DNA from: Candidatus Latescibacterota bacterium
GTDB lineage: Bacteria; Latescibacterota; UBA2968; UBA8231
DNA length: 64,000 nucleotides
Direction of reading: 5' to 3'
Assembly (NCBI GenBank): GCA_965204725.1
Contig: OZ242005.1
Coordinates: 4,512,001-4,576,000 of the forward strand
The position numbers were made by a program, and so were the translations under genes. This document shows, in pieces, positions 1-64,000 of this stretch. Position 1 is the first letter of the stretch. Each line of letters opens with the position of its first letter. Below the pieces are notes generated by a model. That model was given only the letters and a program-made list of their open reading frames with translations, had not been told where the DNA came from and did not search any database.

Positions 1-1
1 A

Positions 2-493
2 CACGAAAAATTCTCGGGCAAACAACTCAAGTACTTCGACGAGCAGCAGCGTACTAGGTTTGTGCCCTACGTGGTAGAGACCTCAATAGGAGCCAGCCGC
101 ACGCTAATGGCCTGCCTAGTCGAAGCATACTACGAGGAAGAGGTCCGCGGCGAGACCCGGGTGGTGATGCGCTTTCACCCGCGCATCGCGCCGATCAAAG
201 CGGCGGTATTGCCCTTGGTCAAGCGCGACGGCATGCCCGCCATTGCCCGGCAAGTTGCTGCGGATCTCCGGCCGTACATGCGGGTTTTTTACGACGAGGG
301 CGGCGCGATCGGCCGCCGCTACCGGCGCATGGACGAGGTGGGGACGCCGTTTTGCCTAACGGTCGATTCGGATACCCTAAAGGACCAGACCGTCACCGTG
401 CGCGTCCGCGACACCATGGCCCAAGAGCGAGTGCCCATAGCTGAGTTGCGCCCCCACCTTGAGAGCGGCATGGACGCTTGGCAAATCCCTTGA
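2..493 (+). CDS. glyQS: glycine--tRNA ligase (alpha2 type), C-terminal part, 5'-truncated by window edge
   Basis: Frame open from nt 2 (HEKFSGKQLKYFD...PYVVETSIGASR); anticodon-binding domain motifs IGRRYRRMDEVGTPFCLTVD and TVTVRVRDTMAQ. Confidence 0.93.
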   Translation, partial: HEKFSGKQLKYFDEQQRTRFVPYVVETSIGASRTLMACLVEAYYEEEVRGETRVVMRFHPRIAPIKAAVLPLVKRDGMPAIARQVAADLRPYMRVFYDEGGAIGRRYRRMDEVGTPFCLTVDSDTLKDQTVTVRVRDTMAQERVPIAELRPHLESGMDAWQIP

Positions 494-519
494 CCCAATA
501 GTATAAATCCTGATATTAT
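490..519 (+). promoter_or_regulatory. putative sigma70 promoter for tRNA-Leu/tig operon
   Basis: TTGACC (490-495), 18 nt, TATTAT (514-519) in an AT-rich patch upstream of the tRNA. Confidence 0.5.
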
Positions 520-574
520 CTTCGCGCTTGGGACTTGGGATTTACCCTCGCGTTGCGATGCTGTATCCGGTATA

Positions 575-661
575 GCGAAAGTGGCGAAATTGGTAGACGC
601 GCTAGACTTAGGATCTAGTGCCCGAAAGGGCTTGGGGGTTCGAGTCCCCCCTTTCGCACCA
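575..661 (+). tRNA. tRNA-Leu (anticodon TAG)
   Basis: Acceptor stem GCGAAAG/CTTTCGC, D-loop TGGTAGAC, anticodon arm CTAGA-CTTAGGA-TCTAG, long variable arm, GGTTCGAGTCC T-arm, encoded CCA. Confidence 0.97.
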
Positions 662-724
662 TAAATAAACGAGCGCACGACCGGCGATTAGGCGGTGCGC
701 CCTAGCCTTGTAGGATTGCATTTC

Positions 725-1966
725 GTGAAGACTCAGGTAACAGAGAAAGGCCAGTGGGCACGCGAGCTAGCCGTTGAAGTCGAGGCTGCACGCATTGACG
801 AAGCCTTCAATAAGGCCCTGCGCCAATACCAAAAGCGGCTGGAGATTCCGGGCTTTCGCAAGGGCAAAGTGCCGCTCAGAATCGTCAAGGCACGCTTTGG
901 CCCTTCCATTCGCGGCGAGGTTCTCGGCGATCTCCTCCCCTCCTTGCTAGAAGAAGCCACGCAGGCGGCCGGCCTCCGCCCAGCCGCACCCCCCAGAATC
1001 TCCCAGCTCGACCCCGAGGCACAAGGGGGCCTGACGTTTACGGCAGACCTTGACATCTGGCCCGAGATCAAAGCCGAGCACTACGAAAACCTCGCCGCCA
1101 CCCGCATGATTCACGAGGTGACCGACGAGGAAGTCGGCGCGCATCTAGAAGAGCTGCGTCGCCGCCACGCCACCGAACGAGTCGTCGAGCGGCCATCGGC
1201 CCAAGGCGATGTGCTCGTCGCGGATTTGCAGCGGCTCGACGACAGCGGCCTGCCCGTCATTGGCGATAAGTACGAGAAGCGCCACCTCCTCATCGACGAG
1301 AACGAGCTCGGCCCCGAGTTTGCAACGGCCCTCGTCGGCATGGGTGCTGGCGAAGAGCGCAAGGTTCGCTTCACCGACCGCGAGGACCCGGCCGACGACC
1401 AGCGCGCTAGCCGGCCCATGCACTTCGCGGTGGCAGCCCACGAGGTGCGCGAACGCACCCTGCCCGAGCTCGACGACGAGTTCGCCAAAGACCTCGGCGA
1501 GCAGTTCCAGACCCTCAGCGACTTGCGCCAGTTCGTCGGCGAGCAAATCCGCGATCATTGGGCATACATGGCCCAACAGCGCCTGCACAGCGAGTTGATC
1601 AGCCAGCTCATCGAAAAAAACGACTTTGAACTGCCCGAGAGCATGGTCGATAACTACCTCTTCTCGCTCGAGCGGGAGCATGCCGATCACGACCACGACG
1701 ACCACGACCACGACCATAGCTACAGCGACGAAGAGCGCACTCAAGCCACGCGCCAGCTCAAGCGCTACATACTGCTCGAAAGCGTGCGCCAACAAGCCGG
1801 GATCGAAGCAACGGACGAGGAAGTTGCCCAATTCACCGCCATCGCCCACGCCCACGGCCAAGCGGCCGATTTACCAGACGAGGATGGAGTGCGGCGCGAA
1901 TTAGAAGACCAAAAGGTCTTTGACTTGCTCGTCGCCAAAGCCGAAATCAAAGAGGAAAAGGTATAA
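725..1966 (+). CDS. tig: trigger factor
   Basis: Ribosome-binding motif IPGFRKGKVP; synteny with clpP-clpX; GTG start at 725 chosen (ORF open from 695). Confidence 0.93.
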   Translation: MKTQVTEKGQWARELAVEVEAARIDEAFNKALRQYQKRLEIPGFRKGKVPLRIVKARFGPSIRGEVLGDLLPSLLEEATQAAGLRPAAPPRISQLDPEAQGGLTFTADLDIWPEIKAEHYENLAATRMIHEVTDEEVGAHLEELRRRHATERVVERPSAQGDVLVADLQRLDDSGLPVIGDKYEKRHLLIDENELGPEFATALVGMGAGEERKVRFTDREDPADDQRASRPMHFAVAAHEVRERTLPELDDEFAKDLGEQFQTLSDLRQFVGEQIRDHWAYMAQQRLHSELISQLIEKNDFELPESMVDNYLFSLEREHADHDHDDHDHDHSYSDEERTQATRQLKRYILLESVRQQAGIEATDEEVAQFTAIAHAHGQAADLPDEDGVRRELEDQKVFDLLVAKAEIKEEKV

Positions 1967-1969
1967 TTC

Positions 1970-2578
1970 ATGTCGCTGATTCCAATGGTCATCGAACAGA
2001 CGGGCCGGGGCGAGCGCTCATACGACATCTACTCGCGGCTGCTCAAGGACCGCATAATTTTCGTGGGCACTCCGATCAACGACGCGATTGCCAACCTCGT
2101 TATTGCCCAGATGCTCTTCCTCGCTTCTGAGGATCCCCAAAAGGACATCGCGCTTTATCTCAACACCCCCGGCGGGCTGATCTCGGCGGGCATGGCCATC
2201 TACGACACCATGCAATACGTAGCCTCCGACATATCCACTATTTGCATCGGCCAAGCGTCCAGCATGGGCGCCGTGCTGCTGGCCGGCGGCGCCAAGGGCA
2301 AGCGCCAAGCCCTGCCCAACGCCCGCGTCTTGCTGCACCAGCCCATGGGCGGGATCGGCGGCCAAGCGGCCGACATGGAGATCCACGCCCGCGAGATCAT
2401 CGCCATGCGCCAGCAGATCAACGAGGTCCTAGTTGAATGTACCGGGCAGCCGCTAGCGCAAATTGAGCAGGACACCGAGCGCGACTTCTTTATGTCGGCC
2501 GCAGCAGCCGTCGAATACGGCATCATCGACGAAATCGTCGCTCCATCGCGCGTCGAGGTAGCCCCTTCCTCAGTATAG
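1970..2578 (+). CDS. clpP: ATP-dependent Clp protease proteolytic subunit
   Basis: [13 protein letters not shown], catalytic ASSMG and [11 protein letters not shown]. Confidence 0.97.
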
Positions 2579-2587
2579 GAGCCTGTT

Positions 2588-3838
2588 TTGCGTCGCCGCC
2601 CTCCCAAAAGCGATCCGCGCTGCTCGTTCTGTGCGCGCAGTAGCAACCAAGTTGACAAGATCATAACCGGCCCGCAGGTCTATATCTGCAACGAGTGCGT
2701 CAAGCTATGCAACGACATCATGGTCGAAGAGCGGCAAAAGACCCTCCCTTGGGAGACCGCAGAGATGCCCAAGCCGACCCAAATCAAGGATTTCCTCGAC
2801 GAGTACGTCATAGCCCAAGAGCGGGCCAAGAAAATTCTCGCGGTCGCCGTGTACAACCACTACAAGCGCATCCGCACCAAAGTTGACTTAGACGAGGTAG
2901 AACTCGAAAAAAGCAACGTAATGCTCATCGGCCCCACCGGCACCGGCAAGACCGAACTGGCCAAAACCTTGGCAAAATTTTTGCAAGTCCCCTTCTCCAT
3001 TGCCGACGCGACCATTCTCACCGAGGCCGGCTACGTGGGCGAGGACGTGGAGAACATCCTCGTGAGCCTTTTGCAAGCGGCCGATTACGACGTGCCCCGC
3101 GCCGAAAAAGGCATCCTCTATCTCGACGAGGTTGACAAGATCTCCCGCAAGGGCGCGACGCCTTCGGTTGGCCGCGACGTGTCGGGCGAGGGCGTCCAGC
3201 AAGCCCTGCTCAAAATTTTGGAAGGCACCACCGCCAACATCCCACCCAAGGGGGGCCGCAAGCACCCTGAGCAGCCGATGATCCAGATGGATACCCGCAA
3301 CATCCTCTTCGTCTGCGGCGGGGCTTTCGAGGGGCTAGACAAGGTCATTAGCCAACGGGTCGGCAAGCGCACCATGGGCTTTGGGGCCGACGGCGACGAC
3401 GAGCCCAACTCCGACACCCCAGACATATTATCGCTGGTGCAGCCCGAAGACCTGCTCGCCTACGGCATGATCCCCGAATTTGTCGGCCGCGTCCCGGTAA
3501 TCACCACTATGGACTCTCTCGATGCAGACGACTTGCTCCGCATCCTCACCGAGCCGCACGACGCCATCATCAAGCAATCGCAGCGGCTCTTTGCCATGGA
3601 CGGCGTCGAGGTCGAGTTCACAGAGGAATCCCTGCGCAAGATAGTGGCCCTGACCGTTCACAAGGGCACCGGGGCCCGCGGCCTGCGCTCCGTCTTAGAG
3701 CAGGCCATGATGGACATCATGTTCGACGTCCCCTCTCAGAAGGGCGTAACGCGCCTGCAAGTTACGGGCGAAATGATCGAGAGCGGGATCGAGCAGTACA
3801 GCAGCGAAGACGAAGCAATGCAGCGCAAACGCGCCTGA
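2588..3838 (+). CDS. clpX: ATP-dependent Clp protease ATP-binding subunit
   Basis: C4 zinc finger CSFC...ICNEC, Walker [37 protein letters not shown]. Confidence 0.97.
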
Positions 3839-3884
3839 TCTCCCAGCTTCTGGCGATGCGCTTTTCCTCGGTCGAATTCAAAAT
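3824..3884 (+). repeat. 61-bp direct repeat, left copy (clpX 3' end, spacer, first codons of engB)
   Basis: Identical to 6108-6168 (CGCAAACGCGCCTGATC...GAATTCAAAAT). Confidence 0.95.
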
Positions 3885-4044
3885 TGGCACTGGGGCGCAC
3901 GTGATCTCGGATGGGAACGAAGAAACGGCGCGGGTGGGGCGAGCGCATACGCGGCGGGCGATGCCAACGTAAGTAGCGTAAGAGCGTTATCGAAAATTGT
4001 ACAAAAGACGCGACTCTTTTCATCCTAACCATTGGAGAAGACTG

Positions 4045-5049
4045 ATGATTTTCGCACTAAGGGGGCCTAACTTCCAAAAAGATCCAGAAGGATACCGTAA
4101 TTGGACATCTCTTATCTCCACGTCTCTGCAAGAAGGTCTGGGGCGTTTTGGTTGGAGCTATGTCGAAACCGCCGACTTACACCAGTTAGAGAGGAGGATA
4201 CAGGAGAAAGGCTGGGATGACCTAAGCGATTGCGAACAGGATTGTTATCAAGAATTCCTACTCAACCTTAGCCAAGACGATTATGTGGTTTACATCAACT
4301 TGCCAGAGCCGGGTAAATGTACTCTCGCTCGCGTCACCACCCCTTATTTTTGGGAGTGGGATGGCGAAGGCAGTGATTTCAACCATCGTTTTTACGTTGA
4401 TCCCGACTCAGTTTTTGATTTTGATAGCAACGATGCAATCGTTCAGCGTTCCTTATCTGTGAGGCTGAAACTCCCACCGAAGTATTGGCGCATCTACCTG
4501 TATGAGGAGTTTGAACGTCTTGTAGAGGCACTAAAAGAGGGGAAAGGGGGTACGCCTAGTACAAAAGAGACAAGACTTGATTCTCTCAGAGAGACAATCA
4601 AGCCATCCCTCGCAGAGATTACAAAGCAAGTTCAATACAATTATCCAAGAAAAGATCTTGAAGAATTGATTGCCGAAGTCTTCAGGAACGTCCCTAGTGT
4701 CAAAGAAGTAAGGGAACAAGGTGGTTCTGGAGAACGTGGTGCAGACCTGATCGTGACCTATGAATCGGGGATGCCCATTCTGGAACTTCAAGGACAACAT
4801 ACCTGCGTTGTCCAAGTGAAATCGTACAAAAACGAGCAGTGGGACACCCACGCCGTAAAACAAATTCGAGAGGCACTCGAGCATTGGGACGCAGATGCAG
4901 GATTGATTGTATCTACTGCGTCCTCCAGAACCACAGCACTTGACGATGCCCTTGATCAACTCCGGGAAGAAACGGGAAAACCGGTTGGCTTGCTTATCGG
5001 CGAAGACCTCGCCGCGTTCGTGCTGCGTTTCGGCAAGGTCACCTACTGA
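4045..5049 (+). CDS. restriction endonuclease, C-terminal Mrr_cat-like PD-(D/E)xK domain with uncharacterised N-terminal domain
   Basis: LEELIAEVF...GERGADLIV...VVQVKS...AVKQI...GLIVST...LLIGEDL; GGAG RBS before ATG 4045. Confidence 0.8.
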   Translation: MIFALRGPNFQKDPEGYRNWTSLISTSLQEGLGRFGWSYVETADLHQLERRIQEKGWDDLSDCEQDCYQEFLLNLSQDDYVVYINLPEPGKCTLARVTTPYFWEWDGEGSDFNHRFYVDPDSVFDFDSNDAIVQRSLSVRLKLPPKYWRIYLYEEFERLVEALKEGKGGTPSTKETRLDSLRETIKPSLAEITKQVQYNYPRKDLEELIAEVFRNVPSVKEVREQGGSGERGADLIVTYESGMPILELQGQHTCVVQVKSYKNEQWDTHAVKQIREALEHWDADAGLIVSTASSRTTALDDALDQLREETGKPVGLLIGEDLAAFVLRFGKVTY

Positions 5050-5103
5050 TATAGCCCCCTGCTGAGACACGTTCCAACGATATGCGAATATATAAATAAT
5101 GTC

Positions 5104-5423
5104 ATGACGGGCGACGACGAGAAGCTCCGCAGCGCGGCGTGGTTTGGCGACCAGTTGGCACCAAGGGTTTGTCTCCCGCGGCTGGGCCAAAAACCAAGGC
5201 CATCCCGAGCAAATGTTCGACGGCCGGCCCGTGATCGGGATCTGCAATACGTGGTCGGATTTGAACCCTTGCAATGCCCATCTGCGGATTTGGCCGAGCA
5301 GGTCAAGCGCGGGGTGTACGAGACCGGGGGCTTTCCGCTCAAATTTCCGGTCAACTACTAGAGGCCGAGGCCGGGATTTCGCGCTCAGACGGGCACTGCA
5401 TGACCATGGGCACGGCCTCGACA
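5104..5423 (+). pseudogene. IlvD/Edd-family (arabinonate/xylonate-type) dehydratase fragment
   Basis: Motifs split across frames: KLRSAAWFG / GFVSRGWAKNQG...DGRPVIGICNTWSDLNPCNAHLR / AEQVKRGVYETGGFP / RSDGHCMTMGTAST; frameshifts plus large deletions. Confidence 0.85.
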
Positions 5424-5445
5424 AAACAAAAAGGTGATTCGCCTT

Positions 5446-5958
5446 ATGACTGTATTACGTTTTTTCACCCTACTGGCATTAGCGGCCCCGGGCTGGAGCC
5501 AGAACGTCGGCACGAAGTGGGATGTGCTTGAAGCCAGCGGCGTCGCCATTGCACGGTCGCCTATCACCATGACCTACAAGTTGGACGAAGAAGCCAAGGC
5601 GGTTAAAGGGCCTACGGGAGCAAGCATCTATGTGATCGGCCCGACGCCCAAGTACAATTATTGCTCCGTCGCCCTCCTCGTATCTGACGACGGTGAGTCG
5701 GCGCACGTGAGCAAAAGCCGACCGGTTAGTGCCGAATGGTGGGGTGCGACGGTGACGGCACAAAAAACCAGCCAGCATAGGCTTTTGCTTACTTCACAAA
5801 AGCCCATGATCAAAGACCCGGCGCAGTTTATCAAGAGGCTGAAAGCATACCGGGAAGTCGTTCTCACTTTCTACCTTGACAGCACCAAACAAACCCACGT
5901 TAGGGTTTCGCTGAAAGGCTCAACCAAAGCCATCAACCGCGCTTGCCAAACGCCTTGA
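5446..5958 (+). CDS. hypothetical secreted protein
   Basis: Signal-peptide-like N-terminus (LRFFTLLALAAPGWS); C-terminal SLKGSTKAINRAC; no recognised family. Confidence 0.6.
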   Translation: MTVLRFFTLLALAAPGWSQNVGTKWDVLEASGVAIARSPITMTYKLDEEAKAVKGPTGASIYVIGPTPKYNYCSVALLVSDDGESAHVSKSRPVSAEWWGATVTAQKTSQHRLLLTSQKPMIKDPAQFIKRLKAYREVVLTFYLDSTKQTHVRVSLKGSTKAINRACQTP

Positions 5959-6107
5959 GTCGGAACGCTATATGGTCGGCTGCTGCTATCAAAACTCGTG
6001 CGCCCGACCTTAATCTCATAGAACACGAGTTCGTAGGGTCGTGCCTCTCATGCTACGACGACCGCTACTATTTGACGGCTGGATCCGAGCCGCCCGTCTT
6101 CGACTGC

Positions 6108-6168
6108 CGCAAACGCGCCTGATCTCCCAGCTTCTGGCGATGCGCTTTTCCTCGGTCGAATTCAAAAT
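6108..6168 (+). repeat. 61-bp direct repeat, right copy
   Basis: Identical to 3824-3884; contains the functional engB ATG (6140). Confidence 0.95.
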
Positions 6169-6733
6169 AGGTGCCGTCCGCACGGCCGATCTGCCCAAGG
6201 ATGGCTTGCCCGAAATCGCCTTAGTAGGCCGCTCCAATGTCGGCAAGTCCTCGCTGATCAACCGGCTGGTGCAGCGCAAGAAGTTGGCGCGCACCAGCAC
6301 CGTACCCGGCAAGACCCAGCAGTTAAATTACTACCTAGCCAACGGGCAGTTCTACTTGGTTGACTTGCCCGGCTACGGGTACGTGCGCGGCGGCGTGGGC
6401 TTGCGCTTGCAGCTCGGCCAGCTCATCCGCAGCTACATGGCCGATCGCGCGGCATTGTGTGCCGTGTTGCAGCTCGTCGATGCGCGGCACGGCCCCACCG
6501 ATTTGGACCGGCAGATGATTGACCATTTACGCACCCTCGACAAGCCCTTCCTGCTGGTCTTTACCAAGGCCGACAAACTGTCGCGCAGCAAGTTGCAGCA
6601 TCTGTTCGACCAACTCGATGCCCAAGGATCGCTCGCCGGCCTCTCTTTTGTACCCTTCTCGGCGGTCAGTGGCCGCGGGCAGAACGACATTGCGGGGTGG
6701 ATCGCCGAAGCACTGGGCGGCAACGCAACCTAA
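6140..6733 (+). CDS. engB: ribosome biogenesis GTP-binding protein YihA/YsxC
   Basis: GRSNVGKSSLIN, PGKT, DLPGYG, TKADK motifs; usual clpX neighbour. Confidence 0.95.
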   Translation: MRFSSVEFKIGAVRTADLPKDGLPEIALVGRSNVGKSSLINRLVQRKKLARTSTVPGKTQQLNYYLANGQFYLVDLPGYGYVRGGVGLRLQLGQLIRSYMADRAALCAVLQLVDARHGPTDLDRQMIDHLRTLDKPFLLVFTKADKLSRSKLQHLFDQLDAQGSLAGLSFVPFSAVSGRGQNDIAGWIAEALGGNAT

Positions 6734-6741
6734 AGAGGACC

Positions 6742-8322
6742 ATGAAAGTACTGATCAGCGACAAGATGGACCCGCGCTGCGTCGAGATTCTCCAAGCCAA
6801 TGCCGGGGTCACAGTGGACGTGTGTAGTGGGTTATCGCCGAGCGCACTCATAGACTGCATCGGCCACTACGAGGGCCTCGTCGTGCGCAGCGCGACCAAA
6901 GTGACGGCCGAGGTGCTCGCCGCCGCGTCGCGCCTGCGGGTCATTGGCCGCGCCGGCACCGGCTTCGACAACATCGACGTACAGGCGGCAACGCGCCACG
7001 GCGTCATCGTCATGAATACCCCAGGCGGCAATTCTCTATCGACCGCCGAGCACACTTTCGCGCTCATAGCCTCCTTGGCGCGGCATGTCCCACAAGCGAC
7101 GGCCTCGCTTAAAAAGGGGTTGTGGGAACGGAGCCAATTCGTCGGCGTCGAGCTCGCGGGCAAGACCCTCGCCGTGATCGGCTTGGGCCAAGTGGGGCGC
7201 GAAGTGGCGGCCCGCGCGGCGGCCTTTCAGATGCAGGTCCTCGGCTACGATCCCTATATCGGCCAAGAGGTCGCCCTTTCCTGCGGCGCACAACTCGCGT
7301 CCCTTGACGACATCTACGCCACCGCGGATTTCATCACCGTCCACACCCATCTCAACGACCAAACCCGGCACCTGATTTCCGACGCCGAGATCGCCCAGTG
7401 CAAAGCCGGAGTCTATCTAATCAACTGCGCCCGCGGCGGCATCCTCGACGAGCACGCCCTCCTGCGCGGCTTGCACTCGGGCCAGGTCGCCGGCGCCGCC
7501 TTAGATGTCTTTGAGGAGGAGCCGCCGACGCTCGTGGACCTCTTGGTTGACGAGCGCGTGATCTGCACACCGCATTTGGCGGCCTCCACCAAAGAAGCCC
7601 AAGCCAATGTCGCCTTGCAGGTCGCCGAGCAGGTCGGCGACGTGCTAATGGGCCGCGTCATTCGCAACGCGGTCAACGCCCCTTCGGTCGATCCTGAAAC
7701 CCACGGCAAACTACAGCCGTACCTCGTGCTGGCCGAGCGGCTAGGTCGCCTGCAAGCCCAACTCGGCGTGGGCCAGCTAGAGCGCATCACCATCGAATAC
7801 CAAGGGGCCGTCACCGCCTACCCGACCTCGCCGCTGACCTCGGCCGTCCTCAAGGGCATTATGGAGACCGTGTCGGAAGCGTCCGTCAATGTGGTCAACG
7901 CGCTGCTTTTCGCGCAGGAGCGCGGCGTGCAAGTCGATGAGCGGCTCAATAGCGAGCACGAGGATTACGCCAGTCTCATCACGGTGGTATATCACACCAA
8001 CCTAGGGCAGCGCCTGCTCGCCGGCACGCTCTTTGGCAAGAGCGACCCGCGCCTCGTGCGCCTCGACGAGTACAGCTTCGACGCCGCCCCAGAGGGACAC
8101 ATGCTCTTTTACGTCAACGACGACGTGCCGGGGATCATCGGCCAAATCGGCACGGTCATGGGGACTCACAAGGTCAACATCGCCCAAATGTCGTGCGGGC
8201 GTCGCCAAATGGGTGGCCAAGCACTGACCATCCTCAACGTCGATGACCCCATCACCGCCGACGTAGTTGACGATATTCTCTCCCGGGAGTACATCTCCTG
8301 GGCCAAACAAGTCAGTCTTTAA
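6742..8322 (+). CDS. serA: D-3-phosphoglycerate dehydrogenase
   Basis: VRSATKVT, GRAGTGFDNID, INCARGG, DVFEEEP, TPHLAAST, C-terminal ASB and ACT domains; GAGGA RBS. Confidence 0.95.
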   Translation: MKVLISDKMDPRCVEILQANAGVTVDVCSGLSPSALIDCIGHYEGLVVRSATKVTAEVLAAASRLRVIGRAGTGFDNIDVQAATRHGVIVMNTPGGNSLSTAEHTFALIASLARHVPQATASLKKGLWERSQFVGVELAGKTLAVIGLGQVGREVAARAAAFQMQVLGYDPYIGQEVALSCGAQLASLDDIYATADFITVHTHLNDQTRHLISDAEIAQCKAGVYLINCARGGILDEHALLRGLHSGQVAGAALDVFEEEPPTLVDLLVDERVICTPHLAASTKEAQANVALQVAEQVGDVLMGRVIRNAVNAPSVDPETHGKLQPYLVLAERLGRLQAQLGVGQLERITIEYQGAVTAYPTSPLTSAVLKGIMETVSEASVNVVNALLFAQERGVQVDERLNSEHEDYASLITVVYHTNLGQRLLAGTLFGKSDPRLVRLDEYSFDAAPEGHMLFYVNDDVPGIIGQIGTVMGTHKVNIAQMSCGRRQMGGQALTILNVDDPITADVVDDILSREYISWAKQVSL

Positions 8323-8337
8323 GCACGGGAGTACGCA

Positions 8338-9615
8338 ATGCCCGCGAAAATAGTATTAGGAACGCAGTGGGGCGACGAAGGCAAGGCCAAGGTCGTTGAT
8401 TACCTCACGCCCGCAGCCGATGTGGTGGTGCGCTATCAGGGGGGGGCTAACGCCGGCCACACGGTCATCGCCGCCGATACGGAATTCATCTTCCACACCA
8501 TTCCCTCGGGCATCATGCACGAGGATAAAATCTGCGTGGTGGGCAACGGAGTGGTCGTCGACCCAGCTACTATGCTCCATGAGATCGCCGGGCTGGAGGC
8601 CAAGGGTTTTTCAGTGGCCGGCCGCTTCTTCGTCAGCCAAGTGGCCCACGTCGTACTGCCCTACCACAAGGTCTTGGAAAAGGCCGGAGAAGAGAGCGAA
8701 AACGGCGTCGCCATCGGCACGACTCTCCGCGGCATCGGCCCGGCTTATCGCGACAAGGTTGAGCGCAGCCACGGGGTGCGCGTCATGGATTTGTGCGACC
8801 CGGCGCGGTTGCGCGACAAACTCCGGGCCAGCATCTGCGCCAAAAACGAAATCCTGACCAAGGTATTCGGCCAAGAGCCGCTCGAAGCCGCCCCCATCAT
8901 CGACGCGTACATCGGCTATGGCGAGCAGATCGCCCCTTATGTCGTCGATACCTCGGTCCTGCTCAACCGGGCCCTTGACCAAGGCCAAACGGTCCTTTGC
9001 GAAGGAGCGCAAGGAACCTTGCTCGACATCGACCACGGGACCTATCCCTACGTAACCTCCTCAAACACCACGGCGGGTGGGGCCTGCACCGGTGCTGGCA
9101 TCGGCCCGACGCGGGTCACCGAGGTCGTCGGCGTGGCCAAAGCGTACACCACGCGGGTCGGCAACGGGCCTTTTCCCACGGAGTTACTCGGGGAAGAAGG
9201 CGAGCGGTTGCGCCGCTTGGGCCGCGAGTTCGGTGCCACTACGGGCCGGCCGCGGCGCTGCGGCTGGTTCGACGCCGCCATTTTGCGGGTCTCGGCCCGC
9301 ATCAACGGCCTGACCAGCATCGCCCTGACCCGACTCGACGTCCTCGACCAATGCGACCGTCTCAAGCTGGGCATTGGCTACCGCTGCGGCGACCAAGTGT
9401 TGGAGGAATTTCCCGCCGACCCGCAGGTCCTCGACCAATGCGAACCGATTTACGAAGAAATGCCGGGCTGGCGCACTCCGACTACTGCTGCCCGCTGTTT
9501 TGACGACCTGCCCCGGCCGGCGCAGGCTTATGTAAAGCGGATCGCCGAACTGAGCCGAGCGTCGGTCTCCCTGATTTCCGTCGGGCCGGAGCGCGAAGCC
9601 ACCATCGACATTTAA
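8338..9615 (+). CDS. purA: adenylosuccinate synthetase
   Basis: QWGDEGKAK, GGANAGHT, EGAQG, GATTGRPRRCGWFD. Confidence 0.97.
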   Translation: MPAKIVLGTQWGDEGKAKVVDYLTPAADVVVRYQGGANAGHTVIAADTEFIFHTIPSGIMHEDKICVVGNGVVVDPATMLHEIAGLEAKGFSVAGRFFVSQVAHVVLPYHKVLEKAGEESENGVAIGTTLRGIGPAYRDKVERSHGVRVMDLCDPARLRDKLRASICAKNEILTKVFGQEPLEAAPIIDAYIGYGEQIAPYVVDTSVLLNRALDQGQTVLCEGAQGTLLDIDHGTYPYVTSSNTTAGGACTGAGIGPTRVTEVVGVAKAYTTRVGNGPFPTELLGEEGERLRRLGREFGATTGRPRRCGWFDAAILRVSARINGLTSIALTRLDVLDQCDRLKLGIGYRCGDQVLEEFPADPQVLDQCEPIYEEMPGWRTPTTAARCFDDLPRPAQAYVKRIAELSRASVSLISVGPEREATIDI

Positions 9616-9616
9616 T

Positions 9617-10531
9617 ATGCTCCTCAAGGGCCGTTCCGCATCAAAGCCGCGCACCTTGCGCCGCCTCATCGCCGAAAAAACCTTGGCCTTGCCCGGGGCC
9701 TTTAACGCGCCCGTGGCCATGCTGGCCGAGCGCACTGGGTTTGAGGCCGTGTACATTTCTGGGGCTGGGCTGGCCAACGGCACGGCCGGCTACCCGGATG
9801 TCGGCCTGTTGGGCCTAGACGAAATGGCGCGCCAAGCCGGCTACATTGCCAACGCCGTGCAAGTGCCCTGTATATGTGACGCAGACACCGGGTTTGGCGA
9901 GGTCTGGCAGGTGATGCGCACGGTGCGTACTTATGAGCGCGAGGGCTTGGCCGGGTTGCACTTAGAGGACCAAGTCATGCCCAAACGCTGCGGCCACCTC
10001 GACGGCAAGGCCCTGATCGGGGCGGCGGACATGGAGCGCAAAATCGCCGCTGCTTGCGCGGCACGGCAAGACCCGGACTTTTTGATCATCGCCCGCTGCG
10101 ATGCCCGCGCTGTCGAGGGGTTTGAGCAGAGCGTCGAGCGCGGCCAACGCTACTTGGCAGCCGGCGCGGACGCGGTCTTTCCCGAAGCCATGCAGAGCCG
10201 CGAGGAATTTGCCCGCTACGCCGAGCAAGTCCAAGGCCCGCTCCTCGCCAACATGACCGAATTCGGCAAATCGCCGCACCTGTCGGTCGCGGAGTTCGCC
10301 GCCCTCGGCTATCGCCTCGTGATCTTTCCGATGAGCGCGTTCCGCACCATGATGAAGGCCGTCGAAGGACTGTTCCGCGAACTCAAGGAAAAGGGCACTT
10401 TAGAAGGTGCCCTCGGGCAGATGCAGACGCGGGACGAGCTCTACGAGCTGCTCGGCTACGACGAGTACACCGAGCTAGACGTGGCGTTGGCCGCCCGCTT
10501 TCCAACACTTCCCATAGAGAGACCCCAATGA
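9617..10531 (+). CDS. prpB: 2-methylisocitrate lyase
   Basis: DADTGFG, EDQVMPKRCGH, LANMTEFGK. Confidence 0.9.
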   Translation: MLLKGRSASKPRTLRRLIAEKTLALPGAFNAPVAMLAERTGFEAVYISGAGLANGTAGYPDVGLLGLDEMARQAGYIANAVQVPCICDADTGFGEVWQVMRTVRTYEREGLAGLHLEDQVMPKRCGHLDGKALIGAADMERKIAAACAARQDPDFLIIARCDARAVEGFEQSVERGQRYLAAGADAVFPEAMQSREEFARYAEQVQGPLLANMTEFGKSPHLSVAEFAALGYRLVIFPMSAFRTMMKAVEGLFRELKEKGTLEGALGQMQTRDELYELLGYDEYTELDVALAARFPTLPIERPQ

Positions 10532-11658
10532 CCGATCAATCCTATAGCCCCGGCCTCGAAGGCGTCATCGCCGGCGAGTCCGCCCTTTCGCGCATCGATG
10601 TCGAAATCAACCGCCTAATCCTGTACGGGTACGACCTCGTGGAGCTAACCGAAAACGCCTGCTACGAAGAGGTCGCTTACTTGCTGCTCTACGGCGAGTT
10701 GCCAACCGTTGCCGAGCTGGCGGCGTTCAACCAACAACTGCGCTCGCAGCGCGACCTGCCCGGCCCGGTGATCGAGCTGTTGCGCTCCGCTCCGGCGGAC
10801 GCCCATCCGATGGACCTGCTGCGCACGGCCGTGTCGGCACTGGCGTTTTTCGACGCTGAGACCCGCGACAATTCCCATCAGGCCAACGTGCGCAAGGCCG
10901 TGCGCCTGCTGGCCAAAATTCCCACCGCCCTCGCCTATGGCTATCGCTTCTCGCAAAACCTCGCGCCCATCGCCCCCAGCACCGAGCTGGACCACGCGGC
11001 CAATTTGCTCTTTATGCTGCGCGGCGAACAACCGCCCGCGTACGAAGTGGAGGCTCTGAACGTCTCCCTGATACTCTACGCCGAGCATGGGTACAACGCC
11101 TCGGCGTTTACCGGGCGGGTGGTGGCCTCGACCTTGGCCGATCTCTACGCGGCCGTGACCGCGGCCATCGCCGCCCTGCACGGCCCCCTGCACGGCGGTG
11201 CCAACGAGGCGGCCATGCAGATGCTGTTGGAGGTGGGTTCGCCCGCAGCGGCCGAGCAGTGGGTCCTCGACTCGCTGGCGCAAAAGAAGAAGATCATGGG
11301 CTTTGGCCATCGGGAGTACAAAAGCGGCGACTCGCGGGTGCCGACGATGAAGAAGGTGGGCCGTCAGGTTGCCGCGGCCGTTGGCGACACTAAGTGGCCC
11401 GACCTAGCCGATGTGGTCGAAGCGACGATGATGCGCGAAAAAGGAATCTTCCCCAATGTCGATTTCCCCTGCGCGTACACCTACTACATGATGGGCATTC
11501 CGATTCCGCTCTACACGCCCATCTTTGTGGCCAGCCGCGTGGTGGGCTGGGCGGCGCACGTGATTGAACAGCACGACGCCAATCGGCTCATTCGCCCCAA
11601 CCACATCTACACCGGGCCGGAACACCGCGCATTTGTCGCGCTCGACGAGCGGGGCTAA
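10528..11658 (+). CDS. prpC: 2-methylcitrate synthase / citrate synthase
   Basis: GLEGVIAG, YAEHGYNAS, GPLHGGANE, MGFGHR, PNVDF; ATGA overlap with prpB. Confidence 0.85.
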   Translation: MTDQSYSPGLEGVIAGESALSRIDVEINRLILYGYDLVELTENACYEEVAYLLLYGELPTVAELAAFNQQLRSQRDLPGPVIELLRSAPADAHPMDLLRTAVSALAFFDAETRDNSHQANVRKAVRLLAKIPTALAYGYRFSQNLAPIAPSTELDHAANLLFMLRGEQPPAYEVEALNVSLILYAEHGYNASAFTGRVVASTLADLYAAVTAAIAALHGPLHGGANEAAMQMLLEVGSPAAAEQWVLDSLAQKKKIMGFGHREYKSGDSRVPTMKKVGRQVAAAVGDTKWPDLADVVEATMMREKGIFPNVDFPCAYTYYMMGIPIPLYTPIFVASRVVGWAAHVIEQHDANRLIRPNHIYTGPEHRAFVALDERG

Positions 11659-11660
11659 CC

Positions 11661-12185
11661 TCAGCCGCGCACGGCCAGCAACCAAGACCGCACCTCGAGC
11701 AAGAAACGCTGCACTTCATCGCCCCGGTAGTCGGGATACGTCCATTCCAGGGGCCGGTAGCGTCCCCGCTGATAGAGCAAGGTCACCTCGGCGTAGAGTT
11801 GCGGGGCAATGCACACTCGGTGGCCAGCACACTTGGTCGTAGCCAACACCAAGCTCTCGATTGAGAGCAGCCCTGGGTCGATATTGGCGCGGCGGCCCCG
11901 CCCTTGGCTCATCGCCCGCTCCAGTGCCATGGTCTGCGCCTTGACGGCCGCCAGCTCGGCCGGGTCAATCCGCTCGGCAAAGCACACGAGCTGTTTGCGG
12001 AGTCCTGCGCCCATTTCCGCTTCGTAGTACGAGGTAAAATCAAAATTATAGGTCGCACTTGCCGCCCGCAGGGGGCCGAAGCATTCGGCGAGGCGTTCTT
12101 TGGCGTCGGCGAGCGTCTCTACAGAATCCGCTAATACCGCGCAGACTCGTACGACGGGCGTGGAGGGTTGGAGATCAATGGGCAT
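11661..12185 (-). CDS. DUF4416-like protein
   Basis: FDFTSYYEAEMG, RRANIDPG, LVLATTK..HRV, WTYPDY. Confidence 0.75.
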   Translation of the reverse strand: MPIDLQPSTPVVRVCAVLADSVETLADAKERLAECFGPLRAASATYNFDFTSYYEAEMGAGLRKQLVCFAERIDPAELAAVKAQTMALERAMSQGRGRRANIDPGLLSIESLVLATTKCAGHRVCIAPQLYAEVTLLYQRGRYRPLEWTYPDYRGDEVQRFLLEVRSWLLAVRG

Positions 12186-12287
12186 CTTGCAACAAAGGGC
12201 CAAGGACCCAATCGCGTCAATTTCTGTGACGGGATTGCTTTGCTATTTTATCGCCGCGGCTCCCACCTTCATTCAGGAAAGGCCATT

Positions 12288-13346
12288 ATGCGCATAGAAG
12301 ACCTCGATACACCTGCCCTCCTCGTCGATCTCGATGGCTTGGAGGACAACCTTGACCGCTATCAACGCTACTTTGACGAGCACGGCATTGGCTTGCGGCC
12401 CCACATCAAAACCCACAAGTGCGTGGCCATTGCCCATCTGCAAATGCGGCGCGGCGCGATCGGCATCACCTGCCAGAAGCTCGGGGAGGCCGAGGTCATG
12501 GCGGCGGGCGGGGTCGGTCGCGACATTCTGATTCCCTACAACATCATCGGCGCACAAAAACTGGCGCGGCTGGTCGCGCTGGCGCGGCAAACCCGGCTAA
12601 CGGTGGCAGCCGATTCCGCATACACCGTGCAGGGGCTGGCCGAGGCCACCGCGGAAGCGGGGGTCACCTTGGGCGTGGTCGTCGAACTCGATCGCGGTCG
12701 CACGGGCGTAGGCTCGCCCGCGGCCGCGGTCGCCCTAGGCGAAAAAATTGATCAGGCCCCCAACCTCGAGCTCCGAGGCATCATGTCCATGCCAGCGACT
12801 CCAGACATGCGACCGCTCATCCAAGAGACGTTAGCGCATTTCGACCGCAAGGGCCTGCCGCATCCCATAGTCAGCGGCGGCAGTACGCCGGGTGCATTTA
12901 TGGCGCACGAGATTCCCGAACTGACCGAGTACCGAGCCGGCGAGTACCCAGTCGGTGGCGTCGGCCATCTCCGCAGAGGCACTCACAGCGTCGATCAGTG
13001 CGCTGGCCGGGTGCTGATGACCGTGGTCAGCCGACCGGCTGCGGACCGCGCCATCCTCGATGGGGGCAGCAAGTCGCTCAGCGCAGCGGTTCATCGTGCG
13101 GAGGACGGCTCGTCCATCATGGGCCACATCGTCGAGTACCCTCAAGCTGTCTTCTGCGGGGCCTCGGAGGAGCACGGGCAGGTCGATCTATCGGCCTGCG
13201 ACGACGAGCTCCAAATCGGCGAACAGGTGCAGGTCTTGCCCGTTCATCCCTGTCCCTGCTTCAACGAACACGACCAGATCTTTGCCGTGCGCGGCGGCCG
13301 AGTGGAAGCCGTCTGGCCGGTGGACGCCCGCGGGCAGATACGCTGA
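12288..13346 (+). CDS. DSD1/D-threonine aldolase-family PLP enzyme (alanine racemase fold)
   Basis: LDTPALLVD, LRPHIKTHK, ILDGGSKSL, SEEHG, PVHPCP. Confidence 0.85.
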   Translation: MRIEDLDTPALLVDLDGLEDNLDRYQRYFDEHGIGLRPHIKTHKCVAIAHLQMRRGAIGITCQKLGEAEVMAAGGVGRDILIPYNIIGAQKLARLVALARQTRLTVAADSAYTVQGLAEATAEAGVTLGVVVELDRGRTGVGSPAAAVALGEKIDQAPNLELRGIMSMPATPDMRPLIQETLAHFDRKGLPHPIVSGGSTPGAFMAHEIPELTEYRAGEYPVGGVGHLRRGTHSVDQCAGRVLMTVVSRPAADRAILDGGSKSLSAAVHRAEDGSSIMGHIVEYPQAVFCGASEEHGQVDLSACDDELQIGEQVQVLPVHPCPCFNEHDQIFAVRGGRVEAVWPVDARGQIR

Positions 13347-13358
13347 AAGGAGCGAATT

Positions 13359-14063
13359 GTGGATTTTGCCGCACTGAGCGAAAAATTACAAATGGCGAGC
13401 ACGGCGACCCTGACGTCCGTGCTCCGCAACAAGGGACTGCACAACACCTTTATGCACCAAGTCGCGCCCCTCAAGCCCGACATGCAGATGGTCGGCCGGG
13501 CCTTTACCCTGCGCTACATACCGGCGCGCGAAGACCTCGACGAAGGGCCGATAGACAACCTGAAAGACGTGCAGCGGATCGGCATTGAGCAGGTGACCGC
13601 CGGGGCCGTGTTCGTCATTGATGCACGCGGCGACACCCGGGCCGGGACTATGGGGTCCATCCTAGCGGCGCGGCTGCAAGTGCGGGGCTGCGCGGGCATC
13701 GTCACCGATGGGGCCTACCGCGACTCCCCGACCATTGCCGCGTCGGGATTGCCCGCATACTCGGCAGCCATGAACGCCCACACTAACAAAACCATCCACC
13801 ACCCCAGCGAAATCCAAGTGCCCATTGCCTGCGGCAGCGTGGCGGTCTTCCCCGGCGATGTCCTCGTCGGCGATGGTGAAGGGGTCGTGGTCATCCCGGC
13901 GCATCTAGCCGAGGAGGTCGCTGTCGAGGCCATGGCGATGGAAGAAAAGGAGCGCTTCATCGCAGAGAAAATCCGCGCCGGAGCCAGTATCGTCGGCACC
14001 TATCCCCCCGATGAGCAGACCTTGGCCGAATACCAAGCCTCGAAAACAAGCCAATCCACCTAA
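13359..14063 (+). CDS. RraA-like / HMG aldolase family protein
   Basis: MVGRAFTLRYIPARED, GIVTDGAYRD, VFPGDVLVGDGEGVVVIP. Confidence 0.85.
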   Translation: MDFAALSEKLQMASTATLTSVLRNKGLHNTFMHQVAPLKPDMQMVGRAFTLRYIPAREDLDEGPIDNLKDVQRIGIEQVTAGAVFVIDARGDTRAGTMGSILAARLQVRGCAGIVTDGAYRDSPTIAASGLPAYSAAMNAHTNKTIHHPSEIQVPIACGSVAVFPGDVLVGDGEGVVVIPAHLAEEVAVEAMAMEEKERFIAEKIRAGASIVGTYPPDEQTLAEYQASKTSQST

Positions 14064-14103
14064 GTACGCGACACTTGCGTTGCGTAGGCATTTTCTGACG
14101 TTG

Positions 14104-14139
14104 CCGCCCTCGGCGAGGGCAAGATGCCCTCGATCCTTG
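14104..14139. repeat. REP-like palindrome family A (partial)
   Basis: CCGCCCTCGGCGAGGGCAAGATGCCCTCGATCCTTG, near-identical to 23058-23093; lies between convergent genes. Confidence 0.75.
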
Positions 14140-14142
14140 TAC

Positions 14143-15483
14143 TTAGCCCAGCCGGCGGCGCAAACAGCGCGCTAGATCGGCGACCCTAGCCGGATCGGTG
14201 GCGGCGATGTTGTGCAACTCGTCGGGGTCCTGCTCAAGGTCGTAGAGTTCGTCGCAGTCGTTGTAATTCTCAATGTATTTGTGGGTAGCCGTGCGAATGC
14301 AGCGGAAGTTGTGCAGGGCGGCGACGGTCGCTTGGCGGTGCGCGTCGGTCTGAGCGGCGAGGATCGGTTGCAGCGAGCGGGCATCCACGTTTTGCTGCGG
14401 CGTTAGCCCGGCGAAATCGCATATCGTGGCATTGAGGTCGATGAGTTCGCACAGCGCGTCACAGACGCGGCCCCCGGCAATATCCGGCCCGGCCATGATC
14501 AGGGGTATGCGCAAGCTGGCCTCGTAGGCCGCGCTCTTGGTGTACAGCCCGTGGTCGCCGAGCAGCTCGCCGTGGTCGGAAGAGAAGATGATGTAGGTGT
14601 TGTCGAGCTGACCGCGTTTTTCGAGTGCGTTGAGGATCTGGCCGATCTGGTCGTCAATAAGTTCGATGGCAGCGCAGTACTGGCGACGGGTTTGGGTGAT
14701 TTGGTCGGGCGTGAAGTCGGCGGCGCGTTGCTTGATCCACTCGGGTTTGCCGGCGAGGGAGCCGCTGATGGCCGGGGGCATGGCCGCGTTGCGATAGCGG
14801 TCGCCGTATTTGGCAGGCGGGTCAAAGGGATCGTGCGGGCCGACGAAGCTGACGAAGTAGTGCCAAGGAAAATCGTCGGGCACATTGGCAATCCACTCGG
14901 CAGCGCGACGGCCAATATAAGCGTCCTCAAAGTCCTCGCTGGCCAGCGGCGAATCGCGGCAGTCGGCAACCCAGCCCGCCGCGGCGCGTTGCCGATAGTC
15001 TTGGTGAAACGTAGCCAACTGCCCTTTGGCGGCTAGGTAGTGCGTATAGGGGCCAATCGGCGTGGGCGAGGAGCCGGCGTGCATTTTGCCCTCGCATTCC
15101 TCTGGATGGGTAAAGCCCCAGCTATAGGCATAAGGTCGGTCGCCGTAGCGGCCATTGTAGCCGTCGGATTTGCGGAGGTCGAGCTTGCCGACGCAGCCGA
15201 CGCGGTAGCCAGAGTCGCGCAGTCGCTGATAGTACGTGGTAGTGCCCAAGGGCAGCCGCCCCAAATTGCCTAGGCAGCCGAGACGGCTCGGTTGCAAGCC
15301 AGAGGCCAAGCCGATCCGCGCTGGGGCGCAGATGGGTGCGTTGGTCGTGCATTGGGTAAAGCGGACGCCCGCGGCCGCGAGGCGATCGAGGTGGGGCGTC
15401 CGCACGAAATCGGCACCGGCCGCGCCGAGGTAGTCGTGGCGGTGCTGATCATCCATGATGAAGAGTATATTGGGACGAGGCAT
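14143..15483 (-). CDS. sulfatase (Cys-type, choline/arylsulfatase-like)
   Basis: PNILFIMDDQHR, CAPAR signature, PHDPF, SDHGE. Confidence 0.9.
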   Translation of the reverse strand: MPRPNILFIMDDQHRHDYLGAAGADFVRTPHLDRLAAAGVRFTQCTTNAPICAPARIGLASGLQPSRLGCLGNLGRLPLGTTTYYQRLRDSGYRVGCVGKLDLRKSDGYNGRYGDRPYAYSWGFTHPEECEGKMHAGSSPTPIGPYTHYLAAKGQLATFHQDYRQRAAAGWVADCRDSPLASEDFEDAYIGRRAAEWIANVPDDFPWHYFVSFVGPHDPFDPPAKYGDRYRNAAMPPAISGSLAGKPEWIKQRAADFTPDQITQTRRQYCAAIELIDDQIGQILNALEKRGQLDNTYIIFSSDHGELLGDHGLYTKSAAYEASLRIPLIMAGPDIAGGRVCDALCELIDLNATICDFAGLTPQQNVDARSLQPILAAQTDAHRQATVAALHNFRCIRTATHKYIENYNDCDELYDLEQDPDELHNIAATDPARVADLARCLRRRLG

Positions 15484-15640
15484 TGGGCGTTCCTTGGGGT
15501 TTAGGCGTTGGACGTGCGAGTCCAGCCCAATCTATCCAGCCGCCAGTCTCGCTTCAAGGGCGGCCATTGTGCGGCGACCCAAGCGGGCGGATATTGAAAG
15601 AGCGCACTCTCGTTCAGATTGCAGCAAAGGAGAGATATAA

Positions 15641-16105
15641 ATGGCCAAACTACTTGAAGAGATACTCAAGCAGAAGCGAGCGCAACAGGAAGCGTCGGAG
15701 TTTGCACATATAGCAGTTCGTCAGGAATGGATATCCAACTGCGAAAATCTCATGTCGAGGATAACTGAGTGGTTGCAGCCCCTTGAAGCCAAAAACTGGC
15801 TGGCGATCCAGTCAGAGGATATTCTGATTCGGGAAGACCAGCTTGGGGATTACGCAACCCGATCTTTACGACTCACCTTTTTAGACAGCCAGATTCTCAC
15901 CTTCAGACCGGTTGGGCGTCGCATTATAGGAGCTCAAGGACGTGTCGATGTGGTCTCGGGCAGCACCCTTCTCGCAATGCTGCTGCATAAAGAAAATGAC
16001 GAGTGGGATTTTGCGAGGCGAGAGGGCAGATATGGGAAACCCGTCCGGTGGGCATTCAATAGAAGTACCTTAGAGGAATTTCTGGTTGAGTTCCTAGAAG
16101 AGTAA
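15641..16105 (+). CDS. hypothetical protein
   Basis: 154-aa ORF with AGGAG RBS, AT-richer than its neighbours. Confidence 0.7.
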   Translation: MAKLLEEILKQKRAQQEASEFAHIAVRQEWISNCENLMSRITEWLQPLEAKNWLAIQSEDILIREDQLGDYATRSLRLTFLDSQILTFRPVGRRIIGAQGRVDVVSGSTLLAMLLHKENDEWDFARREGRYGKPVRWAFNRSTLEEFLVEFLEE

Positions 16106-16136
16106 AAATGCGCGAGTTCACTTGTGAGTAGCCGCT

Positions 16137-17123
16137 ATGCAGGCCAACGACCCAATCCCATTTGCAGCATTCGCCCGCTTCGAGCGGCTCACCGCCGATA
16201 AGCCGCTGCTGTACTGCGATCCCCCCGCGTGGGCCGCTGCCAGCCATGCCATCGTCGTGGGCAGCACCGTGCATTATCTGTGGGCCAAAAAGGGAGGGGA
16301 CAATAGCTGGGTACACATGCACAGCTCTGCGCCAGTCGCCGGTCCTACGGAGGTGACGCACGACCCACGCAATCCCATACTCCTGCCTTCCGCCGCCGAC
16401 TTCGACAACCAAGGAGTGGAATACCCATTCCCGTTCTGGAATCCCGCCGACCAGCGCTACTATGCCTATTACCTCGGCAGCCAAGGCAAGGGCAAGCCCC
16501 GCCGCAAACAGACCGGCCTACTAGTCAGCAACGGCGATTTAGGGGCGTGGACGCGGATTGGCAATGAACCGATAGTCGCAGTCGGCGGCGCACACGAGCA
16601 ACACGGCTCTTCCCATCCGTCCGTAGCCGTGTCGGGCGATGTCATTCACATGGTTTATACCGGCGAGTCGCCAGCCCCTCCTGAACGGCGCGATATTCTC
16701 TACAACGTGCCGACCATCTGTCACGCCACCGCACCAATCAGCGATCCGGCGAAAGTCACCAAGAATCCCGCCAATCCCGTATTCAGCGGATCGGGGCAGG
16801 CGTGGGACCGCTATGGCGTACGCGAAGCCGAAATCCTCAAAGGACCGAGCTACTTCCACCTGTTCTACGGAGGGTACGACGGCGAGGCTTGGGCTATTGG
16901 ACATGTCCGCACATGCGACTTCCGCACCTTCGAACCCAACCCACACAACCCAATCTTCACGCCGGCGACCAATGCCGATGCTTGGGATTGCGATGGCCTC
17001 CTAACCCCTCAGGTGTTCGCAATGAATGGGACCTATTACATGATTTATGCCGGTCTCAGAGGATCGGGATGGAATCGCGTGTCAGCAGTCGGGACGGGCT
17101 TAGCCGTGGCAAGCCCGATATAG
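16137..17123 (+). CDS. five-bladed beta-propeller glycoside hydrolase-like protein (GH32/43/130-like fold)
   Basis: Repeated NP(I/V)(L/F)...(W/F)D...P...Y blades. Confidence 0.7.
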   Translation: MQANDPIPFAAFARFERLTADKPLLYCDPPAWAAASHAIVVGSTVHYLWAKKGGDNSWVHMHSSAPVAGPTEVTHDPRNPILLPSAADFDNQGVEYPFPFWNPADQRYYAYYLGSQGKGKPRRKQTGLLVSNGDLGAWTRIGNEPIVAVGGAHEQHGSSHPSVAVSGDVIHMVYTGESPAPPERRDILYNVPTICHATAPISDPAKVTKNPANPVFSGSGQAWDRYGVREAEILKGPSYFHLFYGGYDGEAWAIGHVRTCDFRTFEPNPHNPIFTPATNADAWDCDGLLTPQVFAMNGTYYMIYAGLRGSGWNRVSAVGTGLAVASPI

Positions 17124-17146
17124 GGGCAACTCTTGTGGCCCCCCTC
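17121..17146. repeat. degenerate REP-like hairpin (TAGGGGC...CCCCT)
   Basis: TAGGGGCAACTCTTGTGGCCCCCCTC between convergent genes; single copy in the window. Confidence 0.35.
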
Positions 17147-17153
17147 ACCCACG

Positions 17154-18536
17154 CTATTCAACCCGCTCAATAACCCGCATACTCTTCCAGCGGCCCGTGC
17201 GAAAGCGCAAGTAGAAAGCCGCGCCCATGACGCATACATAGGCGCAGGCAAAGCTCCATATCAGGTATAGCCCCCCGTCGAAATAGGTTAGGACGATGAA
17301 AGACGGCATGACCATGAGCGCCCAAGCCAACGCGATCGACATCCACATGACGAAGCGGGTGTCGCCCGCGCCCTTCAAGGTTGCCGTGAAGATCATGTAG
17401 GCCGCGTCGGAGACGCAGTACAGGGCCACGAAGCGCAGCAAGACCACGGCGATCTGATGCGCGGCCGCAAAGTGGGCGTCTCGATCCTCGCCAAAGGGCG
17501 CCAAGAAAAACTCCGGCACGACGACGTAGCCCACGGACATCGTCCCCATGTACAGCATGGCCAAGTGCAAGCCCGTCCATGTGCAGTACTCGGCGGCTTC
17601 GGGCTGATCGCGCCCCAAGCGTTGGCCGACCATCGTCGAGACGGCGATGCTACAGCCAATGAGCGGCATAAAGGCGAGGCTGTTGATGTGAAAGGCCAAA
17701 TTCGTCGCCGCCAGCGGAATTGGCCCCAAGCGGCCCACGATAAACAAAAACAACGTAAAGGCCATGATGTCGAGCATGAAGTTGACGCCATTGGGGCCGC
17801 CAAAGCGCAATAGGCGCAGCAGCAGCTTGAGGTCGGGCTTCCAGCCGCGCAAGGTGGCGTATTCGTTGCGATACCGCGGCCCCAAGAACAGCAGCGCGAA
17901 GGACAGGGCCGAAACGACCAAGCCGATATTGGTAGCCCACGCCGCCCCGACAATGCCCAGCTCAGGCAATCCCCAGTGCCCAAATATCAAGCCGTAGTCG
18001 CAGACGATGTTGACACTGATCGCCACGGCGTTGACCGCCAGCACCACCCACGTCTGACCTCGCCCACTGAAAAAGCACGAGAAGGCCGTGGATAAGACCT
18101 GCGGCCCCGTGCCGTAGCAAAGGATGCGGAAGTACTGGGTCTCGGCGGCACGGATGGCTGGATCGTGGCCGATGAACGCGAAGAGTTCGCCGGCCAAGGC
18201 GGCCGGCAGCAAGGCCAAGAAGCCGCTGAGCAGGGCCACGTACGCCCCTTGCCACACGGCCGGCCCCACGCGCGTCAGCCGCCGCGCCCCCATGTATTGG
18301 GCGACAAACGTGTTGGCGTATTGGGCCGTGCCCATGAAGAGGCTGATGAACGTGAAACTCGCCATGCCCGCCGGCATCGCGGCCGCCAACGCCTCGGTGG
18401 AATACCAAGAGAGAAAAATCCGGTCGACAAAGTGCTGGATGCTCCAGCTAGCCGTGCTCAGAATCAGCGGCAGGGCGATCCGCAAAAACTCTCGGTATCC
18501 GCCAGCGGCCCCCCACCGCCTAGCCACGCGGCCCAC
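17154..18536 (-). CDS. MATE family efflux transporter
   Basis: IALPLILS...FVDRIFLS, LIFGHWGLPELGIVGAAWAT, LKGAGDTR; about 12 hydrophobic helices; start uncertain. Confidence 0.9.
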   Translation of the reverse strand: MGRVARRWGAAGGYREFLRIALPLILSTASWSIQHFVDRIFLSWYSTEALAAAMPAGMASFTFISLFMGTAQYANTFVAQYMGARRLTRVGPAVWQGAYVALLSGFLALLPAALAGELFAFIGHDPAIRAAETQYFRILCYGTGPQVLSTAFSCFFSGRGQTWVVLAVNAVAISVNIVCDYGLIFGHWGLPELGIVGAAWATNIGLVVSALSFALLFLGPRYRNEYATLRGWKPDLKLLLRLLRFGGPNGVNFMLDIMAFTLFLFIVGRLGPIPLAATNLAFHINSLAFMPLIGCSIAVSTMVGQRLGRDQPEAAEYCTWTGLHLAMLYMGTMSVGYVVVPEFFLAPFGEDRDAHFAAAHQIAVVLLRFVALYCVSDAAYMIFTATLKGAGDTRFVMWMSIALAWALMVMPSFIVLTYFDGGLYLIWSFACAYVCVMGAAFYLRFRTGRWKSMRVIERVE

Positions 18537-18538
18537 GC

Positions 18539-19558
18539 TTAGCTCGCCATAACTTCGGCCACAGCAATCAATTCGCCGCCGCGCCGCGCCGACTCCCACC
18601 CCGCCAGTACCGGGGCCAGCGAATAGAGGCCATCGGCATAGTCGTTGAGGAGCAGGGCGCGGTTGCCGGTGCGCACGGCCTCAATGAAGACGCGGTCTTG
18701 CTCAAACCACGGGTCGAATTCCTCCGGCTCATACACGACTTCGCCATTGACTTCAATCCGGTCGTACATCCACAGCGCCAAGTATCCCCCTTCGTAAAAA
18801 ACAGTGAAGCGCGGCTCGTCGCCCGGGCTCGCGGGCGTGGTAGCGAGGAACGTCGAGGTCATGGTCGCCCCGTTGGCCAACAAAAAGTTAAACGAACACG
18901 ACAATGGCGTGTTGTACCGAGGGGGATGGTAGTAAAACGCTTGGGCTTGGGTAATATCGAGGCCGCTCATAAAGCGTGCGTAGTCAACGGCGTGAACTCC
19001 CCAATCGAAGGCCGTGCCGCCGGCCTTGTCCATCTGATAGTGCCAACTGTCCGGGTCGGGGACCTCGGCTTCGAGCAGGGGCAGGCCGGACGTGCTTTGG
19101 AAGCGGATGTGGGTGATGGCCTTATCCGCGAGCAGGCGACGGGCTTCCTGAAAGAGCGGGCGATAGCGCTCGCGGAAACAGACTGTTGAGATCGCGCCGC
19201 CCTCGGCGACCGCATCGGCGATGCGCCGCGCCACGGCCATGCTGGTTGCTTGCGGCTTCTCGCTGAAGAGGTGGATGCCCCGCGCTGCGGCCGCCGCTTC
19301 CACATCGGTGCGCGCAAAGGCTGGTACGACCGAGTAGAGCGCGTCGAGCGGCTCTTCCGCGAGCATCTGGTGCGGATCTAGATACGTGCGGGCGATAGAG
19401 AATTTTTGCGCGGTAGCGGCGAGGTTATCCGAGTTGGGATCACTCGCCGCGACGAGCTCGACGTCGGCTAGCGTACTCAGGTTGGGCAGGTGCGTTTGGT
19501 TGGCGAAACGGCCCGTGCCATAGATGCCGACGCGCACCGGGCGATTGTTTGCAGACAT
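18539..19558 (-). CDS. Gfo/Idh/MocA family oxidoreductase
   Basis: VRVGIYGTG Rossmann motif, EKP, DWGVHAVD. Confidence 0.9.
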   Translation of the reverse strand: MSANNRPVRVGIYGTGRFANQTHLPNLSTLADVELVAASDPNSDNLAATAQKFSIARTYLDPHQMLAEEPLDALYSVVPAFARTDVEAAAAARGIHLFSEKPQATSMAVARRIADAVAEGGAISTVCFRERYRPLFQEARRLLADKAITHIRFQSTSGLPLLEAEVPDPDSWHYQMDKAGGTAFDWGVHAVDYARFMSGLDITQAQAFYYHPPRYNTPLSCSFNFLLANGATMTSTFLATTPASPGDEPRFTVFYEGGYLALWMYDRIEVNGEVVYEPEEFDPWFEQDRVFIEAVRTGNRALLLNDYADGLYSLAPVLAGWESARRGGELIAVAEVMAS

Positions 19559-19734
19559 GGAGAATCCTTTGTTGATTTGTTGAGCCGCCTATGTAGCGGA
19601 GTGAAGTGGGCAAGAAAAGCAAAAAGAGACGCATGCGCCAGACCGCTTTGAGACGGTCGCGGGGCGATATAGCTGTCCTAAATGCCTCGAAAGCATGGAA
19701 TGTTGATCGGCCCGGTCTTTTTTGCCTACGAGGC

Positions 19735-19761
19735 GTCATTCCCGCGAAAGCGGGAATCCAG
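19735..19761. repeat. REP-like palindrome family B, half element
   Basis: GTCATTCCCGCGAAAGCGGGAATCCAG hairpin, related to 44583-44648. Confidence 0.8.
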
Positions 19762-19878
19762 TCTTGAAGGATGTAGGGTTGCTATATTAGAGATTAGGTG
19801 GTCGATGCAAAGACCTTGCGTCCTATATATCATTGGCGCATACTAGATGCTTAGTACACTCGTAAAGGAGTATCTGGC

Positions 19879-20028
19879 ATGAATGAGCGCGATTTTGACC
19901 AACTTATAGCTAGCGTTAAGCAAGCCGGAGCAATCAAGCGCGGCAAGATGAGGCCGGGGCGTAGGATCCATATAAATCCCGCCGATATCAAGATGATTCG
20001 CAAGAAACTGGATAAATCTCAATCTTAA
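19879..20028 (+). pseudogene. truncated XRE/HigA(NadS)-like antitoxin
   Basis: MNERDFDQLIASVKQAGAIKRGKMRPGRRIHINPADIKMIRKKLDKSQS*, stopping at the start of the HTH; AAGGAG RBS; ATGA overlap with a short upstream remnant (MLSTLVKEYLA*). Confidence 0.65.
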
Positions 20029-20110
20029 ACGACCATGAAGGGCGACTCTGTGGATGCAAGGGCGTTCATCGGCAAAACGTAACACGCGAAGCACTTTAGA
20101 AAAGAAACCT

Positions 20111-20773
20111 ATGCCATTTAACATTGCTGACGATCCGGCCGTTGATTATCGGGAGTTGGTACGGACCGCCTATAACCGATGTGCGATGGATTACGCACGG
20201 CAAAGACGTACCACACCCGGAGCAGAACTCCGCTTCATAACGGAACACCTGACCCCCGGTTCAACGATCCTTGATGTTGGATGCGGTGCGGGTATTCCGG
20301 TCGCCCAACATCTTGCGACGACGTTCAGCCTCACTGGGATCGACATTTCCGCGAGCATGATCGCGCTAGCCCGGAAAAACGTCCCTGCGGCCAAATTCGT
20401 CATCGCCGACGTGGTAAAGACCGAATTCCCCGCATGCAGCTTGGACGCAATTGTCAGCTTTTACGCCATCTTCCATATCCCAAGACAGGAGCATCTAAAC
20501 CTCTTTCGTCAATTTGCACAGTGGCTTCGACCCGGTGGCCTATTCCTGTTTACGGTTGCCAGCAAAGACGACGGGCCGGGATACACTGAAGACGACTTCT
20601 TCGGCGGGACCATGTACTGGAGCAACTTTGGCCCCTCGACTTATAGGGAGTTTCTTACTGAGACTGGATTTCGGATTGAACAGGAAGGTATCGTCGGCGG
20701 AGGGTTCGGAAGTGTTGAGGTGCCGGAGGGAGTGGGGGTTCACCCATTTTTCTGCGCCGTTAAAAGCACGTAA
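20111..20773 (+). CDS. class I SAM-dependent methyltransferase
   Basis: ILDVGCGAG, GIDIS, WLRPGG. Confidence 0.88.
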   Translation: MPFNIADDPAVDYRELVRTAYNRCAMDYARQRRTTPGAELRFITEHLTPGSTILDVGCGAGIPVAQHLATTFSLTGIDISASMIALARKNVPAAKFVIADVVKTEFPACSLDAIVSFYAIFHIPRQEHLNLFRQFAQWLRPGGLFLFTVASKDDGPGYTEDDFFGGTMYWSNFGPSTYREFLTETGFRIEQEGIVGGGFGSVEVPEGVGVHPFFCAVKST

Positions 20774-20796
20774 CCCAATCTAGAAAGGACTACCAA

Positions 20797-21210
20797 ATGC
20801 CGCTAACAGGTCGATGTCTTTGCGGGGCGGTCCGCTATACAAGCGACGCGGAGCCCCAATCTGTGACCTATTGCCACTGCGACGACTGCCGTAGGGTCAC
20901 AGGCAGTGCTTTCAATGTTGGAGTTAGCGTCCCAGCGTCCACGTTTCAGCTAAGCGGTAAAACCAAGGGATACGAATCTACCAATGACGAGGGCCACACA
21001 AAAATTCGCGAATTCTGCCCAGAGTGTGGTTCGCAATTATTCACACGGTATCCCGACTTGGTGTTTATCAAGGCGGGCACTCTAGACCATTCTGAAGGTC
21101 TGCAACCCACTCGGGAGATTTGGACCGAAATGGCAGTCCCGTGGTCTAAAATTCCCGACGGCCTGCACAAATTTCCTCGTGGGACAAGTTCGCAACCGAT
21201 AGCACGTTAG
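20797..21210 (+). CDS. GFA (CENP-V) family protein
   Basis: GRCLCG, CHCDDCR, FCPECGS. Confidence 0.92.
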   Translation: MPLTGRCLCGAVRYTSDAEPQSVTYCHCDDCRRVTGSAFNVGVSVPASTFQLSGKTKGYESTNDEGHTKIREFCPECGSQLFTRYPDLVFIKAGTLDHSEGLQPTREIWTEMAVPWSKIPDGLHKFPRGTSSQPIAR

Positions 21211-21219
21211 AGGGGTCAG

Positions 21220-21798
21220 GTGAGGGTTTCAATCGTCAGCAGTAGTCTCAAGGCCGATAGTCACAGCCGGGTGCTTGCTACTATATGTCAGACTGCTCTA
21301 GAGGACAAAGGCGTCTCTGTTGACTTCATCGATCTTCGACAACTTGATCCGCCAAATTTCGACGACGACCAGATCTATTCATCCGAGGCGTACCAATCGT
21401 GCCACAGATTCATTGCGGCGTCTGATGCCATCATCTTAGCGAGTCCAGTGTACAACTGGGCGTGTTGCGCTGAACTCAAGAAATTCGTCGAGTACATAGG
21501 CTCTACGCCACCAGACGGGTCGTTCAAAGGTGCTTTGTACGACAAAGTAGTGATGTTCGTCAATGCCGGCGGGTTGCCGCACAGCTATATGGCGTTTGCA
21601 TCGCTGGCAACATCCCTCATGTTGGATTTCAAGTGCATCATTAGCCCGTATAACGTGTATGCCCACGACGGCAATTGGGTTGACGGCGGCGAACTCGACG
21701 ACGGCACGACGGCACGATTAAATAGGTCTCTAGCGGTACTGACTGAACTTGCAGAACGACTCAAGAGCCGGTCCTATACATCGAACTGGGAAATCTGA
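21220..21798 (+). CDS. NADPH-dependent FMN reductase
   Basis: SSLKADSHS, DAIILASPVYN...LKKF. Confidence 0.85.
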   Translation: MRVSIVSSSLKADSHSRVLATICQTALEDKGVSVDFIDLRQLDPPNFDDDQIYSSEAYQSCHRFIAASDAIILASPVYNWACCAELKKFVEYIGSTPPDGSFKGALYDKVVMFVNAGGLPHSYMAFASLATSLMLDFKCIISPYNVYAHDGNWVDGGELDDGTTARLNRSLAVLTELAERLKSRSYTSNWEI

Positions 21799-21803
21799 TT
21801 CTG

Positions 21804-22208
21804 TTGGATTGCGACTACAGTCTTACGTGGTATCACGGCTCTCAGCAAGAGCTGACCAAACTTCGGGTTGGAAGTTCGGTCACCCAGAGTAGAAGTGTGG
21901 CGAAGGCGTTCTCGCACAGGCCCTCGCTCGTCTCTTGGTCTGACAGGGGTGAGGTTAGACACAACGGCGTAACGCCCGGTTATCTCTATGTCGTTTCCGA
22001 TGACATTGCTCCTGACGATGTGTATCCCCATCCCCACCCGGCAAATGCCGATCACTGGGAGTGGCTGACGAACCGAGAACTGAAACTGGAGCTTATTGAA
22101 CAGACTATCGCAACCGACAAAGAACGCCTGACAGACGAAGAGATCGCAGCCATACGGCAGAAACAACAGGAAAAAGGCGAGTTGACATTCACGGAGTGGT
22201 CTGTTTGA
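21804..22208 (+). CDS. hypothetical protein, possible ADP-ribosyltransferase fold
   Basis: WYHGS, SVTQSRSVAKAFS, GYLYVV, WEWL pattern. Confidence 0.55.
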   Translation: MDCDYSLTWYHGSQQELTKLRVGSSVTQSRSVAKAFSHRPSLVSWSDRGEVRHNGVTPGYLYVVSDDIAPDDVYPHPHPANADHWEWLTNRELKLELIEQTIATDKERLTDEEIAAIRQKQQEKGELTFTEWSV

Positions 22209-22236
22209 GAAAGTGCAACCCAAGAGAGGCTACCAA

Positions 22237-23016
22237 ATGCTGATAATCGACACCCACTGCCACGCCGGCAACAACTGGTTTGAACCTATCGAGACCCTTG
22301 AGTTTGCGATGAACCGCAACGGCGTCGCCCAGGCCGTGCTCATCCAACACGGCGGAGTATATGACAACACGTACCTCTTCCAAGAAGCCGCCAAGCGCTC
22401 GGGCCGGTTCAAGGTTGTAGTCCTCGTCGATCCCGAGTCCCGCGATCCACTCGGCGATCTTGCGCGGCTCGCAGAGCAAGGGGCGGCTGGTATTCGCATG
22501 GCCCCGGATGGCCGGTTCGTCAACGCAGGGCCTTACGACCTCTGGCGCAGAGCCGGCGAACTCGGTCTCGTCGTCTCGAGCATCGGCAAGGCATCCCAGT
22601 TCGCGGCCGACGGCTTCTCGCGGGTGCTCGATGCGTGCCCCGACACGCACGTCGTCCTAGAGCACCTCGCCGGAGTGGGCATTGCCGAGCCGCCCTACGC
22701 GGAGTACGTTGAGGCACTGCGGCACGGCGAGCGCGACAACACCAGCATCAAAGTTCCCGGCTTAGGCGAAATCTGCGCCCGCCCACCGCGCCTGCGGCCT
22801 GAACTCAAATTCGACGGCGTACCGCCTCTTTTTGAGATGGCCCAGGACGCATTCGGCGTGCAACGCATGATGTGGGGCAGCGACTTCCCGCCCAGCGCGG
22901 GTAGAGAGGGCTATGCCAATGCGCTGCGCGGCGTCCTCGATCATCCGGCTTTTGCCAACGGCGACGATAGCGAATGGGTCATGGGAAAAACCGCGGCGCA
23001 CGTGTGGGGATTCTAA
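22237..23016 (+). CDS. amidohydrolase_2 family (sugar lactonase-like)
   Basis: IIDTHCH, VVLEHLAG, RMMWGSDFP. Confidence 0.88.
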   Translation: MLIIDTHCHAGNNWFEPIETLEFAMNRNGVAQAVLIQHGGVYDNTYLFQEAAKRSGRFKVVVLVDPESRDPLGDLARLAEQGAAGIRMAPDGRFVNAGPYDLWRRAGELGLVVSSIGKASQFAADGFSRVLDACPDTHVVLEHLAGVGIAEPPYAEYVEALRHGERDNTSIKVPGLGEICARPPRLRPELKFDGVPPLFEMAQDAFGVQRMMWGSDFPPSAGREGYANALRGVLDHPAFANGDDSEWVMGKTAAHVWGF

Positions 23017-23043
23017 GGATTGGGATAGTTCCCGTTGCGTCCG

Positions 23044-23093
23044 GGATCGAGGGCGTCCCGCCCTCGACGAGGGCAAGATGCCCTCGATCCTTG
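23044..23093. repeat. REP-like palindrome family A, full nested hairpin
   Basis: Outer stem GGATCGAGGGCGTC / GATGCCCTCGATCC, inner stem GCCCTCG-A-CGAGGGC. Confidence 0.85.
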
Positions 23094-23155
23094 GCAGGCG
23101 GAGGGCTGGTGTCGTGTAGTAAATGTAACTTCCCGGTGGGAACTAGCAGAGCAAA

Positions 23156-23779
23156 ATGGCTAAAGAAAAAAAGAAGACCGTGCGCCAAGCCTATGGCATC
23201 ACAGTCCTCAAAGCCGCGGACCCTCGGGTGCGCGCCTACAAAAAGAAGCACGAACCCTGCATCCACGGCAACAAATTCTGGAATGTAAGCTGGTGCGTGA
23301 TGGACTTCCTCTCGCATCAGGGCCTACCGCCAAAGACGCGGGTTTTGGATATAGGCTGCGGTTGGGGCCTCGCCGGGATATACTGCGCCAAAAACCACGA
23401 CGCCAAAGTCACGGCCATGGACGCGGACGCAGCAGTCTTTCCCTACTTGCAGCTACACGCCGAGATCAACGGCGTCGAGATAGACACTTGGCACTGCAAG
23501 TTCAAGAACGTCAAAAAGAAAGACTTGCGACGAACCAACCTGATCATCGGAGCCGACATTTGCTTCTGGGACGATATGGTTAAGCCGCTCTACAAGCTCG
23601 TCAAAAAGGCGGTCGAGGCTGAGGTCGGTCAGGTCATCATCGCCGACCCGGGCCGACCGCCCTTTCACGAGCTAAGCGAGAAGGTCATCGCAAGGCTCGG
23701 CGGCGAGCTCAAGGAATGGGAAATCAACGGCGCAGTCAAAGCCGACGCATACCTACTCATCGCCGGTGCGCTGCCCTAA
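23156..23779 (+). CDS. class I SAM-dependent methyltransferase (Methyltransf_16-like)
   Basis: HGNKFW, VLDIGCGWG, IIGADICFW, IADPGR. Confidence 0.85.
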   Translation: MAKEKKKTVRQAYGITVLKAADPRVRAYKKKHEPCIHGNKFWNVSWCVMDFLSHQGLPPKTRVLDIGCGWGLAGIYCAKNHDAKVTAMDADAAVFPYLQLHAEINGVEIDTWHCKFKNVKKKDLRRTNLIIGADICFWDDMVKPLYKLVKKAVEAEVGQVIIADPGRPPFHELSEKVIARLGGELKEWEINGAVKADAYLLIAGALP

Positions 23780-23853
23780 GAAGCGTCCTTAAAACTCCTG
23801 TTGCTTTTGGCATCGTCTTGCATGACGACTCGTGTGGTCATTCCCGCAGAAAA

Positions 23854-24822
23854 TCAGAACCAATTTTCTTTATCCACCACATTCACCAACGCCGCGCCGC
23901 GGGCGAAACGCCGGCAATTTTCCACCAGCAGATCGCGCCGGCGCTCTTCCAGATAAGGACCGGCCGCGGCCACGTGCGGGGTCATCAGGAAGTTCGGGGC
24001 TGTCCACAGCGGGTGCTCCGGCGGCAGCGGCTCCTCCTCAAACACATCTAGACCGGCCCCGGCGATCTGGCCTTCGCGCAGGGCTTGATCGAGATCGGCC
24101 AACCTGACGTTCGCGCCGCGACCGATGTTGACGAAATACGCGCTGGTTTTCATCTGCTCGAACTGGGCACTGGTGAAAAGGCCCTCCGTCTGCGGCGTCT
24201 GCGGCGCAGTAACCAAGACGAAATCCGCCCTCGGCAGGAGCGAGTTGAGCATCTCCGGGCGGTATAACTCGTCAACGCCCGGCAGCGGCGACTCAACGCG
24301 GGGGTCAATGCCAATGGTCGTCATGCTCCAATGCTTGCACTGACGCGCGGTCTCTGCGCCAATCCCGCCGACGCCGACGATCAGCGCGGTGGCTTCGGGC
24401 AGGTAGGTCGCGGGGCTCGATTCCCCTCCGCTGCGCCAATGGCCGGCAAACTGGTCGCGGAAGTAGCGGTGCATACCGCGCGCGAGCGCGAGCACAAAGG
24501 CCATGATATGGGCCGAGATGTGGTCGTTGAAGATGCCGCGAAAATTGGTCACCACCACGTCGCTGGCGACGAGTTCCGGGAAGTAATACCCCTTGGGCGG
24601 GCCAGCGGCTGGGGCAGCCAACCACTTGAGCTGGGCGGCTGCGGCCAACAACTCTGGGTCTAAGGTGCCGAAACAGGCGTGCGCCGTGGGGAGAGCGGCT
24701 AGGGCTTGGGCGCGGCTTTCGCAATGGACGATCGCCATCGCGGGGACGGCCTCAGACATGGCAGCGGCTAGGGCGCGGGTGCGCTCGCTGGCGGGTGACA
24801 AAAAGACGAACTCGAAAGACAT
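23854..24822 (-). CDS. D-2-hydroxyacid dehydrogenase
   Basis: GVGGIG, VNIGRG, LDVFEEEPLP, TPHVA. Confidence 0.92.
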   Translation of the reverse strand: MSFEFVFLSPASERTRALAAAMSEAVPAMAIVHCESRAQALAALPTAHACFGTLDPELLAAAAQLKWLAAPAAGPPKGYYFPELVASDVVVTNFRGIFNDHISAHIMAFVLALARGMHRYFRDQFAGHWRSGGESSPATYLPEATALIVGVGGIGAETARQCKHWSMTTIGIDPRVESPLPGVDELYRPEMLNSLLPRADFVLVTAPQTPQTEGLFTSAQFEQMKTSAYFVNIGRGANVRLADLDQALREGQIAGAGLDVFEEEPLPPEHPLWTAPNFLMTPHVAAAGPYLEERRRDLLVENCRRFARGAALVNVVDKENWF

Positions 24823-24986
24823 TTGGCTCCTTTCGCGGGGGCGTGATTAAGAGGCCCGGCGTCGCGACAGCCGCGCGTTTTGGTTGAGCCTCTAAGTGTT
24901 GGCGCAATATACCGCTCAGCACCAGCGGCGACAATCAGGTTGACCGGATGGGCCTTTGGCGCGACTATTTCCCTACGAGACAACCG

Positions 24987-25373
24987 ATGAGACACGCGAC
25001 CTGTTCCCAAATACCACCGGCTGAAATGGCGGCCTACCGAGCCGCCGCCCGCCAGCGCCACCGCGCCGAAAAGGAGCGTCTGCACATCCGTCGTCAGCGT
25101 GCTTGGAAGCTAGCGCGGCAGGCCGCTCGCCTACTCGAGGAACGCTTCAACGCCGAGCGGGTGGTGCTCTTCGGCTCGCTGGCGCACGAGGATCGGTTCA
25201 ATCGCTGGTCCGACGTGGATATCGCCGCTTGGGGCCTCCGGCCCGAGGACACTTGGCGAGCACTCGGAGCGGTCATGGACCTCGACTCAGAGATCGCAGT
25301 GAATTTGGTCGATATGGCCTGCTGCCGCCCCTCTATAAGAGCGGTTATCGAGCGCGAAGGAGTTGAGCTATGA
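24987..25373 (+). CDS. minimal nucleotidyltransferase (MntA-like antitoxin)
   Basis: VVLFGSLA...SDVDIA, VNLVD, IEREGVEL; start uncertain. Confidence 0.85.
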   Translation: MRHATCSQIPPAEMAAYRAAARQRHRAEKERLHIRRQRAWKLARQAARLLEERFNAERVVLFGSLAHEDRFNRWSDVDIAAWGLRPEDTWRALGAVMDLDSEIAVNLVDMACCRPSIRAVIEREGVEL

Positions 25374-25435
25374 TCGCCCGCCACCTCGTCAACGCCGAAC
25401 GCATCTGCCTCAAGGGATTGGCCGACGCCGACTAG
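25370..25435 (+). pseudogene. probable 5' remnant of HEPN/HepT-like toxin
   Basis: ATGA-coupled 21-codon ORF MIARHLVNAERICLKGLADAD* with AAGGAG RBS, at the position where the HEPN partner normally starts. Confidence 0.45.
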
Positions 25436-25446
25436 CCCCTCGTCCA

Positions 25447-26817
25447 ATGAACGACCCCGCATTCCCAACCCCAGCCCTGCTCTACCGCAAGGTTGCCCTG
25501 CCTCCCGCGTTCACCCGTCCCGACGCAAGCGGCCGGCGGGTAGGGGGCGACCTCCGCATCGGCGATCTGACTGGAGACGGGCAAGCCGATTTTTTGGTGT
25601 ACAACGCCTTGGGGGGCATCAAGCCTTGCTTCCTTGGGGCCTTTTCGCTCGCTGGCGAGCCGCTCTGGGCCGTGGGGGATCGGGACTTGACCGCTCTCGA
25701 CGCCGATGGCTTGGGACACCTCGCGACGATTGCGCCCGATCGCCCGGGACCGGTAGCCATCTGCGACATCGACCAAGACGGGCAGCAAGAAGTCCTCTGC
25801 TTCCTCGTCGATCCCCACGTAAAACGCACCAGCAAATGGAACCTCGCAGACGTTCACATCGCCATCCTCGACGGGCGCACCGGCGGGGTCAAACGCTGCG
25901 CCGCGCCCGAGGAACTGACGCGCTGCAACGCCTACGCAGACGGGGAAATGCACATCCCCAACTACGTGCATCAGCGGCTGGTGATCGCCAACTTCTCTGG
26001 GCACGACCAGCCGCGGGATTTCGTCGTCAAGCTGGGCAGCGATGTCCTCGCGTTCAACGACCGGCTCGAAGTGCTGTGGCACTATCGCAGCAAGTGGCAC
26101 CGCTATCCGGGGCACGCGGCGTACATTCCGGCCGTCGGCGACTTGGACGGCGATGGGTGCGACGAGGTCAACGGCGGCCACTTTGGCCTCGACCACGACG
26201 GGCGCGTCTTGTGGGAAACCTTCTTGGGCGATCATGCAGACAGCGTGTTGGTCGATCGTTGGGGGACGGAGGCCGCGGCCATGGTCTCGGGCGAAGGCCA
26301 AGTGCTCGACGGCAGCGGGCGACGCTTGCTGCACTTGGGGGCAAACGCGGTGCCGCACGGGCAGGAGGTGCGCTGCGGCAATTTGCGGCCCGAGCGACCG
26401 GGCCGCGAACTAGCCATCCGCTACAACGGGCACCATGCAGACGTCCTGATCGTCGCGCACAGCGGCGCGGTGCTCAGCCGCTTTCGGGTGGATGAGTCGC
26501 CAAACAACACCGGGTTAGAAATCGTGCGCTGGAATGGGCCGGAGCAAGGGGATTTGCTGTACAGTCCCGCCGCCCTGTTCAATGGCCGCGGCCACAAGGT
26601 CGTCACCTTCCCGGACTTGCCCGCGCCGACCGGCGGCAAAATGGGGTGGTATCACTGCTTTCCGGCCGATGTGTGCGGCGACGAGCGCGAGGAAGTGGTG
26701 CTGTACGATCCGTACAGCGATGCCGCATACATCTACACGCCCGCGCCGCTCGACGAGAGCCAGTTTGGCCGCTACCACCACGGCCCGCGCCAGTACAACG
26801 CCCGTCTAATCAATTGA
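25447..26817 (+). CDS. FG-GAP repeat beta-propeller protein, rhamnogalacturonan lyase (PL11)-like
   Basis: Ca-binding repeats GDLTGDGQAD, DIDQDGQQE, GDLDGDGCDE, ADVCGDEREEVV; HADS and HGQ motifs. Confidence 0.7.
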   Translation: MNDPAFPTPALLYRKVALPPAFTRPDASGRRVGGDLRIGDLTGDGQADFLVYNALGGIKPCFLGAFSLAGEPLWAVGDRDLTALDADGLGHLATIAPDRPGPVAICDIDQDGQQEVLCFLVDPHVKRTSKWNLADVHIAILDGRTGGVKRCAAPEELTRCNAYADGEMHIPNYVHQRLVIANFSGHDQPRDFVVKLGSDVLAFNDRLEVLWHYRSKWHRYPGHAAYIPAVGDLDGDGCDEVNGGHFGLDHDGRVLWETFLGDHADSVLVDRWGTEAAAMVSGEGQVLDGSGRRLLHLGANAVPHGQEVRCGNLRPERPGRELAIRYNGHHADVLIVAHSGAVLSRFRVDESPNNTGLEIVRWNGPEQGDLLYSPAALFNGRGHKVVTFPDLPAPTGGKMGWYHCFPADVCGDEREEVVLYDPYSDAAYIYTPAPLDESQFGRYHHGPRQYNARLIN

Positions 26818-26836
26818 CCCAGAGCGATTGGCAGCC

Positions 26837-28084
26837 ATGGCAAAAATCCTGATCGTATCCATCGACTGCTGGCGCTACGACGCCCTGAGCCGGACGAACC
26901 CGCGCTTTAATACGCCCAAATTCGACTTGCTGACGCGGGATTACGCCTTTGCCGAGCGCTACTTTGTCACCGCGCCGGCGACTCGTCCTTCGCACACCTC
27001 GCTGTTTACCGGGCTGTATCCTTTTGAGCACGGGCTTTTTGGGCAGACCTACCTCAAGATGTTCGCTGGCGTGGTCAACCTGTTCGACGTTTTTGCCGCG
27101 GCCGGGTACAGCGTGCGGGGGTTTTCCGAACGGCCGGACGTCTTCCGCTTCCTCGACTTCGCGCCTTTTATCGGGCCGGTTGATCCACGAGCCACCCAGC
27201 AGCACTTGGGGTCGCTCGAACGCCTGTGCGCCGAGCTGATCGAGCCGAGTGGGCCGCAGTTTAAGTTCCTCCACTTTTGGTACACGCACGGCGGCTACGG
27301 CTTGGGCGGCATACCCCATCCGCCCGATTTGCGGCAGTTGGTGGCCGCCGGGCAGGTGGGCGAAGCCCTGCGCTACTACGAAGCGGCTGTGACCCACGTG
27401 CTGGAGTTTTCCCTCGTCGAGCTAGTCAAGCGAATCGACCTCGACGAGTGGGCGGTCTTTATCTGCGGCGATCACGGCGAGGGATTTTGTGGGGAGGTTA
27501 TGGCGCACGGCGACCGGCTGCATCCCAACGTGGTTCACGTGCCCATGCTGGCGCACGTGCCGGGCGGGTTCTCCTTTCCGTGCGACCGAGCGATTTCCGC
27601 CATCGATCTGTTTCCAACCATCGCGGCGTTGGCCGACCTGCCGGTTGACTACCGGGGATTTGGGCAGAACTGGCTGGAGCCGAGCGCGGCGTCAGCCGAG
27701 CGTTGGGTCCTATCTGAGCTAGACAGCCTGTACGGGGTGGGCTTTCTCAACCCGGCCAATCTGCGCCTGCCCGAGGAGCGCGTCACTGCGCCTACGGCTA
27801 TCAACGGGGAGGAAATAGCGCGCTGTGCCGAGGGCATCCGCGAGTGGTGCCTGTGCGATGGACGGCATTTCTACCGCGAGAACGAACAGACGGGCGAATA
27901 TGTCCTGCGCGACCTGCGCCACGGCGACGACAACTTGGCTTGCGCGGAACCATCGTCCTATCGCGCGCAATACCGCGCCCTGCGGGAGCACTCCTCGTAT
28001 CAACAGATGCCGGCGCAAGGGGCGGTCGCTGGCGAGGCCGAGCTCCTCAAAGAGCGCCTGCGCGCCCTCGGGTATCTAGATTGA
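26837..28084 (+). CDS. sulfatase-like alkaline phosphatase superfamily hydrolase (Thr at the nucleophile position)
   Basis: SIDCWRYD, TRPSHTSLFTGLYP.EHG, GDHGE, C-terminal RLRALGYL. Confidence 0.85.
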   Translation: MAKILIVSIDCWRYDALSRTNPRFNTPKFDLLTRDYAFAERYFVTAPATRPSHTSLFTGLYPFEHGLFGQTYLKMFAGVVNLFDVFAAAGYSVRGFSERPDVFRFLDFAPFIGPVDPRATQQHLGSLERLCAELIEPSGPQFKFLHFWYTHGGYGLGGIPHPPDLRQLVAAGQVGEALRYYEAAVTHVLEFSLVELVKRIDLDEWAVFICGDHGEGFCGEVMAHGDRLHPNVVHVPMLAHVPGGFSFPCDRAISAIDLFPTIAALADLPVDYRGFGQNWLEPSAASAERWVLSELDSLYGVGFLNPANLRLPEERVTAPTAINGEEIARCAEGIREWCLCDGRHFYRENEQTGEYVLRDLRHGDDNLACAEPSSYRAQYRALREHSSYQQMPAQGAVAGEAELLKERLRALGYLD

Positions 28085-29163
28085 CTGCCGCGGCTCACCT
28101 ATTCGTCTGGTTGCTCGTCTTGGCCGGGTGCGGCGAGGATCCGAGCGTGGATAGCACCCCAAGCGGCGACTGTGCCGGCAACATTCTGCCGGGCAACCAC
28201 ATCGTGCGCTCGCGCGGAGATGCGGACGCGCTGGAGAAGGAGGGCCGATGCAATTACACCATTGCCGGCGACCTCGAAATTACGCGCCTAAACCTCGCTC
28301 TTTTTGAGGGCTTGAACCAGCTCAGCACCGTGGATGGCAACCTCACTATCCACGACAACGACGAACTCAAAAACTTTGAGGGACTAAACGACCTCGCCTC
28401 CGTGGGGGGAGACGTCGCCATCTACGACAACGGCGAACTCGTCAACCTCAAGGGGCTATCCTTCCTCCACACAATCGGCGGGCACTTTAGCGTCTCCCAC
28501 AACGACAAGCTGGTCGCCGTAGATGGCCTCATCAAACTCAATGCCGTCGCCGGCGACGTCCGCATCGACAACAACAACCAACTGGCCGATGTCAACGGCC
28601 TGTTCGGCCTCACCGCGGTCGGCGGCAGCTTCACCATTGCGTTCAACCCCTCGCTCGCGCTCGTAGAAGACCTCTCGAATCTCAGCAGCGTGGGCGGCGA
28701 CCTCGTCGTCGAGGACAACGGGGCCCTCACCGCGCTGGAGGACATATCGGCCCTAAAGGAGATTGGCGGCAGCTTGCGGATTGGACGCAACGCCGCGTTG
28801 GACCTCGTCGAGGACGTATCGAGCCTAACGCACATCGGCCAAGACCTGAGCGTGCATAGCAACCCGCGGCTGACGAGCATCGCCGGGCTGGCCCAGCTCA
28901 GCCGGGTTGGCCGGGACCTCAACCTCTACAACAACGAAAAACTGACCTCTTTGACGGGATTGGAAAGCCTTGAGCAGGTTGGCCGGGACCTCAATCTCTA
29001 CGACAACGAAAAACTGACGAGTCTCGCCGGGCTGGCCCAGCTCGTCGGCATTGGGCGCAACGTGCTCATCGTCGAAAACGGCAACGTCCCTACGAGCGAG
29101 GCCCAAGCCTTGGCCGATCGGGCCGCGACGGGCGAGGTGTCCATCGCCAACAACGCGGATTAA
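28081..29163 (+). CDS. receptor L-domain / LRR-like repeat lipoprotein
   Basis: Lipobox LVLAGC; about 11-12 repeats of 24 aa (LxxLxxVGGDLxIxxNxxL); TTGA overlap with the upstream gene. Confidence 0.85.
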   Translation: MTAAAHLFVWLLVLAGCGEDPSVDSTPSGDCAGNILPGNHIVRSRGDADALEKEGRCNYTIAGDLEITRLNLALFEGLNQLSTVDGNLTIHDNDELKNFEGLNDLASVGGDVAIYDNGELVNLKGLSFLHTIGGHFSVSHNDKLVAVDGLIKLNAVAGDVRIDNNNQLADVNGLFGLTAVGGSFTIAFNPSLALVEDLSNLSSVGGDLVVEDNGALTALEDISALKEIGGSLRIGRNAALDLVEDVSSLTHIGQDLSVHSNPRLTSIAGLAQLSRVGRDLNLYNNEKLTSLTGLESLEQVGRDLNLYDNEKLTSLAGLAQLVGIGRNVLIVENGNVPTSEAQALADRAATGEVSIANNAD

Positions 29164-29906
29164 GCCATCCCAGTAATAACTTGCTCCACCTCGGCAACGG
29201 TCGTCTCCTTGGGATCGATGTCGTCGGCGACGACGCGGCCTTGGCGCAGCACCACGATCCGGTCCACAACCTCAAAGACGTGGTGGATGTTGTGCGCGAT
29301 GAAAATGCAGGAGTGGCCCGAATCGCGGGCGTTGCGGACGAAGTGCAAGACGCCTTGGGTCTCGGCGACTCCTAGGTTGTTGGTCGGCTCGTCGAGAATG
29401 ATTAGCTCGCTATCGAAGTGCATGGCCCGCGCAATGGCCACGGATTGACGCTCGCCGCCCGACAACGCACCGATGGGCGTCGTGGGGGGAATGTCCTTTT
29501 CAATGCCCACCTGCTTGAGCAAGGCACGGGCCACATTGGCCATGGCGTCTTGGTCCATGCGCCCTAAAAACCTCGGGCCTTTTAGGGGTTCGCGGCCCAA
29601 GAAAAAATTCCGCGCAATGGACAATTCCGCTACGAGGGCGGAGTCTTGGTAGATGGTTTCAATGCCGTAGCTAATGGCGTCGGCCGTGCTCTTTATGTCG
29701 GCTCGCGCACCGCGAATGAAGATGGCGCCGCTGCTGGCGGGGACGGCCCCGGAGAGAATTTTGATCAGCGTGGATTTACCGGCTCCATTGTCGCCGAGCA
29801 AGCCGACGATCTCGCGCTCGTTGACCGTCAGGTGGACGTTTTCGAGGGCATGCACCCGGCCGTAGGACTTGCTGATGTTTTTCATCTGGACTAGTGCCGC
29901 TGTCAT
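29160..29906 (-). CDS. sugar ABC transporter ATP-binding protein (single NBD)
   Basis: GDNGAGKS, LSGGERQ, IILDEPT. Confidence 0.93.
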   Translation of the reverse strand: MTAALVQMKNISKSYGRVHALENVHLTVNEREIVGLLGDNGAGKSTLIKILSGAVPASSGAIFIRGARADIKSTADAISYGIETIYQDSALVAELSIARNFFLGREPLKGPRFLGRMDQDAMANVARALLKQVGIEKDIPPTTPIGALSGGERQSVAIARAMHFDSELIILDEPTNNLGVAETQGVLHFVRNARDSGHSCIFIAHNIHHVFEVVDRIVVLRQGRVVADDIDPKETTVAEVEQVITGMA

Positions 29907-29909
29907 CGG

Positions 29910-32183
29910 CTAGTCTCCCTTGATGAAGTCGGCGATGGCGCGAATTTCCGCTTGAGTGAGGTCCAACGACTCCTTGGATGTGCCCGGGGCAAACTGCTTG
30001 GGATCGGCGAGAAACCGTTCCAAGTCGGCTGGCGTCCACACCATGTCTAGCGAGCGGAGCGCGTCTGAGAACAGGTAGCCGTTGACCGCACCCACACGCC
30101 GCCCAAGCACCCCGACGAGGTGCGGACCCATGCCGTGTTTCTCGGCATTCAGGCTGTGACAACCGCTGCAATATGCGTCGTATAGCTGAGCACCGGTCGC
30201 CGCGACCGTACCCACCGTATCCTCGCAGTCGATCGCATAGACGTTGCGGTTCCACTTCGATTCATCGGCGCAGTGGGCGTAGGATCGGCTCAGGAAATGG
30301 ACCCATCCCTCATCGACCAACAGCGCGAGACGTCGATCCGGCATTTGCGCGAGATCCCGGATCCGAGAGCCTACTTCAATGCGCTCGACGTATTGCACGT
30401 CCGTGCCGTCGCGCCGAACTCGAAAGAGCGCGTAGCCGCTCCCCTGTGTACCGGAAAGCGAACCGATCAGCAGATCGTCTCTCCACAGCGGGAACAGGTG
30501 CTCGTCATTGACGATGACGCTGGAGATGCCGATGGACGGCACCCAAGCGAAAACGGGCTTGATGAAGCCATCGTGTAGCCCCACCGCTTCGGCACGGGAC
30601 ATTCGGGACACATTGACCGTGCTTCCATACCCGACGCCATAGGAGACCTGCGGCCAACCGTAATTGCCGCCTGCTACCAGCACGTTGAGTTCACCGCCGC
30701 CTTGCGGTCCGTGCTCGGTTTCCCACAAGTGGCCGGCCGCATCCCGGATCAGCCCTTGCGGATTGCGAAGGCCGAACGCCAGCGTCTCCGCCCGGCCGGT
30801 CTTGATTTCAACGCGGACGAGCTTGCCCAAGTGTGAGGCCGGGTCTTGAGCATACTCACCTTGACCATGATCGCCAGTTACGACCAGCAAGTGGTCGGGC
30901 CCGTCCGTCAACATCCGGCCGCCCGCGTGGTCTCCTCCTCCCGTGGCGTCTGCGGTTGGTAGGCAGGGTTCGGCGTCGAATACCGTTCTCCACTCCGGCG
31001 ACACTGAAACGTCCGCGCCTTGTTGCAAAAGCGTCGTCGCGGACAACCGGAACCGCAGGCACTCGCCAGTGAAGTAGTGATGCGTCACAAACAGTTCATA
31101 CCGCCCGGCCGAATGCCGTTTCAACAAAATGTCGGCCACTCGAAACCGGTCCGAGCGGAAATTTGCTTGGTCCGGGTGCGCGAGGAGTTCGGCCTTGTTC
31201 ATCGGCACGTTCCCCTCTAGATACGCCACCTCCCCGGTTGGCCGCACCAGCGCGAACCGCCCGTGCGGCGTGGCCACGAGCAAGTCGTTGCCCAACGGTG
31301 CGATAGCCCCACCCCAAGCGCGATCCCAGCGGAGCCGGACCCACAACGATTGCAGATCATACAGGTGCGTCGTGAGCATCTCAGGGTGGGGGCGTGGAGC
31401 AGGGGGCGGGCTACCGCATCCCGGCGTCGTGGACGCCTCGGCCGCGACGACGCCCAACACCGCTGTCGCGGAGTACGACACGCCACCTTGGTCATAGTCC
31501 ACCTGCACCGACAAGCACTTCCCTTGCAGTTCGGGCTCCATGAAGTACTGATAAGACGGTCCACCTCCACGCTTGGGCAATACCTTGCAATCAGACCCGT
31601 CCGCGTTGCACATAAACCAATGCCACGGCGACCGACGTACAAATGGATATAGGCTTTCCATGCTAACTTTTGCGAATTTTCCCATCAGGGGCTGGTCGCT
31701 GCTAATCGTGGCGGCTGAGGACGCTTGGAGCACAGGGGCTGTTATCGGAACCGGGAACGACCACTCAGAGGACCTCGCGGTGTTGACTGCGGCCACCCGA
31801 ACCTCGTACTGCATCCCGCTCATCGCCCACATATTCGCGATGGTATAGGGCGAGGAGGGTGCAGGGTATTCGCGCCATGCAGGGACGAGTTGGTTTTTCG
31901 GCCGGACGGCGATCTTGTAACTCGTCGCGCCGGGAATTTCGCGCCAAGAGATCGTAAGGCGTCGGTTGGCAGCACTCACGGCAACGTCGGTGGGCGTACC
32001 GAGGGCTTCCACCTTGTCGGGAGTTCTTTTGACGTACATGTAGCCAGCGGCAGCCAACAGCATGAGCAAAAGAGCAAGCAGCGAAATTCGGGAGCGAATT
32101 TTTCGGGGGTGGGTGGGTGGTAACTCATTGTTTTTCAATGACTTATGAAAACAATCTAAAATTATTGCTCCAAATAGGTCCAT
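29910..32183 (-). CDS. array unit U5: anchor + FN3 + Ig-like + PQQ-dependent sugar dehydrogenase propeller + cytochrome c
   Basis: FN3 (LTISW...SYKI...YEVRVAAVN...SEWS); GSDH motifs HAGGR, GLRNPQG, EHGPQGGGELN, NYGWP, RIRD; haem motif CSGCH, GPHLVGV.GR. Confidence 0.9.
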   Translation of the reverse strand: MDLFGAIILDCFHKSLKNNELPPTHPRKIRSRISLLALLLMLLAAAGYMYVKRTPDKVEALGTPTDVAVSAANRRLTISWREIPGATSYKIAVRPKNQLVPAWREYPAPSSPYTIANMWAMSGMQYEVRVAAVNTARSSEWSFPVPITAPVLQASSAATISSDQPLMGKFAKVSMESLYPFVRRSPWHWFMCNADGSDCKVLPKRGGGPSYQYFMEPELQGKCLSVQVDYDQGGVSYSATAVLGVVAAEASTTPGCGSPPPAPRPHPEMLTTHLYDLQSLWVRLRWDRAWGGAIAPLGNDLLVATPHGRFALVRPTGEVAYLEGNVPMNKAELLAHPDQANFRSDRFRVADILLKRHSAGRYELFVTHHYFTGECLRFRLSATTLLQQGADVSVSPEWRTVFDAEPCLPTADATGGGDHAGGRMLTDGPDHLLVVTGDHGQGEYAQDPASHLGKLVRVEIKTGRAETLAFGLRNPQGLIRDAAGHLWETEHGPQGGGELNVLVAGGNYGWPQVSYGVGYGSTVNVSRMSRAEAVGLHDGFIKPVFAWVPSIGISSVIVNDEHLFPLWRDDLLIGSLSGTQGSGYALFRVRRDGTDVQYVERIEVGSRIRDLAQMPDRRLALLVDEGWVHFLSRSYAHCADESKWNRNVYAIDCEDTVGTVAATGAQLYDAYCSGCHSLNAEKHGMGPHLVGVLGRRVGAVNGYLFSDALRSLDMVWTPADLERFLADPKQFAPGTSKESLDLTQAEIRAIADFIKGD

Positions 32184-32228
32184 GCGTACGTCCTAACGGA
32201 TTATAGAAAAATCAAATCGTCGTAGGAA
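32121..32228 (-). promoter_or_regulatory. AT-rich junction block, copy 1: putative promoter, RBS and 25-bp palindrome
   Basis: Minus strand TTCCTA-17-TATAAT, then AGGA-7nt-ATG(32183); palindrome TAACTCATTG-TTTTT-CAATGACTTA at 32121-32145. Confidence 0.55.
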
Positions 32229-34040
32229 ATGGACCCGTCCCCCATCGACCAACAGCGCGATCCGGCGATCCGGCATTTGCGCGAGATCCCGGATCCGGTT
32301 GCCCACCTTAATGCGCTCGACGTATTGCACGTCCGGGCTGTCGCGCCGGACTCGATAGAGCGCGTGGCCGCCAAGCGAGCCGATCAGCAGATCGTCTTTC
32401 CACAGCGGGAACCAGCGCTCGTCATTGACGATGACGCTGGAGATGCCGATGGACGGAACCCACGCGAAAACGGGCTTGATGAAGCCATCGTGTAGCCCCA
32501 CCGCTTCGGCTTGGGACACGTTGACCGTGCTTCTATACTCAACGCCATAGGAAACCTGCGGCCAACCGTAATTGCCGCCTGCGACCAGCAGGTTGAGTTC
32601 ATCGCCGCCTTGCGGTCCGTGCTCGGTTTCCCACAAGTGGCCGGCCGCGTCCCGGGTCAGCCCCTGCGGATTGCGAAGGCCACGGGCCAGTACCTCTGTA
32701 TGGCCGGTCTCGATTTCGACGCGGACGAGCTTGCCCAAGTGCGAGGCCGGATCTTGAGCATACTCACCTTGCCTGTGATCTCCAATTACGACCAACAAGT
32801 GGTCGGATCCATCCGTCAACATCCGGCCGCCCGCTTGCTCGGATGCGGTACGCACACACGGATCCGCATCCAATATCGTTCTCCATTCCGGCGAGACTGA
32901 AACGTCCGCGCCTTGTTGCAAAAGCGTCGTCGAGGACAACCGGAACCGCATACACGCCCCGGTGAAATAGTGATGCGTCACAAACAGTTCATACCGCCCG
33001 GCCGAACGCCGTTTCAACAAAATGTCGGCCACTCGAAATTCGTCCAAGAGGAAATTTTCTTGGTCCGGGTGCGCGAGGAGTTCGGCCTTATTCATCGGCA
33101 CGTTCCCTTCGAGATACGCCACCTCCCCAGTTGAGCGCACCAGCGCGAGCCGTCCGTGCGGCGTTGCCACGAGCAAGTCGTTGCCCAACGGTGCGATGGC
33201 CCCACCCCGGGCGCGATCCCAGCGGAGCCAGACCCACGACAATTGCAGATCATACAAGTGCGTCGTCAGCGTCCGGCCGGCACCGACGATGCCTAACACC
33301 GCTGTCGCGGAGTATGACACACCCTCTTTGTCGTAGTCAACCTGAACCGACAGGCGCTTCCCTTCCATTGAGGCCTCCATGAAATACTTGTAAGACGGTA
33401 GAGCGTGATACCTCGGCAATACCTTGCGATCAGACCCGTCCGCGCTGGAAATAAACCAGTGCCACGGCAACCTGTTTTCAAGTGGATACTGGCCGACCAA
33501 GCGAACGGCTATGGGTTGTCCCACCACCGGGGACGAGGAGCTGCCAATCGCATTGGCTGGAGCCGCTTGCAGCACGGGGGCTGTTATCGAAACCGGGGCC
33601 GACCACTCGGATTGCCCACGGGCGTTGACCGCGGCCACCCGAACCTCGTACTGCATCCCGCTCATCGCCCACCTCTTGATGGTATAGGGCGAGGAGGGCG
33701 ACGTGTACTCGCGCCACTCGAAGGGGACGAGTCCGTTTTTTGGTCTGACAACGATCTTGTAACTCTCCGCGCCGGGAATTGCGTCCCAAGCGACGGTAAG
33801 GCGTCGGTTGGCAGCACCAACGGCGACTTCGGTGGGCGTACCGAGCACAGGTGATTCAATGCGACGCGCTTCCACCTTGTCGGGGGTTCTTTTGACGTAC
33901 ATGCAGCCAGCGGCAGCCAACAGCATGAGCAAAAGAGCAAGCAGCGAAATTCGGGAGCGAATTTTTCGGGGAGGGAGTAATCCATTTCTTTTCAACAACT
34001 TATGAAAACAATCTAAAATTATTGCTCCAAAGAGGTCCAT
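32193..34040 (-). CDS. array unit U4: FN3 + Ig-like + PQQ propeller, no cytochrome c
   Basis: Same motifs as U5; lipobox-like LAAAGC; QAGGR; ends FLRRFDFSIIR*. Confidence 0.88.
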   Translation of the reverse strand: MDLFGAIILDCFHKLLKRNGLLPPRKIRSRISLLALLLMLLAAAGCMYVKRTPDKVEARRIESPVLGTPTEVAVGAANRRLTVAWDAIPGAESYKIVVRPKNGLVPFEWREYTSPSSPYTIKRWAMSGMQYEVRVAAVNARGQSEWSAPVSITAPVLQAAPANAIGSSSSPVVGQPIAVRLVGQYPLENRLPWHWFISSADGSDRKVLPRYHALPSYKYFMEASMEGKRLSVQVDYDKEGVSYSATAVLGIVGAGRTLTTHLYDLQLSWVWLRWDRARGGAIAPLGNDLLVATPHGRLALVRSTGEVAYLEGNVPMNKAELLAHPDQENFLLDEFRVADILLKRRSAGRYELFVTHHYFTGACMRFRLSSTTLLQQGADVSVSPEWRTILDADPCVRTASEQAGGRMLTDGSDHLLVVIGDHRQGEYAQDPASHLGKLVRVEIETGHTEVLARGLRNPQGLTRDAAGHLWETEHGPQGGDELNLLVAGGNYGWPQVSYGVEYRSTVNVSQAEAVGLHDGFIKPVFAWVPSIGISSVIVNDERWFPLWKDDLLIGSLGGHALYRVRRDSPDVQYVERIKVGNRIRDLAQMPDRRIALLVDGGRVHFLRRFDFSIIR

Positions 34041-34085
34041 GCGTACGTCCTAACGGATTATAGAAAAATCAAATCGTCGTAGGAA
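33978..34085 (-). promoter_or_regulatory. AT-rich junction block, copy 2
   Basis: 33998-34104 matches 32141-32247 with one mismatch seen; degenerate palindrome TAATCCATTTCTTTTCAACAACTTA at 33978-34002. Confidence 0.55.
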
Positions 34086-35849
34086 ATGGACCCGTCCCCC
34101 ATCGGCCAACAGCGCGAGACGGCTATCCGGCATTTGCGCGAGATCCCGGATTCGGTTGCCCACCTCAATGCGCTCGACGTACTGCACGTCCGTGCCGTTG
34201 CGCCGAACTCGAAAGAGCGCGTGGCCGCTCCCCTGTGTACCGGAAAGCGAACCGATTAGCAGGTCGTCTCTCCACAGCGGGAACAGGTGCTCGTCATTGA
34301 CGATGACGCTGGAGATGCCGATGGACGGAACCCACGCGAAAACGGGCTTTGTGAAGCCATCGTGTAGCCCCACCTCTGCGGCGCGGGGCACGTTGACCTT
34401 GCTTCCATACTCAACGCCATACGTAACCCGAGGCCAACCGTAGTTGCCGCCCGCTACCAGCACGTTGAGTTCATCGCCGCCCTCTGGTCCGTGTTCGGTT
34501 TCCCACAAGTGGCCGGCCGCGTCCCGGGTTAGCCCTTGCGGATTGCGAAGGCCGCGGGCCAGTAACGCTGTGTGGCCGGTCTCGATTTCGACGCGGATGA
34601 GCTTACCCAAGTGCGAGGCCGGGTCTTGAGCGTACTTATTTTGACTGTGAGTTCCGATTACGACCAACAAGTGGTCGGGGCCATCCGTCAACATCCGGCC
34701 GCCCGCTTGGAGTGATGGGGAACGTACGCACGGCTGTGCATCAAATATCGTTCTCCATTCCGGCGACACCGAAACGTCCGCGCCTTGTTGCAAAAGCGTC
34801 GTCGCGGACAACCGGAACCGGAAGCACTCGCCGGTGAAATAGTAATGTGTTGCGAACAGTTCATACCGCCCGGCCGAATGCCGTTTCAGCAAAATGTCGG
34901 CCACTCGAAACCTTCTTTTGCCCAGATGCACGTTGAGTTCCGCTTGATTCATCGGCACGTTTCCCTCGAGATACGCCACCTCCCCGGTTGGACGCACCAG
35001 TGCGAGCCGCCCCCACGGCGTTGCCACGAGCAAGTCGTTGCCCAACGGCGCGATGGCACCACCACCACGTGCGCCATCCCAGCGAAGCCAAGCCCACGCC
35101 GATTCCAAATCGTACAAGTGCGTCGTCAGCACCCGGGCGGCCCCGACGACGCCCAACGCCGCGGTCGCAGAATACGACACCCCCTCTTTGTCATAGTCAA
35201 CCTGAACCGATAGGTGCTTCCCTTGCATGGCCGGCTCCATGAAATAGTGCTCAGACTCCCAGAAATAGTGCTCAGACTCCCAAAGTTGACGCCACGGTAA
35301 TACCTTGCGATCCAACCCGTCCGCGCTAAAAATAAACCAATGCCACCGCGACTGGTTCGCAAATGGACGCTGGCTGTGCAAGTCAACGGCTACGACTTCT
35401 CCCACCAACGGGGGCGAGAAGTCGCTGATCGCGTCGGCTGGGGCCGCTTGCAGCACGGGGGCTGTTATCGAGACCGGGGCGGACCACTCGGATTGCCCAC
35501 GGGCGTTGACCGCGGCTACTCGCACCTCATACTCCATCCCGCTCATCGCCCACATATTCGCGATGGAATAGGGCGAGGAGGGCGTCATGTATTCGTGCCA
35601 TGTGGGGACGAGTTCGTTTTTCAGTCTGACGGCGATCTTGTAACTCGTCGCGCCGGGCATTTCGCGCCAAGCGACGGTAAATCGTCTGTTGGAAGCACCA
35701 ACAGCGACTCCGGTGGGCGCACCGGGGGCTTCCACCTTGTCGGGGGGGCTATTGGCAGCGGATGCCAACAGCATGAGCAAGAGAGCAAACACCGAGACTC
35801 GGAAGCGAATTTTTCGTGTCGCCGCGACTATGGCCCCCCCTCCTTGCAA
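34050..35849 (-). CDS. array unit U3: FN3 + Ig-like + PQQ propeller, no cytochrome c
   Basis: Same motifs; weak TTG start overlapping the end of U2; ends FLRRFDFSIIR*. Confidence 0.85.
   Translation of the reverse strand: MQGGGAIVAATRKIRFRVSVFALLLMLLASAANSPPDKVEAPGAPTGVAVGASNRRFTVAWREMPGATSYKIAVRLKNELVPTWHEYMTPSSPYSIANMWAMSGMEYEVRVAAVNARGQSEWSAPVSITAPVLQAAPADAISDFSPPLVGEVVAVDLHSQRPFANQSRWHWFIFSADGLDRKVLPWRQLWESEHYFWESEHYFMEPAMQGKHLSVQVDYDKEGVSYSATAALGVVGAARVLTTHLYDLESAWAWLRWDGARGGGAIAPLGNDLLVATPWGRLALVRPTGEVAYLEGNVPMNQAELNVHLGKRRFRVADILLKRHSAGRYELFATHYYFTGECFRFRLSATTLLQQGADVSVSPEWRTIFDAQPCVRSPSLQAGGRMLTDGPDHLLVVIGTHSQNKYAQDPASHLGKLIRVEIETGHTALLARGLRNPQGLTRDAAGHLWETEHGPEGGDELNVLVAGGNYGWPRVTYGVEYGSKVNVPRAAEVGLHDGFTKPVFAWVPSIGISSVIVNDEHLFPLWRDDLLIGSLSGTQGSGHALFRVRRNGTDVQYVERIEVGNRIRDLAQMPDSRLALLADGGRVHFLRRFDFSIIR
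35241..35282. repeat. perfect 21-bp tandem duplication in U3 (WESEHYF x2)
   Basis: GAAATAGTGCTCAGACTCCCA twice. Confidence 0.95.
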
Positions 35850-37642
35850 TCAACCGCATAGACGCTTTCCCCTAACTCATCGTCGCAGTTGGCGTATCGG
35901 CTCAGGAAATGGACCCGTCCTCCATCAACCAACAGCGCGAGACGGCTATCCGGCATTTGCGTGAGATCCCGGATTCGGTTGCCCACCTCAATGCGCTCGA
36001 CGTATTGCACGTCCGTGCCGTCGCGTCGGACTCGAAAGAGCGCGTAGCCGATCCCCTGTGTACCTGAGAGCGAACCGATCAGCAGATCGTCTTTCCACAG
36101 CGGGAACCAGCGCTCGTCATTGACGATGATGCTGGAGATGCCGATGGACGGAACCCACGCGAAAACGGGCTTGATGAAGCCATCGTGTAGCCCCACCTCT
36201 GCGGCGCGGGGCACGTTGACCCGGCTTTCATACTCAACGCCGTACGTAACCTGCGGCCAACCGTAGTTGCCGCCTGCTACCAGCACGTTGAGTTCATCGC
36301 CGCCTTCTGGCCCGTGCTCTGTTTCCCACAAGTGGCCGGCCGCGTCCCGGATTAGCCCCTGCGGATTGCGAAGGCCCAAGGCCAGCGTCTCCGCCCGGCC
36401 GGTCTCGATTTCGACGCGGATGAGCTTGCCCAAGTGCGAGGCCGGGTCTTGAGCGTACTTATTTTGATTGTGAGTTCCAATTACGACCAACAAGTGGTCG
36501 GGGCCGTCCATCAACATCCGGCCGCCCGCTTGGATTAGATTGGCTGCGGCACTCAGGCACGGCTCCGCATTCAATATCGTTCGCCATTCCGGCGAGACTG
36601 AAACGTCCGCGCCTTGTTGCAAAAGCGTCGTCGCGGACAATCGGAACCGCATGCACTCGCCAGTTAAATAGTGATGCGTCACAAACAGTTCATACCGCCC
36701 AGCCGAATGCCGTTTCAGCAAAATGTCGGCCACTCGGAACCTTCTTCTGTCCGGGTGCGCGGGGAGTTCCGCTTGATTCATCGGCACGTTTCCCTCCAGA
36801 TACGCCACCTCCCCGGTTGGCCGCACCAGCGCGAACCGCCCATGCGGCGTGGCCACGAGCAAGTCGTCGCCCAACGGCGCGATGGCTCCACCCCAAGCGC
36901 GATCCCAGCGGAGCCAAGCCCACGACGATTGCAGATCGTACAAATGCGTCGTCAGCACCCGGGCGGCCCCGACGACGCCCAACGCCGCGGTCGCAGAATA
37001 CGACACCCCCTCTTTGTCATAGTCAACCTGAACCGACAGGTGCTTCCCTTGCATGGCCGGCTCCATGAAACAGTGCCGAGACTCCGAAGGCTGACGCCAC
37101 GGCAATACCTTGCGGTCCAACCCGTCCGCACTACAAATCAACCAATGCCACTTCGACCGGTTCGCAAATGGACGTTGGCTGTGCAAGTCAACGGCTACGA
37201 CTTCTCCCACTACCGGGGGCGAGAAGGTGCGAACCGCATCGGCCGGGGCCGCTTGCAACGCGGGGGCTGTCATCGAGACCGGGGCCGACCACTCGGATTG
37301 CCCACGGGCGTTGACCGCAGCTACCCGCACCTCATATTCCATCCCGCTCATCGCCCACATATTCGCGATGGTATAAGGCGAGGAGGGGGTCATGTATTCG
37401 CGCCATGCGGGGACGAGTTCGTTTTTCAGTCTGATGGCGATCTTGTAACTCGCCGCGCCGGGCATTTCGCGCCAAGCGACGGTAAATCGTCTGTTGGAAG
37501 CACTCATGGCGACGCCGGTGGGCGCACCGAGGGCTTCCACCTTGTCGGAGGGGCTGTTAGCAGCGGACGCCAACAGCATGAGCAAGAGAGCAAGCGTCGA
37601 AGTTCGGGAGCGAATTCTTCGGGGGAGTTGAATGCCTGTCAC
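35828..37642 (-). CDS. array unit U2: FN3 + Ig-like + PQQ propeller, no cytochrome c
   Basis: Same motifs; GTG start; ends in the linker (YAVDCKEGGP*) at a G7 tract. Confidence 0.86.
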   Translation of the reverse strand: MTGIQLPRRIRSRTSTLALLLMLLASAANSPSDKVEALGAPTGVAMSASNRRFTVAWREMPGAASYKIAIRLKNELVPAWREYMTPSSPYTIANMWAMSGMEYEVRVAAVNARGQSEWSAPVSMTAPALQAAPADAVRTFSPPVVGEVVAVDLHSQRPFANRSKWHWLICSADGLDRKVLPWRQPSESRHCFMEPAMQGKHLSVQVDYDKEGVSYSATAALGVVGAARVLTTHLYDLQSSWAWLRWDRAWGGAIAPLGDDLLVATPHGRFALVRPTGEVAYLEGNVPMNQAELPAHPDRRRFRVADILLKRHSAGRYELFVTHHYLTGECMRFRLSATTLLQQGADVSVSPEWRTILNAEPCLSAAANLIQAGGRMLMDGPDHLLVVIGTHNQNKYAQDPASHLGKLIRVEIETGRAETLALGLRNPQGLIRDAAGHLWETEHGPEGGDELNVLVAGGNYGWPQVTYGVEYESRVNVPRAAEVGLHDGFIKPVFAWVPSIGISSIIVNDERWFPLWKDDLLIGSLSGTQGIGYALFRVRRDGTDVQYVERIEVGNRIRDLTQMPDSRLALLVDGGRVHFLSRYANCDDELGESVYAVDCKEGGP

Positions 37643-37711
37643 CGTGGCGGTCCCGACCGTATCCGGTATCGTCGCGCTGGCATGGTCCTCGCAGTTGGTC
37701 GCATAGAGGCT

Positions 37712-39520
37712 TCAGTCCCACTTCGCCTCATCGGCGCAGTGGTCGTAGGATCGGCTCAGTAAATAGACCAACCCCCTATCGAGCAATAGTGCAAGACGTC
37801 GATCCGGCATTTGCGCGAGATCCCGGATCCGACAGCCCAGATACCACAATGGACAGCCTACTCCAATGCGCTCGACGTATTGCACGTCCGTGCCATCGCG
37901 ACGAACTCGAAAGAGCGCGTGGCCGCTCCCCTGTGTACCTGCAAGCGAACCGATCAGCAGGTCGTCTCTCCACAGCGGGAACCAGCGCTCGTCATTGACG
38001 ATGAGGCTGGAAATGCCGATGGACGGAACCCAAGCGAAAACGGGCTTTGTGAAGCCGTCGTGTAGCCCCACCTGTTCGGCTTGGGACACATTAACTCGGC
38101 TTCCATAACCGACGCCATAGGAGACCCGAGGCCAACCGTAATTGCCGCCTGCGACCAGCACGTTGAGTTCGTCGCCGCCTTGCGGTCCGTGATCGGTTCC
38201 CCACAAGTGGCCGGCCGCGTCCCGGGCGAGCCCCTGCGAATTGCGGAGGCCAGAGGCCAGCACCTCCGCCCGGCCGGTCGCGATTTCAACGCGGACGAGC
38301 TTGCCCAAGTGCGAGGCCGGGTCTTGAGCGGCCTCATTTACCAGATGCGGTCCCGGTACGACCAACAAGTGGTCGGGGCCGTCCGTCAACATCCGGCCCC
38401 CCGCTTGGACGGACGCGGTTTTCAGGCACGGCTCCGCATCATATATCGTTCTCCATTTCGGCGACACCGAAACGTCTGCGCCTCGGTGCCGAAGCGTCGT
38501 CGCGGACAACCGGAACCGCAGGCACTCGCTGGTGAAATGGTGATGCGCCACAAACAGTTCATACCGCCCGGCCGAACGCCGTTTCAACAAAATGTCGGTC
38601 ACTTGGAACCGGTTCAAGGATATTGTCTTTGTCGGGTGGGCGAGGAGTCCGGCCTTATTCATCGGCACATTCCCTTTGAGCGGCACCACCTCCCCGGTGG
38701 TCGGGCGTATCAGATTGAACCGCCCCCACGGCGTTACGACGAGCAAGTCGTTGCCCAACGGCGCGATGGCACCGCCGCGCACGTAGGTATTGGCCATGTG
38801 ATCCCATCGGTCTCGGAGCCAGATCCACACCGTTTGCAGATCATACAAGTGCGTCGTCAGCACCCCGGCGGCTTCGACGATGCCCAACTCCGCCGTCGCA
38901 GAGTACGACACCCCCTCTTTGTCGTAGTCAACCTGAACCGACAGGTGCTTCCCTTCCATGGAGGGATCCATGAAATACTCCCAAGTCGGTCGCGATTGAC
39001 GCCTCGGCAATACCTTGGGGTCAGACCCATCCGCGCAGGAAATAAACCAATGCCACGGCGACCTATTCTCAAATGGACGCTGGCTGTTCACGCCAACGGC
39101 TATGGGTTCTCCCATCAACGAGGACGAGGGGATGCGAATCGCATCGGCCGGAGCTGCTTGCAGCACGGGGGCTGTTATCGAGACCGGGGCTGACCACTCG
39201 GAGTGCCCACGGGCGTTGACCGCGACCACTCGCACCTCGTACTCCATCCCGCTCATCGCCCACATACTCTCGATGGTATCGGGCGCGGAGGTCGCCGTGT
39301 GTTCGCGCCATGCAGGGACAAGTTCGTTTTTCGGTCTGACGGCGATCGTGTAACTCGTCGCGTCGGGGACTTCGCCCCAAGCGACGGTAAGGCGTCTGTT
39401 GGCAGCAGTAACGGCGACTTCGGTGGGCGTATCGAGGGTTTCCACCATGTCGAGGGTGCTTTTGACGTACATGCAGCCAGCGGGTGCCAACAGCATGAGC
39501 AAGAGAGCAAGTGCCGGCAC
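37712..39520 (-). CDS. array unit U1: FN3 + Ig-like + PQQ propeller, no cytochrome c
   Basis: Same motifs; lipobox-like LAPAGC; GTG start 3 nt after the permease stop; ends HCADEAKWD*. Confidence 0.87.
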   Translation of the reverse strand: MPALALLLMLLAPAGCMYVKSTLDMVETLDTPTEVAVTAANRRLTVAWGEVPDATSYTIAVRPKNELVPAWREHTATSAPDTIESMWAMSGMEYEVRVVAVNARGHSEWSAPVSITAPVLQAAPADAIRIPSSSLMGEPIAVGVNSQRPFENRSPWHWFISCADGSDPKVLPRRQSRPTWEYFMDPSMEGKHLSVQVDYDKEGVSYSATAELGIVEAAGVLTTHLYDLQTVWIWLRDRWDHMANTYVRGGAIAPLGNDLLVVTPWGRFNLIRPTTGEVVPLKGNVPMNKAGLLAHPTKTISLNRFQVTDILLKRRSAGRYELFVAHHHFTSECLRFRLSATTLRHRGADVSVSPKWRTIYDAEPCLKTASVQAGGRMLTDGPDHLLVVPGPHLVNEAAQDPASHLGKLVRVEIATGRAEVLASGLRNSQGLARDAAGHLWGTDHGPQGGDELNVLVAGGNYGWPRVSYGVGYGSRVNVSQAEQVGLHDGFTKPVFAWVPSIGISSLIVNDERWFPLWRDDLLIGSLAGTQGSGHALFRVRRDGTDVQYVERIGVGCPLWYLGCRIRDLAQMPDRRLALLLDRGLVYLLSRSYDHCADEAKWD

Positions 39521-39523
39521 CCG

Positions 39524-40504
39524 CTAGCGCCTCTCCTGCTGACGGCGGTCCACCCACGAATGCAGGGCCATCATTCCCAAGATGATCGCGCCGATGAAAA
39601 TGTTGTACGCCAGCCCGGGGACGCCGATGAGCACGATGCCGTTGCGCATCAGGCGCAGGATGAACACGCCGAGCACCGTGCCGACGATGGTGCCGCGCCC
39701 CCCCGTTAGGGCTGTCCCCCCAATCACCACCATGGCGATGACCTCTAGCTCGTACCCCGTGCCGCTGTTGGGATTGGCCGCGGCCGTGCGTATGGAACTG
39801 ATGATGCCGGCGAAACCCGCCATGACGGCCGAGAGAACAAACAGCTTGACCTTGGTGCGCTCTACGCGCACGCCGCGGGCGCGGGCGGCCTCGGCGTTGC
39901 CGCCTGCGGCTTGGAGCCAGTTCCCCATCTTGGTCTGCGTCAGCAAATAGCCGAGCAACAGCGCCGCCGCCACAAACCAAAACAGCGACATGTACACGCG
40001 CAGGCCAGCCACCTCAAAACTCCCGACCAGCACCTCGGCGAGGAAGAGATCGGCGGCGTCCCAAGTCCGCTGCGGAAACCCGCTCGTCACCACCAGCGCA
40101 CTGCCCCGCACCACCAGCAACATGCCGAGCGTCACCAGAAACGAGGGAATCCGCAAGCGCGTGACGAACAAACCGCTGCACAGGCCGAGGGCCGCAGCCG
40201 TGCCCAAGGCGAGGACAAAGCCGACCTCAATGGACGTAGCCTCGGTGTTGTACAGGGTCCACATGAGCACTGGGCAGAACCCGAACAGCGAGCCGACCGA
40301 AAGGTCGAATTCGCCAGCCGTCATCAGCAGGGTCATGGCCAGCGCGATCAGCCCCAACTCCACTGTGAAGGCCAGCATGTTGCCGATGTTGCGCGCCGAT
40401 AGAAACGCCGGATTGATCTGCCAGAAGACGAAAATCATGGCGACCAGCAGGACAAACGGGCCGAATTCGGGGCGCGACAGGATGCGCTGTACGGCTGCGT
40501 TCAT
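39524..40504 (-). CDS. sugar ABC transporter permease (RbsC-like)
   Basis: GEFDLSVGS, IPSFLVTLG, GGNAEAARARGV, YELEVIAMVVIGGTALTGGRG. Confidence 0.93.
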   Translation of the reverse strand: MNAAVQRILSRPEFGPFVLLVAMIFVFWQINPAFLSARNIGNMLAFTVELGLIALAMTLLMTAGEFDLSVGSLFGFCPVLMWTLYNTEATSIEVGFVLALGTAAALGLCSGLFVTRLRIPSFLVTLGMLLVVRGSALVVTSGFPQRTWDAADLFLAEVLVGSFEVAGLRVYMSLFWFVAAALLLGYLLTQTKMGNWLQAAGGNAEAARARGVRVERTKVKLFVLSAVMAGFAGIISSIRTAAANPNSGTGYELEVIAMVVIGGTALTGGRGTIVGTVLGVFILRLMRNGIVLIGVPGLAYNIFIGAIILGMMALHSWVDRRQQERR

Positions 40505-41440
40505 CTATTCGCCCGACAGAATGTCGTCGTATAGCTGGGCCTTGTCGGCCTCGTAGAGCACGCCGGTGATCACGTCAAACCCCGCGGGGATGCCGCTGGC
40601 TGCCATGGCCGCCAACGACAGGGCCACGTAGCTGGTCGCGTGCGGGTCTTGCCACTGGGCGGCATTCACGTATCCGGCGAGCACCTCTCGGGTCGTGTCG
40701 AGGGAATTGCCCCAGCCGACGACCGGAATTTCTCCGGGCGCGATCCCGCACTGGTCGAACACGCGCTTGATGCTGCCGGTTACCAAGTCGCCGAGGCCGA
40801 TGATCGCGTCGATGTTGTCGATGTTGGCCGTCATATAGTCCACCATGCGGGCGATGGCTTCGGCTTGGTCGAGGGTCGCGTCGGTGACTTCCCAAGCAAT
40901 GCCCAACGGCTCAAAGACGCTGGCAACGCCCTGCTCCTCTTGGACGCCATAGGTCGCGCCCGGCACTTCTACCGGCAGCCAGACGAAGTCGCCGGATTGG
41001 ACCAAGCCCTTGTCAACCAAGTACTGCGCCCACTGCCGCCCAATCCCGACTAGGTCGCCGCCCACATAAGCGTCAAAACTAGCGGTGGGATCGGGCGTGT
41101 TCATGTTGATGATGGGTATGTTGGCTTCGTTGGCCTCTTTCGCCACCTCTACCAAACTGCCCGGGTCTGGGCTGCTGGTGACGATGCCATCGGCCCCGGT
41201 GGCAATAGCGGCGCGCACGGCCTCCTGATGAGAAGCCACGTCGCCGTTGTGGAAGGACGTGTTGACCTTGTGGCCGGTATCCTCTTGCCACTGACGGGCA
41301 CCGGCGAGAAAGTAGGTCCACACCGGATCGGCGGGCGAGCCGTGCGAAATCCAGTAAAAGGTCTTGGCCTCAGCCAACGCCGGGCTCAGAGCCAACAGCA
41401 CACTGGCAAACGCGACAATCCTCATCTTAAACATCGGCAT
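40505..41440 (-). CDS. sugar ABC transporter substrate-binding protein
   Basis: Signal peptide ending ALA-EA; periplasmic binding protein type I features; GGAGAGG RBS. Confidence 0.88.
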   Translation of the reverse strand: MPMFKMRIVAFASVLLALSPALAEAKTFYWISHGSPADPVWTYFLAGARQWQEDTGHKVNTSFHNGDVASHQEAVRAAIATGADGIVTSSPDPGSLVEVAKEANEANIPIINMNTPDPTASFDAYVGGDLVGIGRQWAQYLVDKGLVQSGDFVWLPVEVPGATYGVQEEQGVASVFEPLGIAWEVTDATLDQAEAIARMVDYMTANIDNIDAIIGLGDLVTGSIKRVFDQCGIAPGEIPVVGWGNSLDTTREVLAGYVNAAQWQDPHATSYVALSLAAMAASGIPAGFDVITGVLYEADKAQLYDDILSGE

Positions 41441-41459
41441 TCCTCTCCATGTAATTAGT

Positions 41460-42341
41460 TCAGCGGCCAATCTCAAGGGACTCCACCTGCACCAACAGCG
41501 TCTCGCGTTCCTCGGTACTTATGGCTCGCAACGGACGCCGAGGGTCGCCGCACTCCATCCCTATGCGCTGACTGACCACCGCCAAGACGCTGCCGAAATA
41601 GCCGAATTGCGCCACCGTGCTGTGAAAGGCATTGGCCCGTTGCTGGGCCGCTTGGGCCGCGGCCAGATCGCCCGCTTGGTAGGCATTCCATAAGGCCATC
41701 CACAGCTCCGGAGCCGCGCACAAAGGGCCATCGACCGACCCGACGGCTCCGACGGTCATGGCGGGCAACATCAGCTTGCCGCTGCCGATAAAGGCGTCTA
41801 GCCCCATGCCGACGAATTCGAGCAGGTTGGCGAATATCGGCGACGAGTGTTTCAAACCAACTGTCTGGGGCACTTCCTCGACGAGACGCCGCATGAGGGC
41901 TGGGCTGACATCGAGGCCGGTGCAGCCGGGCAAATTGTAGATGAACAACGGCCGGTCCGCCGCCGCTCCCACGGCCCGATAGTATTCTACCACGCCGTCA
42001 TCGTCGCCTTGGTAGAAAAAGGGCGGCACCGCGCAGACAGCTTCCACTCCGGCTCGGGCTGCGTGAGCCGCCAGTTTTTCGGCCCGCGCCGTGGTATTGG
42101 CTCCCACGTGCATAATGACCTGAGTGCGCCCCGCGTTTTGGTCGGCGGCGATCTCGGCGATGCGCTGGTTCTCCTCGTCGTTGAGCAGGACGCTCTCGCC
42201 AGTGCCGCCAGCGACCCAAAAGCCGTGGACGCCGGCTCGTATATTGAACTCCATTGTGGCGCGGAAGGCTTGCTCGTTTAAGGTCCCATCCTCGTTTTTC
42301 GGGCTGATAATCGCCGGCACTACCCCGTGAAATTGCCCCAT
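41460..42341 (-). CDS. DHDPS/N-acetylneuraminate lyase family aldolase
   Basis: GGTGE, VPPFFY, IYNLP, Schiff-base GLKHS. Confidence 0.9.
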   Translation of the reverse strand: MGQFHGVVPAIISPKNEDGTLNEQAFRATMEFNIRAGVHGFWVAGGTGESVLLNDEENQRIAEIAADQNAGRTQVIMHVGANTTARAEKLAAHAARAGVEAVCAVPPFFYQGDDDGVVEYYRAVGAAADRPLFIYNLPGCTGLDVSPALMRRLVEEVPQTVGLKHSSPIFANLLEFVGMGLDAFIGSGKLMLPAMTVGAVGSVDGPLCAAPELWMALWNAYQAGDLAAAQAAQQRANAFHSTVAQFGYFGSVLAVVSQRIGMECGDPRRPLRAISTEERETLLVQVESLEIGR

Positions 42342-42465
42342 ATTTTCCTCCTTGTATCCTTATTTTGTATAATACCTCAGCAGCCTTTCGCGCCGAGGCG
42401 AACCGCGCTCAATATAGGCGTCAACCTCTCGGCTTCCAACACGCAGACCATCTTAGGAGAATGAT

Positions 42466-43638
42466 ATGAAAAGCTATCGCGTGGCCATACTGGGTTGCCG
42501 GGGCCGCGGCACGGCCGCAGCACGAGCATATCACGCCCACCCCCGCACGGAAATCGTCGCCCTCTGCGACCTCGTGCCAGACCGGCTCGACACCCTAGGC
42601 GACGAACTCGGAGTCGCGGCGCGCTACACCGACCTAGACGCGATGATGGGCCAGCACCAACCCGATATCGTCGCCATTCCCACCGGCACGGAATTCCATC
42701 ACGCGCTGGCCCTGCGCGTACTCGAATACGGCGTCCACATCGACATTGAAAAACCCCTGTGCGTCGATTGCCAGCAGGCCGACGAGGTGCTGGCCAAGGC
42801 CCGAGCAAAAAACGTCCGCATCGCAGTGCATCATCAAGGGCGCGTCGGCGTCTATATGAAAGCCGTGGCCAAAGCCCTTGCCGAGGGACGCATCGGCTCG
42901 TTGCGCCACATCCACGCCCACGGCAAAAACTACTACGGCGGCTACAACCTAATGAACATCGGCACGCACATAATCAACAACATGCTCAAGGTCGCCGGCC
43001 CGTGCCGCAGCGTCGTCGCCACCGCCACTACCGATGGCCGCCCCATCGCCCCGACCGATGTGGTGCCCTCTCCGCAAGGGATGGGCACCATTGCGGGTGA
43101 ACACATCACTGCGACGCTCGGTTTCGCCGACGGCGTCACCGCAACGCTCCTCCAGCACCGCTTCCCCACTCCGGTCAATCCGGTGATAGAATTCTGTGGC
43201 AGCGAAGGCCGCTTGGTGCTCTCCCAGCTCGTCTGGAAAAGGGACATCGGCGCGCTCCTGCTGTCGCAGCCCCACTATGCCCTCAACGACGCAAGAGAAC
43301 CTTGGGAAGTGCTATCGCCCATCCACTGCGCGGGCTATGATCCGCAGAGTTCGGCCCACCCAGACGACTACGCTTATGTAGAGGAGTATGTCGCGGCACT
43401 CGACGCCGGTCGCGCCCACGAATGCAGCGGCCAAGCGGGCCAGCACATCGTGGAAATCATGATGGGCATTTTCGAGTCGGCCGCGTACGGCAAACGGGTG
43501 GATTTACCCCAGCCGGATCGCACCCATCCCCTGCTGCGCTGGCGGCGCGAGAACGGCTTGCCGCTCCCCGATCCCATGCCGCGTCCCTACGCCGAGTGGC
43601 TGGCGGCCGAGGACATGCGGTTGGGGCGGAGTGGGTGA
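42466..43638 (+). CDS. Gfo/Idh/MocA family oxidoreductase
   Basis: VAILGCRGRG, IEKPL, NIGTH. Confidence 0.88.
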   Translation: MKSYRVAILGCRGRGTAAARAYHAHPRTEIVALCDLVPDRLDTLGDELGVAARYTDLDAMMGQHQPDIVAIPTGTEFHHALALRVLEYGVHIDIEKPLCVDCQQADEVLAKARAKNVRIAVHHQGRVGVYMKAVAKALAEGRIGSLRHIHAHGKNYYGGYNLMNIGTHIINNMLKVAGPCRSVVATATTDGRPIAPTDVVPSPQGMGTIAGEHITATLGFADGVTATLLQHRFPTPVNPVIEFCGSEGRLVLSQLVWKRDIGALLLSQPHYALNDAREPWEVLSPIHCAGYDPQSSAHPDDYAYVEEYVAALDAGRAHECSGQAGQHIVEIMMGIFESAAYGKRVDLPQPDRTHPLLRWRRENGLPLPDPMPRPYAEWLAAEDMRLGRSG

Positions 43639-43676
43639 TTTAACAACGGATGGACTGACAGGAGGTTTGAATCGAC

Positions 43677-44513
43677 ATGAACGACACTGAAAAATTCCTC
43701 TTCGACCTACAGGGCTTCATCGTCGTCCGCGAGTTCCTCTCGCAGTACGAGGTCAAAGCACTCAACGACGCTTTCGACGCCAACTGGGACCAGCGCCGCG
43801 AAGACCCAATCGGCGACCCCAGCGGCAACATGGCTGGAACGGCCAAGCGCGGTATTTTCACCGGCATGCTCACTTGGGCGCAGCCCCATTGCCAGCCCTT
43901 CCGCGACCTGCTGGCGCACCGCAAGCTCCTACCCTATCTCAATACCCTGCACGGACGCGGCTGGAAGCTCGACCACGAGCCGTTCCTGATTACCGGCTCT
44001 AAGGGTATCGAGGGCCTGCGCCTCCACGGCACCACCAACGTCCTCTTTAATGGCTCCCGCTTCTACGCATACTCCAACGGCCAGATGCGCTGTGGCCTGC
44101 TCGTCGTTCAGTACACCTTGCACGACCAAAATCCCGGCGACGGCGGCCTCTGCGTCATCCCGGGCAGCCACAAGGCGAATTTTTCTTGTCCTCGGCAGAT
44201 CACGACTTGGGAGGAGCATCCAGAAATCGTTTACCAAGTGCCCTTAAAGGCCGGCGACATGGTCATCTTTAGCGAGAATACGCTACACGGTGCCCTGCCA
44301 TGGCAGGCGGACCACGACCGCCGCGCTCTGCTCTACCGGTACACGCCCAAGTACCTGCACTACGACGGCGGCACGTACGAGGTCAGCCAGCCAGCATGGG
44401 TATCGGAATTGACCGAGGCGCAACAAGCGGTGCTCGAGCCGCCCTACATCTACCATCACCCGCTCATCGAACCGGACGGTGAGACCGTGGTGCGCCCGCG
44501 CCGCGAGGATTAG
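43677..44513 (+). CDS. phytanoyl-CoA dioxygenase (PhyH) family Fe(II)/2OG enzyme, HGT variant
   Basis: FDLQGFIVV, GGLCVIPGSHK, KAGDMVIFSE.TLHG, RRALLY. Confidence 0.88.
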   Translation: MNDTEKFLFDLQGFIVVREFLSQYEVKALNDAFDANWDQRREDPIGDPSGNMAGTAKRGIFTGMLTWAQPHCQPFRDLLAHRKLLPYLNTLHGRGWKLDHEPFLITGSKGIEGLRLHGTTNVLFNGSRFYAYSNGQMRCGLLVVQYTLHDQNPGDGGLCVIPGSHKANFSCPRQITTWEEHPEIVYQVPLKAGDMVIFSENTLHGALPWQADHDRRALLYRYTPKYLHYDGGTYEVSQPAWVSELTEAQQAVLEPPYIYHHPLIEPDGETVVRPRRED

Positions 44514-44582
44514 CCTTGGTCGGTGTACTATAGCGGGTAGTACTTCAAGAGGAAGGCTAGGATGCCGGGGGGCGCGTGGGCT

Positions 44583-44648
44583 GTCACTCCTGCGAAAGCA
44601 GGAGTCCAGTCTCTCACCCCGCTGAATTCCGACTTTCGCCGGAATGAC
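44583..44648. repeat. REP-like palindrome family B, full element
   Basis: GTCACTCCTGCGAAAGCAGGAGTCCAG...CTGAATTCCGACTTTCGCCGGAATGAC inverted pair. Confidence 0.85.
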
Positions 44649-44676
44649 GGTGCAAAAGAGGCGAGCAACAGGCTCG

Positions 44677-44692
44677 GGGCATCTTGCCCTCG
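44677..44692. repeat. REP-like family A fragment (inverted)
   Basis: GGGCATCTTGCCCTCG is the reverse complement of CGAGGGCAAGATGCCC found in the 14.1 kb and 23.07 kb copies. Confidence 0.55.
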
Positions 44693-44781
44693 AAAGAGCT
44701 TGACGCCAAGATCACTCAACAGCCCCGAGAAGTTGCCCGACGAGGGTTTTAAGAACATTTGGCTTGCTTGCGGAATCGCCC

Positions 44782-44832
44782 TTAGCCCTGCCACTCCAAA
44801 TTGATAATAGCGGCGCAAGCGATCAGGTAGCA
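44782..44832 (-). pseudogene. displaced duplicate of the 3' end of the PhyH gene at 46491-47360
   Basis: 44786-44806 = 46495-46515 (21 bp) and 44807-44818 = 46533-46544 (12 bp), with a 17-bp deletion between; LPDRLRRY/INLEWQG* vs LPEHLRRY...INLEWQG*. Confidence 0.8.
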
Positions 44833-44947
44833 GGCGACGGATCGGTCGCCATCGTGCATCAAGCAAGTCGGGCGCACTCATCGGAGCCTTGCCGCTAGTC
44901 CTAAAGTCGCGATCTTCGACGCGCTCAGAGTTGGCTAATGATCCGGG

Positions 44948-45943
44948 TTAGTCGCTATCGTCAAGCCCCATACGACGCATCGCGTATCTGGTCAAAATGA
45001 CCTCCAAATCCTCTGCAAATACAAATTTTACCTCGTGTCGGTCGCCAATCTCCACGAGGCCATAATTATCCTCTCTCTTGGCTTGAGTGAAGATAACCAC
45101 CTTTTCGATCAGCTTTTCCCTACCCTTGTTCCAGTAGCTTGCCTTGTTTATCTGTTTTATGACACTCTCGCCAACTTCTCCTACGTGATCTTTCACTTGA
45201 ACGGCGATGACATAATCCTTGGTATTGGATAATCCCGGAATCGTGATTTTGATATCGGTACCATGCTTTCCCTCATTACGACCACCTACCCTCTCGATTT
45301 GGGCATGTGGATACAAATTTTTCAGGGATTCCTCAAGCACACTTTCCCAACTCTCTGCGTTGAATTGGATATTGAGTTTATCGTAAACCGACTTCCCAAA
45401 GTTCCTACGGCTAAATACTTCGCCAAAGGCGGAATTGATGGCATCTATCAACCTATCTTCATCCGGCAGGTCTTGGTCAAGTTCTTCTAGTCTAGCATCA
45501 TCTATCTCTATAATCTTGTCGATGTCTTCCCCGTAGTGATCGATATTCCAGAAGCGACCTTGATATTTTAGCGTTGACCGGATATTGCCAGTGACATGTT
45601 TGCTTTGTCTGCTGAATTTCTTGAGAAATTTTGCCGGAAAAATGTGTCCATAGTCCCCGTATTTCTCCGAGATTTTGAACCGGTAGCCTTTGTCCCAATC
45701 TTCCGTTGCCTCGACTACGGACACCGAGGCCCAATCCGGCAGTCTGGGTACCAGTAAGAAGTGGCCTTTCTTGACCTCGAACATCCTCAGATTTTTAGCT
45801 ACTTCTGGATCGGTAATTGGCTTTCGAAGATCATGCGCCGGATCATATCCCCATCCTTGGCGCAATCGGCCATCTAGGAGCTCCTTTTGGAAGAAGTCTC
45901 TATCGCTGGTGCTGATTCGGTAACCCCAGTAGCGAATTGTCAT
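44948..45943 (-). CDS. restriction endonuclease, Mrr_cat-like C-terminal domain with uncharacterised N-terminal domain
   Basis: WESVLEE...EGKHGTDIKI...IAVQVKD...VIKQI; AT-rich; colinear with 4045-5049. Confidence 0.78.
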   Translation of the reverse strand: MTIRYWGYRISTSDRDFFQKELLDGRLRQGWGYDPAHDLRKPITDPEVAKNLRMFEVKKGHFLLVPRLPDWASVSVVEATEDWDKGYRFKISEKYGDYGHIFPAKFLKKFSRQSKHVTGNIRSTLKYQGRFWNIDHYGEDIDKIIEIDDARLEELDQDLPDEDRLIDAINSAFGEVFSRRNFGKSVYDKLNIQFNAESWESVLEESLKNLYPHAQIERVGGRNEGKHGTDIKITIPGLSNTKDYVIAVQVKDHVGEVGESVIKQINKASYWNKGREKLIEKVVIFTQAKREDNYGLVEIGDRHEVKFVFAEDLEVILTRYAMRRMGLDDSD

Positions 45944-46490
45944 GGTTTTTCTCCAGAGAAAGGGGATTTATAAAATCATCCTGTTGACCAACCTGTTGAC
46001 CAACTTGTTAGATGCTTTGCAACGCTGGTCAATGGATTATCGGTCGACGATCAGGGCATGTCCACGAACACTTCCATCCTATCCCTCCACAAGGATAGGA
46101 TATAAAGAGCCACTGACCTCGCATGGTGCCAAGCCATGTCTCCATCTCGTACAGTAACGGGAAGTCCTGCCTATTTGCTGGGCGTCAGGGAGCCTCCCCT
46201 GTGCCGAGAAAGGCTATTTTATTCAGCAAGTGACCCGACAGAGCGGGCACTACGCTTAATGGAGACCGTGAAATAAAAAAGAACATATTCCGCCCTTGTC
46301 AACCAAAAAATTGCTCTATATAAACGCGGCATAAACGCGGCGTACTGTTCGGCTGCCTGCATACAATTAGGATATAACACAGGGAAGCACAGCATGAACA
46401 CAAAAAGGCCCCGACAGTAGAAATACCATCGGGGCCTTCGCTTTCGCCAATCATGTACATGATCGGCTGCTGGTTTACGTGAGAGCGTCC

Positions 46491-47360
46491 CTACCCCTGC
46501 CACTCCAAATTGATACTCGTGTACCCGTCCGTATAGCGGCGCAAATGCTCGGGTAAGTTAGCCAAAAACCACTGGCCTTCCGCTGGGATTTCCCAAGGCA
46601 CGTCAATGCGATGGCTGCGAGGCCGGAAACCGATGCCGCAAGATAAGCGCGTCTTTTCAATGCGGTTGGGGAATGCGCCGTGATACGTGCGATGGGCGAA
46701 GACGATCATGTCGCCGCCGTTGGTGAAGAGGGGGACGAGGCCGGGGATGTCAAAGCCGTTGTAGGCGCGTTCCTCCGTGCCCTCTGGGTAGAAGGAGCGC
46801 CGGTCGGCCGTCATGCGGAATCCCTCCGGTCCCTCCCAGTCCTCGACGTGGGAATCCTCAATGACGCATAGGCCGCCGTGCTCGGGCCGCGACCCGGTCA
46901 GATAAAACCACTTGCCCGACGGCCACAACCCGCGATTGAGGACATCGCCCGAGTGCTTGATCTCGGTCGAATAGCCGCACCAATCCGTGTGCCACCCCAC
47001 GGGCGCGGAGCCGGTCCGGCGGATGATGGCGGCCGAGCGGTGGATCGTCAGCTCGTCGGTGCCGATTAGGTGCCGGTGAATGTCCATGAAGGGCGCGTAG
47101 TCGAGCACCTCCCAAGCACCTCGGCCAGACTCGATCCAGGCATGCCGCGTACGGCTCTCGCCCGGCTGCAAGGTGCGCTCCGGGTCCGTGCCGTCCCACA
47201 CCGCCTGCTTGAGCTGGGCGACGATCTCCGGCGGCAGCACGTCTTTGATCACGGCGAAGCCGTGCGCCTCCAAGCATTGGTCCATCGCGTCGAGCTCGTC
47301 GGTGGCAAACTCATAGCGATAGCCCAAGTCCGGCTTCTGAATGTGCAAATAGTCTTCCAT
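46491..47360 (-). CDS. phytanoyl-CoA dioxygenase (PhyH) family protein, canonical HxD
   Basis: HGFAVIKDVL, WHTD, GGLCVIEDSH, GDMIVF...TYHG; AAGGAGG RBS. Confidence 0.87.
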   Translation of the reverse strand: MEDYLHIQKPDLGYRYEFATDELDAMDQCLEAHGFAVIKDVLPPEIVAQLKQAVWDGTDPERTLQPGESRTRHAWIESGRGAWEVLDYAPFMDIHRHLIGTDELTIHRSAAIIRRTGSAPVGWHTDWCGYSTEIKHSGDVLNRGLWPSGKWFYLTGSRPEHGGLCVIEDSHVEDWEGPEGFRMTADRRSFYPEGTEERAYNGFDIPGLVPLFTNGGDMIVFAHRTYHGAFPNRIEKTRLSCGIGFRPRSHRIDVPWEIPAEGQWFLANLPEHLRRYTDGYTSINLEWQG

Positions 47361-47385
47361 CGTTTCCTCCTTACAAGTGCCCGTG

Positions 47386-48921
47386 TTAGAAGCGCTGCGC
47401 CTCGGCACCGTCTGCAAGCGCTAGTTCGTAGCAGGCGGCTTCGCTATCCGTGCGCACCAACAGATAGGGCGCGGCAAGGGCTGGGGGATTCCAAGTTTTG
47501 CCCGCAAAGGCCGTCATGCGCGCCAGTTCTACGGGGCGGTCGGGGCGGGCCTCGACCAGCACCACGTCGCCCGATTCGCTCATTATTAGCAGGATGTCGT
47601 CTATCAGGATGAGTTGGCCGTGACCATAGCGACCGCGCTTCCAGCGACGCTTGCCGTCTTGCGGGTCGAGGCAGACCAGCACCCCATCGTCGAGGCCATA
47701 GACAAAACCATCGCGATAGACCATGTTGGCAAATTTGGCCTTGAGCCGGGGGCTTTTCCAGACGAGATCACTCGTCAAGCCGCCGTCGGGCGAGGCCTGC
47801 ACTTGATACAGTTTGGCACCAATGCCGTAGCCGGTGGAAGCCAAAACCCGGTCCCCGGGCAAGAGCAGGGGGTTGGCAATGCACTCGACCTGATCCCAAG
47901 GCTGGTGCCAGAGGGGAATTCCGCTGTGCGGGTCGTGCGCGACGACGCTGTGGTTGTTGAAGATCAAGATCTGCTCGCGGCCCGCCAAAGTGACCAACTG
48001 CGGCGAGCTAAAGCCAGCCTTGTCCGCGCCCCCGCCCCAGACAAACGCGCCGCTTTGGCGGTGATAGGCCACCAGCGAGCGCTCAGCCGGGCCTCCGGCA
48101 CTTACCACGACCAAGGAGTCGAGGACCAGCGGTGAACAGCTAATGCCCCAGACATGCGCCTCGGCCTCGTTGTCGGCGAGGATGTCCTGCGCCCAAATCA
48201 GGGCACCGCTGGCCAGATCCAAGCAGTTGAGGATACCCGTAGCACCCAGCGTGAAAACGCGGTCTCCGGCGATAGTGGGCGTAGCACGCGGGCCGATACC
48301 GGCGATGACGGTCTCGTAGCGGGTCGAATCGGCGTGGTGCCAGAGCTTGCGGCCGGTCGCCAAGTCGTAGCAGACGACCTGCTCCTCGGGACCGTGCTGC
48401 TCCTGCGTTACGGCCCGGTCGCCGACAACGGCAAAGGAGGACCAAGCGGCACCGACCGAGCGACGCCAGACCTCGCGCGGCGGGTGCTGGGTCCAGTCGC
48501 GCTCGAGGGGGACGCCGCGGAGGCGATTGTCGCGCTCGGGGCCGAGAAATTGCGGCCAATCGCGGGCGTTGAGTGCGGTTGCGTCCCCGCCGGCAATGGC
48601 GGCTTCGTCTTGGGTACTCCAGCGCCATTCGAGGATCGGTATGAAGTCGCCGCTCAGCCCCTTGATGCGAAAACACCCGATTCCAAGCGCGACGACGAGG
48701 ACGAGGCCACCGAAATAGCACAGCCGCCGTCTCCAAGCCAGCCGCGACGCGAAGAGCAACCAGAGCACCGCAAAAAACGCGGCGAGCATGGAGACGGCCA
48801 TGGTGCGCATAACCTGTTGCTGGCGGTGTGGAGCTTCGGGCAACCAGATCAGCAGGAGTGCCAGAACGATGCCGCCGCCGAGCAGATAGAGGGGCCATAA
48901 GCGAGGGCTAGCTGAGGACAT
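47386..48921 (-). CDS. membrane-anchored PQQ-binding-like (BamB-type) beta-propeller repeat protein
   Basis: Three N-terminal TM helices, DWPQFLGP.R, GPRATPTI, repeated CLD..G...W blades. Confidence 0.85.
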   Translation of the reverse strand: MSSASPRLWPLYLLGGGIVLALLLIWLPEAPHRQQQVMRTMAVSMLAAFFAVLWLLFASRLAWRRRLCYFGGLVLVVALGIGCFRIKGLSGDFIPILEWRWSTQDEAAIAGGDATALNARDWPQFLGPERDNRLRGVPLERDWTQHPPREVWRRSVGAAWSSFAVVGDRAVTQEQHGPEEQVVCYDLATGRKLWHHADSTRYETVIAGIGPRATPTIAGDRVFTLGATGILNCLDLASGALIWAQDILADNEAEAHVWGISCSPLVLDSLVVVSAGGPAERSLVAYHRQSGAFVWGGGADKAGFSSPQLVTLAGREQILIFNNHSVVAHDPHSGIPLWHQPWDQVECIANPLLLPGDRVLASTGYGIGAKLYQVQASPDGGLTSDLVWKSPRLKAKFANMVYRDGFVYGLDDGVLVCLDPQDGKRRWKRGRYGHGQLILIDDILLIMSESGDVVLVEARPDRPVELARMTAFAGKTWNPPALAAPYLLVRTDSEAACYELALADGAEAQRF

Positions 48922-48924
48922 GAG

Positions 48925-49998
48925 TTAGACGCCGCCGGTGACGGTCTCCAAGCGGATCCAATCGCCGCTGGCGACCGAGCGAGCAATGGCGGCCATGGCC
49001 CGCATCGCGTGGGTTCCATCCTCCACATCGGCCCCCAGTTGGGGCGCGCCGCGGAGGACGACATCGGCAAAACCTTCGAGCTGGAGTCGGTAGAAATGCG
49101 CGTCGGCCCCCAGCGGCCGGCGATATTGACCATCGTGCGTGGAGAAGCATTCGACATCGCTGGATTTCAAAAACCACGGCAGGTAGGTTTTGCCGACGAC
49201 GCTGCCGTGCTCTCCGTAGATGTGAAAGCCCTCGTGGTAGTCCATGCGCACGGCGACCGTCAGGTCGAGATGCCCTTGGCCGCCATTTGCAAACTCCACT
49301 TCGACAAACCAAGAATACGCCCCAAACATCTCCTTGCGCCGGCCGCGCACGGCCACGAGCGGGCCGCCTAAAAAATGGGCTATGTCGATGAGATGCGAGC
49401 CGTGGGTCAGCATGAAGTAACGCCGCTTGTCGCCCTTGGGATCGCCCGCTGGCCGGCGCGCCTGATCGCTGTGCAGGGGCAGGGGCTGGAGGTTGTCGGT
49501 CATGGTGTAGCGATAGGTCGAATCGCAATACCAAGCCTTCAGGGCCAAGAGCGACCCCATCTCCTCGCGGATGAACTGCCGAGCAAAAGCAATCCCAGGG
49601 TCAAACCGCTTCATGTGCCCTACTTGGAGCTTGCACCCCGAGTCGGCGACCGCTCGGCGCAGGGTTTCGCACTCTTCCACGCTGGTCCCCAGCGGCTTTT
49701 CCACAAAGACGTGTTTGCCAGCCGCCAACGCCTGCAAGCTGAGCGGAACGTGAAACGAATCGGCCGTGGCGATGATGATCGCTTCCACCTGCCGGTCCGC
49801 GAGCATGTCGGCAAAATCGGCGTAGGTTTTCTCCGGTTGGTGAACGGCCGCCATGCGCTCGACCAAGTCCGGCGCTTGGTCGCAGAGCGCGTACAGGCGC
49901 GTATTGCGGCCCTTGATGCACGACTCAAAGTGGGCGAATTGGGCGATGGGGCCGCAGCCCAACACGCCGATGGACAGGACTTGGCTATCTTTGTTCAC
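48925..49998 (-). CDS. Gfo/Idh/MocA family oxidoreductase
   Basis: GVLGCGPIA, GKHVFVEKP, RFDP, HGSHLID. Confidence 0.9.
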   Translation of the reverse strand: MNKDSQVLSIGVLGCGPIAQFAHFESCIKGRNTRLYALCDQAPDLVERMAAVHQPEKTYADFADMLADRQVEAIIIATADSFHVPLSLQALAAGKHVFVEKPLGTSVEECETLRRAVADSGCKLQVGHMKRFDPGIAFARQFIREEMGSLLALKAWYCDSTYRYTMTDNLQPLPLHSDQARRPAGDPKGDKRRYFMLTHGSHLIDIAHFLGGPLVAVRGRRKEMFGAYSWFVEVEFANGGQGHLDLTVAVRMDYHEGFHIYGEHGSVVGKTYLPWFLKSSDVECFSTHDGQYRRPLGADAHFYRLQLEGFADVVLRGAPQLGADVEDGTHAMRAMAAIARSVASGDWIRLETVTGGV

Positions 49999-50377
49999 GC
50001 GCTTTTTGTGGGCAAAATGGCGTAGGCTTCAATCTCGACGACGAGGTGCGGCTTTAGCAGCGCGGCGACGACGACCAAGGTCGAGGCCGGCAAAATCTCG
50101 CCAAACGCCTCGCCGTGAGCGCGGGTGACGCCAGCGGCATGGGCCGTGTCCGTGATGTACACGACCGTCCGCACCACATCGCCGAGGCTAGCACCGGCCT
50201 CGGCGAGGGCCTTGGCGATGATCTGCAATGCGCCCTTGGCCTGTTCGTAGGCATCTCCTTGGTCGTAGGGCGGCTGAGCGCAGGTGCCGGCGACGTGGAC
50301 ATGCCGACCGAGGCGCACAGCGCGCGAATAGCCAAACTCCGCGCCGAACGCGCTGCCAGTCTCTATGTTTTTGCGTT

Positions 50378-50381
<4 letters not shown>
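49995..50381 (-). CDS. RidA family protein
   Basis: GYSRAVR, DVVRT, PASTLV, VEIEAYA. Confidence 0.9.
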
Positions 50382-52303
<1,922 letters not shown>

Positions 52304-52400
52304 AACTTGGTATAATTACGGAAAATCAGCGGTAATGGGCTACTCTGCTACTCGCTGGTTCGCCATCTTCTCAGCTTACCTTTCTCCCAAGGAGCCTCCC

Positions 52401-53189
52401 ATGAACGCAGACGACAAATACCTCTTTGACCTGACGGGCTATTTGGTCCTCCGAGCCGTGTTGACCGCCGCGGAGGTGGCCCAGCTCAACGCCGGCATCG
52501 ACCGCCACCGCGATCATATCAGCGAGATCGACCGATCGCTGTCCGGCGACTCGCCCGCGCTGCAAGGCACCTCGCGGCGCAAGGACTTAGGCGGCATGCT
52601 CGCTTGGGAGCGTCCCTATTGCGAGCCGTTCCGCAAGCTGCTGATCCATCCCAAGGTCAAGCCCTATCTCGAAGAGATTTTGGGCCGGGGGTATCGCCTC
52701 GACCACGGGCCGGGGCTGATCGCCATGGACGCGGGTTGCGAGGGCGGGCTTTTGCACGGCGGCGGGGTCGAGCGCCGGGATATATCGGAGGCGTATTTCT
52801 TTAAGAACGACCGCATCTACACCGGGCTGACCGTGGTTGAGTATCTGCTGGCCGACGAAGGGCCGGGCGACGGAGGCGTGGCGGTGATACCGGGCAGCCA
52901 CAAGGCCAACCTCGCCTGTCCGCAAAGCATGATTCGGTGGGAACAGTACCAAGAGCACGTGCTCGAAGTAAACGGCAAGGCCGGCGACGCCGTGATCTTC
53001 ACCGAGACCTTGACGCACGGGACGCTGCCGTGGACCGCCGAGCACGAGCGGCGGGCACTGCTATACAAATTCAGTCCGGGCACCCTGTCTTACGGCTCGG
53101 GCGCACACCAGACGACATATTCCGAGTACATCGAGGATATGACCGAGGAGGAGCAGGCCGTGATGGAAGCGCCGCACATTAGGCGGTGA
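52401..53189 (+). CDS. phytanoyl-CoA dioxygenase (PhyH) family Fe(II)/2OG enzyme, HGG variant
   Basis: Paralog of 43677-44513; FDLTGYLVL, IPGSHKAN, GDAVIFTE.LTHG, RRALLY; AAGGAG RBS. Confidence 0.88.
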   Translation: MNADDKYLFDLTGYLVLRAVLTAAEVAQLNAGIDRHRDHISEIDRSLSGDSPALQGTSRRKDLGGMLAWERPYCEPFRKLLIHPKVKPYLEEILGRGYRLDHGPGLIAMDAGCEGGLLHGGGVERRDISEAYFFKNDRIYTGLTVVEYLLADEGPGDGGVAVIPGSHKANLACPQSMIRWEQYQEHVLEVNGKAGDAVIFTETLTHGTLPWTAEHERRALLYKFSPGTLSYGSGAHQTTYSEYIEDMTEEEQAVMEAPHIRR

Positions 53190-53336
53190 AGCGACGAGGG
53201 CAGTTCTGAAAATTGCTGTCGCTTTGACCATACAACCGATTTTTGAGATATTGAGCGGTAAAGTGGCGCGAGCAGGTTATATACTCCGCCATCTATTACA
53301 CCATCAACGAGTGAGCAATCCTGAAAAGGAGTTTTT

Positions 53337-54230
53337 GTGATGACTGACAGCATCAGAGATCGTGTTCCAAGCTATCTCGATCTAATAAAACCGACACTTG
53401 CTGCCCTCCATCGGCTTGGGGGCAGTGCTAACAATAGGGAGATCGTCAATCAAGTAATTGAAGATATGGGACTGTCTGATGATATCGTCCAAGTCCCGTA
53501 TCGCGGAAAAGCGAAGCGCGGAAAAGCGAATATGACCGCACTGGAGGACGAATTGGGTTGGGCGAGAACCTACCTCAAAAAGTACGGTTTGATCGATAAT
53601 TCGGAGAGAGGCGTGTGGTCGCTTACTGCTAAAGGGCAGCAAACACAAGACGTTGACCCTCAAGCAGTTCGTGATTTTTACCGCAGCCAGAGCCAGAGAC
53701 GAACTCTCGAACAAGCAGAAGACACCCCAGCCGAAGAAGCCGAAACCTTAACCTTAGCCGAGGAGATCGCTTCTTGGCGTGCAGACTTGCTTGACGCCCT
53801 CCGCAACATGCCTCCCGACGCATTTGAACGATTGTGTCAAAGGCTGTTGCGAGAATCGGGCTTTATTGAAGTTGAGGTCACGGGAAAATCCGGCGATGGC
53901 GGAATCGACGGGCACGGAATAATCCGCCTCGCGGGGCTGATTAGCTTTCCCGTGCTGTTCCAGTGCAAACGCTATAGCGGCAGCGTTGGCGCGAGCGTGG
54001 TCAGAGACTTTCGCGGCGCGATGGTGGGACGGGCGGAAAGGGGCCTTGTCTTGACGACGGGCCACTTCACAACAGAGGCGCAACGAGAAGCCACCCGAGA
54101 TGGGGCGACGCCAATAGACTTGATTGACGGCGAATTGCTAATGGATAAAATGAAAGAACTCGAACTCGGCGTGTCCGTAGAGATGGTCGAGAAAGTGGAA
54201 GTGAAAAAGGACTGGTTCGCGTCGATTTAG
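53337..54230 (+). CDS. mrr: Mrr restriction endonuclease (type IV)
   Basis: Mrr_N (GWARTYLKKYGLIDNSERGVWSLT) plus Mrr_cat (FERLCQRLL, GDGGIDG, QCKRY, VRDFRG, LIDG). Confidence 0.92.
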   Translation: MMTDSIRDRVPSYLDLIKPTLAALHRLGGSANNREIVNQVIEDMGLSDDIVQVPYRGKAKRGKANMTALEDELGWARTYLKKYGLIDNSERGVWSLTAKGQQTQDVDPQAVRDFYRSQSQRRTLEQAEDTPAEEAETLTLAEEIASWRADLLDALRNMPPDAFERLCQRLLRESGFIEVEVTGKSGDGGIDGHGIIRLAGLISFPVLFQCKRYSGSVGASVVRDFRGAMVGRAERGLVLTTGHFTTEAQREATRDGATPIDLIDGELLMDKMKELELGVSVEMVEKVEVKKDWFASI

Positions 54231-54350
54231 CACGGCTATTCAACTCCTGCCGCGAATGGCCCTGTATCCCGCCTTTCCCACTACGTAAACTGCTACCGGA
54301 CTACCCACTATACTGGTTGGTACTCCCGCTAATTCAACCAAAATTTTGGG

Positions 54351-55226
54351 TCAAGCAAGCAATGTCCGCGTCAGAAATTCATCCATCGCTGGAAAGACGG
54401 AGTAAAACTTCTCAAGCACAGGAGTTTCCGCCGGGACTGTCGCGGGAAACTCTATCATTTCCGCTCGACCTAGCAGAGACAGGAGCCGCTCAGCACTTTG
54501 TCGCGGGTGTATTTCATCGTCACCCGGCACGATCATAACCGGGAACGAAATCGAGCGCACATCCTCTTCGGTCAGTCCTGCGGGCCAACTCATCGATAAG
54601 AGGAATGTACCCCATCGACGAATTGTTTTGGCAAACAACTGCGGGTCTATCGCTAAAACGCGCGCTCGATTGTTCGGATTCCGATAGATCGTTTGTGCCA
54701 ACCAAGTGCCTCGTTCAGAGGATTGCCCCTGTAGCTCACCGATCCACGACTCTGTTGACGCATCAATCGCGGCTTGCATCCCTTCCCGTTCCGCTATTTC
54801 TGCAAGACTAAAACAATGCTTATGCACACTGGGGCTAACTAAGGAGGTATCGTCGGTCGGTGCAGAGAATAGAACGAGCGATCTTACATCTTCTGGGTAT
54901 CGATGCGCCATCCAAAGCGATAAACTGCTACCGGCTGACGCGCCCGCGAAACAAGCAGGGCCTAACCCTAAATTCCGCAGGAGTGCATGAAGGTCCTCTA
55001 CGTCCGTCGTCATATAGTTTGGACTGTTCGATAGGGCAACATCAGACGCTCCAAACCCATTGCGTCGATCCCAAATCAGCACGGAGTATTGACGAGAAAA
55101 ATGACCCGCCACCAAGTAACTCAGTTCGTTGCGACCAAAGCGACCCCCTTCCGTCCATACCAGCAACGGCCCTTCACCAAAGACTTCATACACAATGGAC
55201 GCACCGTTTACCGTCATTGTAGGCAT
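54351..55226 (-). CDS. alpha/beta hydrolase
   Basis: WDRRNGFGAS, nucleophile GASAG, GDDEIHP; start uncertain (55244, 55226 or 55217). Confidence 0.82.
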   Translation of the reverse strand: MPTMTVNGASIVYEVFGEGPLLVWTEGGRFGRNELSYLVAGHFSRQYSVLIWDRRNGFGASDVALSNSPNYMTTDVEDLHALLRNLGLGPACFAGASAGSSLSLWMAHRYPEDVRSLVLFSAPTDDTSLVSPSVHKHCFSLAEIAEREGMQAAIDASTESWIGELQGQSSERGTWLAQTIYRNPNNRARVLAIDPQLFAKTIRRWGTFLLSMSWPAGLTEEDVRSISFPVMIVPGDDEIHPRQSAERLLSLLGRAEMIEFPATVPAETPVLEKFYSVFPAMDEFLTRTLLA

Positions 55227-55240
55227 TGATTGCAGGCGGA

Positions 55241-57124
55241 TCACTTAACGCCGCGCAGCAAGAACACGCGGTCGCTGTTGAAGTAGTTGCCAACCCGCTC
55301 GTCGCGGTAAGCACCACCGGCGATTAGCAGGCGGCCGTTGACCGCGGCCGCAGCACCCCAGCTAACCGGCAGGGGCAGGTCGGGGACGCGACGCCACTGA
55401 CCGGTATCCGGCGCGTAGGCAAAAGCCGTCGTCTGGCCGCTAGCGGCCCCTCGTCCTCCCATCACCCAGACGCTGCCATCGAAGGCCGTGCATAGAGGGG
55501 CACTCGGCGGACGCGACGGGTGCTCAACTTGGCTCCAGCTATCCCGCTCAGGATCATAGACGAACAGACCCGGACAATGGGACGAAGGGCCGGCGGCGAT
55601 GTAAATTTTGCCATTCAGAACGCAGCCGCTGGCCTGCGACACAGGGTTAGGCGCGGGGGCGTCAACCCGCCAACTCGTCTCCCCAACCCCAATGCTCAAG
55701 ACCTCTGCGGTCGGGCCTTCGTCGTCGGCACCGCCCACGGCGTACAACCGGCCGTTGACCGCGAGGGCCACTACTTGCCCGGCTTTGCGGGGTAATGGCG
55801 GCCCGAGGCGATAACGCCGCGTGCGAGGATCGAAAATCTCGACGGTCGCTGTCGCCCGCGTCTTGTTGTCGGCGCGGAAGAGTCCTCCTAAAAGCCAGAG
55901 CTCGTCGTCGAGGGCGGCGATACCGGAGTACGCCTTGCCCGGCTCGAGCATGGGCGGCTCCACGCGCCAAGTGCCCGAGGGAATGTGGTAAGACCACACG
56001 TGGTCGAGGTTTACCCACTCCGCCGCTGGCCAGCCGAAGAAGGTCTTGCCCCCGGCGGTGTACAGACGGTCCTCAATGCGGGCAAAGATGTGGTCGTGAT
56101 TGCCCGCTGGCATGGGCGGCTGCTCGTCCCAGTGCTCGTGCCAAAGGCTCTCAAGGTCGGCGAGACGCTGAACCAGCCCCGCCCTCAACACCCAGAGGCT
56201 ACCGGACCGGGCATGCAGCAGCGCCTGCACCGGGCCATCGTCGCCAGCCTGAATCAGCCGCCAAGCCGGTGGGTCGGCGGCGTCCACCGTCAGCTCGCGC
56301 AGGCTGCCATCGGCAAAGCCGACTACGATCTGACCGCCGCCGCGCGCGATCGCAGTGATGCGGGCATCAACGGGGTTAGCAAAGGAGCGATGGGGACCGG
56401 ACGAGCGGGGATCAACGCGCAGGACAGAGGCTTCCAAGGCCACCCAGACGAAGCCAGCGTCGTCGGTGACAGCACCCTGCCAAGAGCCAGCGAGTTGATT
56501 CGCCGGCAGGTCGAGGCGCTGCCAGCCGTGGGGATGTTGGTTCGTCAGAACGGCTATGTCCCGCCGCTGACCGTCCTCGGCGATGGCCCACACGTTGCCG
56601 AAGGGATCGTCGCACACCGGCGTGACCTCCCACCCGGGCGGCGCGGATGGCGCGGGCTCAAACATGGCGTCACCCCGACGCACGGCACCGCACCCAGCGC
56701 ACCAAACATCCCCCCACCGCGTCGCCAGCAACGGCCCGGGAGACCCCTTGAGCAGGAAAGAAGGCGTCCGGGAGACCGGCTCGCCCCCCCGACGCGGGTA
56801 GCGCAAGACCTCGCCATCGAGGGCCATCCACACATCCCCGTCTGGGGCAATCTGTAGGCCGTCAACGCGCCCCTTGCCGAAAACCTCCCAAGCGTTGGCG
56901 TCGTCCGGGGCACTGCGAGCGACGATCCCCCCGGCACCAAGGACGGCGACATAGACCCGACCGTCGCGATCTTCGAGGAGAAGGCCCGGCCCGTCGGGCA
57001 AGCCCTCGTGCAAAGTGTCGGCCGCGGCAAGTCCAGCGGAAATGACCATGAGACAACCTATTCGATAGAGGGATCGGAGTGGGATGGAATTAAGCAGCAT
57101 TGTGACCAGTTTCTCCGTTTGCAA
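55241..57124 (-). CDS. secreted protein with N-terminal regulator-type beta-propeller and C-terminal Kelch repeats
   Basis: N-half DxxGxVW blades; C-half LYTAGG, LWLLGG, LYAVGG, IYIAAG, VWVMGG, LLIAGG Kelch blades; start uncertain. Confidence 0.8.
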   Translation of the reverse strand: MQTEKLVTMLLNSIPLRSLYRIGCLMVISAGLAAADTLHEGLPDGPGLLLEDRDGRVYVAVLGAGGIVARSAPDDANAWEVFGKGRVDGLQIAPDGDVWMALDGEVLRYPRRGGEPVSRTPSFLLKGSPGPLLATRWGDVWCAGCGAVRRGDAMFEPAPSAPPGWEVTPVCDDPFGNVWAIAEDGQRRDIAVLTNQHPHGWQRLDLPANQLAGSWQGAVTDDAGFVWVALEASVLRVDPRSSGPHRSFANPVDARITAIARGGGQIVVGFADGSLRELTVDAADPPAWRLIQAGDDGPVQALLHARSGSLWVLRAGLVQRLADLESLWHEHWDEQPPMPAGNHDHIFARIEDRLYTAGGKTFFGWPAAEWVNLDHVWSYHIPSGTWRVEPPMLEPGKAYSGIAALDDELWLLGGLFRADNKTRATATVEIFDPRTRRYRLGPPLPRKAGQVVALAVNGRLYAVGGADDEGPTAEVLSIGVGETSWRVDAPAPNPVSQASGCVLNGKIYIAAGPSSHCPGLFVYDPERDSWSQVEHPSRPPSAPLCTAFDGSVWVMGGRGAASGQTTAFAYAPDTGQWRRVPDLPLPVSWGAAAAVNGRLLIAGGAYRDERVGNYFNSDRVFLLRGVK

Positions 57125-57165
57125 TGGTACATCTCTTGTTGTTTAAGGCGGTGCCGCTTAGCAGC

Positions 57166-58503
57166 TCATCGAGGTTCGAGGCGATCAATGCGCCCCTCCT
57201 GAAAATCTACTTCCAGCCAAGGATCGGCCGTGTCGCGGCGGAACTGGTAGAGTTGGGTACGCATCTGGGCGGCCACCTCCTGCAAGTGGGGATCGTCAAT
57301 CCGGTTGACGCTTTCGGTGGGATCGGCCTCCAGATCGTATAACTCCTCGGGAGCACGCACGAGAAGGTGGCGGATGGGACGCTCGCCCATAGCGGGAATC
57401 GCGTCGCGTCGCACGGCCGTCCAAGTGGCCGAGCGGAATAGGTCTGTGGGCAACAGGGTCGTGAGACCAGCGGCCAAGTTGCGCACGAATTTATAGCGCT
57501 GTCCGCGCAGCACCCGGTAGGGATTGTAGTCAACCACCTCGTGAAAGCAATGCGAAAAGAACGTGTGATCCCAGTCGGGGACGGACGGATCGGCTAGGCC
57601 CGGCAGGAGGGAGCGGCCGGGCAAGTCCGCGGGGGCCGGTACGCCGCACCACTCGTGCAAGGTGGGGCGGATATCGGTCCAACTGACGAGGGACTGACTG
57701 CGAGTGCCGGGGGCCGTGATGCCCGGTGCCCGCAGGATAAAGGGGCAGTGGTGCCCGCTGTCGAAGAAGGATGCCTTGGCCCCGGGGAAAGGCATGGCGT
57801 GGTCGGTGGTGACGACGACCAAGGTCTCGTCGGCCTGCCCCGACTCTTCCAAGGCGTCGAGCAGACAGCCCACGCCAAAATCGAAGCGGGAGACCGCTTG
57901 ATAGTACTCGGCGAGGTCGGCGCGCACGTCGGGCACATCGGGCAGATAGGGAGGAACCACCACGTCGTCGGGGCGGTACTGGGTTGCGGGCACGTCGGGG
58001 TAGGAACGTTCATTGCCAAAGCCCCGACCTGCGCGATGGGGGTCGAAAAACCCCACGTGCATATAGAACGGCTGGTCGGGATTAGCGGCCCAAAAGTCGC
58101 ACACGGCGCGGGCTAGTTCAACGCCGTTTCTGGCATCGACTTGAGGCTCAAAGTCAAAGGGGTACACGCTGGGCGGTTCGACGTGCTTTTTGCCGATGCA
58201 GGCCGTGGCGTACCCATGCTCCTTGAGGCTGGAGGGCGTGGAGGTAATATGGGGGTGCGTGGAGAAGCCGTGAATGCCGTGGCAGTGGCCGTACTGGCCG
58301 TGGGTGTGGCTGTGGTATCCCGTGAGGATGCAGGCGCGGCTGACCGCGCAGGAAGGACTCGTGCAGAAGGCTTGGTCGAAGGTCGCGCTCTGGCGGGCAA
58401 ACGAGTCAATGCGGGGCGTGTGGACGACGCTGTTGCCGTAGCAGCCGGCGATGCGGCTCCAGTCGTCGGCGATGAGGAATAGGACGTTGCGTTGGGCGGT
58501 CAT
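57166..58503 (-). CDS. sulfatase (sulfamidase/N-sulfoglucosamine sulfohydrolase-like)
   Basis: NVLFLIADD, CAVSRACILTG, GKKHV, DPHR, TDHAMPFPGAK. Confidence 0.88.
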   Translation of the reverse strand: MTAQRNVLFLIADDWSRIAGCYGNSVVHTPRIDSFARQSATFDQAFCTSPSCAVSRACILTGYHSHTHGQYGHCHGIHGFSTHPHITSTPSSLKEHGYATACIGKKHVEPPSVYPFDFEPQVDARNGVELARAVCDFWAANPDQPFYMHVGFFDPHRAGRGFGNERSYPDVPATQYRPDDVVVPPYLPDVPDVRADLAEYYQAVSRFDFGVGCLLDALEESGQADETLVVVTTDHAMPFPGAKASFFDSGHHCPFILRAPGITAPGTRSQSLVSWTDIRPTLHEWCGVPAPADLPGRSLLPGLADPSVPDWDHTFFSHCFHEVVDYNPYRVLRGQRYKFVRNLAAGLTTLLPTDLFRSATWTAVRRDAIPAMGERPIRHLLVRAPEELYDLEADPTESVNRIDDPHLQEVAAQMRTQLYQFRRDTADPWLEVDFQEGRIDRLEPR

Positions 58504-58509
58504 GCGCAA

Positions 58510-58914
58510 TCAGACGTGCCGCTCGCCGTACGAGACCTCGCACGCCTCGTCGGCGCATTCGACCCGGCCGAACCGATGCCGATTGCGGGCGACTAAGGCG
58601 TAGCCGGCGCGAAAGAGTTGCTTCAGCCCCGGAATGCGGTACACCCCGGCGAACCGATGCCACGGCGGAAGCTGGCGATAGATCTGGTACACGGCATCCG
58701 CCCCGACATCAATCTGCCCACTAGCCTGAATGAGGCGCAGGCCGGTGTTAAAGTCGGAATGGGAAAGGACCGGGAACCGCTCTTCAATGCCGGTCGTTTG
58801 GCGCGGCAGGTACTCGAAGCGGCCGGTGCGGTCAAAGCGGCGAATGCGGCCGACGCTCCACAGGCAGAAGCGGCATTCGCCGTCGTACACGATTACAGGA
58901 CGAGATTCGCTCAT
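58510..58914 (-). CDS. DCC1-like thiol-disulfide oxidoreductase (DUF393)
   Basis: YDGECRFC, YALVARNRHRF. Confidence 0.88.
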   Translation of the reverse strand: MSESRPVIVYDGECRFCLWSVGRIRRFDRTGRFEYLPRQTTGIEERFPVLSHSDFNTGLRLIQASGQIDVGADAVYQIYRQLPPWHRFAGVYRIPGLKQLFRAGYALVARNRHRFGRVECADEACEVSYGERHV

Positions 58915-58958
58915 TTTGAGATGCCCTCTGCATTGCAAGTGTTATGATTATACCCTTA

Positions 58959-59747
58959 TTACCCGCCACCCGCCACCTCAGCGCGCCGTCGCCGGACCAT
59001 GCGCAGCACCCAATAGGCTCCCAAGGCCCCGAGCAGGTGCTTGCAAGTATGACCGCTCACCAATCCTCCGGCCGCATAGAGGGCTTGGTCAAACACCTCG
59101 GCGGCTTTTGCGAGCAGATAAAACAGGCTGGCGACGTAGATATGGGACCCATGCGTGTATGGCGACGGCAGCAGGCGAACCATGAGGGGCACGAATAGAA
59201 TCGGGTAGGCTTGGGCGACGATGTAATACCGGAGGTCTCCGGCACCGGCCCGCTCGGTATAGTGCCAGTACAACACGCTGAAAAGGCCGAAGGCGATCAG
59301 CGGCAGCAAGGTGATGATGCCAGCGCGTCGATCGAGACGCTCGGCGATTGCCGTAGCGAGAAACGCCATAAAAGCAATGCTCATCGGCAGGCGATCCCAC
59401 AGGAGCGTTTCGTTGCTGGGCGCTAGGTGATAGTAGGTGGAGCCGAGGCCGACCAGTGCCACCGCGAGGAAGAGGATCTGATACGCGAGCGAATCGACCG
59501 GACGCACAAACGCCTGCTGCGCGGGATCGGTGGCGAGACGGAACACGACGCGGAATCCCCACAACCCGACCAACAGAAAGGGCAGGTTGGAAATCACGTT
59601 CAAGCAATGGGGGACGCCCAACAGGGTGCGCTGATCGGCGAACTGGTGATAGGCCGGGTCTTGCGGAATGGGAGCCTGTAGGAAGACGACCGCCCAGAAG
59701 ACGACCGTCAGGTAAGCAATTAGCCGGAGGCGGTGATCGCGCTTCAT
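58959..59747 (-). CDS. alkaline ceramidase-like membrane protein
   Basis: YHQFADQR, NVISNLPF, GSTYYH, WDRLPM, SGHTCKHL. Confidence 0.85.
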   Translation of the reverse strand: MKRDHRLRLIAYLTVVFWAVVFLQAPIPQDPAYHQFADQRTLLGVPHCLNVISNLPFLLVGLWGFRVVFRLATDPAQQAFVRPVDSLAYQILFLAVALVGLGSTYYHLAPSNETLLWDRLPMSIAFMAFLATAIAERLDRRAGIITLLPLIAFGLFSVLYWHYTERAGAGDLRYYIVAQAYPILFVPLMVRLLPSPYTHGSHIYVASLFYLLAKAAEVFDQALYAAGGLVSGHTCKHLLGALGAYWVLRMVRRRRAEVAGGG

Positions 59748-59760
59748 AGAACAGCCTATC

Positions 59761-60765
59761 TCAGGCGACTCGATAGCACTCGACCACGTCCATATCAACC
59801 TTAATCCCCAACCCCGGCCCTGTGGGCACGGCAAAGTGCCCCTGCTCCAGCACCAACCCCTCGGCCAATACATCGGCCTCCCGCGTAAAAGGCAACTCGT
59901 CGCAGGGCAATGTGGCGTTGGGCAGCGTCGCCTGTAGATGCACTGAGTACGCCGCCATCACCCCGGTACACAACCCGCCCATCTGGACCCAGCAGGGCAC
60001 GTCCGCAGCATCCGCCAGTGCGGCCGCCTTCCGCACTTGCAGTGCCGGGCCGCTCAAGTTCACGTAGTCAATGCACTCGGCCTTGAGTGCCGCCAGTACG
60101 CCGGATGGCGACCCCAAGTGTAGGGCGATGGGGATGTGGGTCTTCTCGCGCAGGATGCGGTACCATTCGAGGTTGTTTTTGAGGATGGGATCTTCAAAAA
60201 CCGATACCGTGCCAAAAGGCTCCAATTCGCTCGCCAAGCACGCGGCTGTGGGCAGCAGGGCGAATCCGGTATTGGGATCGACGCCGACCGTGTAGTCGGC
60301 CCCGGCCGCTTCTTTCATCAGCCGCACGGTCTCGACGATATTCCACGAGCGCGCCTTGAGTTTGTGATTGCTAAAGCCCAGCCCGGCCCCTATTTCCGCT
60401 TCGGCCGCGGTCTCTGCTGGCGTCATGGGGCACGACCAGTACGACACCGGCACCTTGTCGCGCACCTTCGCCCCAAAGAAGCGGTGCAACGGAATGCCGT
60501 AGGCTTGGCCGGCAATGTCGAGCAGGGCACAAGTGAACGCATCGGAACGGTCGTACGGATCCAAGTCCAGCGGATCCTGCCCCACGAGCGCGTCGGCCTG
60601 CTCTTGACCGACCGACTTTTTGTCGATGAACTCGCCCCAGCCCTCCAAGCCCTCGTCCGTCTGGACGCGACAGAGCGTGATGTCGTAGATCTTGGGATGG
60701 TAGCGGGCAATCGGCGGGATCGGCGGGATCTCGACTTCGTACAACTCTACTTGGGTGATTTTCAC
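59761..60765 (-). CDS. mandelate racemase/muconate lactonizing enzyme family protein
   Basis: RVQTDEGLEGWGE, KLKA, VDPN, FEDP, PTGPGLG. Confidence 0.9.
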   Translation of the reverse strand: MKITQVELYEVEIPPIPPIARYHPKIYDITLCRVQTDEGLEGWGEFIDKKSVGQEQADALVGQDPLDLDPYDRSDAFTCALLDIAGQAYGIPLHRFFGAKVRDKVPVSYWSCPMTPAETAAEAEIGAGLGFSNHKLKARSWNIVETVRLMKEAAGADYTVGVDPNTGFALLPTAACLASELEPFGTVSVFEDPILKNNLEWYRILREKTHIPIALHLGSPSGVLAALKAECIDYVNLSGPALQVRKAAALADAADVPCWVQMGGLCTGVMAAYSVHLQATLPNATLPCDELPFTREADVLAEGLVLEQGHFAVPTGPGLGIKVDMDVVECYRVA

Positions 60766-60887
60766 AGGGGACCTCCTCGGCCATAAGGTTGCCGTTGCGC
60801 GTCGTCTGTCGAAAGGCTACAATGATACCAAATTGCCGGGTAATCACAAAGGGATCGGCCGATTCCTTTACGAAGAATGGAGAATGT

Positions 60888-61700
60888 ATGCGACTCAAAC
60901 TAGCGTGCGCTGACTTCACCTTTCCCATCTTGCCGCACGAGCAAGTGCTGCAACTCATCTCCATGCTGGGACTGAAGGGCGTGGATATTGGGCTTTTTGA
61001 GGATCGCTCGCACTTGCGGCCTTCCACTGAGTTCAAAAACGTCCAGCGCTCCGGGCGCGCCTTGGGGCAGAAGCTGGCGGACAACGGCCTAGTGGCCGCC
61101 GACCTGTTCCTGCAACTGGCCCTCGACTACGAGTCTAACGCGGTCAACCACCCCCAGCCCGAGCGCCGTGGCCATGCGCGTGACGCCTTCCTCAAGGTGC
61201 TTGACTACGCGGCCGAGTGCCACGGCCAGCACGTCACCGGCCTGCCCGGCGTCTTCTTCGACCACGAGCCAAAGCCCGATTCTACGGCCCGCGCGGCCGA
61301 GGAGCTAGCGTGGCGAGTGGAGCAGGCGCAGGCGCGCGACATCGTCTTCGCCATCGAACCGCACATCGGCTCGCTCGCCAACTCCCCCGAGCGCGCCATC
61401 GCGCTGGTACAAGCTGTCCCGGGGCTGACCCTGACGCTCGACTACGGGCACTTCGTCCCACGCGGCTTTGCGGCCGCCGAGGTCGAGCCGCTGCTTCAGC
61501 ACGCCACTCACTTCCACGTGCGCGGCGTCAACAGCCACAGCGGATCGGCCTCCTTGGCGGACAACGAGCTCGACTGGCAGCGCATTCTCAACATCATGGA
61601 GCAAACGGGATACAACGGCTGGCTTGAGTTGGAGTTCGGGGGCAACAACCTCACCAACACCGTCGAGTTCCGCGACTACTTGCGTACGCTCATGGCCTAA
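60888..61700 (+). CDS. sugar phosphate isomerase/epimerase (TIM barrel)
   Basis: AIEPH, TLDYGH, HFHVR, YNGWLELE. Confidence 0.85.
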   Translation: MRLKLACADFTFPILPHEQVLQLISMLGLKGVDIGLFEDRSHLRPSTEFKNVQRSGRALGQKLADNGLVAADLFLQLALDYESNAVNHPQPERRGHARDAFLKVLDYAAECHGQHVTGLPGVFFDHEPKPDSTARAAEELAWRVEQAQARDIVFAIEPHIGSLANSPERAIALVQAVPGLTLTLDYGHFVPRGFAAAEVEPLLQHATHFHVRGVNSHSGSASLADNELDWQRILNIMEQTGYNGWLELEFGGNNLTNTVEFRDYLRTLMA

Positions 61701-61829
61701 CCGCGCCGCGCTAGTGTGCAATGGAGAATTGACCCAAAACCGAGGAACCATCTAGCGAGTCAAGACGTCTTTTGACGAACCGGCTTGACCCCAACCACAC
61801 CACAACTTTTCTAATCCACGGAGTACATC

Positions 61830-62282
61830 ATGCTGACCCAATGCGCCCTCACGCTCACGGCCTTGGCCTTTTTACTAGCCCCGGCCCCCTCCCTCGCCGG
61901 CCCCGTCCCGATAGAAGGCGAAGGTGCCCCAGCCTTGTACGTGGTCAAAGTCCACGCCGATTGGTGTGGCTCCTGCAAGGCCCTAGTGCCAATCCTCGAA
62001 GAAGTCCAAGCCGAGGTAGCCGACCAGCCCGTCCTCTTCGTCGAGTTGGACGTCACCGATTCAACGTTGACCTCCCAAGCCCGCTTGCTCGCCGCGGCCC
62101 TCAACATAGAAGACCACTTCAAGGCCAACAACAAAACCGGCCTCGTCCTGCTCATCAACGCGCAAGACCACACCCTGCTGGAAACGGTTACCAAGCAAAA
62201 CTCCGCCGCTGAGGTCGTCGGCAAAATCGCAACGCACCTCGCCGCCCAAGCTGAGCAGAACGGGTCTGCAACCAGCCCCTAA
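61830..62282 (+). CDS. exported thioredoxin-like protein
   Basis: Signal peptide, HADWCGSCK. Confidence 0.8.
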   Translation: MLTQCALTLTALAFLLAPAPSLAGPVPIEGEGAPALYVVKVHADWCGSCKALVPILEEVQAEVADQPVLFVELDVTDSTLTSQARLLAAALNIEDHFKANNKTGLVLLINAQDHTLLETVTKQNSAAEVVGKIATHLAAQAEQNGSATSP

Positions 62283-62707
62283 CCGCGCAGCCCGCGCTCG
62301 GCCACCAAGGCGTGCAATCGCGCTAAAAACGGGGCAATATCCGGCGGTTGGCTAGCCGCGTTGTGGAGGACGATGTCCGCACCCGTTGCGGCGTGGAACA
62401 CGGTCGCGGCCGGCGACAGGCTGACCTTTTCGACCTCGGCCCACGCCAGCGTCTGCCGACCCAATAGGCCCTCCTCGACGGTCACGCCCTCCGGCCCTAG
62501 CCAGACCAAGCGCCGGTGGAGGCGGTGGACGAAGAAGGCCGCCGCGCAGAACGCCACTATCCCACAGCCGAGTACCGCAAGCCCATACCCGAAGCCGCCG
62601 CGCTGGAAAGCGATGGTGCTCAACACCAACTGGCCAATGCCCAACAGGGCAAAAATTAGACGCTGGCTGGCACCGGGACTGGTGGATAGGTCGAACTGTT
62701 CAGCCAT
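62279..62707 (-). CDS. hypothetical membrane protein
   Basis: Two TM helices followed by a PH-like segment (LAWAEV); directly downstream of the enolase-family gene. Confidence 0.6.
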   Translation of the reverse strand: MAEQFDLSTSPGASQRLIFALLGIGQLVLSTIAFQRGGFGYGLAVLGCGIVAFCAAAFFVHRLHRRLVWLGPEGVTVEEGLLGRQTLAWAEVEKVSLSPAATVFHAATGADIVLHNAASQPPDIAPFLARLHALVAERGLRG

Positions 62708-62710
62708 GGC

Positions 62711-63871
62711 TCAGCGCGGCACGAGCCAGTCCGCGTCTATTTCCATGCCAAAGCCCGGCGCGCCCGAAGGAATCAAGCACCCTTCCTGAGGCACGGCCGT
62801 GCCCGGTATCGTAGGTACTTCTTCGAGGGGAATGCCCGGGGGCGAGCCGAGCCAGTATTCGGCCAGCGGCGATTCAGGGAAGGCAAAGGCGAAGTGTTGG
62901 CCGTAGGCGGTGTTGGCGCCGCCGTGGGGGATGGTGACAAGGCCGGCCGCTTCGGCGATGTAGTAGATTTTGACGGCTTCGGAAAGGCCGCCGCACCACT
63001 TGAGATCGGGTTGCAGCACGTCAACGCAGCGGTGCTCAACGAGTTGGCGGAAGGCCTGACGGCCGTGGTGGTCCTCGCCGGTGGCAATGGGTACGTAGGG
63101 AACGGCTCGCTTGAGCGCGACGTGGCCTTCGAGATCGGTGGGAATGAGCGGTTCCTCAATCCAGCGCATCTGGTAGGGCTTGAGCCGCTCGGCCACTTGA
63201 ACGGCGTATTCGACGTTGTAGGACATGACCGCGTTGAGCATCAGCTCGCAGTCTGGGCCGATGGCCTCGCGCGCTTGGGCGACCTTGTCTTCGAGGCGAT
63301 TAAGCCCTTCCTGCCCCTCGCGGTAGTGAACCGGGTTGGTGATCTTGAAGGCACGAAACCCCAGTTCGAGTCCCCAGTCGAGGTCGTCGCCGGTGGCGTA
63401 GAGTTCGATGCGGTCGCGGCAGGGGCCGCCGAGCAGGCGGTACACGGGCTGGCCCAGCAGCTTGCCCTTGAGGTCCCACAGCGCCAGATCGATGCCGCTT
63501 TGGGCAACGGCCGCGCAACCGGCATGACCGAGGCGCTGAGCAGCGCGCCACATCAGGTCGTTGAGAAATTCCGTGGCCAGACAATCGCGGCCCGTCAGCA
63601 GGGGCGCGAAGACTTGCTCGACGATGGCAGCCACCGGCTCGCCAAAGGAGCAGCCGCCCAAGCCCCAAGTGCCGTCCTCGGCCGTGATTTGGACCCATAC
63701 TGGGCCGCCGCCCATGCCCGGCATCTGGCCGGGGAGGCGCGAGAATTCTGGATACTTGTTGATCGGCAACGAGCGCGGCGCACGCTGGTTCCAAGAGGGG
63801 CGGCGGCCCGCTGTTTTGGGCGGGTTGGGCGGAAGCCGGAGGTCAACTACGCGGATGGATTGTATCTGCAC
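62711..63871 (-). CDS. enolase-superfamily sugar-acid dehydratase (L-rhamnonate dehydratase-like)
   Basis: SGIDLALWDLKGK, LLGG, WIEEPL, ATGED, QPDLKWCGG, PGFG. Confidence 0.88.
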   Translation of the reverse strand: MQIQSIRVVDLRLPPNPPKTAGRRPSWNQRAPRSLPINKYPEFSRLPGQMPGMGGGPVWVQITAEDGTWGLGGCSFGEPVAAIVEQVFAPLLTGRDCLATEFLNDLMWRAAQRLGHAGCAAVAQSGIDLALWDLKGKLLGQPVYRLLGGPCRDRIELYATGDDLDWGLELGFRAFKITNPVHYREGQEGLNRLEDKVAQAREAIGPDCELMLNAVMSYNVEYAVQVAERLKPYQMRWIEEPLIPTDLEGHVALKRAVPYVPIATGEDHHGRQAFRQLVEHRCVDVLQPDLKWCGGLSEAVKIYYIAEAAGLVTIPHGGANTAYGQHFAFAFPESPLAEYWLGSPPGIPLEEVPTIPGTAVPQEGCLIPSGAPGFGMEIDADWLVPR

Positions 63872-64000
63872 GTTTAATGCTCCAAGGGGCGGTCGGCAAA
63901 ATCCAACTATTGCCGCAAGGGGGATACATTATATCGCCAGGCATGGGCCGCAGCAAGGTTGACAGCGCGATCAGGCCCTTAAAAGGAGTATTGCAGTTGC

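Follow-up and report, generated by a model that had tools for sequence, protein, structure and literature searches.

A tandem array of FN3, Ig-like and propeller protein genes inside an ABC transporter operon of a sponge-associated Latescibacterota genome

Genes and features of the array

The window analysed is a stretch of 64,000 nucleotides from the 5.43-Mb genome of a sponge-associated Candidatus Latescibacterota. Five tandem ORFs are found in it at 29910-39520, lodged in a sugar ABC operon with the permease gene on one side and the ATPase gene on the other. The features of the region are the following.

29160..29906, minus strand: single-domain ABC ATPase, sugar-type; downstream border of the array
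29910..32183, minus strand: A1cyt (U5 of the first-pass annotation), 757 aa, last array gene; from ORF, Pfam and AlphaFold
29913..30221, minus strand: cytochrome c domain of A1cyt; CSGCH at residues 672-676; Cytochrom_C E 1.4e-7
30915..30968, minus strand: 2D-3A loop of A1cyt (PCLPTADATGGGDHAGGR), earlier called the loop before GGR; GDHAGGR aligned to GNHFGGR of E. coli YliI/Asd (2g8s)
31440..31736, minus strand: Ig-like middle domain of A1cyt (residues 150-248); domain model pLDDT 91
32184..32243, minus strand: 60 nt 5' of the A1cyt start, identical to 34041-34100, the 60 nt 5' of the A2 start
32193..34040, minus strand: A2, 615 aa; FN3, Ig-like and propeller, no cytochrome c
34050..35849, minus strand: A3, 599 aa, TTG start uncertain; no cytochrome c
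35828..37642, minus strand: A4, 604 aa; no cytochrome c; 2D-3A loop SAAANLIQAGGR
37712..39520, minus strand: A5, 602 aa, first array gene; GTG start 3 nt past the permease stop
39524..40504, minus strand: ABC permease (BPD_transp_2); upstream border of the array
40505-41476, minus strand: periplasmic binding protein, upstream gene of the same operon
41460-42341, minus strand: DHDPS/NanA-family lyase, upstream gene of the same operon

Near the upstream genes of the operon, with which the array is plausibly co-transcribed, there is a promoter-like site (42439-42411). Array genes are spaced 3-69 nt apart, each with its own start and a predicted export segment. A3 and A4 overlap by 22 nt, at the start of the former and the end of the latter, and the overlap contains AAGGAGG. 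At the DNA level the repeat period of the array is 1805-1932 nt, with ~60-100% identity, and the similarity of the five copies is far beyond chance.

In A1cyt a hydrophobic export segment is followed by FN3 (63-146), Ig-like (150-248) and six-bladed GSDH-type propeller (268-633) domains, a linker and a class-I cytochrome c (~655-757). Matches to fibronectin type III (PF00041, 28.6-31.8 bits, cut-off 25) and GSDH (PF07995, 149-179 bits, gathering score 25) are found in all five copies, and within the array the Pfam Cytochrom_C match is confined to 29910-32183. No NCBIfam model was reached by any of the copies, TIGR03606 scoring 49-56 bits where 434 are required. The A1cyt propeller is six-bladed in the AlphaFold model, with pLDDT mostly above 90. 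The best structural match of its Ig-like domain is weak (the SCAB1 Ig domain), and one or both members of the Cys pair of this domain are gone in A2-A5. A possible lipobox, AAGC, is present in A2. A5 has a shortened N-terminus that lacks basic residues, and carries the insertions RD..HMANTYV and GCPLWYLGC. Family members would typically begin with a signal or lipoprotein anchor, continue with FN3 and Ig-like domains and a YliI/sGDH-type propeller, and in some cases end in a cytochrome c domain.

Much of the first-pass annotation is borne out by these data. It had described five tandem ORFs of 599-757 aa on a common scaffold: the ORFs are confirmed, and identity to the first copy is 74-80%, that is, 20-26% protein difference between copies. 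The frames of ~1.8 kb are intact in 5/5, as claimed, with neither internal stops nor frameshifts, and indels stay in frame. The translations contain, letter for letter, the loop strings of all four sets given in the annotation, and the FN3/Ig-like/propeller layout is upheld by Pfam, AlphaFold and Foldseek. The four loops concerned are all D-to-A or B-to-C loops, which propeller topology places on the cofactor/substrate face.

Copy number, orthology and variation

The order binding protein-permease-[n copies]-ATPase is shared by other species, with n equal to 5 here, 3 in genome G046 and 1 in G007, and with family fragments in G019. At the same site five relatives examined have n = 0, a permease-ATPase gap of 9-800 nt and no family remnant. 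The comparison of copy number across relatives that had been proposed gave, in sum, 0, 1, 3 or 5 copies at the locus. Among 27 genus relatives matching the permease at E<=1e-80, identity is 92-96% in 20 and 80-82% in 4. The array fills a variable, insertion-prone gap in an otherwise conserved ABC operon. The earlier statement that it is embedded in a sugar-uptake operon is weakened by the variability of the gap and by the location of the other five paralogues in unrelated contexts.

The genome hosts ten family genes. Those outside the array form a second array of three and two singles, one of which, the frameshifted copy D, is the nearest paralogue of A5. Cytochrome c is present in 3/10 copies. 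Forms lacking it, with the same three C-terminal ends, are seen again in the second array and, at 560-660 aa, in numerous metagenome proteins. Arrays of the same family have also been identified in MAGs titled Gammaproteobacteria and Dehalococcoidia; in the gammaproteobacterial one a single 2D-3A loop is common to all three copies.

In a tree of 111 rows every array copy groups with a protein of another metagenome: A1 with P0006 (97% identity, support 99), A2 with P0052 (89%, support 99), A3 with P0087 (95%, support 100), A4 with P0073 (95%, support 92) and A5 with P0085 (support 89). Orthologs, at 89-97% identity per array copy, are closer than any relationship inside the array, and loop alleles are identical across ortholog pairs in 12/20 cases. 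The genes are mosaic: identity partners change along comparison windows, segment trees conflict, and P0087 carries the 2D-3A loop of A4 on an A3 backbone.

Within the propeller the copies differ pairwise by 0.17 on average in strands, by 0.39 in top loops and by 0.28 in bottom loops, top and bottom being assigned by strand order in the AlphaFold model rather than by coordinates; the difference between the two loop classes is not significant (permutation p 0.059). Single loops score from 0.00 (GLRN) and 0.12 (HGPQGG) to 0.60 (2D-3A) and 0.74 (6D-1A). Divergence concentrates in the substrate-side top loops 6D-1A, 1D-2A and 2D-3A and in the Ig-like domain, and the cofactor-side motifs GLRNPQG, EHGPxGG(D/G)ELN and RIRD are nearly constant, with a single P>S change in A5. 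Pairwise dN/dS among array copies is 0.34-0.62. In five independent sister pairs omega is 0.45 for the propeller and 0.58-0.77 for the loops, which are indistinguishable from the rest, and in no region is it significantly above 1. The largest excess of amino-acid change is found in the Ig-like domain, not in the propeller: omega reaches 1.08 in segment 155-180, a higher value than elsewhere in the gene (Fisher p 0.002). These estimates leave out indel-rich columns, where most loop differences fall, and at a dN/dS of about 0.5, with dS as low as 0.19-0.48, a few positively selected sites could be masked.

The loops had been called hypervariable and CDR-like. This label finds no support in the stable loop alleles of the orthologs, a finding that the annotation itself had named in advance as a refutation, nor in the dN/dS values, the non-significant contrast between top and bottom loops or the stronger excess in the Ig-like domain.

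Active site and related proteins

Residues of the putative cofactor site are well preserved. GLRN is unchanged across the nine paralogues compared, and N474, Q476, R609 and D610, aligned to IRNPQG and RIRD of YliI, are constant in 86 family members. The His of GNHFGGR in YliI is presumably equivalent to His144 of sGDH. In PMC6881810, His144 of sGDH is given as the best candidate for the catalytic base, and Arg228 and Asn229 as flanking PQQ.

The annotation had not remarked that the loop before GGR holds the position of the catalytic His, and that this residue is lost in 4/5 copies. A1cyt is the only array copy with both a catalytic-position His and CxxCH. His at this position is found in 1/10 of the genome's own copies, in 3/84 close homologues and in 19/35 distant ones. 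A2-A5 have Gln at the column, and His is absent throughout their 2D-3A loop, A4 included. A2 has a short loop, RTASEQAGGR, in which position -5 is Glu; that of A3 also lacks acidic residues. His, Asp and Glu are all missing at -4/-5 in 55/67 cytochrome-less and 25/63 cytochrome-bearing sequences (Fisher p 8e-7, the sequences being kin and non-independent). Loss of the His need not mean loss of activity, because it is likewise absent in 41 cytochrome-bearing relatives and, as stated in PMC6881810, in more than 25% of fungal AA12 PQQ enzymes.

The heme domain is also unusual. Column 737, which follows PGT[SA] and which we take, by class-I cytochromes c, to be the position of the distal Met ligand, is Lys in A1cyt and 35/52 cytochrome-bearing relatives and Met in 17/52. 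All three cytochrome-bearing copies of the genome have Lys there, and A1cyt is therefore no textbook quinohemoprotein. PQQ synthesis genes were not found in the genome, PF03070 (pqqC) being unmatched and pqqE (TIGR02109) peaking at 61 bits, below its cut-off of 381, and PQQ would therefore need to be imported. To our knowledge, E. coli similarly has no PQQ synthesis genes. Array copies are candidates for binding PQQ and Ca and for oxidising aldoses, the function of sGDH/Asd-type dehydrogenases.

The closest known protein is YliI/Asd of E. coli, matched by sequence at E 1.8e-28 and, with the A1cyt model, by Foldseek (2g8s, E 1.2e-20, TMt 0.78). The two have in common a six-bladed propeller, the motifs GLRNPQG, EHGPxGGDE and RIRD, and a periplasmic or exported location, predicted for the array proteins. 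Other relatives are the PQQ-dependent six-bladed sugar dehydrogenases 7cdy, 3a9g, 2ism and 3das, and sGDH (1c9u, Foldseek E 1.9e-15). Unlike YliI, to which identity is ~27%, array proteins have an N-terminal FN3 and Ig-like stalk and, in some, a fused cytochrome c; their 2D-3A loop is shorter, 9/10 copies of the genome lack the catalytic-position His, and the family comprises ten copies and tandem arrays.

Association of a PQQ-type six-bladed propeller with a heme domain or partner, the likely electron acceptor, is a feature of quinohemoproteins, as described in portions of bioRxiv 10.64898/2026.07.10.737718 and PMC6881810; fungal AA12 pyranose dehydrogenases, according to the latter, resemble the array in that a sizeable minority of them have lost the catalytic His. 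Here, in contrast, the cytochrome is C-terminally fused, is limited to 3/10 copies and has Lys where 17/52 relatives have Met. FN3 fusions and tandem arrays are not mentioned in the available portion of bioRxiv 10.64898/2026.07.10.737718, where 'fibronectin' has 0 occurrences. Among eukaryote-like FN3/Ig proteins, which are enriched in sponge symbionts, the list for sponge-associated Latescibacterota in the accessible part of PMC12993501 includes FN3 and 'PQQ' repeat proteins; that part gives domain counts, and describes neither the FN3-Ig-GSDH-cytochrome c architecture nor arrays.

Hedgehog-interacting protein (HHIP; 7pgm, 3ho4, 2wg3) belongs to the same propeller superfamily (Foldseek E 1e-8 to 1e-10) and provides a precedent for non-enzymatic, ligand-binding use of a GSDH-fold propeller. 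The match is far weaker (~10% identity), and the copies described here retain PQQ-side motifs, of which we know none in HHIP.

Origin and possible roles of the array

The array looks like part of an old, recombining birth-and-death family with gene conversion, rather than a case of hypervariation or donor cassettes. We consider it probable that old paralogues in tandem, expansion in the gap, gene conversion, and one enzyme accompanied by four altered copies together account for the locus. The array may have grown by unequal crossing-over in the insertion-prone permease-ATPase gap, and segments would still be exchanged between array and paralogues via gene conversion. A1cyt would most likely be a true quinohemoprotein dehydrogenase working on scavenged PQQ, because it is the sole array copy keeping both the catalytic-position His and cytochrome c. 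A2-A5, which have neither, are probably paralogues of altered chemistry or non-redox binding proteins, and appear to be under relaxed yet real purifying selection. The suggested split between one enzyme and non-redox paralogues is drawn from one column and one domain.

A clearly less probable view, and the main idea of the annotation, is that the array is an adaptive repertoire, in which diverged top-face loops and Ig-like domains would recognise different glycans of host or seawater, by way of positive selection and loop shuffling. Variation and in-frame indels do gather in three substrate-side loops beside a near-constant cofactor site, loop alleles can shift between backbones (A3/P0087), the Ig-like segment 155-180 has a higher omega than the remainder of the gene, copy number varies among species and family arrays recur in the gammaproteobacterial and dehalococcoidial MAGs. 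Omega, however, is significantly above 1 in no region, top and bottom loops do not differ significantly, loop alleles are mostly fixed between orthologs, the three gammaproteobacterial copies carry a single 2D-3A loop, and one paralogue is already a pseudogene.

It is unlikely that A2-A5 are decaying duplicates, turning into pseudogenes after loss of cytochrome c and His, with loop differences due to neutral drift. Such decay is suggested by the relatively high dN/dS, by the missing His, cytochrome c and Ig-domain Cys, by the truncated N-terminus and odd insertions of A5 and by the frameshift of copy D. Against it, the five frames remain open, omega stays far below 1, cofactor-side motifs are nearly constant, cytochrome-less forms with the same C-terminal ends recur, and orthologs of every copy persist.

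Programmed variation, from an expressed gene and silent donor cassettes, as the annotation had suggested, or by a diversity-generating retroelement, is largely refuted. Near-identical scaffolds in tandem with local differences and traces of segment exchange might recall such systems, but RVT_1 was not found in the whole genome (3/14 control genomes were positive), inter-copy differences include many indels, all five genes are full-length and have a start and an export segment each, and samples of four studies contain the same copies, at no less than 95% identity and with stable loop alleles.

Joining of strain alleles of one gene in tandem by the assembly is very improbable: short-read contigs do fragment within the array, but runs belonging to four separate studies yielded the unique junctions, the difference between copies is far above strain variation, and analogous arrays occupy the same site in assemblies of other species. 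Contigs of independent sponge-metagenome runs were aligned to the array at no less than 95% identity, and among the pieces listed the A5/permease and A5/A4 junctions are bridged in 4/4 runs, A4/A3 in 3/4, A3/A2 in run X4 and A1/ATPase in run X5; a contig bridging A2/A1 was not found among them. The A3/A2 and A2/A1 junctions are identical in sequence. The first ~100 nt of A1cyt and A2 are 98% identical, and the identity of the two start regions marks a recent duplication or conversion of the junction.

Layout and reality of the array

The region 29910-39520 is occupied by five minus-strand ORFs of 599-757 codons (A5, A4, A3, A2 and A1cyt, in order of transcription), forming a lineage-specific, recombining multigene family. 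The genome consists of two contigs, and the window sits on one of 5.38 Mb. Ten paralogues are hosted in it, the five of the window, a second array of three and two singles. The outermost array genes and the copies located elsewhere are:

A5, 37712-39520, minus strand, array gene transcribed first
A1cyt, 29910-32183, minus strand, array gene transcribed last
B1, B2cyt and B3, G000:C1:3197752-3203756, second array, the middle copy (B2cyt) with cytochrome c
Ccyt, single copy elsewhere in the same genome, with cytochrome c
D, G000:C1:2374815-2376887, single A5-like copy, last blade frameshifted away

Translations of the array copies are 74-80% identical to A1cyt in the alignment, and the array DNA has a repeat period of 1805-1932 nt. 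Pfam identifies fn3 and GSDH domains in 5/5 copies and a cytochrome c domain in A1cyt only; no NCBIfam model is reached by the array proteins. The loop strings quoted in the first-pass annotation are all present as written in the translations, and the FN3/Ig-like/propeller layout proposed there is confirmed by the Pfam domains of all five proteins and by the Ig-like middle domain in the A1cyt model. Genes are separated by 3-69 nt; A3, if its assigned TTG start is correct, overlaps A4. Nothing convincing was found inside the array by scanning for promoter-like (8 observed, 4.0 expected) and terminator-like (12 observed, 14.9 expected) sites. The array is flanked on the same strand by genes for a sugar-type ABC ATPase, a permease, a binding protein and a DHDPS/NanA-family lyase.

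The interval 29800-39600 has been compared, at an identity of at least 95%, with contigs from four public runs, each of a different study. All 30 of 30 bins are covered in three runs, and 24/30 in run X4, where bins without cover carry no weight as evidence. No RNA data set is among the runs listed as carrying the array. Two of the four runs carrying the array are labelled sponge metagenome. Among the pieces listed, the A5-permease and A5-A4 junctions are bridged in 4/4 runs, A4-A3 in 3/4, A3-A2 in one and A1-ATPase in one, and no piece among those listed bridges A2-A1. The bridging of unique junctions by these pieces bears out the array as a real five-gene structure; the best-matching run may be the source sample, and hence is not independent support. 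A rearrangement suggested by contigs of runs X1 and X4, which at 36531 goes back 5578 to 30954, has been rejected, because the 25 additional letters were identified as the 2D-3A loop of B1 (propeller loops are named by blade and strand; 2D-3A precedes GGR).

Fold, catalytic position and cytochrome c

A1cyt has been modelled with AlphaFold on 86 relatives (mean pLDDT 77.7, above 90 over most of the propeller). The model features four parts, in which an FN3 domain is followed by a second beta-sandwich, then by a six-bladed propeller and a poorly modelled C-terminal helical domain. For the propeller, Foldseek ranks YliI/Asd, the aldose sugar dehydrogenase of E. coli, first (2g8s, E 1.2e-20, TMt 0.78), ahead of other PQQ sugar dehydrogenases; sGDH, fungal AA12 enzymes and HHIP are more distant. 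Modelled alone, the Ig-like middle domain has a pLDDT of 91. Its best Foldseek match, the Ig domain of SCAB1, is weak (E 2e-3), no known carbohydrate-binding module is found among the Foldseek matches, and the best score of an atlas search, 0.89, is a lead only. The Cys pair of the Ig-like domain (C-x-ADGSD-C, 31440-31736 in A1cyt) is retained in A1cyt, and is intact also in B1, Ccyt and D; one or both cysteines are missing in A2, A3, A4 and A5, as in B2cyt and B3. N-termini of the array proteins are predicted to be hydrophobic export segments, and putative sites, read by eye from the sequence, are lipobox-like AGC in A2 and A5 and Ala-x-Ala-like in A3 and A4.

In the HMMER alignment, YliI GNHFGGR is found opposite A1cyt GDHAGGR. 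The YliI His is presumably equivalent to the general-base His of sGDH, and the loop preceding GGR thus includes the general-base position. His144 of sGDH is described as the best-candidate base (PMC6881810). A2-A5 have Gln at the position of the A1cyt His, and His nowhere in the loop. A His at -4 or -5 is found in one of the ten copies of this genome, in 3/84 close homologues and in 19/35 distant homologues; as it is commoner in the latter, the long His-bearing loop looks ancestral and the short one derived. His, Asp and Glu are all missing from -4/-5 in 55/67 proteins lacking cytochrome c versus 25/63 having it (Fisher p 8e-7, overstated as the compared proteins are kin).

The residue following PGT[SA], which we take to be at the distal heme ligand position, is Met in 17 and Lys in 35 of 52 cytochrome-bearing relatives. 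The three cytochrome-bearing copies of the present genome (A1cyt, at 29913-30221; B2cyt; Ccyt) all have Lys there, which suggests that ligation could be His/Lys, or that the heme may have a different ligand. As to the cofactor, pqqC was not found in this genome, and pqqE-like matches are far below cut-off.

Variation, recombination and spread of the family

The first-pass annotation had viewed the loops as hypervariable, and the array as a possible expressed locus with donor cassettes. These views do not hold for what is a recombining multigene family sharing most of its loop alleles within ortholog pairs. In a FastTree tree of 111 rows, with local supports, the partner of each array copy is a protein of another metagenome and not an array neighbour (A1cyt-P0006, 97%; A2-P0052, 89%; A3-P0087, 95%; A4-P0073, 95%; A5-P0085). 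Across the five ortholog pairs 12/20 loops show no difference, and most of the remainder have one or two residues changed; over 32 loops compared, 18 are identical, one of the 14 others being a pattern miss.

Pairwise dN/dS among the ten copies ranges from 0.34 to 0.62, with dS of 0.19-0.48, and omega of the propeller is 0.45 in five phylogenetically independent sister pairs. In the same pairs the variable propeller loops have omega of 0.58-0.77 and do not depart from the remainder of the gene (Fisher p 0.11-0.38), in tests that skip columns with indels, to which much of the difference between loops is due. The only segments departing from the gene average are 155-180 (omega 1.08, p 0.002) and 196-216 (omega 0.81, p 0.003), both in the Ig domain and neither above neutrality. 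Positive selection has been rejected: sliding windows have pN > pS in several stretches, yet none exceeds neutrality in the five sister pairs.

Variable sites have been mapped by the DSSP strand order of the model, with four strands per blade and the N-terminal strand closing blade 6. The four loops singled out at first pass are 6D-1A, 1D-2A, 2D-3A and 3B-3C, all predicted by the model to lie on the cofactor-carrying face of the fold. Copies differ pairwise by a mean of 0.17 in strands, against 0.39 in top loops and 0.28 in bottom loops. The clustering on the top relative to the bottom face is not significant (permutation p 0.059). The top face is divided, with three of its loops variable (6D-1A, 0.74; 2D-3A, 0.60; 1D-2A, 0.41). 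Near-fixed parts of the top face are GLRN (0.00), HGPQGG (0.12) and the top loops of blades 5 and 6 (0.13-0.14). On the model, the cofactor pocket would be conserved and the substrate side drifting.

Window-wise identities between copies reveal partner switching along the gene, and three segment trees conflict. The propeller places D as the sister of A5 (100/100), which FN3+Ig does not; A1cyt clusters with B1 (93/92) over one half, with A2 over the other. P0087 has an A3-like backbone with the 2D-3A loop of A4, the 60 nt preceding the A2 start are identical to those preceding the A1cyt start, and three kinds of truncated C-terminus recur across both arrays. Partner switching, tree conflict, loop swap and shared junctions together point to unequal crossing-over plus gene conversion, by which the array would change, with occasional decay of copies such as D. 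The latter is likely a pseudogene; its frame shifts just upstream of RIRD, and what remains of blade 6 can be traced in another frame that contains stops. The B1-B2 junction is similar to the A4-A3 junction, overlapping start included, and the second array adjoins a ketol-acid reductoisomerase-like gene. At 38616-38633, in the 1D-2A loop of A5, two insertions (+2 and +1 nt, separated by 16-17 nt) are seen in contigs from runs X2 and X5 and result in a locally different loop, which resembles HPDKDNILLNRF of copy D and P0085; the window allele HPTKTISLNRF looks like a compensated frameshift. A diversity-generating retroelement has been discarded, since a search of the whole genome returned no reverse transcriptase, and the array is not evidence of a new mechanism for generating diversity.

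At E 1e-100 or better, the family is found in only 4/31 genomes of the genus. Permease matches (E<=1e-80) are present in 27/30 genus relatives, at 92-96% identity in 20 and 80-82% in four. In five family-less relatives examined the permease-to-ATPase distance is 9, 335, 692, 783 or 800 nt; the longer gaps contain small unrelated ORFs, and no family remnants were detected in these five (best tblastn E 0.04). The same gap holds zero, one, three or five copies when relatives are compared, as had been proposed for checking the array: one with cytochrome c in G007, three in G046, fragments in G019, five here. Occupants in different species are different clades of the family, and the gap is an insertion-prone locus. 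The embedding in a sugar-uptake operon thus stands as physical context, but is a poor guide to function, because the gap is variously filled, by different clades, and the five paralogues outside the window adjoin unrelated genes. In genus relatives without the array (locus L064, 2549-3140; also L059, L060 and L061) the gap hosts two small overlapping ORFs of 70 and 148 aa, the latter with a weak, below-cut-off nucleotidyltransferase-like Pfam match (E 0.005). They may be a toxin-antitoxin-like insert, which, if such, would make the gap a recurrent insertion spot. In G046, which has the three-copy array, permease and ATPase matches are split across frames (L033:6575-7528 and 14145-14886), by either real frameshifts or assembly indels.

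Relatives at 47-60% identity are found in MAGs titled Gammaproteobacteria, Pseudomonadales, Dehalococcoidia and Limisphaerales, those of Pseudomonadales and Limisphaerales lacking FN3. At a gammaproteobacterial locus (three full copies) and a Dehalococcoidia locus (four), cytochrome-bearing and cytochrome-less copies stand together in tandem arrays. The flanks of 19 loci, compared all-against-all, have no neighbour in common beyond close relatives. In the literature searched, neither the FN3-Ig-propeller-cytochrome c architecture nor any array of it was found described; the analysis flags uncharacterised FN3-Ig-propeller(-cytochrome c) tandem arrays in MAGs titled Latescibacterota, Gammaproteobacteria and Dehalococcoidia.

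Possible roles of the copies and neighbouring features

Judging from residues and domains, A1cyt is most likely a quinohemoprotein-type dehydrogenase, and its four upstream paralogues would lack the base and the electron-transfer domain and retain the pocket. A2-A5 are most likely under relaxed purifying selection, and may be altered enzymes, binders or slowly dying genes.

A further reading, which we regard as improbable, is that the family represents a horizontally shared set of symbiosis-specific receptors at the cell surface, which would descend from a quinohemoprotein sugar dehydrogenase and have recombining specificity alleles. Most copies may be redox-disabled (catalytic His, cytochrome c domain, heme Met ligand), with the PQQ-like pocket and scaffold retained; substrate-side loops and the Ig-like domain may supply recombining alleles for recognition of sponge or seawater glycans, and each array may comprise one working enzyme and several pseudo-dehydrogenase binders. 

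If the proposed reading of the copies is right, the array would be a clear natural case in which host-associated bacteria have multiplied and reshaped a periplasmic quinoprotein scaffold, one copy having the full redox kit and its neighbours the cofactor pocket without catalytic base and electron-transfer domain. Whether the sGDH/YliI fold needs the His, and whether bacteria re-use this fold as a binding module, as happens in animal HHIP, would become testable with a few recombinant proteins.

Other features of the window are set down here. A convergent neighbour gene (27844-29163), with a Recep_L_domain (leucine-rich-repeat-like) Pfam match, contains 72-nt tandem repeats at 28654-29080, and is preceded by a sulfatase (26828-28084) and an FG-GAP/rhamnogalacturonan-lyase-like protein (25363-26817). 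A protein with an Mrr-type restriction endonuclease domain is encoded at 3997-5049, in a low-GC stretch (GC 0.52 versus about 0.61); further low-GC stretches are 20001-22000 and 44001-46000. A 511-aa BamB-like PQQ_2 repeat propeller protein (47386-48921), unrelated to the GSDH family, is encoded next to PhyH-family dioxygenases (43677-44513, 46491-47417).

Follow-up and report, generated by a model that had tools for sequence, protein, structure and literature searches.

Five tandem genes of a Candidatus Latescibacterota bacterium share a patchwork of segments with each other and with copies at other loci

In this sponge-associated bacterium, five tandem copies of an exported sugar-dehydrogenase-like gene are mosaics of each other and of five further copies at other loci, and we put at about 85% the probability that tandem amplification, together with illegitimate duplication, unequal crossover and ectopic gene conversion, explains the region. 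The patchwork most likely reflects ordinary recombination between repeated genes and not a programmed switch. Unless another contig is named, coordinates are those of the window, a 64,000-nucleotide stretch of contig OZ242005.1 (assembly GCA_965204725.1, positions 4,512,001 to 4,576,000), and all window features described lie on its reverse strand.

The array and its protein family

The original observation of five tandem paralogs, U1-U5, in a ~9.6-kb array at 29910-39520 was confirmed. The array sits within an operon, with genes for a periplasmic binding protein (40505-41476) and a sugar-type ABC permease (39524-40504) upstream and, downstream, a gene for a 248-aa ABC ATP-binding protein with a single nucleotide-binding domain (29160..29906); among the listed runs holding the stretch, none was recorded as RNA. 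The open reading frame listing and protein alignment show that U1-U5 share an fn3 domain, a second beta-sandwich and a GSDH/PQQ-type propeller, and that all are full open frames, each with its own start and signal sequence. Identity to U1 is 74-76% in protein and 81.5-90% in DNA.

U1-U4 are complete reading frames of 599-615 aa, while U5 (29910..32183; 757 aa) is the sole full-length array copy and the only one to keep the C-terminal c-type cytochrome (CxxCH). The 5′ end of U1 (37712..39520) is joined directly behind the permease stop, so that this copy lacks its native leader and N-terminal region. The other three share the U1-type architecture: U2 (35828..37642) is truncated in the linker ahead of the cytochrome domain and lacks the lipobox Cys (ASAANSP), and U3 (34050..35849) contains a 21-nt perfect tandem duplication at 35241-35282 (WESEHYF twice). 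U4 (32193..34040), a candidate unequal-crossover hybrid, resembles U5 in its 5′ leader and N-terminus and U3 in its 3′ end and junction, and is nearest in its middle to B3, a copy outside the array.

The proteins contain a GSDH domain according to Pfam (E 2e-43 to 2e-52) and their six-bladed propellers match soluble PQQ sugar dehydrogenases (Foldseek E 4e-21 to 1e-15; target-normalised TM against Asd/sGDH structures 0.72-0.80 for Asd-type chains). Like the soluble enzymes compared (Escherichia coli Asd/YliI, 2G8S; Acinetobacter calcoaceticus sGDH, 1C9U/1CQ1; 7CDY; 3A9G), they combine this domain and fold with the motifs LRNPQG (containing an Arg-Asn pair), HGPxGGDELN and GNYGWP, conserved in all copies bar one-residue variants (LRNSQG and DHGP in U1/S2, GGGELN in U5); unlike them, they add N-terminal fn3 and Ig-like domains, a lipoprotein-type signal and, in U5 only, a cytochrome c fusion. 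Among the ten copies in the genome, U5 alone has a histidine aligned with the HxGGR histidine that solved PQQ sugar dehydrogenases conserve, and with His144 of sGDH, named as the catalytic base in passages of two reports (PMC6881789, PMC6881810).

A passage of the former describes CcPDH, a quinohemoprotein pyranose dehydrogenase, as pairing a six-bladed PQQ domain with a built-in electron-accepting cytochrome (PMC6881789). This propeller-cytochrome fusion (AA12 PQQ domain plus AA8 cytochrome b; structural match 6JT5) resembles that of U5, but CcPDH is fungal with an N-terminal cytochrome b, whereas the cytochrome here is of class I c-type and C-terminal, and identity in the structural alignment is 12%. 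The vertebrate Hedgehog-interacting protein, HHIP, also has a GSDH-fold propeller (Foldseek E ~5e-10, TMt ~0.5, 11-12% identity), without PQQ chemistry, and is a precedent for non-catalytic binding use of the fold that does not imply binding by the copies lacking the histidine. The literature matches listed included no description of an exported fn3-Ig-GSDH-cytochrome c family of sponge-associated Latescibacterota and no ‘sorbosone dehydrogenase’; the sections seen of a report on sponge-associated Latescibacterota genomes mention only FN3 and PQQ domains (PMC12993501).

Conflicting relationships along the genes

Different pairs of copies had been proposed to be closest in different segments, and every motif pairing cited for this was found in the five-copy protein alignment. 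U2 and U3 share LASAANSP, VGEVVAVDLHSQRPFAN, QNKY, NVPRAAE and MPDSR; U3 and U5 share NDEHLFPLWRDD, and U2 and U4 NDERWFPLWKDD; U3 and U4 share GHT..LARG, QGLTRD and the C-terminus RRFDFSIIR; U2 and U5 share RWDRAWGG, GRAETLA and QGLIRD. U1 is paired with U4 by KRRSAG and NVSQAE, with U3 by WPRV and GFTKP and with U5 by SRSY.HCADE.KW. The five-copy codon alignment has 516 variable and 183 informative sites among its 1680 ungapped columns. Each of the ten possible 2|3 splits was seen (U2U3 43, U4U5 22, U1U5 21, U1U4 18, U3U4 12, U1U3 11, U2U5 9, U1U2 8, U3U5 6, U2U4 4), and 89 of 154 biallelic informative sites contradicted the best pair of compatible splits, against a mean of 42 (SD 6.6, maximum 61) in 300 alignments simulated on a single ML tree under GTR+I+G. 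Together with a significant PHI test, this excess supports the claim that no single duplication tree fits the five copies.

The PHI, tract and triplet tests are re-implementations rather than the published programs. For the five copies, PHI gave p = 0.0002 at a window of 50 nt, 0.0016 at 100 nt and 0.0004 at 200 nt; a neighbour-similarity score gave p = 0.0002. The three PHI values became 0.007, 0.043 and 0.007 when one site was kept per codon, 0.006, 0.063 and 0.007 when third positions alone were used, and 0.016, 0.196 and 0.035 with codons as characters; part of the clustering lies within codons. Of the checks suggested for these copies, PHI was positive in the three windows when every site was used, while a GENECONV-like longest-run test passed Bonferroni correction in two pairs out of ten (U4-U5, 48 nt; U2-U5, 43 nt) and found no significant run in the other eight. 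Taken alone, the five copies provide moderate evidence.

Ten family members occupy four loci in this genome, the five originally noticed in the array and five more, overlooked at first, at three other loci. The signal from all ten is very strong, with a PHI z of −12.3 to −12.9 (−5.9 to −7.4 for third positions only, −6.2 to −8.3 for one site per codon, −3.3 to −4.7 without S2). In the tract test of 45 pairs, with p-values bounded by 1000 permutations, six pairs reached the lowest attainable value (p 0.001; 0.045 after Bonferroni correction), the strongest being U1-S2 (z 19.8) and U5-B1 (z 13.8). The clearest tracts, U1-S2, U5-B1 and U4-B3, join the array to outside copies: the array is not a closed recombining unit.

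The U1-S2 tract (U1 38109..38779) is 96.6% identical over 671 nt against 83.5% outside, with dS 0.068 against 0.295; S2 lies at C1:2374815-2376887 of this genome (G000). The triplet test widened the tract to 38076-38990 and found the S2-like part of U1 to be limited to alignment columns 860-1906 (z 10-12). Some signals in this test stem from rate heterogeneity, the 5′ half of U5 being strongly divergent, and do not mark exchange. U5 matches B1, in a second array, at 92-93% over 30955..31253 against 76% outside, and U4 matches B3 at 97.1% over 33213..33385 against 87.7% (dS 0.05 against 0.23). Within the array, the 3′ part of U5 carries a tract with U3 (U5 30317..30584, U3 34106-34373; 93.7%) overlapped by one with U1 (U5 30328-30492, U1 37794-37979; 93.9%); U2 is 99.2% identical to U4 over 120 nt (U2 36077..36196, U4 32382-32501; 84.4% outside; dS 0) and 95.7% to U5 at U2 36800..36915, U5 31221-31336 (82.7% outside). 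Tract dS ranges from 0 to 0.19, whereas the remainder of the same gene pair has values of 0.23 to 0.48, and several low-dS tracts join copies megabases apart.

Segment-specific trees, expected from the original prediction, were recovered: in AU tests each of four segments rejected the ML trees of the other three (12/12 p < 0.05, 9/12 p < 0.002), a comparison biased towards a segment's own tree. Monophyly of U1-U5 was rejected in all four segments (AU p 0.034, 2e-57, 3e-58, 0.005). A clade of U5 with M1-3, copies of a related genome, was accepted in the two 5′ segments (p 0.65, 0.47) and rejected in the two 3′ segments (0.011, 0.033). Monophyly of this genome's ten copies was rejected in none of the segments (AU p 0.13-0.88), so post-speciation expansion and homogenisation are not fully separable.

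Junctions, relatives and proposed history

At junction U1>U2 (class III, 37643..37711), 23 in-frame codons form a remnant of the propeller-cytochrome linker, and both genes stand in one frame with a single TGA between them. Junction U2>U3 (class II, 35828..35849) breaks after VDCKE and continues through a short filler into RKIR; the end of U2 and start of U3 overlap by 22 nt, and B1>B2 in the second array shares this breakpoint and filler. At U3>U4 (class I, 34041..34073) the propeller end (VHFL) is fused to the upstream leader TTTGATTTTTCTATAATCCGTTAGGAC.TACGC, whose translation is the U3 C-terminus RRFDFSIIR*. Junction U4>U5 (class I, 32184..32216) is the same in 99 of 100 central bases; U4 and U5 each have their own upstream leader, and the class I leader also precedes B1. 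Three junction types, one of them reused, point to repeated duplication and unequal crossover.

The same locus holds one copy in G007, three in L037 (= G046), fragments only in G019 and five here. In G007 and L037, identity is 89-93% for the flanks as far as the array edges and 77-80% for the genes inside. U5, which corresponds in position to the single gene of G007 and to M3 of L037, has dN 0.22 against its positional ortholog, compared with 0.02-0.03 for the flanking ABC genes; the family has probably evolved fast. Pairwise dN/dS is 0.36-0.63 across all ten copies and 0.36-0.54 among the array copies, which are therefore constrained.

We suggest that a single ancestral gene, located between the permease gene and the ATPase gene of an ABC transporter operon of the monosaccharide type, underwent lineage-specific tandem amplification; its product would have been exported (signal peptide or lipoprotein) and have joined a C-terminal cytochrome c to fn3, a second Ig-like sandwich and a six-bladed GSDH/PQQ-type propeller. 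The array probably grew by illegitimate duplication and then unequal crossover; one junction was copied on (U3>U4 = U4>U5) and another is held in common with the second array (U2>U3 = B1>B2). General homologous recombination between copies 80-90% identical has probably repeatedly copied patches of ~50-700 nt by ectopic gene conversion, both among array members and between loci, in events of different ages. The recurrent segmental gene conversion and unequal crossover originally proposed are supported by the simulation, the PHI, tract, triplet and AU tests and the reused junction. The phenomenon is known in prokaryotes generally (PMC6053082) and described for Mycobacterium repeats (PMC12046097, PMC1762029).

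As in concerted or mosaic evolution of other bacterial multigene families, diverged paralogs exchange patches, trees are segment-specific, copy number varies among close relatives and some segments are nearer to paralogs than to the positional ortholog; what differs is the family. Copies here are still 10-23% divergent, and the outcome is therefore a mosaic, not homogenisation. Since the copies stay open and constrained despite fast evolution, recombination between repeats most likely produced the patchwork incidentally, while also spreading and recombining variants.

Competing explanations

Parallel substitution at a few permissive sites in fast paralogs, or convergent selection, could mimic exchange: an enzyme would not usually have so high a dN/dS as the ten copies show, simulation on a tree already leaves about one informative site in three in conflict, and the PHI signal is partly within codons. 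We regard such homoplasy as extremely improbable, as the observed conflict exceeds all 300 simulations, clustering remains at third positions, tracts are low in dS as well as dN and a common tree is rejected by AU tests. Mis-joining of similar repeats is exceedingly improbable too, although the genome is from a metagenome-type source (relatives are recorded as MAG), repeats are a known source of mis-assembly and contigs (Logan contigs within the array are ~200-550 nt each) are shorter than long-range linkage would need. Copies differ by 10-18%, no two of them match exactly over more than 199 nt (U1-S2) or, inside the array, over more than 92 nt, the chromosome is in two contigs, and many tracts (50-300 nt) are contained in single contigs. 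Independently built contigs from four studies' runs have the same junctions and local sequence, with many 200-550-nt pieces at zero differences; short contigs bridge U1>U2 in four runs, U2>U3 in three and U3>U4 in one (0-3 differences), and no alternative joint or population heterogeneity appeared in those examined. An assembly artefact is accordingly unlikely. The one alternative ‘joint’ reported proved to be paralog B1. Whole-gene insertion of already distinct paralog lineages would account for the non-monophyly of array copies in every segment, for the class II junction and class I leader common to the second array and for 5′ segments placing U5 with the syntenic L037 array and U1-U4 with B and S copies. 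It leaves breakpoints inside genes unexplained: in U1 just the middle 670-900 nt are S2-like, the nearest neighbour of U4 changes along the gene, with three different ones in all, and the 5′ half of U5 is orthologous while its 3′ half is paralog-like. We hold this origin of most of the incongruence to be highly improbable.

The pilE/pilS system of Neisseria and vlsE/vls of Borrelia are cassette systems of antigenic variation, and the array resembles them in its multicopy, partly truncated paralogs, segmental non-reciprocal exchange and exported product. A programmed equivalent, with U5 as the expressed catalytic copy and truncated copies as a donor library for frequent unidirectional conversion, would fit the restriction of the cytochrome and HxGGR histidine to U5, the presence of U5 in 7 of the 17 best-ranked tracts and the state of S2, partner in the youngest long tract, which is 5′-truncated and 3′-frameshifted and resembles a silent copy. 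We nevertheless judge it very unlikely, and the analogy drawn in the original prediction is not supported: in place of a single expression site flanked by promoterless silent cassettes there are five intact, constrained frames with starts and signal sequences, and U4 and U5 bear the same leader. Exchange is many-to-many rather than aimed at one locus, tract dS of 0.03-0.19 indicates old, fixed events, and the contigs of four studies agree on the junctions, without population heterogeneity. Nor are substitutions confined to variable blocks, as had been supposed; they fall evenly over the propeller, where strand or helix positions and loop positions are equally variable (51% each).

Organisation of the array and its predicted products

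The five sugar-dehydrogenase-like paralogs are arranged head-to-tail on the minus strand, in window coordinates as U1 (37712–39520), U2 (35828–37642), U3 (34050–35849), U4 (32193–34040) and U5 (29910–32183), with intercopy gaps in that order of 69, −22, 9 and 9 nt. Each is a complete ORF with a start codon and a signal sequence, scores 149–179 bits against the PF07995 (GSDH) profile (curated cut-off 25) and contains a Pfam fn3 domain (5/5). Within the array, a cytochrome c domain (PF00034; 33 bits against a cut-off of 21.3) occurs only at the C-terminus of U5, with CSGCH as its CxxCH motif, and is absent from U1–U4. A putative lipobox, A-G-C, closes the hydrophobic N-terminal stretch of U1, U4 and U5; in U2 and U3 that stretch ends in ASAANSP, without Cys. 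On one side the array is flanked by a sugar-type ABC permease (39524–40504), preceded by a periplasmic binding protein (40505–41476), and on the other by a 248-aa ABC ATPase (29160–29906). This ATPase covers only positions 1–237 of the ~500 in xylose/ribose-type profiles and is of equal size in the related genome G007.

U5 was modelled with AlphaFold2 from an alignment of 26 sequences (mean pLDDT 78, mostly 80–97 in the propeller). The model comprised a signal region that is disordered or helical (residues 1–60), an fn3 domain (61–150), a second beta-sandwich (150–250), a six-bladed propeller (269–633), then a linker, and a helical cytochrome (664–757). Foldseek searches with the propeller returned 7CDY, 2G8S, 3A9G, 2ISM and 1C9U as best matches (E 4e-21 to 3e-16; TMt 0.60–0.80); the top structures are PQQ sugar dehydrogenases (2G8S being E. 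coli Asd and 1C9U sGDH) and sequence searches were concordant. For the second sandwich, an ESM Atlas lookup gave weak Ig-like leads only (scores 0.76–0.78). Tandem Repeats Finder misses the array because its period of ~1.8 kb is above the program’s limit; the sole match was a perfect 21-nt tandem duplication in U3 (35241–35282), encoding WESEHYF twice where the second sandwich is most variable.

Probable recombination within and beyond the array

All the motif pairings listed in the original prediction, which held that U1–U5 are mosaics fitting no single tree, were found in their alignment, and the mosaicism itself was borne out. The codon alignment of the five copies (1,680 ungapped columns, with 516 variable and 183 informative sites) gave (U1,(U2,U3),(U4,U5)) as the best maximum-likelihood (ML) tree. 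All ten 2|3 splits were seen, and 89 of the 154 biallelic informative sites contradicted the best compatible pair of splits, against a mean of 42 (SD 6.6) and a maximum of 61 across 300 simulated alignments based on that tree and GTR+I+G. PHI, in our own implementation, was significant on the five copies (p 0.0002–0.0016), as was the neighbour-similarity score (p 0.0002). With within-codon clustering removed, the signal was weaker and mostly survived: p was 0.007, 0.043 and 0.007 with one site per codon, 0.006, 0.063 and 0.007 with third positions, and 0.016, 0.196 and 0.035 with codon characters. A GENECONV-like longest-run test detected two short significant runs, while 8 of the 10 pairs were non-significant. 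Given strong conflict and PHI signals and weaker codon-corrected and longest-run tests, the mosaic claim holds on the five copies, though not overwhelmingly.

The genome holds ten family members at four loci, plus one fragment. Outside the window lie a second tandem array, B1–B2–B3 (contig C1:3197752–3203756; cytochrome c in B2), the full-length S1, also with cytochrome c (C1:1206124–1208361), and S2 (C1:2374815–2376887; locus L010:1405–3477, minus strand), which is without a native 5′ end, is frameshifted near the propeller 3′ end and scores 136 bits against PF07995. On these features S2 looks like a silent copy, the only such copy and one outside the window.

With ten sequences the evidence for recombination was strong: PHI z was −12.3 to −12.9, with −5.9 to −7.4 for third positions, −6.2 to −8.3 for one site per codon and −3.3 to −4.7 when S2 was left out. 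In sliding windows, each copy’s nearest neighbour shifted along the gene. A maximal-segment test of the 45 pairs placed six at the permutation floor (p 0.001, Bonferroni 0.045): U1–S2 (653 ungapped nt, 97.2% identical versus 83.5% outside; z 19.8), U5–B1 (284 nt, 93% versus 76%; z 13.8), U1–U5 (150 nt), B1–B2 (106 nt), U5–B2 (99 nt) and U4–S2 (94 nt). Weaker tracts include U3–U5, U2–U5, U4–B3, U2–U3, U4–U5 and U2–U4. Synonymous divergence (dS) was lower inside tracts than outside: 0.068 versus 0.295 for U1–S2, 0.05 versus 0.23 for U4–B3, 0 versus 0.30 for U2–U4, 0.19 versus 0.48 for U5–B1, and 0.03, 0.08, 0.13 and 0.18 inside U2–U3, U4–U5, U1–U5 and U3–U5, with 0.23–0.48 outside tracts overall. 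As dS varies between tracts, the conversion events would be of different ages. U1’s partner in the youngest long tract (dS 0.068) is the 5′-truncated, frameshifted S2, 2.2 Mb away.

A triplet test found U1 to be S2-like only in alignment columns 860–1906 (window 38076–38990; z 10–12); several other high-scoring triplets were mainly due to the very divergent 5′ half of U5. When four segments of ~400 nt were compared across 13 sequences, their ML trees differed and all 12 cross-segment trees were rejected (p-AU < 0.05).

The chromosome was assembled in two contigs, and the longest exact match between copies is 199 nt (U1–S2), with at most 92 nt within the array. In a check for assembly artefacts, Logan contigs of four runs, drawn from four studies (95–100% identity), which are too short for long-range order and drop rare variants, carried the same junctions throughout: U1>U2 was bridged by a 350-nt piece in 4/4 runs, U2>U3 by a 290-nt piece in three and U3>U4 by a 451-nt piece in one, and all four had pieces that extend from U1 into the flank with the permease. 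The sole aberrant joint (36531>30954) was rejected as a rearrangement, being a contig of paralog B1 with a 25-nt insert at C1:3199027, and clustered variant letters on U1, U4 and U5 were rejected as population variants, being cross-mapped contigs of S2, B3 and B1. Clustered differences in U5 of strain X2 (32015–32041) were real and matched no single paralog; comparison of this strain’s contigs with the paralogs gave no clear case of recent between-strain conversion.

Junctions and history of the locus

Three classes of junction join the copies. Class I (U3>U4 and U4>U5) fuses the last propeller strand (VHFL) to an upstream leader, TTTGATTTTTCTATAATCCGTTAGGAC.TACGC-ATG, the translation of which is the RRFDFSIIR* closing U3 and U4. 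The two class I junctions share 99 of 100 central bases, as expected from unequal crossover between neighbouring units, and such a crossover would fit the U5-like 5′ end and U3-like 3′ end of U4. The class I leader also precedes B1, recurs in a longer version between M1 and M2, two of three tandem copies (M1–M3) at L037, the syntenic locus of the related genome G046, and is shortened between B2 and B3. Class II (U2>U3) consists of a break after VDCKE, a short filler and then RKIR, with the two ORFs overlapping by 22 nt; breakpoint and filler recur at B1>B2 (78% identical over 308 nt), so the two arrays share an old junction. In class III (U1>U2), the TGA of U1 is followed by 23 in-frame codons (37643–37711), a remnant of the propeller–cytochrome linker, which run into U2. 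U1 and U2 stand in one reading frame and would, without the TGA, form a single fused protein of ~1200 aa; readthrough of this codon, or selenocysteine at it, was considered. At its 5′ end U1 directly adjoins the stop of the permease and lacks the native leader present in G007. From the junction sequences we infer that the array was built by at least three independent duplication breakpoints and one propagation event. A consensus scan found seven promoter-like sites (3.4 ± 1.8 expected), none of them at the shared leader, nine terminator-like sites (11.3 expected) and no convincing promoter or terminator consensus between copies, using a sigma-70 consensus that may not suit the phylum.

Copy number at the syntenic locus differs among relatives: one in G007, three at L037, five in the source genome (G000) and fragments only in G019. 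The G007 gene is full length (fn3, sandwich, propeller and cytochrome c), with flanks 89–91% identical all the way to the edges of the array; at L037, where flanks are 92–93% identical, M1 and M3 carry the cytochrome and M2 does not. In G019 (L035:4842–7026) only N-terminal and C-terminal fragments of the gene are left, next to a shortened permease ORF, and decay may extend to the entire operon. With the fn3 and sandwich region as query, the family was found in 4 of the 31 genus genomes (ten copies in G000, six in G046, two each in G007 and G019) and not in the other 27.

Constraint tests on 16 sequences (the ten copies, M1–M3, G007a and G007b from G007, and G019a from G019) rejected monophyly of U1–U5 in all four segments (p-AU 0.034, 2e-57, 3e-58 and 0.005). 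Grouping U5 and the syntenic M1–M3 as one clade gave the ML tree, or an accepted one, for the two 5′ segments (p-AU 0.65 and 0.47) and was rejected in the two 3′ segments (p-AU 0.011 and 0.033), where U5 fell among the G000 paralogs; monophyly of the ten G000 copies was rejected in no segment (p-AU 0.13–0.88). This 5′/3′ split points to exchange after species separation, a reading that hinges on U5 and M3 being orthologous, as their position indicates.

G007a and G007b (L030 and L031) occupy different loci in G007 yet are 94% identical, and the flanks of the G007b locus are conserved in G000 (C1 ~169.5–175.6 kb), where a family member was not found. Together these sequences point to an independent recent duplication or conversion in G007, with gain or loss of loci. 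A stretch of ~134 nt 3′ of G007b (L031:11879–12012) has at least three matches in G000 (C1:1544721, 1659452 and 4498818; 89–90% identity) and looks like a small dispersed repeat.

Divergence, mechanism and possible function

Pairwise dN/dS was 0.36–0.63 across the ten copies and 0.36–0.54 among the five of the array; in sliding windows it ranged from 0.23 to 0.6 along the propeller and reached ~1–1.2 only at U5 residues 143–192, at the start of the second sandwich. Between U5 and G007a, dN was 0.217, dS 0.50 and dN/dS 0.43, against dN 0.02–0.03, dS 0.22 and dN/dS 0.10–0.13 for the flanking ABC ATPase and permease, so that genes inside the locus are far more diverged than its flanks. Substitutions were most frequent in the second sandwich, where 40–47% of positions had at least three residue states among the ten copies. 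Propeller positions varied as often in strands or helices (51%) as in loops (51%). This distribution looks like general fast evolution rather than cassette-like hypervariable blocks.

The array had been likened to pilE/pilS and vlsE/vls, systems that combine one expression locus with promoterless, start-less cassettes and confine variation to defined regions. U1–U5 are instead all intact ORFs with starts and signals, the shared upstream leader is carried by both U4 and U5, and strands and loops vary alike, so the comparison fails on the features that define those systems. A diversity-generating retroelement was also considered and looks a poor match: its variation would sit in a C-terminal variable repeat, and here it is spread along the gene. 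Clustered incongruence, low-dS tracts and a U5 3′ segment nearer to paralogs of its own genome are the marks of ectopic conversion and concerted evolution, and a repeated junction with copy-number differences at one locus is that of tandem amplification by unequal crossover. The best explanation, to which we assign a probability of roughly 85%, is that the copies would exchange by recurrent gene conversion and unequal crossover across a ten-member, four-locus family. The predicted mechanism, conversion or unequal crossover, is supported by PHI, AU tests, tracts and junction reuse; it is not confined to the array, as ten members at four loci are involved. The mechanism itself is a known kind of process and not new. 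Read in this manner, the array would be a clean bacterial case of growth by junction reuse followed by scrambling with copies megabases away, anchored by relatives that hold one, three or only fragments at the same locus; trees and orthology calls for the family would mislead unless made segment by segment.

According to PMC6881810, Arg228 and Asn229 of sGDH lie beside the PQQ ketones. An Arg-Asn motif, LRN(P/S)QG, is present in all ten copies and three aligned relatives and matches GIRNPQG of 2G8S; LRNPQG, HGPxGGDELN and GNYGWP are kept in all ten, barring one-residue variants in U1/S2 and U5. DHAGGR of U5 (window 30925–30945) aligns to NHFGGR of 2G8S and 7CDY, and its His, the putative equivalent of sGDH His144, is found in U5 alone among the ten paralogs. 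Q, E, G or L replaces it in the other nine, and likewise in G007a, G019a and many distant cytochrome-fused homologs. PMC6881789 and PMC6881810 describe His144 as the general base of sGDH and the general-base His as not universal in the related AA12 family. A search for pqqC gave no match in the genome or in control genomes and so was uninformative; matches to pqqE were radical-SAM proteins only, all sub-threshold.

For U5, the likeliest role would be periplasmic or surface sugar oxidation, with electrons passed to its own cytochrome and coupling to the neighbouring sugar transporter. The truncated, His-less copies may be active enzymes, users of another base, or binding proteins. A bolder proposal, which we regard as improbable, is that the ten members would form a repertoire of exported proteins that recognise host glycans and is fed by recombination; in it His-less copies would bind as HHIP does, U5 would be redox-active and exchange would be selected. 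If that were true, selection would favour exchange among the arrays and the scattered copies, some of them silent, for new surface combinations, most copies, lacking the canonical catalytic His and cytochrome, would serve as binding or specificity modules, and the whole would be a diversity system on an enzyme fold, between passive concerted evolution and true cassette switching.

Aside from that proposal, this is a fast-evolving, copy-number-variable exported fn3–Ig–propeller–cytochrome family, confined to a subclade of sponge-associated Latescibacterota and with homologs in unrelated MAGs, features that mark it as a candidate factor for interaction with host or matrix sugars; as a rapidly changing exported protein of sponge symbionts, the family itself may merit attention. 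Sequencing runs containing the stretch were largely labelled sponge metagenome, and none of those listed was recorded as RNA. Homologs at 45–67% identity (L040–L047), several of them multicopy, occur in MAGs labelled Alphaproteobacteria, Dehalococcoidia, Gammaproteobacteria, Entotheonella, Binatia and Caldilineaceae, and the L041–L044 matches also extend over the N-terminal fn3 and second-sandwich part; horizontal sharing of the family between co-resident symbionts may be involved.

Close to the array, a plus-strand ORF (27844–29163) matches the Pfam ‘Receptor L domain’ (E 7e-11) and adjoins a sulfatase-family gene (26828–28084). Animal EGF and insulin receptors typically carry this domain, and the ORF has the look of a eukaryote-like repeat protein from a sponge symbiont. 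The same pair also flanks the locus in G007 and G019.
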